Shown one piece after another: positions 1 to 64,000 of a stretch of 64,000 nt of DNA. Made by a program: the position numbers and the translations under genes. How positions within the stretch are numbered: position 1 is the stretch's first letter; every line of letters starts with the position of its first letter. Under the pieces are notes generated by a model. It did no database searches and was not told where the DNA came from. It saw only the letters and a list, made by a program, of their open reading frames with translations. The stretch comes from Carcharhinus amblyrhynchos (taxonomy: Eukaryota), in the NCBI GenBank assembly GCA_965287045.1, contig OZ336880.1, forward strand, positions 40,858,001 through 40,922,000, in the 5' to 3' direction.

Positions 1-2
1 CC

Positions 3-2138
3 ATATCCCCTGAACCCATTTGTGAAATAAATGTCAATCTAGCAGAAACAGTTTCTAGGAAAGATGAGGAAGATGAAAATGTTTCCATAGCACGATATCT
101 CCTTACTGCAAGACAGGAAGAAGCACCAATTCATGAAGAGGCAAATAATGAGGCATTTGGGTACGATGAATCTGGGATAACTTCGATGGAGATTGAGGAA
201 GTAACATTCGGTGCTGTTTATGACTATTATAATCAAAATGAAGAGTGGGTACGCTCTCTATCCCCTGAATCCGAAATGTCAATTGAAATTAGCAGTACAA
301 TTAGTGATGATGTAGCAGAGAATGGAAGATTTTATACACCACCCTTGGCTTCTGATAATTTCAAATCTGCTGTGTCTGCAGAGTCATTCCATACCCCACC
401 GCAATCTCCTGGCTATGTGACTCCTCCAGAGAGATTGCCTCCACTTAATGTTGTGGGTAGGTCTCCTTCTGGCGCTTTGCTAGAGAGGTTTTATACACCA
501 CCTGAATATTTCAGATCCCCGATAGATGAGGGTATTGAAACAACACCTCTTGAATATATAAGTCTAGCTGCTGAGGAGCAAAGATCAGAGTTATTTTCAA
601 CTCCTGCACAGGAAGCTGAAGCAAAAGGAAATGAAACACCGCCAGCATTTATCAAACCTCTTGTCAGAAAGAAGATCTATGAAGGAGGCACACTTACATT
701 TATCACTGAGGTAATTGGTTGCCCAGTTCCAAATGTTAAGTGGTACAGAAGGAAATCATTATTGGAACCAGACCATAGAACTAGACTTGAAAGAGAAGGA
801 GGTTTGTGTATATTGGTAATTCATAGCATCCAGAGAGAGGATGAGGGAGAGTACATTTGCAATGCTGTCAACATCATAGGAGAAGCCAAAACTGTTACTC
901 AGGTGGATGTTTTACCGCAAAATGGAAGGTCAATTGCATTGCCACCCCCAGTGACTCATCAACATGTTATAGAATTTGATGTGCAACAAGGCCAAACATC
1001 AAGAACTCCTTCACCTCAGGAAATTCTTCTGGAAGTTGAACTTGATGAACATGAAGTGAAGGAATTTGAAAAACAGATAAAGATTATTACAATTCCGGAA
1101 TTCACCCCTGACAATAAAAACATGATTATCTCCTTGGATGTCCTTCCTATGATGATTGCTGAAGAACAAAACATTGATTTTGTAACAAAAGAAAATGAGG
1201 ATGTGAAAATTAATTTTGAAGTCACTGAAACACCCCCACGATTTATTAGCCATAATTTTGACCTTGAAATTCCAGAAAACGCTGATGCAGTCTTTGAATG
1301 CTCAGTGACAGGTATTCCTACCCCTGAAATAATGTGGTTCAGAGATGATTCACTCATAACTTCAGATGGCAAGAAGTACATCCGAACAGATAATCCTAGT
1401 CACAGTCTCAAAATAACCAATGTTTGTCCTTCTGACAATGGCATATACAGTTGCAAGGCAGTGAATAGTGTTGGAGAAACAACGTGTAGAGGCTACCTTG
1501 CAGTGACAAATTCAAATGTGGCACTTACAAAATCTGGTGCTAGAGCAGTGGTAGTACAATTGGATAGTGCCCAAAAAGGTCCTCAGCAATTAGATGTTGA
1601 TGTTGGTAATTCTTTACTACAAAGCAATCAGAGTTCAGAAATTGAGGTTGAGTTTGATTTTGAGCAAGGCACAGATGATTCTCAGAAATTGTTGAAACTC
1701 ATAGCAGTAACCGAGACCGGAAATGAAGAAAAGGGAGAGAAATGTGTAAACATCAATTTTGATGTATTTGGTGAGCCTGCCAAGGAGGAAACTATTCAGT
1801 TTAAAGCAGAGGCTTCTGAAAACTGTTCATTTGAATTTCAAGTGACAGAAACTCCACCAAAGTTTGAAATAGCCCTCGTAGACTGTACCGCAACTGTCGG
1901 GAGCTCAGCATCTTTTCAATGCCTTGTGACTGGTACTCCAAAACCTAATGTAATGTGGTATATGAATGACAGAATGATTGAAGGTGCTAACTACGTCATT
2001 GAGGAAAAAGAATCTGGACACCATTATTTGAACATTGCAAATGTTGAAGAAAGTGATGCTGGAGTATATAAGTCCAAAGCTGTTAACAAAGCTGGGAGTG
2101 CAATCTCAGGAGCTATTTTAAAAGTACTTAATTTGTAA
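3..2138 (+). CDS. TTN: Novex-3 terminal exon (3' part; human exon 48 equivalent), three Ig domains, stop codon
   Basis: Frame open from position 3 (ISPEPICE...GITSMEIEEVTF). ALPPPVTHQHVIEFD...SRTPSPQEILLEVEL...VKEFEKQIKIITIPEFTPD matches the novex-3 C-terminus as I recall it. TAA at 2136-2138. Confidence 0.92.
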   Translation: MSPEPICEINVNLAETVSRKDEEDENVSIARYLLTARQEEAPIHEEANNEAFGYDESGITSMEIEEVTFGAVYDYYNQNEEWVRSLSPESEMSIEISSTISDDVAENGRFYTPPLASDNFKSAVSAESFHTPPQSPGYVTPPERLPPLNVVGRSPSGALLERFYTPPEYFRSPIDEGIETTPLEYISLAAEEQRSELFSTPAQEAEAKGNETPPAFIKPLVRKKIYEGGTLTFITEVIGCPVPNVKWYRRKSLLEPDHRTRLEREGGLCILVIHSIQREDEGEYICNAVNIIGEAKTVTQVDVLPQNGRSIALPPPVTHQHVIEFDVQQGQTSRTPSPQEILLEVELDEHEVKEFEKQIKIITIPEFTPDNKNMIISLDVLPMMIAEEQNIDFVTKENEDVKINFEVTETPPRFISHNFDLEIPENADAVFECSVTGIPTPEIMWFRDDSLITSDGKKYIRTDNPSHSLKITNVCPSDNGIYSCKAVNSVGETTCRGYLAVTNSNVALTKSGARAVVVQLDSAQKGPQQLDVDVGNSLLQSNQSSEIEVEFDFEQGTDDSQKLLKLIAVTETGNEEKGEKCVNINFDVFGEPAKEETIQFKAEASENCSFEFQVTETPPKFEIALVDCTATVGSSASFQCLVTGTPKPNVMWYMNDRMIEGANYVIEEKESGHHYLNIANVEESDAGVYKSKAVNKAGSAISGAILKVLNL

Positions 2139-5100
2139 AATAGTACTTTTCTTCTGAATATCTTTGAATAATGATGCTTTTTTTTGATTTATGGTGAATT
2201 TATGAATTTGCTAAATACAAACTTAAAAATTTCTTGCTACTAAAAATAATCATATCTTATTTGTAGTTGTTGAAAAGGTGGTTCATTTTTAGAGTTGATT
2301 TATAATAATTGTACCCTGCAATGGTTTATCAGCAGTGGAACTTTAATTTGTGATTTTTAAAATATTAGCTGAAAAGTAACTATTACAAAAATACTCATGG
2401 TTTTAGACTAGAAGTATAAAAAAACCTAGATGAGGTCAAAGGTGTTGAAAAATATTGATAACAAGCTATTCTAGATCAAACAAGATGACTATTAATGGCT
2501 TGGTTGGCATCTTTAAACATGAGATTTTCTGCTCCCCATGGCGCATTTTGCAGTGGCAGAGATGGCCCAGCATTGCCAAACAGCAGGATCTTCCAGTCCC
2601 ACTGCTGTCAACAAGGTTTCCTATTGTCTGCATGCTCCGCCGCTGGGAAACCCACAGTGGAAATCACTGGAAGATCCAGCAGGCGGGAATAGCCAAGAAA
2701 TGCATTGAAGGACTGTCTTGTTGAATTTAGCACTACAGTTTGAAGTAAACCCAATCAATATCCATATGTACATGTACTTATTTGTTTTGCAATTCCTTTG
2801 TAGTATGTCATCACACTGGTTAGCATTGTTGCCTCACAGTGCCAGATACCTGGGTTCAATTCCTGGGTGAGGCGACTATATATGCAGAATCTGTACATTC
2901 TCCCCGTGTCTACATGGGTTTCCTCCAGGTGTTCTGGTTTCCTCTCACGGTCTGAAAAGACACGCTGGTTAGGTAACCAAGCTAAATCCTCCCTTAGCGT
3001 ACCCAAACAGACGCCAGAGTGTGGCAACTAGGGGATTTTCACAATAACATGTAAGCCCACTTGTGACACTAATAAGTAAACTTAAACTTATCATTGGCAA
3101 TGACCTTCCCTGATTTCTTGGGTGACCTACTTTCAAAGACACTATCCAAACTACTTTGAAAATGCTGTAGCGCTGCAGGAAAATTCTGTCATTCTGAATT
3201 CTTTGGCCCAATACTTTGCTTCTGCATGAGGCTGTGACTGACATGTCAATTGAGTTTCACAATTCTCTCATGCAGAGGCCAAGGTGCTAATCTCATCAGA
3301 GGTTTGCATTCAAACACACATCCTTCAGTGATAGGTGCTGCTCTTAATGTGCTTTCTGGAAATATTCACTTCAAAGTGCATGCTTGTGTTTCATTGAAAG
3401 ACTAGTTAAGATATTGAAATCTTATTAAGTGAGCATTTATCCTATTTGATATACAATAGATGAATACTTTTGTTAACATTTAAGATAATTAAAGATGTGA
3501 ACTAAGATGTGATTCATTGTTAATTCTTTGAAGACTATCATTTTCCACAGCAGAAAACATTTCATACAGCATGTTAGGTTGAAAAATTTAACTAAGGAAA
3601 AGAGTATCAGAAGAATGTTTTAAAAATTTTATATTGTAATAGGCAGAAATAAATGTCCAGTCTGACAGTAATGTTGAGTACATTCTGTTTGATATAAATA
3701 GCATTTGACTGAATAACATTCAATCCCTAAAGCAGAGATTAAGTTATGAGGCCACATTACCTGAACAGTTTGAAGTTGTTTCTATCTGGATTCTGCTCTG
3801 TTTCCTGCTGGCACCACTGTAGATTTAGACTTACATGTGGTTTAGAAGGTATTTTAATTTAAAGGCTTGAAATTCATGTTAATGATACTAGAGGAAAATC
3901 ACTAAACATGCTGATTTGACATATGTCTACCCAGCATGTTAAGAGGATCATTAATCCCATTTATTTTAGCTGGTCTAATGCCACAATTAAAATGCCCAGA
4001 GCAATGTCAGATCAACATGTTAAAGATTTATTTGCTAATATTACCAACAGCAATTTCTTGTCCAATATTTTATTATTGGGAAACTAGTAGCTGATAACTT
4101 TAGGCATTGTGGAATTGCCATTTTGTGAAGCTATTTGATACTATGGAGATCAAGCTGAGGGATTGTGATAGGAAGAACTGAAAGTGATACCAATTGTCAT
4201 GTGAAGGATGCGGATGGATATGCTTATGATTATGGACCACAGTTCTTGAACGAATTTATGCACCAGGACAGAGCTACTCCAGCGACATGACAGGATAGTT
4301 TCTGTTGGCTATAATTTAGAGAGATTCTTGAAGCTTTGGTAAGTATGATTTCAATTATGGTTTACCTCTGCTTTTGCTCATTGTTATAATTTCCATTTAG
4401 ATCTCATGTATGCACTACTTTGCAGCTAAGGTAGAGAAGAGCTTGCTTTGTCCCAGCTGTTTTTGGTTATATAGGGCACAAAGTCCATGCGACTCTTTAC
4501 CTAGATTTCTTATCCTGTCAATCAGAAAATATTTGGCAGTCCTAGCTTTCCTTTTTTCTGTCTTTATTGTTTCAGAAATCCCATGTTTAACCACTGTTGT
4601 GCTCTACTCTATAGCAGTTTATTGGAGTACTGGTGTACTATGTCGCCACATTGGCCAGATGTTCAACATTTGGTTTATTCAGTGTTTTACTTGTCATTCT
4701 GTTGTTGCTAACGTTAAGGCCAATGTCTGTTGGGGGTGTGGGGGGTGGGGGGGGGTGCAGAAGAGCTTGAGAGATGGTTCAGAGCTGTAAGTGCAATGTG
4801 TAGGATTAAGAATTCATTTCATGGAGTTGCAAAACTTACTGATTGTGTTACCACATTTGCTTTTGGAGGGAGTAAGCTCTGTGCCCCAATGTATTTTAAT
4901 GTGCCCTAAGAATTATTATCAAATATGTCAGTTGAATCTTTTAAGCAGTTTCCATAATAGTGGAAGTAGAGCAGTCAACATGTATATTCAGTAAACTTAA
5001 AGACTATGACCTTGTCATAATACTGATAATTTCAGTGTTATTGTAAACTTACAATGAGATTGAGTCTTCAATGAGTTTGCAGATAATCACATTGTGTCTA

Positions 5101-8100
5101 TATATGAGTCACATCTTTGAGTATCATTTTAATATTTACTCTTAACTTGTTTTTTTAATGGTAGAATTAAGCTTTTCTATTGTAATCAATGTTTAATATT
5201 TGTGCAAAACATGTAAATTGTTTAGTAGTGAAGGAGGAGCTTTGGTGGTTTGATTTGTACAAACGTCAAAATAAAAAAAATTGTACCTTTCACAACATAA
5301 ACATTAATCAACATTTTAGTCAACATATTTATCAGTTATGTTCTTGCAATGCAACAGTCTAATTGTGAAAGCATGTGTTGTTTACTATCATTTATCTGCC
5401 CCATTTACATGATTTATGATGTGATGAATGAAAAAAGTTAATCTTCCATCTTGGTGAGAAGTTCTTTAATACAGACATCATTCATTCCTTGTACAGGTTT
5501 CTGTTGCTGTATATCATAATTGTTTCACGTGCTCTATGGGTGGTTAGTTGATGATAGTTTGGTTTTGGTATAGTAATAATATGATTGATATGTATGGCAT
5601 ATTTCCTTTCACTTAACCTGTCCTGTCCTGAGACAGCTGCTCATGCTATGATGCAGTTCCACAGGCCCCCTAGTACCTTGCCCATCTGAATGTTTAATGA
5701 TGACCTGTGAATTTTGGTAAATTATTTGAGCGTTGGCCAACTTGGCGAATGTTGTTCTGCACTTAACTGATGGCTACACACACATGGCTGAATACCTTGG
5801 TTCCTGGGTTTTGGTAACAGGAGCAGTGGTATAGCTGGTAAACTAGCAGAAGCAATGTTGAGATGCCTCCCCTTCACTGACCCATTGTGGGACAGGCTTT
5901 CCAATGGTGGGCTGCAAGACAGTTGGCAACCTGCTCCATGGAGGCCAGCAACTAAGTTCCATACACAGGGCTCAATTAAAGGCCATTTTACGGATCCATC
6001 ACCATTTACTAGTGGCAGGTGGGCCCCCATTGAATGGAGAGTCTGCCAATTTCCAGGAGCTGGCCCTTCAGCTTTGCCTGAAGGGGCCTTCAGAGCCAGA
6101 AGTACAAAAGGCAGCCCAAACACCCCTAACAATCCTCTGGAGTAATTTTGTTCTGTAATCGGTGTAGCCAATTGCTGTCATCCCTCCCAAAGTTTAATTT
6201 TACTTACCTCTCTGAGGCTCCTTCACTTTCAATCACCTCAACAGCTATGTCCTGCCTCAGCGGTGCTGTCCTCTCCTGGTGACAAGGCCTAAGTTTCAGA
6301 TCTGTTAGCCTTCTGATTGGGCCAGCAACATCAGGAGCCAGAGTCCATAATTGGATGGTGGGCTCTCAGGTGGCTAATTAGGACAAAAGATGTGCTGGTT
6401 AGGTGCATTGGTGTGCTAAATTCTCCCTCAGTGTATCCAAACAGGTGCAGATATGTGGCAACTAGGGGACTTCCGCAGTGAATTCATTGCAGTGTTAATG
6501 TAAGCCTACTTGTGACACTAATAAATAAACTTAAAGGAAATCAGCTGCAGTAAAATCATTGAGCCAGTCCCTCTGACAGCAAGTATGGGCTCAGGATCTG
6601 CCTTTCACCCTAAAAGCAGGACCCTGAAGCCCACAGTAAAAAATTGGCCCCACATTCAGTTTGGATTGCAGGATAATGATCAGGAAAATAAACATTTTTA
6701 GATTTTGTGTTGCCATAGCCTGGAGATGCTGAAGTCAATTTTAGCATTTCATTGCTCCCTAGTTAAGAGAGGTTCAGCATAAATCAGGTTTTGTGTAGCA
6801 CAGGGCTAGACAAATGTTACACTTGTCTCCTGAACCACTGGACCAGATCCTGGCTTAGTAAATTGTTATCACGTAAACCAATATGGGTTTGACAACATTG
6901 AGTTATCAGATGATTGGCAAGGTTTACACATGAAAACTATTATTTTTCATTCTGAAACTTGGCAGACTATGAAATTATCAAACAGATAGTGTTATTGTTA
7001 AGGTAAAAGTAGGAATGCATTTTTCTCTTAGTTTGCTTGTGGTATGACTTACTGCTCAAATGTGATTTATTTGATTGAAACATTTGTATTTCTGTGATGG
7101 AATAAAATTTATATTAGAAATTACTCAAGCCTTTAGAACATTTCTAGCATGCAAAATAATTTTGTATACTGATAATTAATACCAACATGACTACCTTGTA
7201 ATGGAATTTTGTGAAGTTCCCATGGCAAGATGGTTACTGAGCTAGTTTTTACTCATTTTGATTCAGAAATGGAGAATATTGATGTGACGTAAAATCATTT
7301 TTATCTGTAAATAGTTACTGTGGCTCTTCAGAAGATCTATATTTAATATCTACAAATCTCAAAAAATTTTAAGTTAAATGGTTTGATTTTGACTTGAGAA
7401 ATGAAGGCAAGTTTTTTTTATTTTGCTTGTAAGCTGTTCAAAATAGCTTGAGGCAAAATTTCTCTCCTGCTTTGGACTAATTCTATTCACAATTAATGGA
7501 TCCAATTGTATGTTTTAGTTAAAGATAAATCTTTGAGATGAACTATTACAGAATTTTATCCTTTTGAGGCAATTTGAGTTTAGCATGCTAAGTTATGTGA
7601 TTAATTTTTGTGATTATTTTCAGTTTCCAGTATTAAGAAACATCACTCACCATCAACACGCATTCTAAATTTAAGCATCTTATTTCTTATACAGAATTTT
7701 CTAGCTCTGTTACCGTTGCTGCTGAAGATAAGAGGGAAGATTTCTACAGTAGTGACCTCCATGTGTCAGATAAAACATTTGAACTCAAGCCTGAAACAGC
7801 ACCTCTTTCCAGCATTTCAGACATAGAAGCTAAGCCTTTGAAAGCAATACCAGCATTTGTTAAAAGCATTTCCAGTATAGAGGTAGTTGTGGAAGATGTA
7901 GCTAAATTCACTGTGACAATAACTGGATTCCCCAAACCCTCTATTCAGTGGTTTCATAATAATAAAAAAATCACTCCTTCATCAAATTGCAAATTTATTT
8001 ATGATAGGGATGAATATAGTCTAATTATACCTTATGCAAAATTTACAGATGAGGGAGAATATACTTGCTCAGCTGCCAATGTGCTTGGAACAACTTCATG

Positions 8101-11100
8101 TAGTGCATATCTGAAGATCAAACCAAAAGATGGTATGGGAGGGTTTAGGACATCAGCTTCAAAACCTCCAGTTGCAAAACCGACTGATAAAAAAATAAGC
8201 AAAGAGGCATTCTCAAAGGAAATTGTGTCAATGATTCCAACAGAAACCATACATACCCTTAGAGGTCAGCCACCACATTTTTTCAAAGAACTTAAATCTG
8301 TGCAGTGCCCAGAAGGTCTGCCTGCTAAATTTGACTATGTAGTGAAAGGTGAGCCAGTGCCAGAAGTGCTTTGGTATAAGGAGAACGATCAGATTCACCA
8401 GAGCGTGCAATGCAATCTTAGATCCAATCCTGACGGCTCTGGTTCATTAACTATCAATAATGCACAAAAAGAGGACAGTGGTTTATATTCCTGCAAAGCT
8501 TTTAACTCATTTGGTGAAACAACTTGCACTGCAGAGCTAATTGTATCCAGTGGCACTTCTGCTACTGTTGAACATAAGAAACAGGAAGTAGTTCAAAAGC
8601 ACCATACCAAGTCATACACAAAGACTGTTGGTGATCATGCCACAGAGTCACGTTTATTCATGGTAAAGTTACCTGGTGAGGCTCAGGCTGAATTACAAGA
8701 CAGAGATCAACTGGTGTACACAATAGCTTCTGAAGGTAAACATTCGGTTCACAGTGAGCAGACCGGCACATTGCATGATGTGACTGTTTCTGCTGCAGAA
8801 ACAGCAATTGCAGGAAAGAGACAGATAATAATGCATTCACAAACCACACAAGAAAGCCTGGGTTATATAGAGCAACATTATGAACCAATTAAAAGTCCAC
8901 CAATGTTTGAATTATCAAGCACTGAAGTACAATTAGATTCTACCCTTTGTTTGCCCACAATTGAGGAGAAAACTTTAATTCCAAAGGAAGGCAGTTTTAG
9001 TATCAGAGATTCATCTACTATAGATACTAAGACAAAGACAAAAGAAACAAGCATCTTGTCTGTGGAAAAGGATCTAATTCCCAGCTCCAGGACTGTTGTA
9101 GAGAAAGAAATATCAAAAACAGAGCCAGCATACTCTTTGCACAGCTACAAGGTTGAGGGAGATCAAGGACCACCCAAAGAGGCATTGTTTGGATTTGAAA
9201 TTCCTGCATTACAGAAATGTGAAATACAAAAAGAAAGAAAAATGGAGGTTCATACAGCTGTAGCAATGGAACAGAATAAAATAAAACATGAAATGGCAGA
9301 AGACATACAAATGTTAGATGAAGCAAGAGAAGCAAAACCGTTTAAAGAATTGCCGAAACCATTCTTGATGACTGTCACTGAAAGCCAGAAATCATTAGCG
9401 AAGGAATCTCTGTTCAAAGTACCTAAAGCTGACACACAACAAGCTTCAGTTATGAAAGATAAACTTGTGAAAACTGCTTTAACTGCAGAAGAAAAACAAC
9501 AGCTCACGAGTGAACACACCAAAGCAATATTTGGGTTAGACAGTGCAATCTCATTAACATCAAAAAAAGAAGAAAAGACACCTTTGCATTTACAGATTGT
9601 TAAGGGACAAGACACTCTGCCCAAAGAAACAACATTTACTTTTGAAGTACTGGCAGATGAGAAAGCTGACCTCAGAAGGAGCCCAATATTGCTGCATTCG
9701 TTACTATCAGAAGAACAGCATCTTTTACCTCACGAATACACTACTCCGTTATCTGATGTAAAAGATGCCGTCAGAACTAAACCTATGAAAGAGCGTATGC
9801 CTATTTTATCTCCTCATTATATGGAGACTACATGCATTTTTGATAAAGAAAGGATGCGACCTGATGAGAAACCAGCATCTCATGTTGCAGCACACAAACT
9901 TGAGAAAGCATACAGCTATTCTGCTGTTGTGGAAGAGAAAGCAGAATTGTTAGCTGAACAAACTAAAACACTTGAAAAGGAAGTTCCAAGTGTACAGGCT
10001 GAAGTTAAAAGTGAGCATTCAGCAGAAGAATACCTCCCAGCTGTAACTGTACCAATGCACCTATCAAAAGAGAAATGTTTTACTGTTGAAGAGAAAGAAC
10101 AACGTGCAGTAATAAAGAAGTTGGATGACACAGTTAAACAGTTCGGTACTATAACAGAGATTAAGATCGTGGAAGATGGTTCACTTGCCATTTCTGAAGC
10201 CGTAAGTGCAGCAACCTGTGAAGATAAATATGAATTAAAGCTCCCTTCAGTTTCTGTGCAGGTTAAAGATAAGGCAATGCCTATAGAAAGCATCAAGACT
10301 TTAGAGGCTGCAGAAGAGGACTTTGCAGCAAGAATCCAAGAGGGTCAGTCAGTAAGATTTCCATTGCTGCATGAAGAAAAACAGCTCATTGAAGAGGAAC
10401 ATTCTTCAGGAATCAAGAGATCAGAGCAAACAATTCTGAAGGTGGAGAAACAACCACATGAAACACAATTTGCTCAAGTAATACAAGAAAATAATGCATT
10501 CCATAAAGAAACAGCATTCAAGGCTGAAGTTCCTAAAGCAGTCACCTTAGATGTTAGTACACAGATTAAGAAAGCATTGCAGTCAGCTTTAGCAAGTGAA
10601 CATTGTGTCCTTTCTTCTATTTTACTAGGTAGCATAGAACCAGTGAAGATTAAGGAATTAAAAGTTCAAAAAGAACCTAAATATAATTTATACACATACC
10701 AGATTACTAATATCAATCCTCCCATAGACATAACTCTGTCATTTGAGGGAGAATACCCTCAGAAAGCTGACTTAAGAAAGGAATTAATAGCTGCCTTCCA
10801 TGCCATTACTCATGAACAACAGCAGGCTTTGCTAGCTGAGGAATTGAATATCATTCAGCTGCCAACTGATAGGTTAGAAAAATTGTGCATCAGCATAGCT
10901 CCTGCAAAAGAGATGATCTCACCTGAGGCTGTCAACATTGCTGAAAGCACCTCTGAAGTGGCTAGGTATGGAATGCATATGACTGAACAGAAAATGCAGA
11001 CAGCAGAGAAGACAGTTGTTCAAGAAATGATAGTAACCACTGAATCAGAGGATTTTATTCAGAAGTTTAAATCTGTAGAGACAATTAAAAAAGGGGCAGT

Positions 11101-14100
11101 CGTTAGTCACATAAGAGATGTTGGTGGTGCGATAATTACTAAAGATGCCCTTTCAGCACCTGTCCCAGTAGAGCAACCAACAGAAATTCTTAAAAAAGAG
11201 AAGAAAATTGAGGAGCTTATAGTTACTAGCATTTCTAAACCGAAAAAGCCAGGTGAAACACTAATAAAAATCACCAAAGACATTCCAGTAATTATTAAAG
11301 GGCTTACAGATATCATTGTAGATGAAGATAGTGACGTAAAATTAAGCACAGTCATTACAAAAGTTAACAAGGTAAATTGGTATATCAATGGGAAGAAAAT
11401 CATTTCAAAACATGAGTTCAAATGTTTACAAGAACTTGACACTTACTCACTTATAATCAACAATGTACAGAAAGCGGACCATCAAGGAGAATATGTCTGT
11501 GAGGCACTGAATGAAGCTGGAAAAGCAACTACTTCTGCAAAACTCACAGTTATTATAAGAGGTTGGATTATGGGGATAAAATCTTTGTTAATACGAACTT
11601 CAAAAGCTAATATATTGAACTAACTATGTAGTTAACTTTTGATATTAGTTTCTCAAAACTCAACTGAGTTTATGCCAATAAATTAACATGACTAAATATT
11701 TCCTTCCCTCCTTCCTTCCATTCCTGTCTTCCTTTTTTACCTTCCTTATTTTAAAAGTAAAAGCATTATCTAGTTATCAATCTCTATACCGTGCAGTCAA
11801 AGCCTGATCAGACCGCATCAGTTGATTTCACAGATATTTTGCATCAAAAATTTCAAAACTTAACATCATTAATTTAGCAAACCTAATCTGGTTTTGTATT
11901 AATTTAAATGAAAATTGCATTCTGGCTTGATGCAATCTTCAGATGCTTTCACTGTCGGTAATAAGTAACTTTTAAAGCTTTAAGTTATGTTAAAACTTTA
12001 CTGTGACTATATTATTATTTTTTGGTCTCTTATACTTTAACATTAACTTTTGATTAACATCAGCCATGGTGCTTTAAGTTTCTACTAACAGAATTAATAT
12101 TGCTTTCATCCCCATATCCATATTTGAGGAGTTGCTAGATTTTTTGTCATTATCATCACTTTGTCATAACGAAAAGACATTTCTTCCTAAAACTTAATAT
12201 CACCGTTTCTGTCATTTTTTTTTCTCTAGGAAAACATTTCATAGACGTACCAATTACTTGCATGTTTCTATGGACACCACACATGTCAATAAATGTTGAA
12301 TTTCATTCATTGAAGTCTTTCATTTGTTGAGCACAACCACTGGTCAGCTAACATTTTTAACAATCATTTCTTCTCCACAGTCACTCCTTGGATTGTTAGT
12401 TACTGTCACCCTCCCTCCTCCATCTATGAATTTCAGGGGGTCACATACGAAAAGAATTACAGTTAACTATTGCAGTATTTTCACATATTTTCCTTTAATT
12501 TAAATCATAGTGCCTCCGTCTTTCAAGAGGAAGATTGAACCACTGGAGGTGATAGTTGGACAAGCTTCTCAGTTTGAATGTGAAGTTGATCCTATTCCTG
12601 ATGTAAGGTTCCAGTGGTTTCGAGCAAGAGCTGAACTTCGCGATAGTGAGAAGTACAGGATTGTGAATGAGAAATACATCTCCGTCTTGAAACTTCTGAA
12701 GCCTCAGCTAATTGACTGTGGTGAATACACCTGCAGAGCATCCAACCAGTGTGGTAGTGTTAGCAGCACAGCCAAACTGATGGTGACTGGTAAGTCATCC
12801 ATGTTCAAATTGTCTTTCATTTTAACAATTTGTTTTCAATCAGACTGTCTTAAAAGATTTGGATGGTTTCATAGGTACCTTTACTTCACATATGTCTTAA
12901 TATCACTTTCAACAATAGCAATACATGTTTTGATATTTTTATATCATTTAATTATGAAAATAGTTACATTTTGAAAAGATATTTAAATAGTCAATGACTT
13001 TGCCTATCATCTGTTCATTCCTTTTATAAAATCACTATTGTGGCTTCTTTGTAATGATAAAGCTGTCTGTTTTGCTAATAGAGTGGGTTGAATTTTTCCA
13101 TTTGGATCATGAGTCCAACCCTGGCCCCAGAAGTGGCAGTGGTGGAGTGTTGCTTGTGATCTTCCCAGAGGCAACCAATTGGCCTCTGGAAGCGCTGTCC
13201 AATTAAAGACAGCAGGAGGACCAATGAAGTGAGGGCATGTAACAATGTCTGGCTCGCAGCCCACTAGAAGGGTGGACTGAGATGAGCATGATGTGGATGT
13301 GCCGGCGTTGGACTGGGGTAAACACAGTAAAAAGTCTAACAACACCAGGTTTTAGTCCAACCGATTTATTTGATAGTAAACGCACAAGCTTTCGAGGTTT
13401 CCCTCTTTGTCAGGTGAATGGAGAGTTCTGGCCTCAGACAGAGCATATAAAGCACAGACAGTTTAGAGATTACTGATTAGAATGCGAATCTTTACACCTA
13501 ACCTGCTGTTCAAGTCTTAAAGTGGCCGACAATGTGTGTGGAAGGAGCACTGATCACAGGTTAAAGAGATGTGTATTGTCTCCAGACAGCACAGTGAGTG
13601 AGGTTTTGCAAACCCAGGCAAGTCACGGGGGTTACAGATAGTGTGACATGAACCCACACTATCTGTAACCCCCGTGACTTGCCTGGGTTTGCAAAACCTC
13701 ACTCACTGTGCTGTCTGGAGACAATACACATCTCTTTAACCTGTGATCAGTGCTCCTTCCACTCACATTGTCGGCCACTTTAGGACTTGAACAGCAGGTT
13801 AGGTGTAAAGATTCGCATTCTAATCAGTAATCTCTAAACTGTCTGTGCTTTATATGCTCTGTCTGAGGCCAGAACTCTCCATTCACCTGACGAAGAGGGA
13901 AACCTCGAAAGCTTGTGCGTTTACTATCAAATAAATTGGTTGGACTAAAACCTGGTGTTGTCAGACTTTTTACTGAGATGAGCAGGCAGCCATCAGAGAT
14001 CTCCCTAAGATTGAGATGCTCTCCAGAGGATTTTGAAATGCTCAAAATCCCATTTGGTTGCACCTATCAAGCCATCAGTGTAAAGGATAAGCCCACAACA

Positions 14101-17100
14101 GGTTAGCTTGTGGCCAGGAGGCTTTATTCAGGTAAATGATGGACAATAGCCTCATTGGGTGGTCCCCAACAATGGCATCTCTCCCCCAGTTGGTTCAGTA
14201 ATGTGTTTAAAGCATTACAAAATCATTGCAATCAATTAATATATCTGTATAGCTGCATGATTAGTATACGACCGTTGAAATTAAACTACGACACATAGTC
14301 CTCCACATATAAAACTTCATCTTTAGAAAAATACTTAATTTTGAATTCATATCTTCCTTCAGTAACACAATACAGCACCTTGGCATCTGAATCAGTTTTG
14401 TTACCTAGATAATTGTTTTGCAAATTAGTTTTTTTTCTGACTGTGAGCTTTCTGAATGCCACAACAAATGCAGCAGAGGTTATCAAAAATGCTGCAACAA
14501 ATGCAGCAAAGAACATCAATGTCATCTCTTTACTTGTGTCTTTCTGATTTTCTTTAAAGTAAATCGGGACAATATAACTGTCCTAAATGAGTACTAACTT
14601 AAAGCTTAATTCCTTCAAAAATGAAAATCTTAACCAAGATGTTTCTTTTGTAGAACTTACACCACCCAGCTTTATAACTAGACTGGAATCACTTACAACA
14701 TTTGTGGGTAAAACTGCAAGACTTCAGTGTACAGTGGCTGGATCACCTGTGATCCACACCACTTGGCAGAAGAATGGTGTTGATATTACTGATGAAGAGA
14801 ACTGCAAAATATCAGTCAAAGACAACAAACGTGTTTTAGAAATTACCAATGTAAAGGTTCTGAATAAAGGAAGCTATTCTTGCAAAGCGACCAATGACTG
14901 TGGCACTGAAATTTGCAGTGCTGATCTGATAGTACTTGATAAACCGCATTTCACTAAGACTCTTGAACCTACTCAGACTATAATTAACTGCAGTACACAT
15001 CTTGAATGTCACGTAGATGAAGACACAGCAGTTAAAGTGTCATGGAAAAAAGATGGATTAGAACTTCATTCTGGCAAAGATTATAAAATTACATTTGAAG
15101 ACAAGGTAGCAGTTTTAGAAATTCTGAAAACCAAGCTGAAGGATGCAGGAAATTATGTCTGTACTGCTTCAAATGAAGCTGGAAGTGATTCTTGCTCAGC
15201 GGCATTAGCAGTGAAAGGTAAGGAGTTCTGGAGATTACTAACCTCTGGGAAGCAAAACTTGTGGCTGTTTGGATAAAACTAATTACAGATTTTAAGATCT
15301 TTTATTAGAGGCAACATTTCTTGTTGCAGGTTAGACAACTAACTCTAATTGCTCTTTGTTCAAATCATATTTTTCTTCATTTTAATTTGCAAATTTTATA
15401 TAGGTGCAATCGCATTTATTAAATAACACGTTCATTAAAACATCTTGATTAAAGGCTGTTTCCTAATGCAGCTGATTCTTATTTATGATTGCCTCATTTT
15501 CATAGTTTAATGAAGCTGAGGATAATATCACTGTTTTTGTCATTACCCTTTTTCTATAAATTCAATAAATGTTACCCTTAAAGATAATTTTTCATTTTGT
15601 AAGATATAGTATTGAAGCAATTGTGAATTTTGTAGAACAAAGTAACTATGCTTTATATGCATCATTTTGTACATCATAGGTAAATTATGCCTTTCTTCTC
15701 GTAAGCAAAATATGCACAGTAGATAAATATTTCTGTCACAGTGAAAGCTATCTTTTTCTTAATTTTAATTAAACAGGCATTTGTCTTGAATATTCTCAGT
15801 TCCTCCAAATCAGATGACTATGTATTTGTCTGAAGACAATCTTAATCTTGTACAGTATAAATATTTTCTCCACGATATAATGAGAAATATTGAGTCAAGA
15901 GAACAAGTTAATAATGCAAATTAATGGAGTCTATCTGAATTAGGAAGTTGTTCTTTTAACACAGTCACGTTAATTACAAGTACTGTGCAGTTAGGATTGT
16001 GACAAATTCGTTGCATTTGGATTCAGGTTCACATAGCACATTTGTGTGAGAAATAAGACTGATGAGCTGCAGATGCAGATAAGTGCATGGAAACATGATG
16101 TTGTGGTGATAACAGAGATCTGGCACAAAGAGGGACAGGATTGGGTATTAAATATTCCTTGTTACAAGGTGTATGAGAAAGATAGGAAATGAAGGAAAGG
16201 AGGAGAGGCATTATTGATTAAGGAGAATTTTGCAGTGCTTGAGAGAAGGGATGTCACAGAGGGGTCAAAGGCAGAATCTATTTAGCTGGAACTAAAGAAC
16301 CAGAAAAGATGCAATTACATTGCCCATTGTAGTCTATTGACAGTCAACAAGTGAAAAAGCCCCTAGGAAAGAAAAGAGTAGTTACAATGGGGGACTTTAA
16401 TTGCCTGAATATAGACTGAAAGGCAGAGCGGGGAAAGATTCCCAACAGTTCATTCAGTTTAATTTTCTGTAGTAGTTTGTTTTCAGTTCAAAGAGAAAGG
16501 AGGCATTGCTGGATGTAATGCTCGGGAGTTAGTTGAGCCAGCTGGATCAAGTGTTAGTAGGGGAGCATTTAGGAGGTTATTGTATCGTGAAGCTCAATCT
16601 AGTGTGAGAATGATTAAATTGTACAAAAGGAACTTCAATGTGGTCAGGATAGATCTGGCCCAGATAAATTGTAAGCAACTGTCAGACAATGTTACAACAA
16701 TGTAACTGAACAATTTAAATTTACTTTAAATAAGTAGCTGGTCAAGTATGCTCAAGGTGTATGTCCATGAAGATGAACACATGGGCAAACAAATGCAGAG
16801 CTCCAGAATGGTGAAAGGAATAGAGATTATGATGAAATAGGAAAAAAACGTGCGTATGGCAGATGTCAGATAGATAATACAAGTGAGAGCCAGACCAAAT
16901 ATAGAAGGGCCAGTAGGGGGTTGAAAAAACAAATCAGAGGAGCAAACAGAGTATGAGGAGAGACTGCCAGCTAACATAAAATGAATCCAAAAGTCCTCTC
17001 AAGGTATATAAATAGTAAAAGGATGGTAAGAGGAGGAATGGGACTGATTATGGTCCAAAAAGGGGATTTGCACATGGGGCTAGGGGACATAGGTGAGGTA

Positions 17101-20100
17101 TTGAATTAATGCTTTGCATCTGGCCATATTGAGGAAGAAGACCCAGGTCATGATGAAAGAAGAGGGAGTTCAGACAGTTGAGAGTTTACAGTTGATAAGT
17201 AGGAGGTATTATGTAGGCTTTGTTTACTTAAAGTTGATAAGGCATTAGGACCAGATGAAATGCATCCAAGAATACAGAGGGAAGTCAGAGTGGAAATTGC
17301 AGAGATATGGCTATAATTTTCCAATCTTCCTTAGACTCCAGGTCAGCACATAGAAATCATAGAAACCCTACAGTACAAAAAGAGGCCATTCGACCCATCG
17401 AGTCTGCACCGACCACAATCCCACCCAGGCTCTATCCCCATGTCCCTACATATTTACCTGCTAATCCCTCTAAACTACACATCTCAGGACACGTAAGTGC
17501 AATTTTTAGCATGGCCAATCAACCTAACGTGCATATCTTTGGATTGTGGGAGGAAACTGGAGTACCCGGAGGAAACCCATGCAGACACGAGGAGATTGTG
17601 CAAACTCCACACAGACAGTGACCCAAGCCGGGAATCAAACCCAGGTCCCTGGAGCTATGAAGCAGCAGTGCTGACCACTGTGCTATTGTGCTGCCACCAA
17701 TGACTGGAGAATTGCAAATGTTAAAACGTAGTCCGAAAAAGGGTACAAAGGCAATGTAGTGGGACAGCTTTTAATAATTCTATACAAAATTAATAGTCAT
17801 TTGGACAAATGTGTGTTAATGAAGAAGAGCCAGTACAGACTTGTGAAGGGAAAATCATGTTTAGCTAACTTGTTTGAGATTTTTGATGAGGTTACAGAGG
17901 GTTGATGAGGGTAATGCTATTGATTTTGTGTACATGAATTTCCAAAAGACATTTGATAATGTTCCACTCAGTACACTTGTGAGCAAAGTTGGAACTCATT
18001 GGAAAAAGGACACAGTCGTATATGGATAAAAAGTTGGCTGAGCGACAGGAAGCAAATAAGAGTGGTGAACGGTTGTTCTTCAGATTGGAGGAAGGTTTGT
18101 AGTAGAGTTTCCCAATGATGCGTGTAAGGAGCCCTGTTCTTCCATTTATATTTTAATAACCCGGATCTTGGTCTACTGGACACGATTTCAGAACTTACGG
18201 ATTCAAAGCTTGGCGAAATTGTGAACTGTAATGACAATAGTGTAGAACTTCAGAAAAACACAGACAGACTGATGGAATGGGCAGACAAATGGCGTTGAGA
18301 GTTAATGCAGGACCCGAAAATCCGTCTCTTTGTGTTTCTTTTATAATTTGCTTACTTCTGTTCCTTAATTTACCTTTTCAACAAAATAAATAAGGGAGTC
18401 AGATGCTAAGCAATTATTAAGTCAAGCATTCTGTTGATCACACACATTTTAAAATCAAGACCTATCTGAGCCTAAGTGTATTCAGTTTCACACTTCAGTT
18501 GCTGCTTTACATCTGTCACCAACTTAACTGTTTTTTATATATATAGATATGATTTTGCTTTTATCTTTGTTGAAAAATGGTTAAAAGCTTAAACACTAAT
18601 ATCACTAGTGATGATTAATATGGTGTATGTTATATCTTTAAATTTGTTTTAGTGATATTAGTTCTCTTCTTATAAATGCCTCTTCCTTGGCATTTCTTAA
18701 AATATTTCTTCAAACCTCCCTTCAGAACCACCTTCATTCGTTAAGAAGTTAGAACCATCATTGCTATTGAAACAAGGTGATTCAGTGCACTTGCAGTGCC
18801 AAGTGAAAGGGTCACCCGAAATCAGCCTTGCCTGGTACAAGAACAATAAGATTCTCAGTTCCTCCGAAAAGTACAAGATATCATTTGCTGACACTACAAC
18901 TGTTCTTGAGATTCATGATTTAAATGTAGAAGATAGCGGGGATTATGTGTGTGAAGCACAAAATGAAGCTGGAACTGATAGCTGCAGCTCTGCCATCACA
19001 ATCAAAGGTCTGTATGATGTTGTCATTGATTTCACATTAGGCAACATCATTGTTGCTTTCTCTCATCTCTTTGGAAAAAAATACTCGTTTAAAATAGAAT
19101 GTTAGCATGGGATTTTTATGTTTTCCTTTGTAGAGCCTCCCTCTTTTATCAAAGCGTTTGAACCTACTGAAGTGGTAAAAGGTTGCGGTTGCACTCTTGA
19201 ATGTGAGCTGGCTGGCACAGCTCCGTTTGACATTCTATGGCATAAAGACAGGAAGCCAATTCGAGCTAGCAAGAAGTACAAGATGACCTCCAAAGATGCT
19301 CATGCTTCTCTCCATATTAGCTTCTTTGAATCCTCAGACGTCGCTAATTATCAATGCACTGTTTCCAACGAAGTTGGAAAATGTCTTTGTGGCGCATCAG
19401 TAAAGTTAAAAGGTTAGTAATATTCTCAGAAAGTGAAGCAAATGCTTTCATCATCTACCAGTATAAGTAGATATTGAGAAATTAACAAAGTTCATTTAAT
19501 GGATGGACCCAACCAATTCTATATGTTCATTTTAAATTAGAACCACCATCATTTGTGAAGAAGATTGAAAATACTTCTGCACTTTTGGGAAGCTCAGCTG
19601 TGTTTCAGTGCAGCCTAAAAGGCTCGCATCCTATTACAATAACTTGGCTGAAAGATAAAGACATTGTCACAGAAAGTGATAATATCAAAATTACGTATGA
19701 GAATAATATTGCTACTCTTCATATTGCTGCTGTTGAAATGAACAACAGTGGGAAATACACCTGTATTGCAGAAAATGAAGCAGGAAGTCAAAAGTGTCTG
19801 GCAACATTTGTTGCGAAAGGTCAGTTTGAGAATGGATTGGCACTTTTTATGCGAGACTCATGTTTTATGAAATTATGATGATTTTGTTAATGGCTACTGT
19901 TTCATTTTGCCATAGAGCCCGCAAATATCCTAGAGAAAGCTGAACCAATTAGTGTTACTGCGGGGGACCCAGCAACTTTGGAATTCACAATAGCTGGTAC
20001 ACCAGAATTAAAAATTAAATGGTTCAGGAATGGAAAGGAGCTGATATCCAGTAGAAAATACAAGACAAGTTTTTCAGACAAGGTCGCCAGCCTAAAGATC

Positions 20101-23100
20101 TTTTCTGCAGAAAATGAGGATAGTGGTGAATACGCTATTGAGGTCAAAAATGATGTGGGCAGTTGCAGTTGCAATACCTTTATTACTGTACTGGGTCAGT
20201 ATCTAATAACCCAATTTTATATTTTCTTTGTTCATTGTAATGTTAAACATTGTTTGAATTTTGTTTTGGTAATCATACTGGTTTGTATCTTGTCTTGGAC
20301 AGATCGCATGGTTGCACCCTCCTTCACGAAAAAATTACGAAAAATGACTAGCATCCTGGGTGCTTCTTTTAACATGGAATGCAAATTTTCTGGTTCTATC
20401 CCAGTCAGTGTATCTTGGTATAAAGATGACAGAGAGATATCAACCAGTGATAAGTACACAATTGCATGTCAAGACAACGTTGCTACTTTGACAATCAATC
20501 ATTCAGAGATTGCAGATGGGGGAACTTACTCATGCAAAGTTACTAATGCTGCAGGAAGTGATGAATGCAGTGGAGTCCTAAGTATAAAAGGTTTGAGCAA
20601 ATAATTAAATTCTGCTTCTGCACTGACGTTTTCTTTTGGGGTTTCTTTCTTGGCTACCTTCTTCCTCTCTTGAAGCTGTTGATGTCTTACCAAGGCATAA
20701 TTCCATGCCATTTTTTTTGAACTTGTCCAACTGCCCATTACTTATGTGTGGAACTCAGCAAAGAATGTTGCTGGAATATTTGACTGTAGAAATTATCTAT
20801 TCAGAGTCATAAGTTGTCTTTGCTCAATGTCTGTATGCACACAATTCTAGCCAGAGATTGGGAATGTGAACTTGTGTAATTTTTCCCTCCTGAACAATGA
20901 TGCTCAGACCAATGATAATGAAATAACCACTGCCCTGGCTGTGGTCAACTAACACAGATTAGGAATTGAACCTTGTGTGTCACTAGTCACTGTTATTTGG
21001 CTATTTTCCAGATAAACTTGCTGAACAACCAGGGGACCCCCTTGAATGACTAAGAGTTAATTGCCAAAATGCTGTGAGTGAGCTACTCTCAGTTAACTGA
21101 GGTACCAGCAGTCTGTTAAGGCACAACACAAAAACTTGGAGCTGGAGTAGGCGATTTGGCCACTTGAGCTTGCTCCATCATTTGATAAGGTCTGATGGTA
21201 ACCTCAATTTCGCTTTTCTGTCTGCCCCCCACCCCCCCCATAATCCTTGGCCCCTTTGTGTATCAAAAGTCTATTTAGTTTAGCTTTGAATATATTCGAT
21301 GACCAGCTCCCTGCTCTCTAGGGAACAGAATTCGACAGGCTAACAAAATTCTGAGAGAAAATAAATTCTCCTTATCTCAGTCTTAAATTGGAGATCCCTT
21401 ATTTTAAACTGTGCCCTCTAGTTCGGGCGGCATAGTGGTTAGCACTGCTGCCTCACAGCGCCATGGACCCATGTTCGATTCCTGGCTTGGGTCACTGTCT
21501 GTGTGGAGTTTGCATGTTCCCTCTGTGTCTACGTGGGTTTCCTCCAGGTGCTCCAGTCTCCTCCCACATTCTGAAAGACATGCTAGTTAGGTGCATTGAT
21601 CCAAACAGGCACCAGAATGTGGCATCTAGAGGAATTTAACAGTAACTTCATTACAGTGTTAATGGAAACCTTTCTTGTGATTAATAAATAAACTTAACTT
21701 AGTTCCATACTGCCCCAGAAGAAGAAACATCCTCCCCACATCCACCTTGTCAGAATCATATATGTTTTAATAAGATCGCCTTTCATTTTTCCAAAATCCA
21801 ACAGCTGTAGCCCCAACCTGCTCAATCTTTCTTCAAGGTAATCCCTTCATCCAAGGAATCAGTTGTCTGAACCCTCCCTGAATTGCTTCCAATGCAATTT
21901 TTTCCTTTCTTAAGTTAAGGAGACCAAAACTTCACAGAGTACTCCAGATGCAGTCTAACCAAAGCCTTGTCTAACTGCAGCTTCTTTTATACTGAATTCC
22001 CCTTGCATTCCATTTTCCTTCCTAATCACTAGGTGTGCCCAATTACTAACTTTTTGTGATTCATATGATCCATTGACTTCTTGAGTCTCTCGCCATTCAA
22101 ATCATGGACTAAATTTTTCTTCTTCATGCCAAAGAGGAAAAATTCACATTTCCCAGCATTATTCTCCAAATTTTTGTCCACCCACTATCTAAATTCCCCT
22201 GTAGACAATTTATGTCCTCTTGGCAGCTTAATTTCCTACCTTTTATTGTGCCAGCATACAGTCCATCCCTTATCCAAGTCATTTTCATGAAAGCTCTGCC
22301 TTCTTAGCCTTGTCCCTCACCTGAGGAGTGGTGACTCTCAGATTGAATTACCACCAGTCAGCTCTTCCCCTGAAAGGGATGAGCAGCTGTGGACATCTGG
22401 GATTGTGGTAACTTGATCTTACCCAAAATAGATTGTAAATCGTTGAGGACCCAGCACTGGTCTCTGTGACACTTCACTAGTTACAATTTGATAATCCAAA
22501 AAAAATCTATTAATCCCTACTCTCTGTTTCCTGTTCACCAGCCAATTTTTATCCATGCTGATATGTTAATCTCTGCACCATATGCCCTTATCGAATGCCT
22601 TTTGGAAATCCAAGTACAACACATCAACTTGAAAATTACTTCATCAAAAAACTTTAGTTTATTTGGCAATCACAACTTCCCTTTCACAAAACCATGTTGA
22701 CTCTGCCTGATTGTATTATGATTTTCTAAATTTTGTGCTCCTACTTCCTTAATAATAAATTCTCAATTTTTTCCTATGACAGACATTAAAGATGTTTTTC
22801 TCTCAGGGGATCATTGGCTTGTTAAATTTCCCATAGTTTCTTGAATTTTGTCTCACATGGGCAAGGTTCTTCTCCACGTATCACTTTACTCAACACTACA
22901 ATGTTTTAGTACGTCATTGCACCCCAACATTAATCCCTGCAAATCATAAGGGAAGGAGGAAATGGGGGGAAAGCTTCCTTGCTTACTGCTGTCTATTCAT
23001 TGATTATGCATTATTCATATGTTGTTTCTTTGAATGTCTTTTAGAGCCTCCCAGCTTTATCATAAAACCTGCTTCTGAGCATGTTCTACCTGGTTCAACT

Positions 23101-26100
23101 GTGAAGTTTAAGACTGTGGTGAATGGAACACCTCCAATGTCAATGAAGTGGTTCAAGGGTGATACAGAGCTTGTGACTGGTGGCACCTGCTTCATTATGA
23201 AGGATATTTCTACAACTTACCTTGAATTATTTTCAGTGAAATCTTCTGACAAGGGTGATTACATTTGTGAAATCAGCAATGATGCTGGAACAATTTCCTG
23301 CACCACAAGCCTCTCTGTAAAAGGTGACTTTTAAAATTTTCTTGTCTCTTTAGTTGTGTTTAGTTTTCTTAATATTTTCTTTGTTCTTTCTATTAAAATG
23401 TCACTAACATTGTCACGTATTCTCTTATTAATAGAAGAAATTGAAGTTATCATCTTTGAAGGACAGTAAACGTTTTTATCTTCTTGTCTTCATGCATCAA
23501 TTTCTTTTAAATTCATTCTTTATAACATCTTGATCTTTATAGAACCACCAGTGTTTTTACGGAAACTAGAATCATCACAATTACTGAAAGTTGGTGATTC
23601 AACTCGGTTTGAATGTGAAGTGGCTGGCACACCTAAAATTAATGTTACTTGGTACAGGGAAGACATGCAAATTCTTCCCAGTGAGAAATACAGAATGTCA
23701 TTTGTTAATGGTGTGGCCATTCTTGAAATTCTTGAGAGTGATGTGCGAGACAGTGGAGAATACAGTTGTGAAGCTAAGAATGAAGTCGGTACTGAGAGTT
23801 GCAGTGTCACTGTAACAATTAAAGGTCCGTGAATATATTTTGCTTCTAATTTCACAAATATAGGCTGCATTTACAAGCTATTTCTAACATTTAAAGTTTT
23901 ACATGTAACTGCAAAGTGATATATTTTAGATTGAATTTATTATTTGTTCCTTTTAGAACCTCCATCTTTCATGAAAAAACTTGAATCTCTTAAGGCGCTC
24001 AAAGCCTCTGACATCATTCTTGAGTGTGAAGTGGCTGGCACAGCCCCATATGATGTTTCTTGGTATAAGGACAATAAGCAAATTAGGCCTAGCAAGAAGT
24101 ACAAGGCAATCAATAAAAACTCGTTAGTTAGTCTACATGTTCTTAAATTTGATACAATAGACGTTGGTGAATATCAATGCACGGTATCAAATGAAGTGGG
24201 AGAATGTTCCTGCAGCTCTGCAGTGACTTTGAAAGGTCAGTAAAAAAAAAACAAACCTTTCTTTTCCATTAAATTACAATCCAGTCTTTTTCCACACTAA
24301 TTGTCAAATGATTTTACAATGATTACTCAGCAGCATCCCATATTCATAATGTTTCATTTTAAAAACAGAACCTCCATCATTTGTTAAGAAGATTGAAAAT
24401 ATTACGGCACTTTTTGGAACTACTGCCATGTTTCAATGCATTGTGAAAGGTGCAAGCCCAATTTCTATAACCTGGCAAAAAGATAACGATGATGTGACAG
24501 AAGATGATAACACTAAAATATCTTTCGAAAATGACACAGCCACACTGACAATTGATTCTGTTGCAAGTCATCATGGTGGGAAGTTCATTTGTCAGGCAAA
24601 GAATGAAGCAGGAATCACAAAATGTATTGCAAATTTGCTAGTGAAAGGTTGGTTTAAAAATGATTGTGCATTGGAACTTCTTAAAAACTTGACTATTTTA
24701 ATAATTGCATAAGGGCTGCCTTAAGGCAGCTGAATCCAGTAGTGTACAGTGCATGCTGAAATGTTTGGTCCACAAAAAAAGTCTTTAGGAAAATTAGGGA
24801 TCAGAAATAACTGGAAAAATGATGACGACCTGGCACCCTCCATTATCACTGTGTATAAAGCTCAGCAACTTGTGGCAAGAAAGAGGTATGCCTTTAGCAA
24901 ATTGGCATAAATTGTTGGATGATCTGCTCCTCCATTGGCCTCGTCAAAGTGGGAGCTTGCTGTCACTCGCCATGAGTGACAAAAAATTGGTGGATTTGCA
25001 CCGCATGCATAAATTAGTCTTAAAATGCACACTTTGGGTTTGGATGTTGTCAATGATGTGATTAATGATCCTGAATTGAAACCTCAGTCTTTAATGCCCA
25101 GAAAGTGCTCAATTGAAATGATCAAATCTTGCTTGAGGTGGCTGATTATTCTTAGAGATTTTTTTTAAATGCTAAATTATATCTTTCCTCACTTTTGCTT
25201 TTGCTGTTTTTTTCTCAATCTGTCTCCTGGTCCAATTTTATTTTGCGTCTTTTTCTATTTTTGTTTCTAATTCAGTTCTATTTCATCCTAGTTCCCTCTG
25301 CGCCATTGTTTTGTTTCCTTATCTATTCCTAAATTTAATTTAATGAAGCAGGCCATTAAAGATGGACATCCTATACAATTATCAGTTTGCATTTCCAGCA
25401 ATTTATCATGCAAAAATGTGAAGAGTATGTAAAAAACCAAATTTGCGGCAAATGCTTCGCATTGTGCCTTTCCAGCAATTTCTGAACAATTCTCCATTGA
25501 GTAGAGAAAATGGAATAAGAATATAATGCAACAATATCTGGAATCATGAAAATAACTGATTAAGTTAATATGAAGTTGATATAATTGAAGCAGAACGGTG
25601 GTCAAAAGAAAAAAATAGCTGAAAGAAATTCGACATGAATGTAAACCCACAAAATTGTCAATGCATGCCATTAATTAATGTTAAATGAGAAATTGGACAG
25701 TTGCACAAGCAGAATTTTCCATGACTTGAGAAAGGCATTTTCGAGTAGTATGATTTTTTTACAAGGTGTACTTGTGGAATTATGTGCATGGTTTAGCTGT
25801 AGCTTCAATAGTTTGGCTCAGTGAAAATAAAATTACGAAGGTCAAAATGGCCTATTCATGCTTCTTACATTCTTATCTTCTAACTTTTCTTTGTCATAGA
25901 ACCTGCAAATATTATAGAGAAAGCAGAATCAATTAGTGTAACTGTAGGAGAGCCAGCAACACTGGACTGCATTTTTACAGGAACACCAGAAGTGAAAGCC
26001 AGATGGTTTAAAAATGGCGCAGAGTTGGTGACTGGTAGAAAATATAAAATCAGTCTTACTAATAAGGTTACAAGTTTGAAGATTCGGACTACTGAGAAGG

Positions 26101-29100
26101 AGGATAGTGGTGAATATACTTGTGAGGTTGCAAATGATGTTGGTAGCAGCAGTTGCAAAGCTTCTATAACAGTATTGGGTTAGTATTTTTGCTTTTCCAT
26201 TTTGTTGCATTTACCATAAGTTTAAAAAGAACAGCTGATATTTTGAAAGAGATTATAGCTTTTCCTTTCCTACTATGTGTTGGACAGATCGCATAGTTCC
26301 ACCATCGTTTAAAAGAAACTTAAAAAATATGGATGGCATCAAAACATCCTTTATTAAGATGGAATGCACGATCTCTGGCTCTCTTCCAATGGATGTGCTC
26401 TGGTATAAGAACAATCAAGAAATATCAGCTAATGAAAAATATAAATTTTCTTATCACGATAACTTGGCACAGTTGGAGATTCATCATCTAGAGTTGACAG
26501 ATAGTGGAACTTACATTTGCAGAGCAACAAATGACGCTGGAACTGATGAAAGTAGCGGTGCCTTAACTGTGAAAGGTTGGAAATCTTGTCTTCAATCTCT
26601 TAAATGCTTACATGAATTAATTAGTTCACCTAGGATTTAGTTATCACAAACATCAGTTATTATGCAATTATTATTTGCTCTATTAAAAAACATGTTGAGT
26701 GTACCATAGGTTATACTTACATAGTTTTGTGATATTTTGCCATATCTTTTCAAAGTTTCTATTTCCCATGTATTTTCTTGCCATTATGACTGCAATTTTC
26801 CTTTGGTAATTTTAGAGCCTCCATATTTTACTGTGAAACCATTGTCCCAGAATGTTTTGCCTGGTTCCAAAGTGCAGTTTAGGAGCGTTATGAGTGGGAC
26901 ACCTCCAATGGCAATAAAATGGCTTAAAGACAATAAGGAGTTAACGTCTAGCAACTCACGTTACATTTCAAAAGAAGGCTCATCAAGTTTGCTACAACTG
27001 CATTCAGCTGAAGTTTCTGATACTGGTGACTACGTTTGTCAAGTCAGCAATGAAGTTGGCACAGAATCGTGCACTGCTCGTCTTTTTGTCAAAGGTGTGA
27101 ATTATCTTCATGTTTCTGCACGTCATTTTACAAAGTTTATTGTCTTTCTTTAAAACATTATGGGGGGAATCATCCGGCCTCCCAGTGTGTGTTTCTTGGT
27201 GGTGGGGTGTGCAGTTCGCTGGTGGCGCAATTCACTGGTGATGCAATTCTCTGGTCCTGCTGCGGACAATGGGATTTCCCATTGATGTCACCCCATGTCG
27301 CCGCGGGAGGGGGTGCACTGCCAGCTGGACTAGAAAATCCCACGAGCATGCAAAGCTGGGAATGTCCCCCTATTTATAATCTTTATTTGAAAACTCTTTT
27401 TCTCTTTAGTTTTATTTGTGTACCTGTTGTAAGCCTATCTTTATAAGTTCAACCTGAATGTTCCTTCAATACTGTTGCATTCGATTTATTTCTCTGTGCA
27501 GTGAAAACTGTGATCTTACATTGTTTCCAGAGGTTTTGTCTTTTATGCCATGAATTGAGATTAGATCACAATGATTTGTGTTTAGAATTTAGCTGTTTAA
27601 GTATATATGAGAAACATTGTGGCCAAATTAAGGCACATCAGCCCATCAAGCCTGCTCTGCTATTGAATAAGATAATGGCTGATCTGATTATGACCTGAAC
27701 TCCAATTTCCTGCCTGGACCCCCTTTAAATCATAATTCTGTTTAATCTTGCCTTGAATATAATCAGTGACCCAATCTCAACTGATGTCTGTGGGAGAGAA
27801 TTCCTGATGGCACAGTGGTTAGCACTGCTGCCTCACAGTACCAGTGGCCTGGGGTTCGATTCTTGGCTTTGGGTCATTGTCTGTGAGGAGATGACACTTT
27901 CTCCTTGTGTCTGCATGGGTTTCCTCCGTGTACTCTGATTTTTCTCCCACAGTCTGAAATTGATAGGTTTAGAATCCTAAAATTTTATTCTGAACCCAAT
28001 GATGGGTGTTCCTGCACCAGGAGAAGAGTGTGGTGATTCAAGATGGCCTCCAGCACCATCTGAAAGCCAGATGGTTAGGTTCATTGGCCATGCTAAATTC
28101 TCACTGAATGTACCCAAACAGACACCAGAGTGTGATGATTCGGTGATTTTCATTGTAATTTAGTTGCATTGCTAACATAAGCCTACTTGTGACACTAATA
28201 AATGAAAAAGAATTAAAACGCCTGAGAGAAAAATTTTTCCTCATTTCAAGCTTAAATGGAGACCCTTTATTTTTAAATTGTCATTTTTTTAGATTCCTCC
28301 ATGAGGTGGCACCTTTACTGGCATCTATCAAATGTCTTTTAGGAATCTAAGTACATTACATCTATTGGTATCTCTTTAGCCATTGTATTGTTACATTCTG
28401 TTGAGACTTATGAAATATCTCCTTAAAAGCCTGCTGCTGCTTTTCTTTCGTCTTACTTTTTAACCTTTTCACAACTCCACCTAAGGCAACTCTGTCTTCA
28501 CACCCTTTTCATTACTTAAGTTTAAGATGGTCTTCGTTGTAACTTCATAGTAACTTCATTGCAGTGTTAATGTAAGCCTACTTGTGACACTAATAAATAC
28601 ATTTTAAACTTTAATAAATAAACTTTAAACTTCTAAATTTTAGAACTCTAGTTTCAAACTCACATTTCTAACCCTGAATTGGATATTAAATTATTTTATG
28701 TTATGATCAGCTTCACTGACAGAATGAGGTCATTCATTAATTCCATCTTGTTACACATTACCAGATCTAAAATAACCAGTTCTTTGGTTCCTTCCAGAGC
28801 ACATTGTTCTAAAAGAAACTTTCTAGAACCTATGCACGCACCCTGCAGATCACCTTTGCCAATTTGATTAATCTAATCCACATAAAGGTTGAAATCTCTC
28901 ATGATTATCACAGTGCCTTTCTCATAAGCCCCCTCTATTTCTTGATTTAGAGGCTATAATTCATAATTCTACAATGTATTGGCTGTGAAAGGGCTTAAAA
29001 ACAAATGCAACAGTGACTTATTTCCTTTGCTATTTCTCATCTCCATCCAAACTGATTCTACATCATGATCCTCCCAAACCAAGATCACTTCTCACCACTG

Positions 29101-32100
29101 TACCAATCACATCCTTAATTAACAGAGTCACCTCATTTCATTTTCCTTTCTTCGCTTCTTCCAAAATGTCACACATGCTTGAATATTTGGGTCTCAGCCA
29201 CAATCACTTTGTAACCAGGTCTCTGCAATGACTATTATAGCCTATTCATTTAATTCTAATAGTGCTATGAATTCATCCATCTTGCTGTGAATGCTGAATG
29301 CATTCAAATAAAAAGCCTTCAATTTTGAACTTCTATTACTTTTTCTTACTCTGACCTTATTTGCCTGCGCACTCTTGTGTTTCTCTGCTCTGCCCCTTCC
29401 TGCCACTCTCTGGTATTCGTCATCTGTCCATTCTCATTAATTTTCCAAACTTCCCCCCCCATGTGCTCTTCTTCCCCTTCCCCCAATATTTAGTTTAAAA
29501 TCCTTTCTGCAGCTTTATTATAGGATTCACTAGAGCACTGGTTCCAGGTGCAGGTTGTTACAACAATACAAAGTACCTAACAAGCCATGAATTGGAACAC
29601 ATTTACCCCACACCAATATTTGAGCAATACATTCAACTCTCTGATCTATTCACACAAATTTGTTTGTGGTGAAGGGGATAACCTAGAAACTTTTACTTCT
29701 GCGGATCTGCTTTTTAATGTAGCTCCAAGCTGCTCATACTCACCGAGCAGAATCTGTTTCTTTGTCCCACCAATGTCTACCATGTGGATCATGACAACTG
29801 CGTCCCTCCCCTCCAACTCAAGTTGCTCGTCAACTCCAAAAAGCTGCCCTTAACTTTCATTTTTGCTTAGAAAAAGTGGTTGCATGAAGCCCTATTCTCC
29901 TTTTGTGCTGTTGTCAAATGTGAGTACATTTTCTGCAATCAGGAATAAGTTGCATGACAATTGTACTTTGTGGCAAGTTCCTCTAAAACAACCAGCAATT
30001 ATAGCTGTGGGGTGGAAGAAGAAAAAAATGTAAGTGAATATTAAATCAGTGGAAATTTTTACAACCGGGGGGAGGAGAAGTGAGCTTTATTCAACCTCCT
30101 CAGATAGTTGCAATAAGTGTTTTTAAAAAATTATCCCCCTGGATGTTTTTTCCAATCCAAATGTACTTATTTCTTATTAAGGAGCCAAAGAAACAATAAG
30201 GGCAAAATCCTCCCTTTTTGAGACAAAGTGCTGTGGTGAGGGTGGAAACAATAAGCGTTTCCCGCTGTGGCAGCCAATGGGAAACATACCAGATCTTCCG
30301 GCCCCGACCTTATTAATTATGCACCTGGGTGTTTCATGCTGCTCTTGTTTATTAAATAATAAAATACATAATGATACACATAGCATCAGAAGTAAGAAAA
30401 GTTAGAGTCAAAATAGAAGTTACAGAAATATATGATTGTTATTTGTTTGTCCATGAGATGTAGGTATGCAGCTATTTGAAGTTAGGTGGTTTCTGGTAGA
30501 ATTCTGGAGTTGACTTTATTCAGGATTGCATGCTGTCAAAGACACCCTGGCTTGGTTCAGGTCTGCACTTTGTTGAAGACTCCCTTTTAATTTCAGAGTG
30601 AGTGATGTTTCCTCCTTGAGACGTGTACTTACAGACTTTGGGAGGTTGAATTGAATCAAAGTACACGTTCACAATTTAACCCCATTTTAAAGCCAAATAA
30701 ATTCTTCCCTTTTATATTCTCACTTTAAGTTCCTGTGCTTGCATTTATAGTGTAAACTTTCTATGAAACTTCCCCTCATTAACCCCTTCTATTTCAGCCC
30801 TTTTCTCTCTTTCAATTTTTATCTCTCAACCTTTTTCTTATCCATGTCTTCTCAAGCCCTTCTTTCTCACTTGTTTCCCTCTCTTATCCCAACTTTCTCT
30901 GAATTAGTGGATGGGATTTTCCACGCAACCTGCTATGTGTTTCATGGCAGCGGAGTGGCCTGCCATTGGCCAGCGCTCCTTTCCACAGCGAAACCTGTGG
31001 TGGGAGTATGATGTTGGTAGGACCGTAAGATCACATTGCCATAACCATACAGAAAGCTCCAGCCCTAGGCTTTCCTAGTGCTCCTCTCCTCCTCACCCCC
31101 CGAATTTCATACATCATTGGCAAACCATTTAATATGCACGTGGCTGGGATTCACAAACGTAAATCTGGCTGTATCCTGGAACCTGTTTCTCAAATGAAGT
31201 GGAGAATTGGTTAAATGTAATTTAAAAGACTCAATTTATTTTTAAAACAAAACATTTTTAACTTTAAGACTTTTGAGTTAGTTTTTGCTCTGTTTATGAA
31301 AATTGCTCACATTTGAATGAGCATGAATTTTCTGATGTTGCTCCAAAATGACAATGATCCGCAACATGATAGTTATGTGATGATTTGTCAACATGTAATC
31401 TTCCAAGAAAATTGTGGAAATGTTTGGAGAATTGTAACGCACGCCATTTAAAGTAAGGTTGATTGGAAATCAAAACCAATCAATTGTTTTCATCATAGTA
31501 TATTTCTGATTATTTGGAGATCATTCTGATTATCATCAATTTTTATTTCACACATCCATTACCTTCAGTTGTGTGCACTTAAAATCTTTGGCTTTCTTTT
31601 CATTCGATTCAATAAATGTTACATTTTATAGAGCCTCCAAAGTTCATTAAGAAGCCAGATCGTAACGTAACGTTGAGAAATGGAGCTTCAACAAGTCTTG
31701 AGTGTACACTAACTGGCTCGCCTGAAATCAAAGTTACCTGGTGCAAAAAGGAAAGTGAAATTCAGCCCAGTGACAACATTAGGATGTCATTTGTTGATTC
31801 TAAATCGATCCTTGAGTTGATTGATGTCAGTGTTGAAGACAGTGGACTTTACAGTTGTAAAGCAGAGAATGAAGCAGGTTTTGACATTTGCAATGTGATG
31901 GTTGCAGTTAAAGGTGTGTAGTCATAAAACACATTGAAACCAAATTTGACCTTTTTCAAAAAGTGCTTCCAGCCTGGTGAGGTTCTAAATTGTTTTGCTT
32001 TGCTTGGTCTTTTTTTATAGAACCACCTTCTTTTAAAAAGAAACTCGAACCTGGTGAGGTAGTCAAAGGCAACGATAGCCATCTTGAATGTGAAGTGGCT

Positions 32101-35100
32101 GGTACAGGTCCATTTGATGTTGTTTGGTATAAGGACAATAAGCAAATCCGACCTAGTATAAAATTCAAGATGTTCATTGGAAAATCTTTATTTAGTCTTT
32201 CTATTCAAAAATTTGATAACTCGGATGTTGGTGAATACCAGTGTGAAGTGAAAAATGAAGTGGGAAGTTGTTCTTGCGTTACTGGAGTCAAATTGAAAGG
32301 TCAGTTATCAAGTACTGATCATTTTCTTTTTAGGCATTTTCAATACTTCTATTTTGCAATTCATTCTTTTTTTCAGCTTTAGCATAAATGAATGTCAAGT
32401 GTCTGATTTTATAACTAATTCATAAAACTCTTAACTTTATATCAGAACCCCCTTCCTTTGTGAAAAAGATTGAAAACATCACAACATTATCTGGAAGTGT
32501 CGCCACTTTTAGCAGCCAAATAGAAGGCTCAGCTCTCATATTTGTTACATGGATGAAGGACAAGGATGAAATCAGAGAAGATGATTATATTAAAATATCT
32601 TTTGAGAATGGTATTGCTACACTGCAAATTGCTTCTGTTGGAGCAAATCACAGTGGAAAGTATACATGTCAAGCCATGAATGATGCAGGAACAGATAAGT
32701 GTTTTGCCACTTTGTTAGTAACAGGTTAGTATGAGTGACACAACAATTCTGAATTTCAGTAAAGTGTCACGTATGGAAACAACTTCTTACTTCACCAATT
32801 GAGGAAGTATGATTTTTCTTGCAGAATCTGCACAAATCATAGAGAAGCCACAGCCATTAAATGTCACTTCAGGAACTACAGCAATTTTAGAATGCATTGT
32901 TGCTGGTACTCCAGAACTAAAAGTAAGATGGTTCAAGAATAAAGCTGAATTGATATCCAGTAGGAAATGTAAAATGACATTTGTGAACAAGGTGGCAATC
33001 CTAAGGGTTCTGTCTGTTACTAAAGAAGACAGCGGGGAATATGATTTTGAAGTCCAGAATGAGTTTGGAAGCAGCAGCTGCACAACTTCATTGACAGTAC
33101 TAGGTTGGTGTTTCTTTTGTTCGAGCATGTCAAAAAAGAAACATAGAACAAAGAACTCAGTACGATTTTAGAATACTTTGCATGAGAAAGTTATATTTTA
33201 AATGTACTGAAAACATTTTGTCCTTCTAAATATGTGCAGTTCGTTTTAGACAACATCTTAGTCACATCTTCAAGTTAATGTAATAATTGGCTTCATGGTT
33301 TGAGCAACTAATTAAATATTACAGCATCTATTAGTAAAACATGTCAAAATTTTAAGGGTAAATTTGAACTAGTGGGCACATTGTTGTTTCAGTGAGGGGA
33401 CCAGCCATCCGATTCCTCAGGCAGGAGGCTCAGTCTATAACCCATTTTAAGTGCTAGGCTTCATTATTATGACTAGGCTGCCTGCTCTCAACAGGTGTTC
33501 TTCTGCATCTTGCTGGTTGAGGACCAGTATACTATTGGGTATATCTACAGGCTTATCCAACTGGCAAAACGGTAGATCCAGAGAGAAGTTAATAATCATG
33601 GGGTTGGATTACATAGATCCCAGGCTGACAGTGTCCCACATTATTATTGTTGAACTTAGAAGAGCACTTCAGTTCTACTGATACTACAGCCCCATCTGCT
33701 GCACGACTCATAGTAATGGTGCAGAGCATGTACATCACACTTCCTATCCAGTAGCCTGTAAGATGACTTCAAAGTTCCAAGTGTATCATCAGGTCACAGT
33801 CTGCATAAATTAATGGCTGGCCTGCTTGGTTTGGGTGTGCGCATCAGATACCTTGTAACGGCCTACAGAAAAATTGGAAGTGGAACAGGAACAAGGCAGG
33901 AAGTCCACCACCTCTATTTTAACTCCATTACCTCCTGTTTCCACCAGATGGAATGAGTATGCAGCTCCCCTTTGATATTCTAGCAGACAAGCCATTTTTA
34001 TTATTCTTTATTGGACAGATCGAATAATTGCTCCATCCTTCACAAGAAGTTTGAAGAAAATGGATAGCATCTTGGGCACATTGATGCACATGGAGTGTAA
34101 AGTGTCTGGTTCTTTACCAATAAGCGTTTCTTGGTATAAAGACAACAAAGAAATAGTGACTGGCAATAAATATAAAATATCATTTGAAGAAAACACAGCA
34201 CTTTTGGAGATCAAAGAACTTGAAATCACAGATGGTGGAAATTATTCATGCAAAGCAACGAATACTGCTGGGAGCACTGAATGCAGTGGATTCTTAACGG
34301 TGAAAGGTTCGAAAATCTCTTGACTCCAAACAATTTCTATTTCAAGATGCATCAAATGCTGGTTTTCCAGTTATAATATCCATTTTTTCTCTTCTCTTGA
34401 ACATTTAGATAAATTGTGTTTTTCACTTCTTGAAATACTTTAACACATCTTCATTAAAATGCATGGAAGATGTAACTAATATTAAATGTTTTGGCTTTAT
34501 TTTTACTTTATCTGACCTTACCAAACAATATTTTCTTAAATAACTTCTAGAACCACCACATTTTATACAAGAACCAAAGTCCCAAGCAATTGCACTTGGT
34601 TCCACAGTGCAGTTTAAGAGTGTTGTGAAAGGAACTCTTCCATTGGTTGTCAAGTGGTTCAAAGCTAATAGGGAGTTGAAACCTGGTCCAAGATGTTTCA
34701 TTTGGAATGAAGAAACAACACACTTCTTTGAACTAATGTTAGCTAAAACCACTGATGCTGGTGTTTACAGCTGCCATCTCAGCAATGATGCTGGTTCTGT
34801 CACAAAAACTGCCGAAGTTTTTATTGAAGGTTTGCAACTCTTGCCAGTCTTATTGGGAATTAATTTTTAAGTGACATTTTTAAATGTTACATTTCTTTCC
34901 TAGTTATCTTAAAAAAAGAGTAAATTTTATTCTGAGATGATTTTTCTTATATTTAAGAGATGCAAGTTTAGTTTGTAATTCCAGTATTCAGTTTCATTGC
35001 ATTTACTTTTCTCAGAGCCTCCAAGTTTTGTTAAGAAGCCACCTCCTACAACAGCACTGAAACAGGGAGAGCTTGCACATTTTGAGTGCAAAGTAAAGGG

Positions 35101-38100
35101 TACGCCTGAAATCACAATTACCTGGTACAAAAATAACACTGAGATCCATACCGGTGAAAAATACAAGACATCATTTCAAAACACAGTGGCTGTTCTCGAG
35201 ATTGTTGATGCAAGTGTGGAAGATATTGGAGAATATTCCTGTGAAGCACAGAATCAAGCTGGTGATACCAGCTGCAACTTTGTGGTTCAGGTTAAAGGTG
35301 TGTAAAATGTTACCCTAAAGAAGAGTTAATTTTTGGTGTTTAATTGCTTACTAAAGGAGATTGTTATTTTACTCTTCAGAATCTCCAACATTTGTCAAGA
35401 AACTTGAACCTGTTGATGTAGTTAAAGCCTGTGATATTACTCTTGAATGTGAGGTGACTGGTACAGCTCCCTTTGAAGTTCTGTGGTATAAGGACAATAA
35501 GCAAGTTCGACCGAGCAAAAAATACAAAATGACCTTTGAGAATTCTTTAGCCAGTCTTCGCATTCTTAAGTCTGATGCCTCTGATGTTGGTGAATACACA
35601 TGTACAGTAAAAAATGATGTGGGAAGTTGTTCCTGCAGTTCCACAGTCAGTTTGAAAGGTCAGTTATCGCCTATTATAAGAAAATATCTTTTTTTTTATT
35701 TACAGCGCCAGTTATCATTTATTGGAGCATGCTTTGCTCAGTGATTTATACAAACATTTTTTAACATCAAAGTTTTTTAAAATGCTCACTAGAAACAGTT
35801 AAATATATTCATATTACCATTTGTTTTGAACTAGAACCCCCAGGCTTCATAAAGAAGATTGAAAATATCACAACGTTGTCAGGGAATTCTATTGTATTCC
35901 AATGCCTAGTAAGAGGCTCAACACCTATTCATGTAACTTGGATGAAAGACAAAGATGATGTCAAAGAAGATGGTAACATATCATTATCTTTTGAAAATAA
36001 TATTGCTGCTCTTCAAATACATTCTGTTGGAGAAAATCATGCTGGAAAATATACATGTCATGTCAAGAATGATGCAGGAGCTGAGAAATGTTTTGCCACC
36101 TTGTTAGTAGCAGGTCAGTACGACATTAGCTTATTTGTACTTTCCACTTCAAAGTTTTTGCTAATTGCAAGTGCTCTCAAATTCTTTGTTGTGCATCAAC
36201 TAAAATGAGATTCATACAAACAATACATTGAAGAGATGTTTTTCTCCTTCGTAGAACCAGCCAAAATCACAGAACAAGCGCAGTCAATCAGTGTGACTGC
36301 AGGGAATCCAGCAAGCTTGGAATGTACCGTTGTTGGTACACCAGAACTAAAAGTTAAATACTTTAAGGATGGTAATGAAATGGCACCTAGCAGAAAACAC
36401 AAATTCAGCTTTGAGAATAATGTGGTCAGCCTAAAATTTCCTTCTGTTTCCAATGATGATACTGCTGAATATACTTTTGAGGTCAAGAATGAGTTTGGCA
36501 CCAGCACCTGTAAAGCTTCGTTGTCCGTAATAGGTTAGTGCATTATTTATAATAAAAATTTACCAGATAAATATACAGTGTTACTTAAAAGTTTTGTTTG
36601 CAGAGCAGAGAAATACTGATCATAAGGATCATAAACGTATGTAACAATCTTATTGTTGTAACTTTTTTTTATCGACTCCAGTTATGATGGGTGTACACAG
36701 ATTAGTCATTTCAGTATTTAAAACAAGTTTTGTCGCACTTTTACTGTTGAAATCATTATGTCCTATTATAAACAATCACAGTGGATTTTACCAATTTAAT
36801 GCATTTGCAAATATTTACCTTAAGTTGACTGGCTGTGCTTTCGTCACTTTATCTTGGACAGATCAACTAATCCCTCCATTGTTTACAAGAAAGTTACGGA
36901 AAATGGATGCTGTTTTAGGATCTTTCGCACATATGGAGTGCAAAGTTTCTGGTTCACTTCCAATAAGCTTTACATGGTATAAGGATTTCAAAATAATTAC
37001 ATCTGGTCAAAAATACCAAGTGTTATGCCAAGATAACACAACAACATTGCAAGTTAATGAACTAGAATTTTCTGATCACGGAACTTACATTTGCAAAGCG
37101 ACCAATTCAGCGGGAAGTGCTGAATGTAGTGGTATCTTAAAAATAACAGGTTTGAAAAATGAACTTGCTTTATTTCATCTCTTGTCCTAGCTTTTGCATT
37201 TACCTGCAGCAATTAAATTTCTGATTTTTGCCAGATGCCCAGCAGGGAGCTGAATCCTTAAGACCTGCCAGGGGTTGAAGTGGGTATGGACAGGAGTTGA
37301 AAATACCAGTGCTCAAATCCGGTCTGCTTTTGTGGTCCTGATCCTGGCACCGGACATTTGCACCTAATTGTGTTTGGGGCAGTTAAGGCTATCCGTGCTC
37401 ATGAATCGTATAGCCAAGTAGCTTTGTGAAGAGTCTTTCTAAGCACACTTAACTAGATTTAACTGTTCGGAAATTGGATCCATTAGCAAGCTGGATAGGC
37501 AGTTGGAAACCTAGAGGTTTTCCCAATCTGCCTGCGAAGGAACTTCAATTCCACCGCCACCCTTCCAGCCAATTTAGAGGAAACCCCGGTAAGAATCATG
37601 AGTGAATACACCCCCACCCCCGGCTACCAAGGGAAGATTCAGAAAACCCAGCCTATATAAATGCTTAAAATGCAGTTCATAATAAGGGGCAGGTCAGCTA
37701 TTTTATTTTTATTTGAGCTTTATGCAATATAAACATATGCTATAGAGATCCAGTTGTATTATTCTTTTTTCCATCTGAATTTTAGAACCACCAAGTTTTA
37801 TAGAAAAGCCTGTAGCCCAGGAAACTCTACCCGGTTCCACAGTACAGTTTAGAAGTGTTGTGAGAGGAACTGCTCCACTTTCTGTAAAATGGCTGAAGGA
37901 TGGCAGGGAGCTGATTTCTGGTGCTGACTGTTCCATTTTAACTGAAGGTTCAACAAGTTTACTCGAGTTATTTTCAGCTAAAGTGTCTGATTTGGGTGAC
38001 TATACTTGCGAAATCAGCAACAAAGTTGGCAGCGCCACTTGTACAGCAAGACTATTTGTCAAAGGTGTGTATTTTAGGTTCGCTTGTGGAATATTGTTAA

Positions 38101-41100
38101 AAATTCCGTCTTTGACCAGTTTGAAAACTTTGCTTTGGTTTGTTACATGCTTTTCTCTTGTTGTCACTCTTAATGTTACTATTGAGCTTTGTGCTATCTT
38201 CCTTTGCTCTTTTATATGCTGCATATATTTCATTGACAGTGATTTAATTCTCTCCCCTGGAAACAGGATAGGGATGATTTGGAGATGCCAGCGTTGGACT
38301 GGGGTAAGCACAGTAAGAAGTCTCACAACACCAGGTTAAACCTGTTGGACTTTAACCTGATGTTGTGAGAGTTCTTACTGTAACAGGATAGGAGGCAGGA
38401 GACCCATTTAACTGCATAAGAAAGTGCAGGTTGGAAACCACTTTGTCTTTTTGTGTCATCCCAATTAAGTCTGGAGAAGAAAAGCCTGAAGACAGCCTTC
38501 CCTCCTGAAAGGCCCTTGTGTGACTATTTCCAGGCCTAATCGCCCTGCCATTGTTATTTAACCAGCAATAAACAGCAGCCACAACATGTTTATTTGTGTT
38601 GTGGTTCACGAGGTAACCCTGCCAGATATCTTGTAGTCTGATGGAACTGGGGTCCCTGGAATCACTTCTATTTGGGCAGCCCCTTCCCAATGGAGATAAC
38701 TGCTTGAGGCATGGGCCATGTACCCCACCCACCTATACTAACCCCCCTCCACCATCCCACAGAGGAACGTCCCAGTGAACCTTCCCCATTTACCTTGTTC
38801 CTGGGGCTTCTTTGCTGAACCTCTGCCTGGACCTCCTGTGATAGCAGCGGCCAGTGTTCCTGGTGGCAAAAAACTAGTGCTCCTCTGATTAGCTGACAGC
38901 ACTCGGGGGGTGGGGGGGTGTGGGAATTCCTTCTGAGGACAGTGGACAGCCCAGGCCCAACTCAGATCCAGTGCCTGAATGGTAGTACATTGGGCTTGAG
39001 GAGTAGAGCATGGAAATATCACAGTAGGGTTGCCACCAGCTCTCCCAAGGGGAGGCAGGCACCACTGCTCCGAGCATTAAATTTTGCCTATTTTCCTTTA
39101 TATGTTGCATGAATTTATTCCTGCCTTTTACTCTTGCAATGAAATTTACCACATTTTCTTCTCTAGAACCTCCATATTTCATTAAGAAGTTAGATCCTGC
39201 AGCAATATTTAAAAGAGGAGAAACAGCAATTTTTGAGTGCAAAGTAACTGGCACACCTGAAATCAAAATTTCTTGGTTCAAGCATTATCGTGAGATTCAT
39301 GCTACTGAAAAATACAAGATGTCATTTGTTGATTCTGTGGCAATCCTTAAAATCACTGATATAAGCCTGGATGACAGTGGGGATTATTTCTGTAAAGCAC
39401 AAAATGAAGCTGGCAGTGAATCTTGTGAGATTAAAGTTGCAGTGAAAGGTTTGTAAAAAATTCTGGTTACATTTTCCATTATAAGTAAATTAGCCTTTCT
39501 GGAAGTGTTGCAAGTTCCTATTGTACATCTACGGAATATGTGGGAATCTTGACTTAGCAACCTAGTTTCTTGTATCTTTTCAATTATGGAGTAGAAATTA
39601 ATTCTGTGCGGAAAGCTGGCAGGTGGAGACAATGTACACATTTTTGTCGGAAGCCGGGAAGATTTTATCTCGTACTAGCTATTCAGTCACTTGCTGCCTG
39701 AACTGTGCCAAGATTTCCACTTGTTGGTGGTGTTCCTATCAAAATCCAGTGGATGCCTCACTCACTGCCAAAGTCAGTGGGAAATGTCAAGAAAATGGAA
39801 ATGTGCCTGTCTGTTAACAACTCCCCCATTACTTCTGATGGGGTTCATTAAAGTTCCCCTTCTATTATTTTATCCTCGTTACAATCATTTACATCAATTT
39901 GATTTGATGTGGATTGTTGGTGCTTTTGAAACCTGTCATACAATCATAGAATCCTACAGTGCAGAAGGAGGCCTTTTTGCCCACTGAGTCTGCACTGCCT
40001 ATAATCCCACCTAGGCCCAATTCCCATAACCCATGCATTTAGCCTCACTAGTCCCCCTGACACTAAGGGGAAATTTAGCATGGTCAGTTTATCTAACCTG
40101 CACATCTTTGGATGAGACTGAATTATAAAGTAAGTGTGAGGTTCATTTATTTTAAACTATTTGGTGCTCTTTAGTTGTCATGTTGGCACAGTGCTTAGCA
40201 CTGCTGTCTCACAGCACCAGGGACCTGGGTTCAATTCTAGCCTTGGGTGACTGTGTGGAGTTTGCATGTGCTCTCCGTGTTTGCATGGGTTTTTTTCCAG
40301 GTATTCCGCTTTCCTCCCACACTTCAAAGATATGCAGGTTAGGTGGATTGGCCATGCTAAATTGCCCCTTAGTATCCCAAGGTATGTAGATTAGGGGAAT
40401 TAATGGGTAAGTATGTGAGATTACAAGAATAAGGTCAGGATGGGATGCTGTGTTGGAGAGTTGGTGCAGACTTGATGGGCCAAATGACCTCTTCCTTCCC
40501 TGTAAGGATTCTATGACTAATCTGCATTAAACATTAACCGAAGCAGAAAATGTCCATGTTGGTTTATTTTCCATAATTATTCATCGGACATTTTACTGAA
40601 AATCGGTTGAGAATTTTTAGTATCAGGGAGTCACTTTGCAGAACTTGGATTTTAGGAGCAAGTAATTTGTAAATCATGTTGTGTGTTTATTTTCATAGAA
40701 CCTCCCACATTTACGAAGAAGTTTGAACCAGTTGAGGTAGTAAAATCAACTGATGTTACTCTTGAATGTGAGGTGGCTGGTTCAGGTCCCTTTGAAGTTC
40801 TGTGGTGTAAGGACAATAAACACATTCGACGCAGTAAAAAATACAAAATGATCTCTGATGCTTCTTTAGTCAGTCTTTGCATTCTAACGTCTGATAGCTC
40901 AGATGTTGGTGAATACACATGTACGGTAAAAAATGATGTTGGGAGTTGCTCCTGCAGTTCTACAGTCAGTTTGAAAGGTTAGTGGCAATCCAGTTCTCCT
41001 TAGTAATTTATGTGGATGTAGTGTGGTATCTGCATGTTGTAATTTTCCTGTATCCCATTACTGAATGGCTTGAAACATAAAACATTTAATAATTAAACAT

Positions 41101-44100
41101 TCATTGATTACGTATAAGTTATAACAGGTCATATTCTCTTTACTTTGAACCAGAGAGACCAACCTTCGTGCAAACAATAGAAAATGCAACAGTATTTTCT
41201 GGAAATCCTGCTGTATTTCAATGTCTTGTAAAGGGCTCAGTTCCAATAACTACAAGCTGGAAAAAAGATGGCAAACGTGTTAAAGAAGCTGATAATGTAA
41301 AAATGTCCTTTGAAAACAATGTTGCCACATTGCAGATTATTAAAGTTGAAGAAAAAGACAGTGGAAGTTATATGTGTCAGGCAAAGAATGACGCAGGAAC
41401 TGCAAAATGCGTTGCTGCATTGGCCGTAATGGGTTAGTAGCAAGTAATAAACACCGGTGTTGTTCACAAGCTGTTGATCTCAGTTTCATGACATTTAATT
41501 TTCTTCATAAAATTATTTTTAGATTTATACATTAATTTTGTGACCATCCAAGTTACCAATGTTATAACTGGCACTGGGAACATTTTCCACGTGGAACAGT
41601 TATTATTAGAAACAAACACTCAAATATGGCACTATTAAATACGAGATATGGTTCCTCAACCATGCCCCCTTAACATATCTCTGATAAACTCTTGGAAGAG
41701 TTCTTCCACTTCATCCATGTGACTTTTGTCCATTAACCTCATCATCAATGTTGTGGCATCTCTAAATGAGATTGTTGACTTAATCCCCAGATGGGGACAG
41801 TTTTGCCATATGAGCACAAACCATTGTGAGCTCTATGGAGACCATGCAAAGGCATTTCACATGAAACACATACAGAAAGATTGACTGACATTGCAGAATT
41901 TTTACCAGATCGACCCTAATTTTGCGTCACCAAACCCATTGTACAGGCATCTCTCACCAAAATGTCTTAAAGTAGCAATCTTTGCACCAATAATGTACAG
42001 TTCCCCTGATGCAAATAATCTAACTCTTCCTGCAGAACCTGCGAATATCATAGAAAAAACAGAGCAACTCACTGTGTCTTCAGGAAACCCAGCCATTTTG
42101 GAATGTACTGTAGCTGGTACACCAGAGTTAAGCGTTGTGTGGTTCAAAAATGGAAAGCAACTGGAATCAAATAAAAAATATAAAATGAGTTTTGTGGATA
42201 AGGTGGCCAGTCTAAAAATTCTGTCTGGTGAAATGGATGACAGTGCTGACTATACTTTTAAAGTTCAGAATGAGTTTGGAGCCGACAGCTGCGATATTTC
42301 TTTGACAGTATTAGGTCAGTGATTAATTTGTATTGAAAGCTTTGATTTCATGAAGCAATTATTTTAAAACCAAATCTTATCACCAAGTTTGAAACAATTG
42401 ACTTCTTAAAATCATTTTGTTCTTTTTCTTTCCTTTGTACTGGACAGAACAAATAATTGCTCCATTGTTTACAAGGAAATTAAAGGAAATGAGTAGTATT
42501 TTAGGATCTTTTGTACGAATGGAATGCAAAGTTTCTGGTTCTATTCCCATGGACGTTACTTGGTATAAAGAGGGCAACAAAATATCGGCTAGTAACAAAT
42601 ACAAGATGTTATTTCAAGACAATATGCTGTCTTTAGAAGTCAATGAGTTAGACATTTCAGATGGTGGATATTATACTTGCAAAGTGGCAAATTCAGCAGG
42701 AAAGGATGAATGCAGTGCTGTCTTAAGTATAAAAGGTTTGAAAAATTGCTTTGTCACATTTCCTTCTTATTGATCGTCTAAGAAATGTTTCTTTCTTTAT
42801 CAAAATAGCCAATTGATTATTCTTCACTTCAATACCGAAGTAACTAAATAAACCTATCAAATTTCATTTTGCTAAGTTCTTAAATATTAGCATGTACTAT
42901 TCATAAAATTGTCTTCAACCTGATCATTTCTAGTAGTTTCCATATACGTGAGTTAATTAAATGTGTTCTTTCTTGTGTGAATTTTAGAGCCCCCAAGCTT
43001 TACAGAAAAAATAACATCGCAAGATGTTGTACTTGGTTCTACAGTACAGTTTAGAACTGTTGTGAAAGGAAGCACACCATTATCTACAAAATGGCTTAAA
43101 GGGGACAGGGAACTGATGCATGGTGTGGCATATTCTATTTGGAATGAAGGCTCAACATACTTGTTGGAGTTGGTTTCAGCTAAAATATCTGACGCAGGTG
43201 TTTACACCTGCCAAGTCAGCAACGATATTGGTACAGTTGCCTGCTCCGCAGAATTGTTTGTGAAAGGTGTGCATTTTTTATTGAAATACTGTTTTGTACT
43301 ATACTGCTTTTTCTTTTTAGCTCTTTTAATAGCTTAGAACTATCGATTTGTTTTCTTGATATTAGATCAGCTCTCATGGTAGGTCTTTACACTGCCAACC
43401 ATGGAGAGGGAGAAGTGACAATTACCCAGCATCAGTAAATTTGGGCTGATACTCAGACTTGATATTCCTCATTTGGAATCTCTGCATTAATGGTTTGATG
43501 AAGCATCATATAATTTGTTCTGAGTTTAAGGAAGAACAGGCAAAACAAAAGTCATACATCAAATTGATTTGCATCTTAAAATGACAGCGATGGACAAGTT
43601 TGGGAAGGTTTAAAGTCTAGAATGCCCCACCCTCCCAAAATGAAGAATAAGCATTATGGTGGAGGCACTAATGAGAATAACTGATAGAATAAAGGAAATT
43701 TGTACACAGTTGTAAAGGAGAATTAAAGTATAATAATTTATTTATAAATTGTAAATGTGCATTTTAAATGTATTCTCACTAATTACTTATACCTAAATGT
43801 TAGTTGGAGTTGCTTTTGATTATTCTTTAAATTTACTGTGACATTTATTTGGCTTCCAGAACCACCTAGCTTCATCAAAAAACTAAACACTTCAGCAATA
43901 TTAAAGAAAGGAGTCACAGCACATTTTGAGTGCATTATAACTGGCACACCTGAAATCAAAGTCACTTGGTACAAACATGGCCAGGAAATTATAGCCAGTA
44001 AGAAATGTATGATGTCATTTGATGGTTCTGTGGCAGTTCTTGAAATTTTTGATGTTATGGTGGATGACAGTACATGCTACATATGTGAAGCAAGAAATGA

Positions 44101-47100
44101 AGCTGGTAGTATCAGCTGCAGCTCTGAGGTTGAAGTTAAAGGTCTGTACTAATGCTTCCTTGATTCGGTAACAAAATATGTACTGCAGTTTCTTGAGCAA
44201 GGTTTCTATTAGTTTCTGCACTTCAGTTGATCTGGATTTCTTCACTGTGATTACTTTATAGAACCTCCCAGTTTTAGAAGGAAACTTCAGAACGCTGAGA
44301 TAGTTAAAACCAGTGATATCACCCTTGATTGTGAGGTGGTTGGAACAGGTCCTTTTGAAGTTCTGTGGTATAAGGACAATAAACAAATTCATCGCAGCAA
44401 AAAATACAAAATGATCTCTGACAATTGTTTAGCCAGTCTCTGCATTCTAACATCCGATACCTCTGATATAGGCGAATACACATGTACAGTAAAAAATGAT
44501 GTGGGGAGTTGTTCCTGCAGTTCCATAATCAGCCTGAAAGGTTAGTCGTAGCATGTTGTCAGAAAATAATTTTTTTCACTGTTAGTAGTGCTATTTTAGT
44601 TGTCTTGTTCTCCATTGGAAAAGTAATCGCTAAGATCTTTGTAGAAGCATTCTACCTTTATATGTTGAAGCATTGTTAGAAAAAAAAATGAAAGACTGAA
44701 ATATATTCACATTGCCATTTGCTTTGAACCAGAACCCCCAGGATTTATAAAGACGATTGAAAATGTCACAACATTGTCAGGGAATTCTATTGCGTTCCAA
44801 TGTCTAGTAAGAGGCTCAACACCTATTCATGTAACTTGGAAGAAAGACAATGTTGGTGTCAAAGAAGATGGCAATATTAAGCTGTCTTTTGAAAATAGTC
44901 TTGCTGCTCTTCAGATAAATACTGTTGGAGAAAACCATGCTGGGAATTATACATGTCATATTAAAAATGATGCAGGAACTGAGAGGTGTTTTGCCACCTT
45001 GTTAGTAGCAGGTCAGTGCCACGTTAGTTGTATGGTACTTTCCATTTCAAACTTTTTACCAACTGCAAATAAATTCAGATTCCTTGTCATGCATCATAGA
45101 GCTCATAGCAGTAATATATTGAAGAGATCTTTTTCTCCTTCATAGAACCAGCCAAAATCACAGAACAAGCGCAGTCAATCAGTGTGACTGCAGGGAATCC
45201 AGCAAGCTTGGAATGTACTGTGGCTGGTACACCAGAACTAAAAGTTAAATGCTTTAAGGATGGTAATGAAATGGCACCTAGCAAAAAACACAAATTCAGC
45301 TTCGAGAATAACGTGGTCAGCTTAAAATTTCCTTCCGTTTCTGATGATGATACTGCTGAATATACTTTTGAGGTCAAGAATGAGTTTGGCACCAGCACCT
45401 GTAAAGCTTCAGTGTCTGTATTAGGTTTGTGTTTGATTTACATTTAAAATTTGATTAATTTAAATATCCAGCACAATTTAAAAGCTTTGCTTTCAAATAA
45501 GTTGACCATAAACATATATAATGGATTCCATGGTATATTTTTTCTTATTGAGACCCAGTAATGATAAGAATATCCAAATCAACTAATTTTAAAAACATCT
45601 TGTTTTCAATGGACTTTGAAGTATATGTCCTTGTAAAGCTGAAAATTAAACTGTTGAAATCATCCCTACTTATTAAAAACAATCATGGTTGATTTGATTG
45701 ATGTAAAGCTTTCGGAAATATTTATTCTAAATTGACTGCTGTGCTTTTGTTACCTTATCTTGAACAGATCAAATTATTCCCCCATTGTTTACAAGAAAAT
45801 TACGGGATTTGGATGCTGTTTTAGGATCTTTCATTATTATGGAATGCAAACTTGCTGGATCTCTTCCAATGAGCTTTACATGGTATAAGGATTTCAAAGT
45901 AATAACATCTGGTGAAAAATACCAAGTATTATGTCAAGATAGCGCAACAACACTGCAAGTTAATGATCTAGAGTTTTCTGATCACGGCACTTACATTTGC
46001 AAAGCGACAAATTCAGTGGGGAGCGATGAATGTAGTGGAGTCTTAAACATAACAGGTTTGAAAGATGAACGTGCTTTACAATTCCTATTCTAGCTTTTGT
46101 ATTTACCTTCACTTGTTCAGTTTCTGATTTTTCCTCAGTGCCCTGAAAATGTAAACTAAATACTAAAGGGATTCCATTTTTCTTTCCACCTGAATTTTAG
46201 AACCACCAAGTTTTACGGAAAAGCCTGTAGCCCAGCAAACTCTACCTGGTTCCACAGTGCAGTTTAGAAGTGTTGTGAAAGGAACTGCTCCACTTTCTAT
46301 AAAGTGGCTGAAAGATGGCAGGGAGCTGATGTCTGGAGCTGACTGTTTCATTTTAAATGAAGGTTCAACAAGTTTACTCGAGTTGCTTTCAGCTAAAGCG
46401 TCTGATTTGGGTGACTATACTTGTGAAGTCAGCAACAAAGTTGGCAGTGCCACTTGTACAGCAAGTCTGTTTGTCAAAGGTGTGTATTTTAGGTTCAGTT
46501 GTTAAACCATTGTGGAACACTTAAAAGTTCTGATTTCACCCAGTTTGAAAATTTTGCATGTCTGCAGTTATTTTTCTTTGGTTTGTTATGTGCCTTTCTC
46601 TTGTTTGTTACTTTCAATGTTACTATTGTTTGTGTGTCGTTTTTCTTTATTTCTTCATGTTCATAGGCGTTGATTTTATGTTGTCCCTACTTGTTGCTGC
46701 ATTTTTACTGTTGTAATGAAGTTTACTACGTTCTCTTCTCTAGAACCTCCATATTTCATTAAGAAGTTAGATTCTGCAGCAATATTTAAAAGAGGAGAGA
46801 CAGCAAGTTTTGAGTGCAAAGTTACTGGCACGCCTGAAATCAAAGTCTCTTGGTTCAGGAACCACCGTGAGATTAGTGCCAATGAAAAATACAGAATGTC
46901 ATTTATTGATTCTGTGGCAGTCTTTGAGATTGTCAATGTAAACCTGGAGGACAGTGGGAATTATTCTTGTAAAGCACAAAATGAAGCTGGCAGTGAATCT
47001 TGCGAGATTAAAGTTGCAGTGAAAGGTTTGTAAAAAATTCTGGTTACATTTCTGTCAGAAGTAAATTAGTCTTTCTGAAAATGTTGCAAGTTCCTTTTGT

Positions 47101-50100
47101 GCACATTTGGAATAGTTGCAAATCTTGAATTTTTAGCAGCCTAGTTTTATTGCTTCATTTCAATTGTGGAATAGAAATTAATTCTGTGCGGGAATCTGGC
47201 AAATGTAAACTATGGCAGTGTTTCTTCGCTGAGGGCCCAGGGAGACTTTTGCCAGAATTCACCTACCACGGATTCGGAGCGAGTGAGAGGTGGATAACAG
47301 AAATGTCCGTTGACCTCAGGTGGAATTTCCAGTCTCACTCGAGTGAGGCCATAAAATTGTTCCCCTTAACTTTTGGATCTGATTTGATTGTGGCCATTTG
47401 ATTGTTTGGAGCAGTAAGCGACAACTGGCTTCCTGTGACAAGGCATTAGGTGGGGGAAGATAGACACTGTGGAGCAATGGTTGTGAGGTGTGTTACATCT
47501 GGCATCTGACACTGGGAAATGCCAGATAGCATCAGCAAGATAAACCTAGGAGGAAGACTCTGTGAGATTCTCAGACTCCCTGAGAGATTCTCTGCTGAAG
47601 GGCGAATCCAAGAGCAAAGACTACAGATTTTCTTTCTGAGGCCACAAGATGTTTCTATTATGGAATCGCTTTTGGTTTATCTCGAAAATGCTGCTATTTT
47701 CCTGACAACTTAACCTGGAGAATGGCCATTGGAGGCATTCCGCATCATCCTCAAAAGAAAAATAAAATTCCCATTTGGGTCCCATGCATATAATTGAATT
47801 CCAATTTTGTTTATCGGTCAGATTTCAGCTACAGTCCAATACACATTTTTCTCCACCCAAGGGATTGGTGTTAAAAATGGGGAACTGGCAAGAGCGAACC
47901 TGGAAATGAAGATGTTCGATTTTAACTGCTCCCTTCTTTCCTGTTGATGGGGCACAGGGAAAACTCTCTGTAATCGCATCTGGGAAAATTTGTAAACATT
48001 GAGGATTAATAACATCATTGAAGATTGTCCAATTGGATATAAAAACAAGCGTAAAAGCGTATTTGAATAATTCAGTGATAGCTGAAAGAGAAACTAGCCG
48101 GATGTTGGTTTGTCTCGTGCATTAGCCATTGCTCTTTAAAAATGAATCTCAATTCTTTATGTCATTTATAATTTTTGGAAGTCAACTTGCTAAACCTGAA
48201 ATATATAAATCATGTTATCGTCTTTACTCTTTAGAACCTCCCACATTTATGAAGAAGCTTGAACCACTTGAGGTAGTAAAATCCACTGATTTCACTCTTG
48301 AATGTGAGGTGGCCGGTTCAAGTCCGTTTGAAATTGTGTGGTATAAAGACAATAAACAAATTCGACACAGTAAAAAATACAAAATGATTACTGATATTTC
48401 TTTAGTCAGTCTTTGCATTCTAACGTCTGACAGCTCAGATGTTGGTGAATACAAGTGTACGGTAAAAAATGATGTTGGGAGTTGCTCCTGCAGTTCTACA
48501 GTCAGTTTGAAAGGTTAGTGGCAATCCAGTTCCCCTCAGTAATTTTAACTGGATATTTGTTATTATGTTCTTAAGAAGCATTATTGAATACCTTGAAATA
48601 ATTTTTAATCATTGGCTGTGTAATTATAAAATGTAACAGGTTATATTCTCTTTACTTTGAACCAGAGAGACCAACCTTCATACAAACAATAGAAAATGCA
48701 ACAGTATTTTCTGGAAATCCTGCTGTATTTCAATGTCTTGTAAAGGGCTCAGTTCCAATAACTACAAGCTGGAAAAAAGATGGCAAACATGTCACGGAAG
48801 ATGATAATGTAAAAATGTCCTTTGAAAACAATGTTGCCATGTTGCAGATTATTAAGGTTGAAGAAAAAGATGGTGGATATTATATATGTCAGGCAAAGAA
48901 TGACGCAGGAACTGCAAAATGCTTTGCTACTTTGGCAGTATTGGGTTAGTAACAAGTCATAAGTACAAATCATTATCCAAAAGTTCTCAATTTATAATAT
49001 ATACCCCTCCAAGCAAAGTTATTTTAATATCAAAATTAAAAATGACAATGAGAACATTTTCCATGCTGAGGATCCATCTTCAGGAACAATAGTTTCCCTT
49101 GATTATTGCCAAAGGTATGACTCTGGCAAATACTTGGAAGAGTACTTCCACTCCATCCCAGTGGCTTAATTGAATTTTCCTCATCATCTGTTTTATGAGC
49201 TCTGTCAACGAGATTGTTAATATAATGCCAGAATGGGGCAATAGCTCTCCATTGAACACAAACCTATTAGGAGTTGATTTGAAGCCGCCCAAACTCATTT
49301 CACATGGATCACCTACAGTCCTCATGCAGACTGACACCCCTATTGTAGCAGCCTTTACTGGATTTAAACCCAACCCATGAGTTATCAAATCAATTCTACA
49401 TGTTGCTGTGCTCATGTTAATTTCTTAACGTAGAAATCCTAACACAATTATTGCATAGTTCTCCTGATGGAAATGGTCTAATTTCTCCAACAGAATCTGC
49501 GAATATCATAGAAAAGACTGAGTCATTTACAGTGTCTTCAGGAGACCCAGCCATTTTGGAATGTACTGTAGCTGGCACACCAGAGTTAAGTGTTGCATGG
49601 TTCAAAAATGGAAAGCAACTGGAAGCAAATAGAAAATATAAAATGAGTTTTGTGAATAAGGTGGCCAGTCTAAAAATTCTGTCTGCTGAAATGGATGACA
49701 GTGCTGACTATACTTTTAAAGTTCAGAATGAGTTTGGAGCCAAAAGTTGTGATATTTCTTTGACAGTATTAGGTCAGTGATTAATTTGTATTGAAAACTT
49801 TGATTTCATGAAGCAATTATTTTGAAAACCAAATCTTATCACAAAGTTTAAAATAATGGACACGTTTTAATTGATCTTTGTGATTTTTCCCTCCCCTGTA
49901 TTGGACAGAACAAATAATTGCTCCATTGTTTACAAGGAAGTTAAAGGAAATGAGCAATACTTTAGGATCTTTTGTACGAATGGAATGCAAAGTTTCTGGT
50001 TCTATGCCCATGGAAGTTACTTGGTATAAAGAGGGCCGCGAAATATCAGCTAGTGACAAATACAAGATCTTATTTCAAGACAATATGCTGTCTTTAGAAG

Positions 50101-53100
50101 TCAATGAATTAGACATTTCAGATGGTGGAATTTATACTTGCAACGTGGCAAATTCAGCAGGAAAGGATGAATGCAGTGCTGTCTTAAGTGTAAAAGGTTT
50201 GAAAAATTGCTTTGTCACATTTCCTTCCTATTGATAGTCCAAGAAATGTTTATTTCCTTATCAAAGCTTTTTTCTTAAAAAAATCAGTGCAGTAGTGTTG
50301 TAACTGAATAAACCTTTCAAACATCCCTTTCCTCATTATTTTAAGTTTGTAAATTTTTGAATATGTTAGCATGTGGTATTCATAAGATTATCTTCAATCT
50401 GAGCATTTCTTTCAGTTCCCACATACATGAGTTAATTAAATGTGTTTTTTCTTGTGTGAATTTTAGAGCCCCCAAGCTTTACAGAAAAAATAACATCGCG
50501 AGATGTTGTACTTGGTTCTACAGTACAGTTTAGAACTGTTGTGAAAGGAAGCACACCATTATCTACAAAATGGCTTAAAGGGGACAGGGAACTGATGCAT
50601 GGTGTGGCATATTCTATTTGGAATGAAGGCTCAATATATTTGTTGGAGTTGGTTTCAGCTAAAATATCTGATGCAGGTGTTTACACCTGCCAAGTCAGCA
50701 ATGATGCTGGTACAGTTGCCTGCTCCGCAGAATTGTTTGTGAAAGGTGTGCATTTCAGTATTTATTATTGTGATTATCTTTTATTCTATACTGTTTTCCC
50801 AGCTTAGCTACTTTAAAAGTCTAGCACCATCAACTTGTCTTCTTGATGGTTAGTCAGCTTTAGTTGTACAACTTTACACCGCTAACCAGAGAGAGGGCTG
50901 TCTCATTTATCAGTAAATTGGGGCTGATACTCATTCCTTATTTGGAATCTCTACAGTTTTGACATTAACTGTTAGATGAAGCATCATGGTGAAGGCTGAC
51001 ATTTAGGTAATTGTGGAAAGTTCTTTCTTAGTTAAGGAAAATCTCAAATAAATAAGGTTTAAAGTCAAGTTGAATTGTACTATGAAAGGACAGAAAGGCA
51101 ATTTTGAGAACTTCTGAAGCCTAGACTGCCCATCTCTCAAAATGAAGAACAATTATGGTGGAGGCAGCAATGGGAAAAGCTGATCTTAAATCTGGTTTCC
51201 TCCCACCGTCCAAAGAAATGCAGATTAGGTGGATTGGTCATGCTAAATTGCCCTTCAGTGTCCCAAGATGTGTAGGTTAGATGGATGATATACATGTGGG
51301 ATTTCAGGCTTCGGGCGGGGAACAGGGCCTGTGCAAGATACTCTGTCAGAGAGTCGATGCAGACTCGATGGGCTGAATTTCCTCTTCTGCACCGTAGGGA
51401 TTCTATGATTCTATACATGAAAAAGGAATTTTTGTTTGTTTTACCCTACACAGAGCACTCACTGAGCGCTGAACCTTATTTTTTTTAAGTTGTTAGTTTG
51501 ATCTGTAAATTTTTTGTAGCAAATTATCTATAGCTAAATGTTAGTTTGAATTGGTTTTGATTATTCTTTAAATTCATACTGACTTTTTAACATTTTGGCT
51601 TCTAGAACCTCCTAGCTTTGTTAAAAAGCTAAACACTTCAACAATATTAAAGAAAGGAATCACAGCATGTTTTGAGTGCATTATAACTGGCACACCTAAA
51701 ATCAAAGTTATTTGGTACAAAAATGGCCAGGAAATTATAGCCAGTGACAAATATATGATGTCATTTGATGGTTCTGTGGCAGTTCTTGAAATTATTGATA
51801 TTATGCTGGATGACAGTACATGCTACATATGTGAAGCAAGAAATGAGGCTGGTAGTGACAGCTGCAGCACTGAGGTTGAAGTTAAAGGTCTGTAATAATG
51901 TCTTTCTTAATTCAACAACAAAATATATATTGTGGTTTCTTGTGCAAGGCTTTGATCAGTTTCTGCATTTCAGTTAATCTGTATTTCTTTATTGTGATTA
52001 CTTTATAGAACCTCCCAGTATTAGAAGGGAACTTCAATCCACTGAGTTACTAAGAGGTAGTAGTGCCACTCTTGAATGTGAAATAGCTGGAACAGGTCCC
52101 TTTAATGTTATGTGGTCTAAGGATAATAAGCAGATTCGATTAGGTGAAAAATACAAAATGGTCACTGAGAACTTTTTAATTAGTCTTCATATTTTGAAGA
52201 TTGGTGCTTCCACTGCTGGTGACTATAAATGCACAGTAACAAATGATGTGGGAAGCTGCTCCTGCAGTTGTAGTGTCAGCTTGAAAGGTTAGTTATTTTG
52301 AGTCTGGAAAATAATTTTGCTCATAATGTTGATATTTTTACAGAACAGTTCCAAAAAAATTTTCTATTACATATTTCTATTTTATTATCATGCTTGAGGA
52401 CAGAGGAAATAATTCATATTTATTTGTCTGCCTGTTTATCTGAACCAGAACCTCCCTCATTTATAAGGAAGATTGAAAGTGTTACAATAGTTGCTGGAAA
52501 TCCTGCTGCATTTCAATGTTTTGTAAAAGGGTCACAGCCTTTATCCATAAGTTGGATGAAAGATAATGATGATATCAAAGAAGATGATAACCTAACAATT
52601 TGTTTTGAGAACAATACTGCTATTCTGAAAATTACTGCTGGTGAAACGAAACATGGTGGGAAATATATCTGTCAGGCTAAAAATGATGCAGGAATTGAGA
52701 AATGTTTTGCTACATTGACAGTCACAGGTTGGTAGAGAACACTTGTGAATCTTGTTGCCCAACTTGTGAAAGTCAGTTGCTGCTAAGTTCAAACTACTCG
52801 TGAAAAAGCAGCACTCCTTTAAAAAGAATAAACAATGACTCAGCACAATATTTTTTTTCTTAACAGAACCTGCAAAAATTGTTGAGCGAGCAAAGTCACA
52901 CAGTGTAACTGTGAGAAATCCAGCAAATTTGGAATGTACTGTAGCTGGTACTCCAAACTTAAAAATGAAATGGTTTAAAGATGGAAAGCAGATTACACCC
53001 AGCAGAAATTACAAAATGAGCTTTGAGAAAAACATAGCCAGTTTAAAGATTCTGTCGGTAGAGAAGTCAAGTAGTGGTGAATATACTTTTGAGGTGCAGA

Positions 53101-56100
53101 ATGAATTTGGAGTCGACAGCTGCAAAGCTTCCTTGACAGTATTAGGTTAGTATTTTAAATTGTTGTGAAAAGGAATGCAGTTAAGGCATGAAATTAGACT
53201 TGGTATTTGAGGCTACTTTTACATCTTAAGCTTACAGATTGTGCTCTATATTGTACAGATCAATTAATTGCTCCAACATTTACGAAAAAGTTAAAGGATA
53301 CGGGCACTTCATTAGGGTCTTTCATGTCCATGGAGTGCAAAGTATCTGGCTCGCTTCCATTGAACATTCATTGGTATAAAGATGGCAAGGAGATATCAGA
53401 TAGTGACAAATATAAAATATCACGGCAAGATAACACTTCAGCTTTGGAGATACATCAACTAGAAATCACAGACGGTGGAAATTATACCTGCAAAGTATCA
53501 AATGTAGCAGGAAGTGATGAATGCAGTGCCACATTAGTTGTGAAAGGTTTGAACTACAATCTTTGTGTTATCACCTCCATTTCTTAAAATGATAAAAGTC
53601 AGTTGTATCATACTCTTGAACTAATTGTTCTGAATTTATTAGCATTATGTGGTTCATAATGCAGAAGTTGATGAATCTTTATTTATGCTCTTTATCGCAA
53701 CAAATATATTTTTTCTTCAATGAATTTTAGAACCACCAAGATTTATAGTAAAACCAGTGTCACAGGAGGTCCCCCCCCATTCTGCAGTGCAGTTCAAGAG
53801 TGATGTGAAAGGAACACCTCCTCTGTATTTCAAATGGTTTAAGGATGACAAGGAGCTAAATTCTGATGCTACATGTCGCATTATGACAGAAGGTTCATCC
53901 AGTTTTCTGCAACTGTATTCAGTAAATCATTCCAATACAGGATACTATACTTGCCACGTCACCAATGATGCTGGCGTAAATACCTGTACAGCAAAACTAT
54001 TTGTAACAGGTGTGCAATTTTTATGCAGTGTTGCAATGTGTTATCAGTATCTTGTTTATTTTTTACTTGTTTTGTCTTTAACTTGCTGAGTATTCTCAGT
54101 AGAGATCATCTTTCTTATCTGTTTATCATGTTAGCATCTTGTGTTCTTCATGACATTGAACATATGTTACAATCTTATACTCTTTATCAATTTTATATTT
54201 GCTTCTTATTTTCTTCATGATCTTAAAAATACATCATCTTGTACTCTTCACTAAAGCGATTCTATTGAATGCTTTTTATTGTTTATAACACTGAAAATAA
54301 ATCTTTGATTTATGTCTTTTTAAAATAATTTGAAACATTCTCTTATGTAACTACTTTCAGTATCTTTCCTCTTTCTACATACTTCACAATTCCAATTTTT
54401 CCAAAACACTAACATTCTTGTAACTCTGGCACTAAATGCCCTCTATTTTGGTTTCCTAGAGCCCCCAACTTTCGTTCAGAAGCCAGAACCATCCAAAGTG
54501 CTGAAGAAAGGTGAATCCGTACATTTTGAGTGCAAAGTGATTGGCACGCCCGAAATAAAGGTTTCATGGTTCAAGAATGACATTGAAATTAGTGCTGGTA
54601 CCAAGTACAAAATGCGTTACGACAATTGTGTAGCAGTTCTTGAAATCATTAACGCTGATTTGGAAGATAGCGGGGATTACATATGTGAAGCTCAAAACGA
54701 AGCTGGCAGTGCAAGTTGCAATGTAGCTTTTACTGTCAAAGGTATGTAGATTTTTTCAAGTGTATTTCAAAGTTTGTTCTAAAGCAAGTATCTTTTCACC
54801 ATGAATGCATAAATGAGACAAATTACCATTTTCTTACAGAACCTCCGGTTTTCAGTAAACCACTAGAGACAGTTAATGTCAGAAAAGACTCTGATATCGT
54901 ACTCCAGTGTGAAATCCGTGGTACATCTCCTTTTGACATATCCTGGTATAAAGACAAAAGGCAAATCCGAGCAAGTAATAAGTATAAAATGATGTATGAA
55001 AACCATGTCGCAAGTATTCATATTCTTAAAGTGGAGGCTTCAGATGTAGGAGAATATATGTGCATGGCCAAGAATGATGTAGGAGGTGATACTTCCATTG
55101 GCACAGTCAATCTGAAAGGTTGGTAAATTTTCCAAATGCAAATTTTACCACTGTTGCAATTTCAGAAAAATAAATCAGACATAAAAAATATTTCTTTAAT
55201 TCTTCAGAGCCGCCAGTATTTGTGAAGAAACTTTCCAACATTTCTTCTCTGCTTGGAGAGTCTATAACTTTACAAGCTACCATTAAAGGTTCAGAACCAA
55301 TTCATGTGACATGGATCAAGGAACACAAAGAATTGAAAGATGATGAGTATATGACTATTACTCATGAACAAAACACTGTAACGCTACATATTTCAAAAGT
55401 AGAACCAATTCATGCTGGAAAGTATGTTTGCCAAATCAAAAATGATGCTGGAATGCATGAGAGTGCTGCCATAATATCACTTCTGGGTCAGTACTTAACA
55501 TCAACTTATTGATGTTTTTAGAATTTGGTTTGCATTTAAGAGCATTGCCCAATATTATTTTCTTTACCAATATATACCAAGAATCTTTTGTAAAAGTACT
55601 TTTTTTTGTATTTTAGAACCTGCCACAATAACGGAAAAAGCAGAGTCTGTCAGTGTAACTGCAGGAGATCAAGCAACTTTGGAATGCGTTGTTAGAGGTA
55701 CACCAGAACTAAAAGTGAAATGGTTGAAAAATGGTCAAGAGTTAGCATCTGGCAGAAAGTATAGAATCAGTTTTCTAAATGGGATTGCCAACCTAAAGAT
55801 TCTTTCTGCCGAGAAGGCAGACAGTGGTCAATATACTTTTGAAGTCCAGAATAATGTTGGTAGCAGCAGCTGCAAAGCATCAGTCAGTGTACTAGGTTTG
55901 GTTTATTTTTTCTTCTTTTTCATACTTACTTTCAAGATTTGTTAAATGCTTGTTAAACAAATCTTTTCATAATCATGGTTTATTGATGTAACTTAAACAG
56001 ATCGAATCATTCCACCAACATTTACAAGAAAGTTAAAGAAGGTGGATGGTATTTTGGCTTCTCCTATCCAAATGGAGTGCAAAGTGTCTGGATCACCACC

Positions 56101-59100
56101 TATTGCTATATCTTGGTTCAAAGATGGACAAGAGATTGTTCATGGAGCAAAATGTCATCTCACATTTGGAGATAATACATGTGGTTTAAAAATAAATGCT
56201 CTGGAAATGTCAGATGTTGGCAATTATACATGTAAAGCAACAAATACTGCAGGGAGTGATGAATGCAGTGGTGTCTTGACCGTGAAAGGTCAGTTTATTT
56301 TTCTGTGAAGATTCCAGTATTTTACATTATTCTTTGTATTACTACCATCTCAATAGAGACTGGTAATGTTTTTTATAGAATCCGGAAACCTGTGTATTTC
56401 AGAAAAGAATAATGTCACAAGATTGACAGTTAAATCAAAAGAATTTTAGCACATAAAAAATCAAATAACATGAACGCTAATAAATAATCATGTATAGTTA
56501 GTTAGATTAATAGATAATAGAAGTACAATGAACTCTGTTGCTAATTATCTAAACTGAACTCCCTTATTCACAAAATTATTCTTAGCTTTTTGTTCTTTCC
56601 CCTTTTAAGCCTGTAACTTTTAAGTGCAGAACTGTCTTCATAGTGAAAGCATTACTGGAGACCCTGCCTCCAGCACCAGTGAGACAAATAATCCAGTGTT
56701 ACTTCAGTTTCTCATGAACTAGGTCTTTTCAGTCCAAGTTCAGGTTTCAAGTCACATCCCAGCTTGGTGACCAGTAGAGACTTCGGGCCTGTAGCTGCTC
56801 TGTTTCCTTTAAACCCCTGACAGACTAAACTGTCTTTCATATTCAGTGATATTTTAGGAAATCCTGGTAACACATTGGGTACCTCTGTACCCTGCCATCT
56901 CAAAGCCCATCACCATGGCAGCTTGAATCACATGGGTCTTATATCCAGCTATCCTTAACACTCCAACCAGCTTTTATCTTAAATAGACAATTTAATGCAG
57001 AACTTTTAACAACCTAACGTTATCAACATCTTTTTGAAACTTTGGAGACTCAAAGACTATTAGCACACATGCTGCTGCCATTATAATCAGATATAAGCAT
57101 CTTGCTCGTTTTTCACCAAAAATCACTCTGGATCCCCTTTAAACTAATCGGTACTTGCTGACAGACAGACATTAGAACAGATCACATGATCTCCTTCATC
57201 TTAATTTAAAGACCACAGCTCCAAAAATATGCAGAGGGCGATTCTCCCAGCCAACTGCATGCTTCTCTAGCAATGTAATGGGCCGGGAGACATCAGCAGA
57301 GGCCATTTAGCATGGGGTAAGGGTGGGGGAGGGTGACCCCAGGGCATTGTCAGCCTAGCAGCGCCAACCTGCCCCCCTTGCATTGCCCAATGGGCAAATT
57401 GGTAATGCCCAGGGGACACCTTGGTACTGCCCACCGGGCATCAGACAGTGCCAAGAAGGTGGAGGCCTTGAGAGACCTGGGAGGCCAATGATCAGGGTGG
57501 GAGGGGATTGGAAGGGCAGCGATGGGGGGGAGGGGCTGTTGTTGAGCTGGCCAGCGGGGTCACTGCATATGTGCTGATCTTCACTCTGTGCTGTGCTGCT
57601 GTCTCTCTGGCAGGAATAGGCACCGCATATTGATTTTCAACATGAATCTTGCCTGAGGACTCTGCAGTGCTTAGAGTGTGAGAGATTCATTTTGAAAATC
57701 CTGCAAAAATACCGTAGGGAGTTACTCCAGTTTTTACTTGAATTTGGTACTTAGAGTTTTTTTTGGGAGAATCCCGGCCATAACCTTGTAAATCTTATAA
57801 TTGCAACGGTGCCTGGGTAGAAATGCATTCTCTATGTAACAGATCACTGATCCTGTTCCAGATACTGTCACACCAATCAATGCAATGTGCGACCTCTATA
57901 ATCTCTGCTTGGGAATCTCCTCTTATATTTCTTTATCCAGTAAAGCCTGAAAAGACTAATTCAACCCACTAATTATGTCACAGTGGCCCTATTAAAAATA
58001 CATACAATTTATCCATCTGATTGCCAAAACAAGGTCAAATCTCAAGAGCTCTTGCGGCCCAAACTTGGGCTGCATCAGCTCATAAACATTTCAGTGTCAA
58101 GCTCAGGAAAAGCAAGAAAAATCATTCAGTTAAAAGTTCAGCATGACAAATAAATTAAAGAAATCAGTCACAGTATTTAAGTTAGTTTTCCTTAATTAGC
58201 CTAAAAAACCTGATGTAGGAATTTGCCAGGATTCTTACAGCAGGCCTCAACCAGACAATCTGATGTCATTTTCAAGAGACATCAGTTTGGGTGTTGTGCC
58301 AGGACAGAACTCAGCCCAACTATCATCACTATCTTTGCCAAATGCTCAAGCTGCCCACCTTTAGGCTTAGACATAAAGAATGGTACCGGAAGACTAATAT
58401 TATCTATGGATTTCCATGAGCCACTTCCGCCAGGAAAGAGGGGGCAAAGGAATAAAAGTTCTGGAAAAAAAGAAAAATTGATTTTGTCTTTACTTCCAGC
58501 AAAAATTGCATTCGTCTTTCGAGTAAATTTATAACTTAATGTTCCATTACAATATTTTGCTTTGACTCCTTTAGAACCACCTTCATTTATGAGGAAACCT
58601 GATCCTCAGGAAGCTTTACCTGGTTCAAATGTGAGATTTACAAGTGTTGTTACTGGAACAGTTCCACTGAAAGTGGCATGGTTTAAAGGTAGCACTCAAC
58701 TGGTAACAGGAAGGAAATGTCTAATTTCTTTAAGTGGCTCGACAGCAGTATTAGAGCTATTAAACATAGACGCTTCCCAAAGTGGAGACTATATCTGCCA
58801 AGTCAGTAACGAAGCTGGCCAAGATTCTTGTGCAACAAAACTGTTTGTGAAAGGTTTGTAAATTACAAATTAGATGAAAGAGCATCTGTGTAAGTTAATA
58901 TTTTACTGGGGTTGCTTGGCCTTTTTGAAAAAAAGTTTTCATATGTATCCTTACCAGAACCGGCCGTATTCCAGAAGAAGTTGAAGGACTCCAGTGTTGT
59001 ACTGGGCAAATCAGTTTGTCTTGACTGCACATACACTGGTACCCCAGAAATCACAATCAGCTGGAAAAAAAATGGAATCCCTATATTCCAGTCAGAAAGA

Positions 59101-62100
59101 TATATTTTAACTACTACTGAAACATCTTGTATTTTGGAGATTCTCAACTGTATTAGAGATGATAATGCAGAATATACATGTGAGGTAGAAAATGATGCTG
59201 GAATGGACACTTGTCATGCTAAGGTCAAAGTATTAGGTTTGTTAAAATTCAGATTTCTATTAGTCACTGACTTTACATCAATATTATGTCGCTTTTATTT
59301 TCTTTTTTATACACATAATATGCATAATTTTTAACTGTTGATGTATATTGATTATACTTCAGAACCGCCAACATTCATCCAGCATTTAGAACCACTGGAA
59401 ATAACAATAGGTGACCCAGGATTCTTTGAATGTACTCTTACTGGAACACCTGAAATTAAGGTTACTTGGTACAAAGGGGACACAAAACTGAGAGCCACCC
59501 CTAATTGTAAAATGGAGTTTGTGAACAATGTTGCAAGAGTGAAACTGAAGAAAACAACTTTGAGTGACTGTGGGGAATATATATGCAAAGCTGAAAATAA
59601 AATAGGGGCCTGCTCATCAAAGGCCATGCTCAATATTCAAGGTGATTTTGCTGAACTGATTAATTGTGCTTGACAGATTGGCATATGTCAGCATCTGATA
59701 CATTTTTCCATTGGAACACTTAAAAATCTTTTCACTGCAATTTGAAAAAAGTATATTTCCTATATGATCACAGTTTTGAAGAACTCATTCCTTAATTGTT
59801 TACTTTACAGAACGTAAAGTTGCACCTTCTTTCACAAGAAAAATTCAGAGTATAGAAGGAACTCTTCATCTTCCAGTGACATTTGAATGTCATGTTTCTG
59901 GTTCGATGCCCATTGAAACCTCTTGGTTTAAAGATGGTGTAAAATTGACGAATGAAGAAAAATTAATTATATCTTTCACAGGAAATGTAGCAACTCTTAA
60001 AATTCTTAATACTGAGATGAATCATGCGGGTGAATACACTTGCAAAGCTTCAAACATGGTTGGAGCTGTTTCATGCAGTTCTAAACTAACCCTGAAAGGT
60101 TTGTTGGGTTACAAATTAATTAAATATCTTCATCTCTTTCTCTTTATTATATCCCAATCTTGCAGCATTTAAAACTTGTTTCTTTTAATGATTGCTGGGT
60201 GCAGTTATTTTACTACTGCAATATTACGATAGAAAATAATAATTTTTTGTTTTTTTTTAGCGGCTAGAATTGCTCCTGTATTTGACAAAAAACTAGAACC
60301 ATTGGATGTTACTACTGGGCAAAGTGTAGATCTTGAGTGCCATTTCATTGGCTCTTCTCCAGTTAAAGTTATTTGGCTGAAGGATGGCAAAGAAGTTCGA
60401 ACAAGTGGCAATTACAAGATAACTTGCATGGAAAATACACCTCACTTGACAATTCTAAAAGCAGACAAAGGAGATTCATGCCAGTTTGTTTGTGAGGCTA
60501 GCAATGATATGGGAAAGGACTCATGCAAAGCATTAGTGACTGTGAAAGGTATTTTCTCAAGTCATTTATTAGTTTTTCCCCCAGCTCAGAATTTCAGACT
60601 CAGCATTATTCATTTGAAGGGAGAATGTTGTTTCTTCTTAGTTTTCCTTCTTCAATGTGGTTGTTTTCCAGTGACTTTTTTTTTCACTTTCTCAATCTGG
60701 AGTTCTTCTTTTGAAGTAAGAGCTTGAAAAAGGCAGTTACTAAAAGCACAAATCTAAACTGAAAAGTAATGTGAAATATTGTGGAAATCTCTTTAATCCA
60801 TTCACGTCAAAGAATCTTAGGGGGAATTTTCTCCATGCTGAGCCAACAGGTTCAATGGTGGGCAGAAGGGGGAATTCAGGCGGGTGTCCAAAAATAGGTT
60901 TTATGTCAGTCTGGATTTCCCACTGATGCCCACCATGGCAGATTGGGGAACCCACTGAAAACTGATTTGCATCCCACTAATGAGGTGCAAATGTAGGCCT
61001 GAATAGAATCCCACTCCCCACCCCCAACCCCCAAGTCCAATTCAAGATGCCAGCGGGAAAATGTTATTCTGGAACATGCCTGGAACAACATGGCGTGCAG
61101 AAGTCAGGATTCACCTGCTTGGCGTGCCTCTAGTGTTTGGGACGAAAGCTGCCTGGACTTTGGAATGCCATAGCAATGTGTGAGGACCATCTTACTTCTT
61201 CAATGGTGGGTTAGTGATGCTGTGGTGCACCTTTTAAATATGGCACCCAGATATAATGGCAGCACACGCCAAATTCTTCACTCTGACTGGCCTGCCCCTT
61301 CATAAGATAGGATGCAAAATTAGTAAGTTTAGGCCAGAAGATGGTTTTCCGCTGGGCTCTATAGCAGAAAACACTCCCATTATCACCGCTGCCACAGGAC
61401 TAAGTTCCAGATGGGAGAATGTTGCTCTTAATTTGTATAACCTTCCACTCTCCACAATCCATCTTGAAGTGAAAGTTCAGATTTTCACTTTTTAACAGAT
61501 TTCTCTTGTTGAAGCCTAACTTCACTGAATAAATAAAAAATATATCCATACATTTGGGTATTTGTAATGTTGCTCCATCTTGAAATGCCTCTCTTTTACA
61601 GATCGTAAAATCCCACCAACCTTCACTAAAAAACCTCTGGAACAAATACATGATACAGAAGGAAAATCTATAAAACTTGAGGGTCGTGTTTCTGGTTCAC
61701 AACCAATATCTGTAACCTGGTTCAAAGATGAACAAGAGATCCAGCAAACTGAAAATTATGACATGCCATTTAAAAACAATGTAGCAATACTGAACATTAA
61801 AAAAGCACATCTTAATGATTCTGCTGTTTACACATGTAAAGCAGCCAATGAAGCAGGCACTGCAATGTTTACTGTGTCAGTTTTGATCAAAGGTTAGTAA
61901 TGAAGATAATTATTTTTAGTGCCTGATGACAGTGGATAAATAAACAAATGTGTGCAAATTCTCCAGTCGATAATTTAGTCAAATATATTGGGTTTCTTAA
62001 AGACTTTACCAGACATCCTTTATTATTCTTCTGTCTAATATGCATTCTAAACTCTTTACTTGTTGTCAGTTGTTATCAACATTTCCTTTAGATTTTGGCC

Positions 62101-62715
62101 GGAATTCTCCATTTCTTGGACAGGTTACCAGATGAAACATTATGTGAAGTGAAGGTGCTAAACACCTCCAGAAATAGTATTGCCCAACATCAACGCATAT
62201 TTTGATAACAAATTATAAAGTACCATTAATGTTATCCAGACTACTAAACCCTCCTGGATGAAAGAGGAGATGTGATGATGCGAAACAGCAATAGCAGTGG
62301 GTAACCTGAAAGGGGAGAATGGGTATGGACTGGGTAAAATAGACAGTTTGAAAAATCCTTGATTGTATGTTTGATGTTGGCAGGCTTTTCTTTTTAAATA
62401 CTCACCTGCAATTTATTGTTGTTTTAGAACTTTTAAAGCCTCCTGTCTGTGACATACCACTTAAACCAATGACAATAACCGAAGGAGAGTCATTGAAGCT
62501 TAGCTGCCATGTCCATGGGTCTGAACCAATTAAGATACAATGGTTTAAAGACAGAAAAGAAATTAAGCCATCTGAAAGATTGAACATGACCTACAAGGAT
62601 GGTACAGCTGCTCTGGAATGTAAAACATCTACTAAATCAGATAGTGGTGACTACCTCTGTAAAGCTACAAATGAAGCTGGAACTGTCTCTTGCAAAGCCA
62701 AGCTAACAGTCCAAG
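3..62715 (+). CDS. TTN: Titin (connectin), partial multi-exon gene: novex-3 end, N2B, and middle I-band tandem Ig region
   Basis: 63 coding exons of I-set Ig domains (PPxF...C...W.K...D.G.Y.C.A.N..G) in the order novex-3, N2B, I27, I28/29, Ig super-repeats. Internal exons are AG/GT bounded and phase 1-1. Confidence 0.97.
2520..2700. mobile_element. Degenerate short non-autonomous repeat (MITE-like), related to 27162-27370 and 30908-31065
   Basis: Internal inverted repeat ggatcttccagt...actggaagatcc and motifs shared with the other copies. Confidence 0.4.
2807..3090 (+). mobile_element. tRNA-derived SINE (HE1/V-SINE-like), tail type 1
   Basis: A box tggttagc, B box ggttcaattcc, core gggtttcctcc, tail gtgacactaataagtaaacttaaactt. 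Confidence 0.85.
6385..6535 (+). mobile_element. 5'-truncated SINE, tail type 1
   Basis: ggttaggtgcattgg...gcagtgttaatgtaagcctacttgtgacactaataaataaactt. Confidence 0.8.
7695..11561 (+). CDS. TTN: N2B exon (human exon 49 equivalent): Ig I24, I25, unique sequence, I26
   Basis: Acceptor ttcttatacag|7695, donor g|gttgga; 3867 nt = 1289 codons. Motifs IPAFVKSIS, PPHFFKELKS, EDFAARIQEGQSVRFPL, IPVIIKGL. Confidence 0.93.
12511..12789 (+). CDS. TTN: Ig I27 exon (human exon 50 equivalent)
   Basis: catag|...g|gtaagt, 279 nt; PPSFKRKIEPLEV...VRFQWF...DCGEYTCRASN. Confidence 0.93.
13289..13975 (-). mobile_element. Penelope-like element remnant: inverted pseudo-LTR pair with 36-nt tail
   Basis: Arms 13325-13645 and 13655-13975; unpaired tail 13289-13324; direct repeat actgagatgagca at 13276-13288 and 13972-13984; hammerhead motif in the arms. 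Confidence 0.8.
13884..13917 (+). ncRNA. Minimal type I hammerhead ribozyme motif (Penelope-associated)
   Basis: cac CTGACGA a gagg-gaaa-cctc GAAA gc tt gtg: catalytic core, helix II with GNRA loop, palindromic AGCT in place of helix III. Confidence 0.7.
14654..15217 (+). CDS. TTN: Two-Ig exon (human exon 51 equivalent)
   Basis: tgtag|...g|gtaagg, 564 nt; SLTTFVGK...DKPHF...HLECHVDED. Confidence 0.93.
16030..18310 (+). mobile_element. Degenerate CR1-clade LINE ORF2 fragment
   Basis: Decayed RT/EN motifs: MGDFN-like at 16387; GLVKGKSCLANLFEIF and YMNFQKTFDNVP at about 17830-17970; many stops and frameshifts. Confidence 0.8.
17349..17696 (-). mobile_element. HE1-like SINE, tail type 2 (CR1-like), inserted in the LINE
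   Basis: Reverse strand reads ggcagcac...gtggtcagcactgctgc...ctgtagggtttctatgatttctatg. Confidence 0.85.
18726..19007 (+). CDS. TTN: Ig exon A1 (6-Ig repeat 1)
   Basis: AG/GT, 282 nt, open Ig frame. Confidence 0.9.
19134..19412 (+). CDS. TTN: Ig exon B1
   Basis: AG/GT, 279 nt. Confidence 0.9.
19541..19819 (+). CDS. TTN: Ig exon C1
   Basis: AG/GT, 279 nt. Confidence 0.9.
19916..20194 (+). CDS. TTN: Ig exon D1
   Basis: AG/GT, 279 nt. Confidence 0.9.
20303..20590 (+). CDS. TTN: Ig exon E1
   Basis: AG/GT, 288 nt. Confidence 0.9.
21122..22790 (-). mobile_element. Degenerate CR1-clade LINE 3' fragment
   Basis: CR1 3' end (ggagtaggcgatt...gcttgctcc) and reverse-strand SQHGFVKG at about 22680-22705. 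Confidence 0.75.
21425..21699 (+). mobile_element. SINE, tail type 1, inserted in the LINE
   Basis: A/B boxes; apparent TSD tagttc at 21419-21424 and 21700-21705. Confidence 0.85.
23045..23323 (+). CDS. TTN: Ig exon F1
   Basis: AG/GT, 279 nt. Confidence 0.9.
23543..23824 (+). CDS. TTN: Ig exon A2 (6-Ig repeat 2)
   Basis: AG/GT, 282 nt. Confidence 0.9.
23957..24235 (+). CDS. TTN: Ig exon B2
   Basis: AG/GT, 279 nt. Confidence 0.9.
24369..24647 (+). CDS. TTN: Ig exon C2
   Basis: AG/GT, 279 nt. Confidence 0.9.
25900..26178 (+). CDS. TTN: Ig exon D2
   Basis: AG/GT, 279 nt. Confidence 0.9.
26288..26575 (+). CDS. TTN: Ig exon E2
   Basis: AG/GT, 288 nt. Confidence 0.9.
26816..27094 (+). CDS. 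TTN: Ig exon F2
   Basis: AG/GT, 279 nt. Confidence 0.9.
27162..27370. mobile_element. MITE-like element
   Basis: GC-rich island with imperfect terminal inverted repeats ggggga.../...tccccc in an AT-rich intron. Confidence 0.5.
27806..28205 (+). mobile_element. SINE, tail type 1, interrupted by a 99-bp insert
   Basis: tggcacagtggttagcactgctgcctcacag...ggttcgattc; tail gcctacttgtgacactaataaa. Confidence 0.85.
28539..28632 (+). mobile_element. Isolated SINE/LINE 3' tail, type 1
   Basis: gtaacttcattgcagtgttaatgtaagcctacttgtgacactaataaa followed by taaactt repeats. Confidence 0.75.
30908..31065. mobile_element. MITE-like element
   Basis: Ends ggatgggattttcc / gaaagctccagccc are imperfect inverted repeats. 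Confidence 0.4.
31632..31913 (+). CDS. TTN: Ig exon A3 (6-Ig repeat 3)
   Basis: AG/GT, 282 nt. Confidence 0.9.
32021..32299 (+). CDS. TTN: Ig exon B3
   Basis: AG/GT, 279 nt. Confidence 0.9.
32446..32724 (+). CDS. TTN: Ig exon C3
   Basis: AG/GT, 279 nt. Confidence 0.9.
32825..33103 (+). CDS. TTN: Ig exon D3
   Basis: AG/GT, 279 nt. Confidence 0.9.
34019..34306 (+). CDS. TTN: Ig exon E3
   Basis: AG/GT, 288 nt. Confidence 0.9.
34551..34829 (+). CDS. TTN: Ig exon F3
   Basis: AG/GT, 279 nt. Confidence 0.9.
35016..35297 (+). CDS. TTN: Ig exon A4 (6-Ig repeat 4)
   Basis: AG/GT, 282 nt. Confidence 0.9.
35380..35658 (+). CDS. TTN: Ig exon B4
   Basis: AG/GT, 279 nt. Confidence 0.9.
35835..36113 (+). 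CDS. TTN: Ig exon C4
   Basis: AG/GT, 279 nt. Confidence 0.9.
36255..36533 (+). CDS. TTN: Ig exon D4 (core Trp replaced by Tyr)
   Basis: AG/GT, 279 nt. Confidence 0.88.
36862..37149 (+). CDS. TTN: Ig exon E4
   Basis: AG/GT, 288 nt. Confidence 0.9.
37786..38064 (+). CDS. TTN: Ig exon F4
   Basis: AG/GT, 279 nt. Confidence 0.9.
38273..38381 (-). mobile_element. Miniature Penelope-like inverted-end insertion
   Basis: Same tail as 13289-13324; 31-bp arms 38310-38340 and 38351-38381; TSD aacaggatagg at 38262-38272 and 38382-38392. Confidence 0.8.
39167..39448 (+). CDS. TTN: Ig exon A5 (6-Ig repeat 5)
   Basis: AG/GT, 282 nt. Confidence 0.9.
39937..40112 (-). mobile_element. SINE 3' half, tail type 2
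   Basis: catagaatcctacagtgcagaaggaggcc...aatttagcatgg...ctaacctgcacatctttgga. Confidence 0.8.
40180..40517 (+). mobile_element. SINE, tail type 2
   Basis: tggcacagtgcttagcactgctg...ggttcaattc...ctgtaaggattctatga. Confidence 0.85.
40699..40977 (+). CDS. TTN: Ig exon B5
   Basis: AG/GT, 279 nt. Confidence 0.9.
41154..41432 (+). CDS. TTN: Ig exon C5
   Basis: AG/GT, 279 nt (ERPTFVQTIEN...). Confidence 0.88.
42036..42314 (+). CDS. TTN: Ig exon D5
   Basis: AG/GT, 279 nt. Confidence 0.9.
42448..42735 (+). CDS. TTN: Ig exon E5
   Basis: AG/GT, 288 nt. Confidence 0.9.
42988..43266 (+). CDS. TTN: Ig exon F5
   Basis: AG/GT, 279 nt. Confidence 0.9.
43860..44141 (+). CDS. TTN: Ig exon A6 (6-Ig repeat 6)
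   Basis: AG/GT, 282 nt. Confidence 0.9.
44262..44540 (+). CDS. TTN: Ig exon B6 (chimeric duplication junction)
   Basis: AG/GT, 279 nt. Confidence 0.9.
44733..45011 (+). CDS. TTN: Ig exon C6
   Basis: AG/GT, 279 nt. Confidence 0.9.
45146..45424 (+). CDS. TTN: Ig exon D6 (core Trp replaced by Cys)
   Basis: AG/GT, 279 nt. Confidence 0.87.
45768..46055 (+). CDS. TTN: Ig exon E6
   Basis: AG/GT, 288 nt. Confidence 0.9.
46201..46479 (+). CDS. TTN: Ig exon F6
   Basis: AG/GT, 279 nt. Confidence 0.9.
46744..47025 (+). CDS. TTN: Ig exon A7 (6-Ig repeat 7)
   Basis: AG/GT, 282 nt. Confidence 0.9.
48235..48513 (+). CDS. TTN: Ig exon B7
   Basis: AG/GT, 279 nt. Confidence 0.9.
48666..48944 (+). CDS. 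TTN: Ig exon C7
   Basis: AG/GT, 279 nt; paralogue of C5; missed by the ORF track because it has no early start codon. Confidence 0.88.
49494..49772 (+). CDS. TTN: Ig exon D7
   Basis: AG/GT, 279 nt. Confidence 0.9.
49909..50196 (+). CDS. TTN: Ig exon E7
   Basis: AG/GT, 288 nt. Confidence 0.9.
50467..50745 (+). CDS. TTN: Ig exon F7
   Basis: AG/GT, 279 nt. Confidence 0.9.
51194..51415 (+). mobile_element. 5'-truncated SINE, tail type 2
   Basis: ggtttcctcccac...ctgcaccgtagggattctatgattctata; absent from the paralogous intron near 43680. Confidence 0.8.
51606..51887 (+). CDS. TTN: Ig exon A8 (6-Ig repeat 8)
   Basis: AG/GT, 282 nt; hand-translated open frame EPPSFVKKLNTST...EVEVK, missed by the ORF track. 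Confidence 0.88.
52009..52287 (+). CDS. TTN: Ig exon B8
   Basis: AG/GT, 279 nt. Confidence 0.88.
52449..52727 (+). CDS. TTN: Ig exon C8
   Basis: AG/GT, 279 nt. Confidence 0.9.
52867..53145 (+). CDS. TTN: Ig exon D8
   Basis: AG/GT, 279 nt. Confidence 0.9.
53259..53546 (+). CDS. TTN: Ig exon E8
   Basis: AG/GT, 288 nt. Confidence 0.9.
53731..54009 (+). CDS. TTN: Ig exon F8
   Basis: AG/GT, 279 nt. Confidence 0.9.
54460..54741 (+). CDS. TTN: Ig exon A9 (10-Ig repeat, domain 1)
   Basis: AG/GT, 282 nt. Confidence 0.9.
54840..55118 (+). CDS. TTN: Ig exon B9 (10-Ig repeat, domain 2)
   Basis: AG/GT, 279 nt. Confidence 0.9.
55208..55486 (+). CDS. TTN: Ig exon C9 (10-Ig repeat, domain 3)
   Basis: AG/GT, 279 nt. 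Confidence 0.9.
55617..55895 (+). CDS. TTN: Ig exon D9 (10-Ig repeat, domain 4)
   Basis: AG/GT, 279 nt. Confidence 0.9.
56001..56288 (+). CDS. TTN: Ig exon E9 (10-Ig repeat, domain 5)
   Basis: AG/GT, 288 nt. Confidence 0.9.
57236..57780. mobile_element. MITE-like element
   Basis: Terminal inverted repeats gggcgattctccc / gggagaatcccggcc around a GC-rich body. Confidence 0.5.
58575..58853 (+). CDS. TTN: Ig exon F9 (10-Ig repeat, domain 6)
   Basis: AG/GT, 279 nt. Confidence 0.9.
58958..59236 (+). CDS. TTN: Ig exon G (10-Ig repeat, domain 7)
   Basis: AG/GT, 279 nt; EPAVFQKKL...LDCTYTGTPEI. Confidence 0.9.
59363..59641 (+). CDS. TTN: Ig exon H (10-Ig repeat, domain 8)
   Basis: AG/GT, 279 nt; WYKGDTKLR. 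Confidence 0.9.
59811..60098 (+). CDS. TTN: Ig exon I (10-Ig repeat, domain 9)
   Basis: AG/GT, 288 nt; ERKVAPSFTRK. Confidence 0.9.
60261..60548 (+). CDS. TTN: Ig exon J (10-Ig repeat, domain 10)
   Basis: AG/GT, 288 nt; ENTPHLTILKADKGDS. Confidence 0.9.
60820..61428. mobile_element. MITE-like element
   Basis: Ends ggggaattttctccat / atgggagaatgttgctct, flanked by ta. Confidence 0.45.
61602..61892 (+). CDS. TTN: Ig exon K (human exon 100-like)
   Basis: AG/GT, 291 nt; TEGKSIKLEGRVSGSQPI. Confidence 0.9.
62428..62715 (+). CDS. TTN: Ig exon L (human exon 101-like, last Ig before N2A)
   Basis: AG/GT, 288 nt; LSCHVHGSEPIKIQW. Confidence 0.9.
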
Positions 62716-64000
62716 GTATGAGGTTGATATGAAATAAATTGGCATTGTGATGTGCATACCATAAGGAGGCTACAGCTCTTACTAATCATGTGTTGTTAAG
62801 TTTATCGAACCCCTTTAGCCTTACTGCATTAAGAGAAAAATCAGTGGCGCATTGAGATCCATTACTTGAAGCATTGAAACATTGACGTGATCCACACAGC
62901 CATATAGGTGACACTGGATCATTGGACCATTAACCAGTTGTTAAGTTTACCATTAGCAATGTCAAAACCAGGCTTTTTCATTGGCCAAATATGCCTCATG
63001 CTGCCAGTAGTAATCTTTGATTAGGCAATAAAGGTGTTCTCGCAGATCTTGCAAGCCACTTGGATCAGGATCCTCTTGCTAAGCTAGACGGAACATTTTT
63101 AAAAGGAAGAAAACGTTACTTCATACTTTTGAATTCTTAAATCACGTATTTTTTTCTTGCAGTTAAATAGCAAATGCTGTTACATGCTGGTTAACTACAT
63201 TTCATATCTCACAGACTAAATATATACATATAATAATAATATATAAAACTCTAGCTCTGTTTGATACAATACCCTATTATCACTGCTGCCTTTTAAATGC
63301 TACCAAAAAAATCTTCATTTGAAGTTTAATTCCTGATGTCTTTAACCACAATATTAAATTAGTTCATGTAGTTTTAATTATATAAATATGGTACAAGACT
63401 TAAATTGTTCTTAAACAGACAATTAATATGTTATTTATTGAGGTGTAATTTCAACATGCAGTATGTGCACAAGGACTTTCATAATTTTTCATGGTATCAA
63501 AACGATATCTTAGTCTGTAATCATTTTGTTTCATCTTATTACATAATTTGTACAGGTAATTGGACTTCATGTCTTGCATGAACACATTTCAAAATACTAT
63601 AAATAACAATCATAGAAATTGGGATCGGGCCATACTTGATTAATAAATATGGAGGCAGCTCTAGCCAGTTTTTTGTTCTTCCACTTAATGTAAGGGTAAT
63701 AAATGGGGACCTAACACTAACACTAACAAATGGACTCCCAAATCTGAATTCCTATGTTCCCACATGCATAATGCAAAAGTTACCATGCACAAAAATAGAC
63801 ACATTCTACCTATTTTGCAGTGGTGGATGTATTAAAGAAGTGTTTTCAAAGTTGCTAAATAAATATCTTAGCAGTACTTGCACTGAATTACTAACGTTTG
63901 TAATGCATTTCATTCATAATGTCCTGAAGAGTTTATTCAAAAATCTCTCATTGGTGAGATATATGGGTCAATCATATCAGTTCTCAAAAAAGAGAGGAAA

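Follow-up and report, generated by a model that had tools for sequence, protein, structure and literature searches.

The shark titin N2B exon was identified within the window, the whole 64-kb stretch of Carcharhinus amblyrhynchos DNA that was analysed (64,000 nucleotides). Translation of the frame at nt 7637-11623 gives two Ig domains, followed by 910 aa without a Pfam family and by a third Ig domain. All of these are contained in one exon, as is the case for the titin N2B exon with its two Ig domains, its long unique sequence and its further Ig domain (Table 1). The product exhibits 94% identity to a titin-like protein of Mustelus asterias (P0004), 59% identity to skate titin and 55% identity to elephant shark titin. 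Based on these likenesses and the Ig layout, the exon is therefore assigned as the shark titin N2B exon, and naming of the region as the titin N2B unique sequence (N2Bus) in the initial annotation is borne out. The I24-I25-N2Bus3-I26 order described for titin agrees with the exon layout in the window (PMC8553726; this and the other papers given by PMC number are cited from extracts of their text). A contig from run X1, which we guess to be an RNA run, spans 7693-11559 and is spliced to 12509 over a GT..AG intron; run X2, of small share, reaches just parts of the exon and was not counted as evidence for it. Heart-specific inclusion of the N2B exon has been reported for the ventricle of the elephant shark (PMC12241362). 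P0004 and the X1 and X2 contigs carry about 15 extra residues in the tail at window position 11007, while the DNA run X3 is gapless as compared to the window.

Two further regions of the window can be described. Within 6500-7100, each of the three runs shows very high read depth at 6500-6536, and X1 has a separate minus-strand contig of 599 nt; this part of the intron is probably an interspersed repeat. Positions 3-2138 of the plus strand contain the 3' part of a Novex-3-like exon, which ends in a stop codon and resembles the bird protein P0003. This exon carries several degenerate aromatic-x-T-P-P motifs, which possibly constitute a cluster of proline-directed kinase sites, and the matching residues ~1270-1390 of P0003 form a young short tandem array.

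Table 1. Features of the titin N2B exon in the window; bits are those of the held-out profile against the shuffle maximum.
Feature	Position	Strand	Remarks
Titin N2B exon	7695..11561	+	3867 nt, AG/GT boundaries, multiple of 3, single open frame
Ig domain I24	7850..8119	+	Pfam I-set, ORF residues 72-161
Ig domain I25	8273..8545	+	Pfam Ig matches ORF residues 237-303; start from translation, approximate
N2B unique sequence (N2Bus3), 910 aa	8546..11275	+	Between flanking Ig domains; no Pfam family at E<=1
U1, 71 aa	8609..8821	+	14.0 bits vs 11.7
Degenerate stretch, 106 aa	8822..9139	+	Holds the 8984 anchor; placed by alignment; 13.7 bits vs 10.1
U3, 75 aa	9140..9364	+	29.1 bits vs 8.2
U4, 74 aa	9365..9586	+	43.0 bits vs 14.0
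U5, 74 aa	9587..9808	+	45.2 bits vs 13.4
U6, 74 aa	9809..10030	+	30.7 bits vs 10.4
U7, 72 aa	10031..10246	+	19.3 bits vs 10.6
U8, 74 aa	10247..10468	+	14.8 bits vs 10.6
U9, 73 aa	10469..10687	+	31.2 bits vs 15.3
U10, 76 aa	10688..10915	+	23.5 bits vs 9.7
Homologue of the N2B-us folded domain (human 354-468)	10532..10861	+	Most of U9 and most of U10; limits approximate
Non-repeat tail, 120 aa	10916..11275	+	No unit match
Ig domain I26	11276..11561	+	Pfam Ig matches ORF residues 1245-1311

The unique sequence carries a tandem array of units of about 74 aa, whose reality we regard as practically certain, and the entire array is located inside the one exon. The nine anchors from which such a period had been proposed are all in frame, with confirmed spacings of 64, 75, 74, 74, 74, 72, 74 and 73 aa. 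The L-x-K-E-x-x-F anchor indeed recurs, but not as strictly as described, with K-E present at seven of the nine anchors and the strict pattern at three. When the suggested autocorrelation was run over nt 8984-10850, a peak at lag 74 with z 6.4 was obtained, as compared to a top z of 5.3 at any lag of at least 10 among 2000 shuffles, and secondary lags are found at 148 (z 3.8), 110 (z 2.6) and 36-38 (z 2.3-2.6). The periodicity expected of a tandem repeat is hence observed above composition-matched shuffles. The lag-74 peak holds against shuffles that keep the local composition (z 6.3, 0/200), and at the DNA level a period of 222 nt is seen (z 5.4). A composition artefact is ruled out by the local shuffles and by six control titin stretches, none of which peaks at 74. 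Since the region at nt 8984-10850 had been chosen by eye, the test was repeated on complete unique sequences, delimited by the flanking Ig domains; for that of the window the peak is weaker, with z 3.9 at lag 74 and 3.7 at lag 75 (1/200 shuffles as high), and the score summed over lags 72-75 is not significant (922/2000 shuffles). Among the eight window units U3-U10, conserved residues are E14 (7/8), A27 (5/8), E44 (7/8), a hydrophobic residue at position 48 (8/8), E or D at position 51 (6/8) and E69 (6/8). No DNA tandem array was found for the window units, and no match to the unit outside the N2B exon was obtained in the six frames of the window (best 5 bits).

Assignment of the units is based on an iterated profile, which converges on 74 positions. 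With cut points taken from the all-unit profile, each position was scored by a profile made without it, and this held-out profile beats every shuffle at all ten window positions, showing recognition of the units by a profile derived from the other units only. In mammal-like sequences 10 of 15 units pass the same test, with eight of nine for U8-U10 and two of six for U4, U6 and U7. Limits of the array given in the initial annotation are correct as to the anchors, but U1 had been missed and the last unit extends to 10915, and what was taken as a 64-aa unit at 8984 is actually part of the degenerate 106-aa stretch. This stretch corresponds to a half unit plus U2 of bony fish (109 aa), where the full array comprises U1, a 35-aa half and U2-U10. 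Four of the seven bony fish sequences that were not used in training have unit-start spacings of 105, 74, 75, 74, 74, 74, 73, 74-75 and 73 aa, and the remaining three agree over most of the array. The ancestral array is one of ten units and a half. The non-repeat tail varies from 33 to 139 aa across 28 sequences.

The array is common to sharks, bony fish, frog and birds and, in an eroded form, to mammal-like sequences. These conclusions come from 28 orthologous regions, chosen as being close to complete in the relatives, fragments and P0004 not being included, with group labels of unlabelled proteins assigned by likeness to named reference proteins of Coregonus, Salmo, Champsocephalus, Scleropages, Leptodactylus, Nestor, Fulmarus and Castor. 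The top lag is 74 in 18 regions, 73 in three, 147 or 148 in three and 37 in three, amounting to 27 of the 28 regions, with lag 11 in the last one, and in 23 of the 28 the peak is matched by at most one of 200 shuffles. This was replicated with eight later matches, as all seven fish-length sequences have a top lag of 74 (z 5.2-8.9, 0/200), and a later bird sequence tops at lag 73 (2/200 shuffles). An open lag scan fails in two of the three mammal-like sequences (50 and 64 of 200 shuffles), and a pre-set test of lags 37 and 74 is passed by all three (0, 2 and 0 of 5000). No match to the unit was obtained outside N2B in six long titin records. No relatives beyond jawed vertebrates were recognised among 27 phmmer and 14 profile matches, most of them unnamed, in searches that are weak for repeats of 20% identity. 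The units may resemble repeats of invertebrate titins, to which a link would be conceivable. Among individual orthologues, the N2B exon product of Leptodactylus fuscus (P0021) lacks I25, the second of the N-terminal Ig domains, and retains just two. Upstream of the N2B array, residues 2051-2700 of the Coregonus titin P0062 exhibit a strong 87-aa periodicity (z 13.5), which likely reflects recently duplicated Ig domains.

Each unit of about 74 aa is composed of two halves of about 37 aa, as had been suspected: the profile shows a lag of 37 with z 5.8, the halves are aligned by hhalign with an E-value of 9.4e-6 and a probability of 83%, and cross-half identity is 11.7% as compared to 7.2% by chance. 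Further halving is not supported, as a quarter period of ~18.5 aa is not seen in the merged half profile (z 0.2-0.4 at lag 18); in raw sequences a weak z of 1.6 is found at this lag.

Concerning the history of the array, orthologous units are 34-53% identical and paralogous units 11-20%, with 7% expected by chance, as calculated from 216 of 235 units with fewer than 25 gaps. A tree was built from 80 units of 11 sequences, in which nine changes, the minimum, suffice for the ten positions, as compared to 57.8 after shuffling; it is based on 72 columns only, which group units by position without settling how the positions are related to one another. Since units group by position, the duplications are older than the split between cartilaginous and bony fish. 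The proposed origin by unit duplication is thereby upheld, together with the held-out paralogy at all ten positions. Recent or concerted duplication is ruled out by the tree, the identities and the absence of a DNA tandem array. All the large later changes seen are losses and occur from the N-terminal side. Bird-like arrays start inside U5, and mammal-like arrays retain U4 to U10 with a loss of half of U5, such that about six units are counted in birds and mammal-like sequences as compared to ten and a half in bony fish, with four or more units lost out of register. P0033 represents a mammal-like N2Bus of just 349 aa, lacking U5-U7 and retaining U8-U10. The eight anchored indels of at least 12 aa measure -92, -64, -27, -26, -21, -12, -41/-43 and -229 aa. 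With a tolerance of 4 aa, none of the eight equals a multiple of 74, and therefore the earlier claim that the length varies in 74-aa quanta fails; as multiples of 37 only one of the eight comes within 4 aa.

Spacing within the array can be measured from the anchors of U4 and U9, whose distance is 362-370 aa in all 23 non-mammal-like sequences having both anchors, as compared to 312 and 315 aa in two mammal-like sequences (25 sequences with both anchors in total). When the window is aligned with 15 distant relatives, the core is 29-38% identical and has 2-6 gaps in ~510 residues, and in the same pairs Ig domains have 0-1 gaps per 184 residues and the tail 1-8 per 70-116. Thus, the indel rate of the core is near that of the flanking Ig domains and well below that of the tail. 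A pure entropic spring would not be expected to keep register in this manner, and the locked spacing favours either putative periodic binding sites or a folded repeat.

The array is ancient and register-locked, and its last two units make up a folded domain that is already known. The human N2B-us of 572 aa holds a folded 115-aa domain (residues 354-468), which unfolds at a few pN, and no unfolding step is observed when this domain is removed (Sun 2024, PMC11530556). In that study the domain was treated as stand-alone, whereas here it maps to U9 (from about position 15-21) and U10, with which the family of ten units ends. Homology to the human domain (354-468) was established by alignment, in which U9 and U10 align without large gaps to mammal-like P0032 and P0033 and to Castor P0057, and by comparing the Table S2 construct of Sun 2024 by eye using the unit map of mammal-like P0032 and P0057. 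Position 33 is a large hydrophobic residue in 100% of U9 and U10 and in at most 26% of U1-U8, mean hydropathy is -0.28 and -0.22 in U9 and U10 as compared to -0.49 to -0.70 in U1-U8, and a helix-type hydrophobic pattern is present only in U9-U10. The human domain has three strands between two helical regions, with which U9-U10 of the window agree in hydrophobic pattern only. Homologous half positions within the folded domain are strand-like at one place and helix-like at another, and this mismatch would point to a derived fold in U9-U10. The array also offers an explanation for where this domain, found only recently, came from, namely two repeat units that would have been recruited.

Mammalian N2Bus3 (572 aa in human) is encoded by the same exon with the same I24-I25-unique-I26 layout, and has been described as unique and mostly disordered, whereas the shark counterpart has 910 aa, ten units and a clearer register (PMC11530556, PMC8553726). 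Shark U4-U10 can be aligned with their counterparts in mammal-like P0032 and in Castor P0057. No internal repeat of N2Bus is named in the extracts of PMC11530556 or PMC8553726, and repeats described in the extracts of the elephant shark titin paper are Ig super-repeats and Z-repeats (PMC12241362). No description of N2Bus repeats was found in the literature searched, which is mainly open access and includes extracts of PMC12198301, PMC8553726, PMC13031707, PMC7912658 and PMC11040099, with older work on titin motifs and the zebrafish I-band lying beyond that scope; the repeat array was apparently undescribed before. Using curated cut-offs, no Pfam family matches the N2B unique sequence in the window or in nine relatives, NCBIfam yields none, and PDB sequences give chance matches only (E of at least 0.077 and at least 0.88). 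Nebulin repeats are 35-aa units with a family motif, and their family is among those without a match in these ten sequences. Repeated motifs in non-Ig titin are exemplified by the PPAK repeats of PEVK. Our model for non-Ig titin motifs as ligand-docking units is provided by the Z-repeats, which are of 45 aa and bind alpha-actinin. Z-repeats are encoded by separate spliced exons, one for each unit (PMC12241362), in contrast to the 74-aa N2Bus units, which share a single exon and match no recognised family.

N2Bus is one of three cardiac titin springs and a hub for phosphorylation and FHL binding, and is modelled as a featureless chain. From the sequence comparisons we tentatively propose, at just short of an even chance, that the N2Bus array might instead be a series of evenly spaced, tension-exposed putative docking sites for the multi-LIM adaptors FHL1/FHL2. 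Many sites in human N2B-us bind FHL2, and force increases the binding, with AlphaFold2 predicting an antiparallel strand on each LIM domain (PMC11530556). Of the 24 predicted LIM sites, 14 are located in residues 79-308 and eight in the folded domain, such that this domain and the FHL2 pull-down segment 79-308 account for 22 (PMC11530556). On the 573-aa mammal-like P0032, residues 79-308 correspond to U4-U8 and 354-468 to U9-U10. The LIM-interaction domains of LDB1/ISL1 are low-identity linear motifs in extended chains, which bind tandem LIMs via two motifs of 8-10 residues and use ~30 residues per two LIMs (PMC5496915), and hence fit 37 aa per LIM pair and 74 aa per FHL. These domains are single copy with a variable spacer, and the comparison with N2Bus units concerns their form rather than a relationship in sequence.

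Under this docking proposal, a 37-aa motif would have doubled to 74 aa, and about ten copies of the 74-aa unit would have arisen within a single exon before the shark/bony fish split. U1-U8 would form a largely open chain of periodic strand-forming motifs, whose hydrophobic patches (around positions 2-5, 11-19, 37-42 and 48-56) may be offered to LIM domains, such that each half would take up about two LIMs and each unit one FHL with its 4.5 LIMs. U9-U10 would have been recruited into a folded force switch hiding the same sites, and birds and mammals would subsequently have lost N-terminal units out of register. Several points argue against the docking proposal. LIM-binding spacers are reported to be variable and plastic (PMC5496915), so LIM binding alone need not lock the spacing, and sites predicted by Sun 2024 have lengths of 3-5 aa and distances of 5-15 aa rather than 37 (PMC11530556). 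A sub-period of one motif per LIM within the 37-aa half is not seen, given the z of 0.2-0.4 near 18.5 aa, and the documented cases of FHL2 binding are mammalian, although erosion of the array is strongest in mammals, with deletions that are out of register.

Somewhat below an even chance, we place a reading of the 74-aa unit as a register-locked ruler module, being either one FHL footprint or a small force-sensitive fold in fish, in which the number of units would set the number of signalling adaptors or unfolding steps of a cardiac titin and the human fold would be the last two units locked shut as a force switch. If true, fish and sharks would have ten modules, and birds and mammals about six that are eroded.

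The main rival is a folded repeat in fish, according to which most shark and bony fish units fold, either as small alpha/beta domains in a chain or as a solenoid resembling the U9-U10 domain, with serial unfolding at low force, and mammals kept the last fold only. We consider this unlikely, though it deserves serious weight: the indel rate of the core is close to that of the Ig neighbours, hydrophobic residues at positions 11, 17-19, 27, 48 and 56 recur in all units (position 48 in 210/216), and U9-U10, whose human counterpart is folded (PMC11530556), are true family members by the held-out profile. However, U1-U8 are more polar and lack the helix-face residue 33, the would-be helix of U2 and U5 contains ~1.5 Pro, and the human region gives no unfolding step once the domain is removed (PMC11530556). 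Fish or shark units represent the cleanest material for structure work.

A lower probability, which makes it a poor candidate, is given to the repeats being a relic of spring lengthening, with N2Bus as an entropic spring with scattered sites and a functionless register. Paralogues that are just 11-20% identical, the out-of-register loss of at least four units in birds and mammal-like sequences and the viability of mice lacking the exon (PMC8553726) are consistent with such a relic, but sharks and bony fish share a fixed length unit by unit, in contrast to a fourfold variation of the tail within this exon, and selection on total contour length would allow compensating indels, which are rare. 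It is very improbable that the 37-aa half serves as an actin-filament ruler, as in nebulin repeats. As background, 37 residues of helix span ~5.5 nm, which equals one actin subunit, and nebulin repeats are comparable. This arithmetic of the period, the I-band location and the strict spacing speak for an actin ruler, but Pro is frequent at positions 12, 22, 70 and 73, a nebulin Pfam match is lacking, and N2Bus3 is reported to have no direct actin binding (Yamasaki 2001 as cited in the review PMC8553726). Tuning of spring length by gain or loss of whole 74-aa units is largely refuted and merits hardly any credence: the unit number does differ between bony fish and birds or mammal-like sequences, and the 41-43 aa deleted in common by mammal-like sequences come near to half a unit, but none of the eight large indels is within 4 aa of a multiple of 74, no young near-identical copies are seen and every change seen is a loss.

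The 37/74-aa register provides a coordinate system for the human region, which allows unit positions to be assigned to FHL2 sites, phosphosites and missense variants, and by which the place and number of bound FHL molecules can be addressed unit by unit. At window ~9674-9685 (U5, positions ~30-33), a motif of the basic-x-S-P type is kept in all nine non-mammal-like sequences of the alignment shown and is gone in all three mammal-like ones, along with the first half of U5; it is a candidate phosphosite, putative from its motif.

Follow-up and report, generated by a model that had tools for sequence, protein, structure and literature searches.

Within the I-band part of the titin gene of Carcharhinus amblyrhynchos, the intron after the Ig domain I27 contains a long and nearly perfect palindrome, which raises the questions of what the inserted sequence is, how it was formed, and whether it affects the transcript that carries it. 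We analyzed it together with the surrounding DNA, a stretch of 64,000 nt (hereafter the window). In our overall explanation, which we hold with considerable confidence, it is a 5′-truncated, non-coding insert of an EN+ Penelope-like element downstream of I27, with RNA signals predicted to be masked, and probably carried as a passenger.

The dimensions given in the preliminary description were reproduced in full. Two inverted arms of 321 nt are separated by a 9-nt loop, an unpaired 36-nt tail is present on the left-arm side only, and an exact 13-bp direct repeat flanks the palindrome (Table 1), giving an insert of 687 nt. The arm mismatches, previously counted by hand as about 5, are exactly 5 in 321 pairs (13338/13962, 13363/13937, 13408/13892, 13517/13783, and 13537/13763). 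Because the first four bases of the right repeat overlap the end of the right arm, the target-site duplication is either 13 bp with a 4-bp microhomology or 9 bp without one. RNA folding, which had been proposed as a check, gave −636.9 kcal/mol for the palindrome (z = −81), and none of 20 shuffled sequences was equally stable. The window contains seven inverted pairs, of which the palindrome is the longest and tightest. The other six show 71–85% identity, the members of one pair at 40059–40376 lying merely 215 nt apart, and they could also form duplexes in the same titin pre-mRNA. The flanks of the palindrome (13040–13288 and 13976–14200) have a higher GC content, 0.49 and 0.47 against 0.26 and 0.31 elsewhere in the intron, as if the insert had landed in an older repeat; no relatives of these flanks were found within the window.

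Table 1. Features of the palindromic insert, the adjoining titin exons and the second copy (positions in the window)
Feature	Position	Strand	Remark
Open frame containing the large titin exon of N2B type (three Ig domains, long unique segment)	7637–11623	+	Exon borders not fixed
Titin exon, Ig domain I27	12511–12789	+	Donor GT at 12790
Left target-site duplication	13276–13288		13 bp (9 bp if the 4 shared bases are assigned to the element)
36-nt tail	13289–13324	−	3′ end of the element, reaching the parent ORF start codon
Left arm, tailed pseudo-LTR copy	13325–13645	−	Element sense is the minus strand
Degenerate minimal hammerhead of the left arm	13383–13416	−	A at core position 8 (13408, within a CpG)
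ORF end GFMSHYL and stop	13632–13655	−	Final seven codons plus stop of the upstream parent ORF; spans the loop
9-nt loop	13646–13654	−	Oriented like the tailed copy
Right arm, tail-less pseudo-LTR copy	13655–13975	+	Element sense is the titin strand
Minimal type I hammerhead, intact	13884–13917	+	Stem I of 3 bp, stem II of 4 bp, palindromic GC replacing stem III
AATAAA of the pseudo-LTR	13930–13935	+	Inside the duplex
Right target-site duplication	13972–13984		
Next titin exon, Ig domains I28 and I29	14654–15213	+	End approximate
Second copy	38262–38392		Duplications of 11 bp at 38262–38272 and 38382–38392; tail 38273–38309; arms 38310–38340 and 38351–38381

The window covers the I-band part of a titin gene of the shark type and encodes 69 Ig domains, which run from I21 to I89 when the single-Ig exon upstream of the palindrome is numbered I27. 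In this numbering, I30–I77 form eight 6-Ig repeats that are followed by 12 further domains, the same repeat count as that given for whale shark titin in PMC12241362. A frame of 1,328 codons, in which three I-set domains accompany a long unique segment, precedes the single-Ig exon, whose position after the N2B segment and before I28–I29 and the 6-Ig super-repeats is that of human exon 50. A PDB search with the N2B-type exon returned titin as the top matches, yet yielded no domain number. The domain count and the repeat layout thus agree with the earlier assignment of the palindrome to the intron after I27. The donor G lies 535 nt before the left arm, as had been stated approximately, and between the right arm and the end of the intron, at 14653, there are 678 nt.

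Several other features of the locus were observed. A 12-Ig block at 35000–52300 was duplicated recently together with its introns (78–97% protein identity between I50–I60 and I62–I72; 80% DNA identity, for example, between 41679–43685 and 49121–51184), and this duplication could explain why there are eight 6-Ig repeats, compared with six in the elephant shark. I51 (36254–36529) has Tyr and I63 (45145–45420) has Cys where the paralogues carry the core Trp, and the first conserved Cys is absent from I44; these three are possibly weaker or degenerating Ig domains. Three Ig domains at 636–2126 apparently form the end of a large upstream exon, which, judging by its position, we presume to be probably Novex-3. 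A short family is dispersed in both orientations (2812–3086, 17350–17686, 21399–21700, 27802–27959, 40059–40516, and 51195–51414), and we take these repeats to be SINE-like. Decayed fragments of LINE-type reverse transcriptase (RT) are located at 17702–18292 and 22428–22801, in the introns after I29 and I34, respectively.

The identification of the insert as Penelope-like, first proposed in the preliminary description, held up on the basis of its tail, its hammerhead motif and its links to both ends of a parent ORF. The layout reported for Penelope-like elements is an inverted truncated copy with a tail of 30–40 nt (PMC8557442), and here an inverted pseudo-LTR lies beside a 5′-truncated copy. 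The same arrangement recurs in a second copy that had previously gone unnoticed (38273–38381, 109 nt), which has 31-nt arms with 2 mismatches in 31 pairs, a 37-nt tail and a 10-nt loop. It is located in the intron after I53, within approximately 860 nt that are absent from the paralogous intron after I65. Its tail-less arm ends at most 1 nt from the same family position as that of the long palindrome. The target-site duplication varies in length between the two copies (9–13 bp and 11 bp).

Neither the hammerhead motif nor the ORF-end remnant at the center of the palindrome had been noticed before. The right arm holds an intact minimal hammerhead, and its counterpart in the left arm lacks G8, in the hammerhead position numbering that we assume to apply to this motif. 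Because our own first descriptor was composed after the motif had been seen, the test relied on is a published RNAmotif descriptor for the minimal hammerhead (Fig. S7 of PMC4209133). Applied to both strands of the 64,000 nt, it gave one match, the right-arm motif, and among shuffled sequences it matched none of 10,000 arms and 2 of 200 windows. The match also has an extra base after A9, a G10.1–C11.1 pair and palindromic positions 15.2–16.2, which are listed as features in PMC4209133. A loose hammerhead pattern alone is at chance level, with 7 matches against 5.8 expected. The Rfam hammerhead families, whose models were not built for the minimal form, showed no match to the insert, a right-arm piece or the whole window. 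In the predicted fold of the isolated hammerhead piece, the pairing probability is 0.99 for stem II and 0.001 for stem I.

The 41-residue frame at the arm end found no match in a first protein search or in Pfam. The minus-strand frame over the hammerhead and the tail matched two proteins among 1.84 billion, and a profile of the minus-strand arm-end frame retrieved eight protein records. Because P0001 and P0002 were part of the profile alignment, their ranks in this search are not independent. Four of the eight outside records reach the tail end, three stop at most one codon from the tail-less end, and one is ambiguous; past the arm end their sequences are unrelated, and in three cases they belong to other repeats also present in the titin window. 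Seven of the eight records show two fixed family ends, comparable to the pair of sites at which RT begins on the anole element.

The connection with a full-length ORF is strong at both ORF ends but indirect, as it runs through short peptides and one rearranged record, P0004, which joins the tail to an ORF piece. This piece retrieves three longer proteins, one from Mustelus asterias, one from Heptranchias perlo (P0010) and one of 881 aa (P0011). In P0010, a tail-like leader precedes a Met that is aligned to residue 1 of P0011; compared with 72,351 ten-mers of the window, this leader finds its best match in the tail of the palindrome. The last seven residues of P0011 find their best match at the center of the palindrome among 4,546 stop-ended 7-mers, and their second best among 85,184 when the stop is not demanded. 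These matches, of an ORF end at the center and of an ORF start at the tail, indicate that one arm plus the tail constitutes the full spacer from a stop codon to the next start codon. RVT_1 is present in P0011 (E = 3.8e-10), as are DKG, YIDD and a CX3CxxC linker, and its GIY-YIG-like core includes two cysteines. A GIY-YIG domain was not called in it by the local Pfam copy at E 0.1; its C-terminal part resembles GIY-YIG clusters, and PF01541 is found in 27–47% of the members of the nearest annotated Atlas clusters. No solved structural relatives of P0011 were found by sequence. P0011, which scores 54% to the Mustelus protein, is a relative and not the parent. The insert itself lacks the RT and GIY-YIG ORF, of which seven codons remain. 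Judged from these sequence comparisons, the insert is an inverted pseudo-LTR of a Penelope-like element; the linker of P0011 points to Neptune or Nematis, and the clade is probably Neptune.

P0010, annotated as an "uncharacterized protein" of Heptranchias perlo, consists mostly of the N-terminal portion of a Penelope-like ORF with added ends and is probably a gene-model artefact. The RVT_1 matches of P0006 and P0007 were rejected as evidence for the parent because those parts match the LINE-like pieces at 17702–18292 and 22428–22801; we take both records to be CR1-type. Non-LTR retrozymes were also rejected, since they need head-to-tail tandem units that each carry a type I hammerhead, and the units of the palindrome are inverted. 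No match was found in the plasmid collection.

For the formation of the palindrome, we lean towards priming from both ends of the target. The parent would be a tandem of two ORFs whose spacer comprises, in order, the last codons and stop of the first ORF, an untranslated region, the hammerhead, the AATAAA, and the tail, which extends to the start codon of the next ORF. A GIY-YIG endonuclease would make a cut staggered by 9–13 nt; one target end would prime reverse transcription at the end of the tail and the other at a fixed site 36–37 nt further in, and the two cDNAs would meet head to head at the center, joined by template switching or by means of a few bases in common, and be filled in. PMC11167929 describes an anole element that cuts and extends both strands and whose two start sites bound the tail; a search of the supplements of that paper for inversion gave no match. 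The target sites differ from those reported for the anole element, which are AT-rich ATT sites. The loops of the two copies have opposite orientations, that of the long palindrome belonging to the tailed strand and that of the second copy to the tail-less strand. Loops of only 9 and 10 nt imply that the stops of the two cDNAs were coupled, and plain two-end priming offers no explanation for this.

A fold-back origin is a possible alternative that we regard as somewhat less than probable; it concerns the formation route and does not compete with the family assignment, and the estimates for both routes are based on two copies. In this route, a single cDNA primed from the tail would fold near its 3′ end, copy itself, and be cut or stopped at the tail boundary. 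The tiny loops would then be explained directly and more simply than by two-end priming, the loop of the long palindrome would have the tailed orientation that is observed, and the tail itself has been ascribed to endonuclease resolution of an intermediate (PMC8557442). However, the second copy has a tail-less loop with four shared bases at its join, so that a tailed cDNA would need a later flip of the loop, and the verifiable shared bases at the join of the long palindrome amount to only one.

The preliminary description considered the insertion young. Relative to the other repeats it is, but at a rate of 7e-10 per site per generation, that of the epaulette shark, the five arm differences correspond to about 1.1e7 generations (3.6e6–2.6e7) if the arms were identical at first, or 6.7e6 generations without the CpG sites. 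The time would be shorter if the arms differed at birth and longer if conversion took place between them.

On whichever strand the element lies, the antisense arm would be transcribed first; in the titin pre-mRNA, the sense arm would then zip into a 321-bp duplex upon emerging. The hammerhead and the AATAAA, which lie in the arm transcribed second, are therefore predicted to be masked. In the predicted fold, the pairing probability of the hammerhead stems in context is 0.0. For transcripts ending at 13917, 13935, and 13960, the motif is predicted to be paired already, as is the AATAAA in the last two. The sense AATAAA noted in the preliminary description is present and is the sole sense copy in its intron, but it is predicted to be paired once transcribed, and 48 sense-strand copies occur over the 51,211 nt from the I27 donor onward. 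Splicing of the intron would remove the duplex without being markedly affected by it, and the insert is probably a passenger.

By analogy, the duplex is likely to be a substrate of ADAR. The earlier suggestion of such a role is plausible, as Penelope is reported as the one additional LINE-class repeat that is heavily edited in lizard, and the elephant shark is among the hyper-edited species (PMC5625713). In Drosophila, inverted Penelope copies are described as sources of siRNA (PMC3681739 and PMC3136932).

A broader combined reading appears unlikely as a whole. It would have Penelope palindromes silence themselves on either strand, with ribozyme and poly(A) signal always masked, and so persist in introns of essential genes from which solo sense copies are purged; at I27 the present insert would in addition tune the length of cardiac titin in a lineage-specific and editing-sensitive manner, and the opposite loop orientations would serve as a genomic fingerprint of two-end priming.

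The I27 donor itself is a regulated site, which counts against the passenger reading. The rat exon 50 donor splices to many distal acceptors (PMC3575840), and the elephant shark ventricle skips i28–i69 from I27 as N2BA (PMC12241362). The preliminary description assigned this donor to the skipping of the middle I-band in cardiac N2B titin. The role in skipping stands for rat and elephant shark, but the N2B isoform was not detected, according to PMC12241362, in the heart of the elephant shark, the one cartilaginous fish studied. A modulation of the donor by the hairpin, which would loop out approximately 650 nt, recruit ADAR or other dsRNA binders, or alter the loading of a repressor and thereby shift the skipping, is in our judgment quite improbable. 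The duplex is very stable and has persisted for perhaps millions of generations, it is from this donor that the cardiac skip departs in rat and elephant shark, and a mouse reporter is described as needing intron 50 unspliced for N2B-type splicing. However, the suggestion of an effect on the donor is weak, and no result links the hairpin to the choice of splice site. The donor and the acceptor are 535 and 678 nt away, and neither pairs with the insert in the whole-intron fold. The UCUU core, given as the RBM20 element in PMC5997748, occurs 4 times in the 687-nt insert, 5 times in the 499 nt before it and 7 times in the 678 nt after it, and is thus not enriched. The second copy lies in an unrelated intron and is missing from its paralogous counterpart, which fits scattered insertions. 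Moreover, the elephant shark also makes the cardiac skip, a comparison that covers the skip alone.

It is very improbable that the hammerhead or the AATAAA acts on the titin pre-mRNA and truncates some transcripts after I27. An intact core and the hexamer are present on the titin strand, with GU-rich bases downstream, but both motifs are predicted to be fully paired during transcription, and the partner hammerhead is on the opposite strand and without G8. Single minimal hammerheads are reported not to cleave in vitro and dimers to cleave little (PMC4209133), and the anole ribozyme requires its protein (PMC11167929).

That the palindrome is a fold-back artefact of assembly or library construction is extremely improbable, even though tandem and inverted Penelope structures trouble short-read assemblies (PMC8557442). 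Four of the five arm differences are transitions and two fall on CpG sites, one in each arm, when 14 of the 321 positions lie in CpG (P ~0.017); this bias looks like decay after insertion and not like an assembly fold-back. In addition, the target duplication is found on both sides, and the arm stops at a family-fixed point shared by the second copy and three of the eight outside records. A palindrome with a flanking repeat, and several microRNA models that score on its center, could suggest a DNA transposon of the miniature inverted-repeat type or a gene for a microRNA, but this too is extremely improbable. The microRNA scores all fall far short of the gathering thresholds (at best 56.9, where 94 is needed) and can be put down to pairing of a generic kind, and the asymmetric tail, the differing duplications (9–13 and 11 bp) and arms (321 and 31 nt), and the ORF links fit a retroelement.

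The palindrome is thus real, well preserved and ordinary in kind, at an interesting address. As a single insertion it matters little, since inverted Penelope repeats, tails, hammerheads, editing and siRNAs have already been described. It is a clean specimen that fixes the start and the end of the spacer of one shark family, and it suggests loop orientation as a genome-wide indicator of the priming route and the intronic strand bias of solo versus palindromic copies as an indicator of self-masking. If the I27 donor really were affected, a transposon would have altered the stiffness of the heart. The open-licence literature yielded no account of this insertion, nor of Penelope palindromes in sharks; the bioRxiv supplements of 10.64898/2026.07.22.740005, outside this scope, may list shark families. 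Penelope-like elements are reported to have expanded in whale shark introns (10.1101/443036).

The insert can be compared with several known systems. It shares a long intramolecular duplex with the siRNA-producing copies of Drosophila (PMC3681739 and PMC3136932) and the edited Penelope of lizard (PMC5625713), but the shark duplex is intronic in a muscle gene and is known here from its sequence. It matches the descriptor and the recurring extra features of the minimal type I hammerheads of metazoan Penelope (PMC4209133). In Fig. S3 of that paper, the GCUU stem III recurs in the turtle row, where a CAAAUAAAUC like that of the left arm follows downstream; the figure has no shark row, and the insert differs by its short 4-bp stem II and by its burial in a long duplex.

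The insert resembles Poseidon PAc of Anolis carolinensis (PMC11167929) in its two fixed 3′ ends a tail length apart and in a hammerhead near the ORF start. In PAc, however, the start of the ORF falls inside the hammerhead, and reverse transcription is initiated 111–118 nt into the ORF, whereas in the shark insert approximately 95 nt separate the hammerhead from the start codon that follows it and at which the tail ends. Poseidon also lacks the linker zinc-finger motif, and the targets of the insert are not ATT-centered, unlike those of PAc. The Neptune clade (PMC8557442) has a C-terminal GIY-YIG, a CX2-5CxxC linker before the endonuclease, and CCHH-type cysteines, and differs in that the insert keeps the spacer alone with seven ORF codons; the linker motif is common to Nematis. 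With Neptune the insert shares the inverted truncated pseudo-LTR, the one-sided tail of 30–40 nt and a hammerhead in the pseudo-LTR, and the linked protein P0011 has DKG, the RT motifs, CX3CxxC and the two cysteines.
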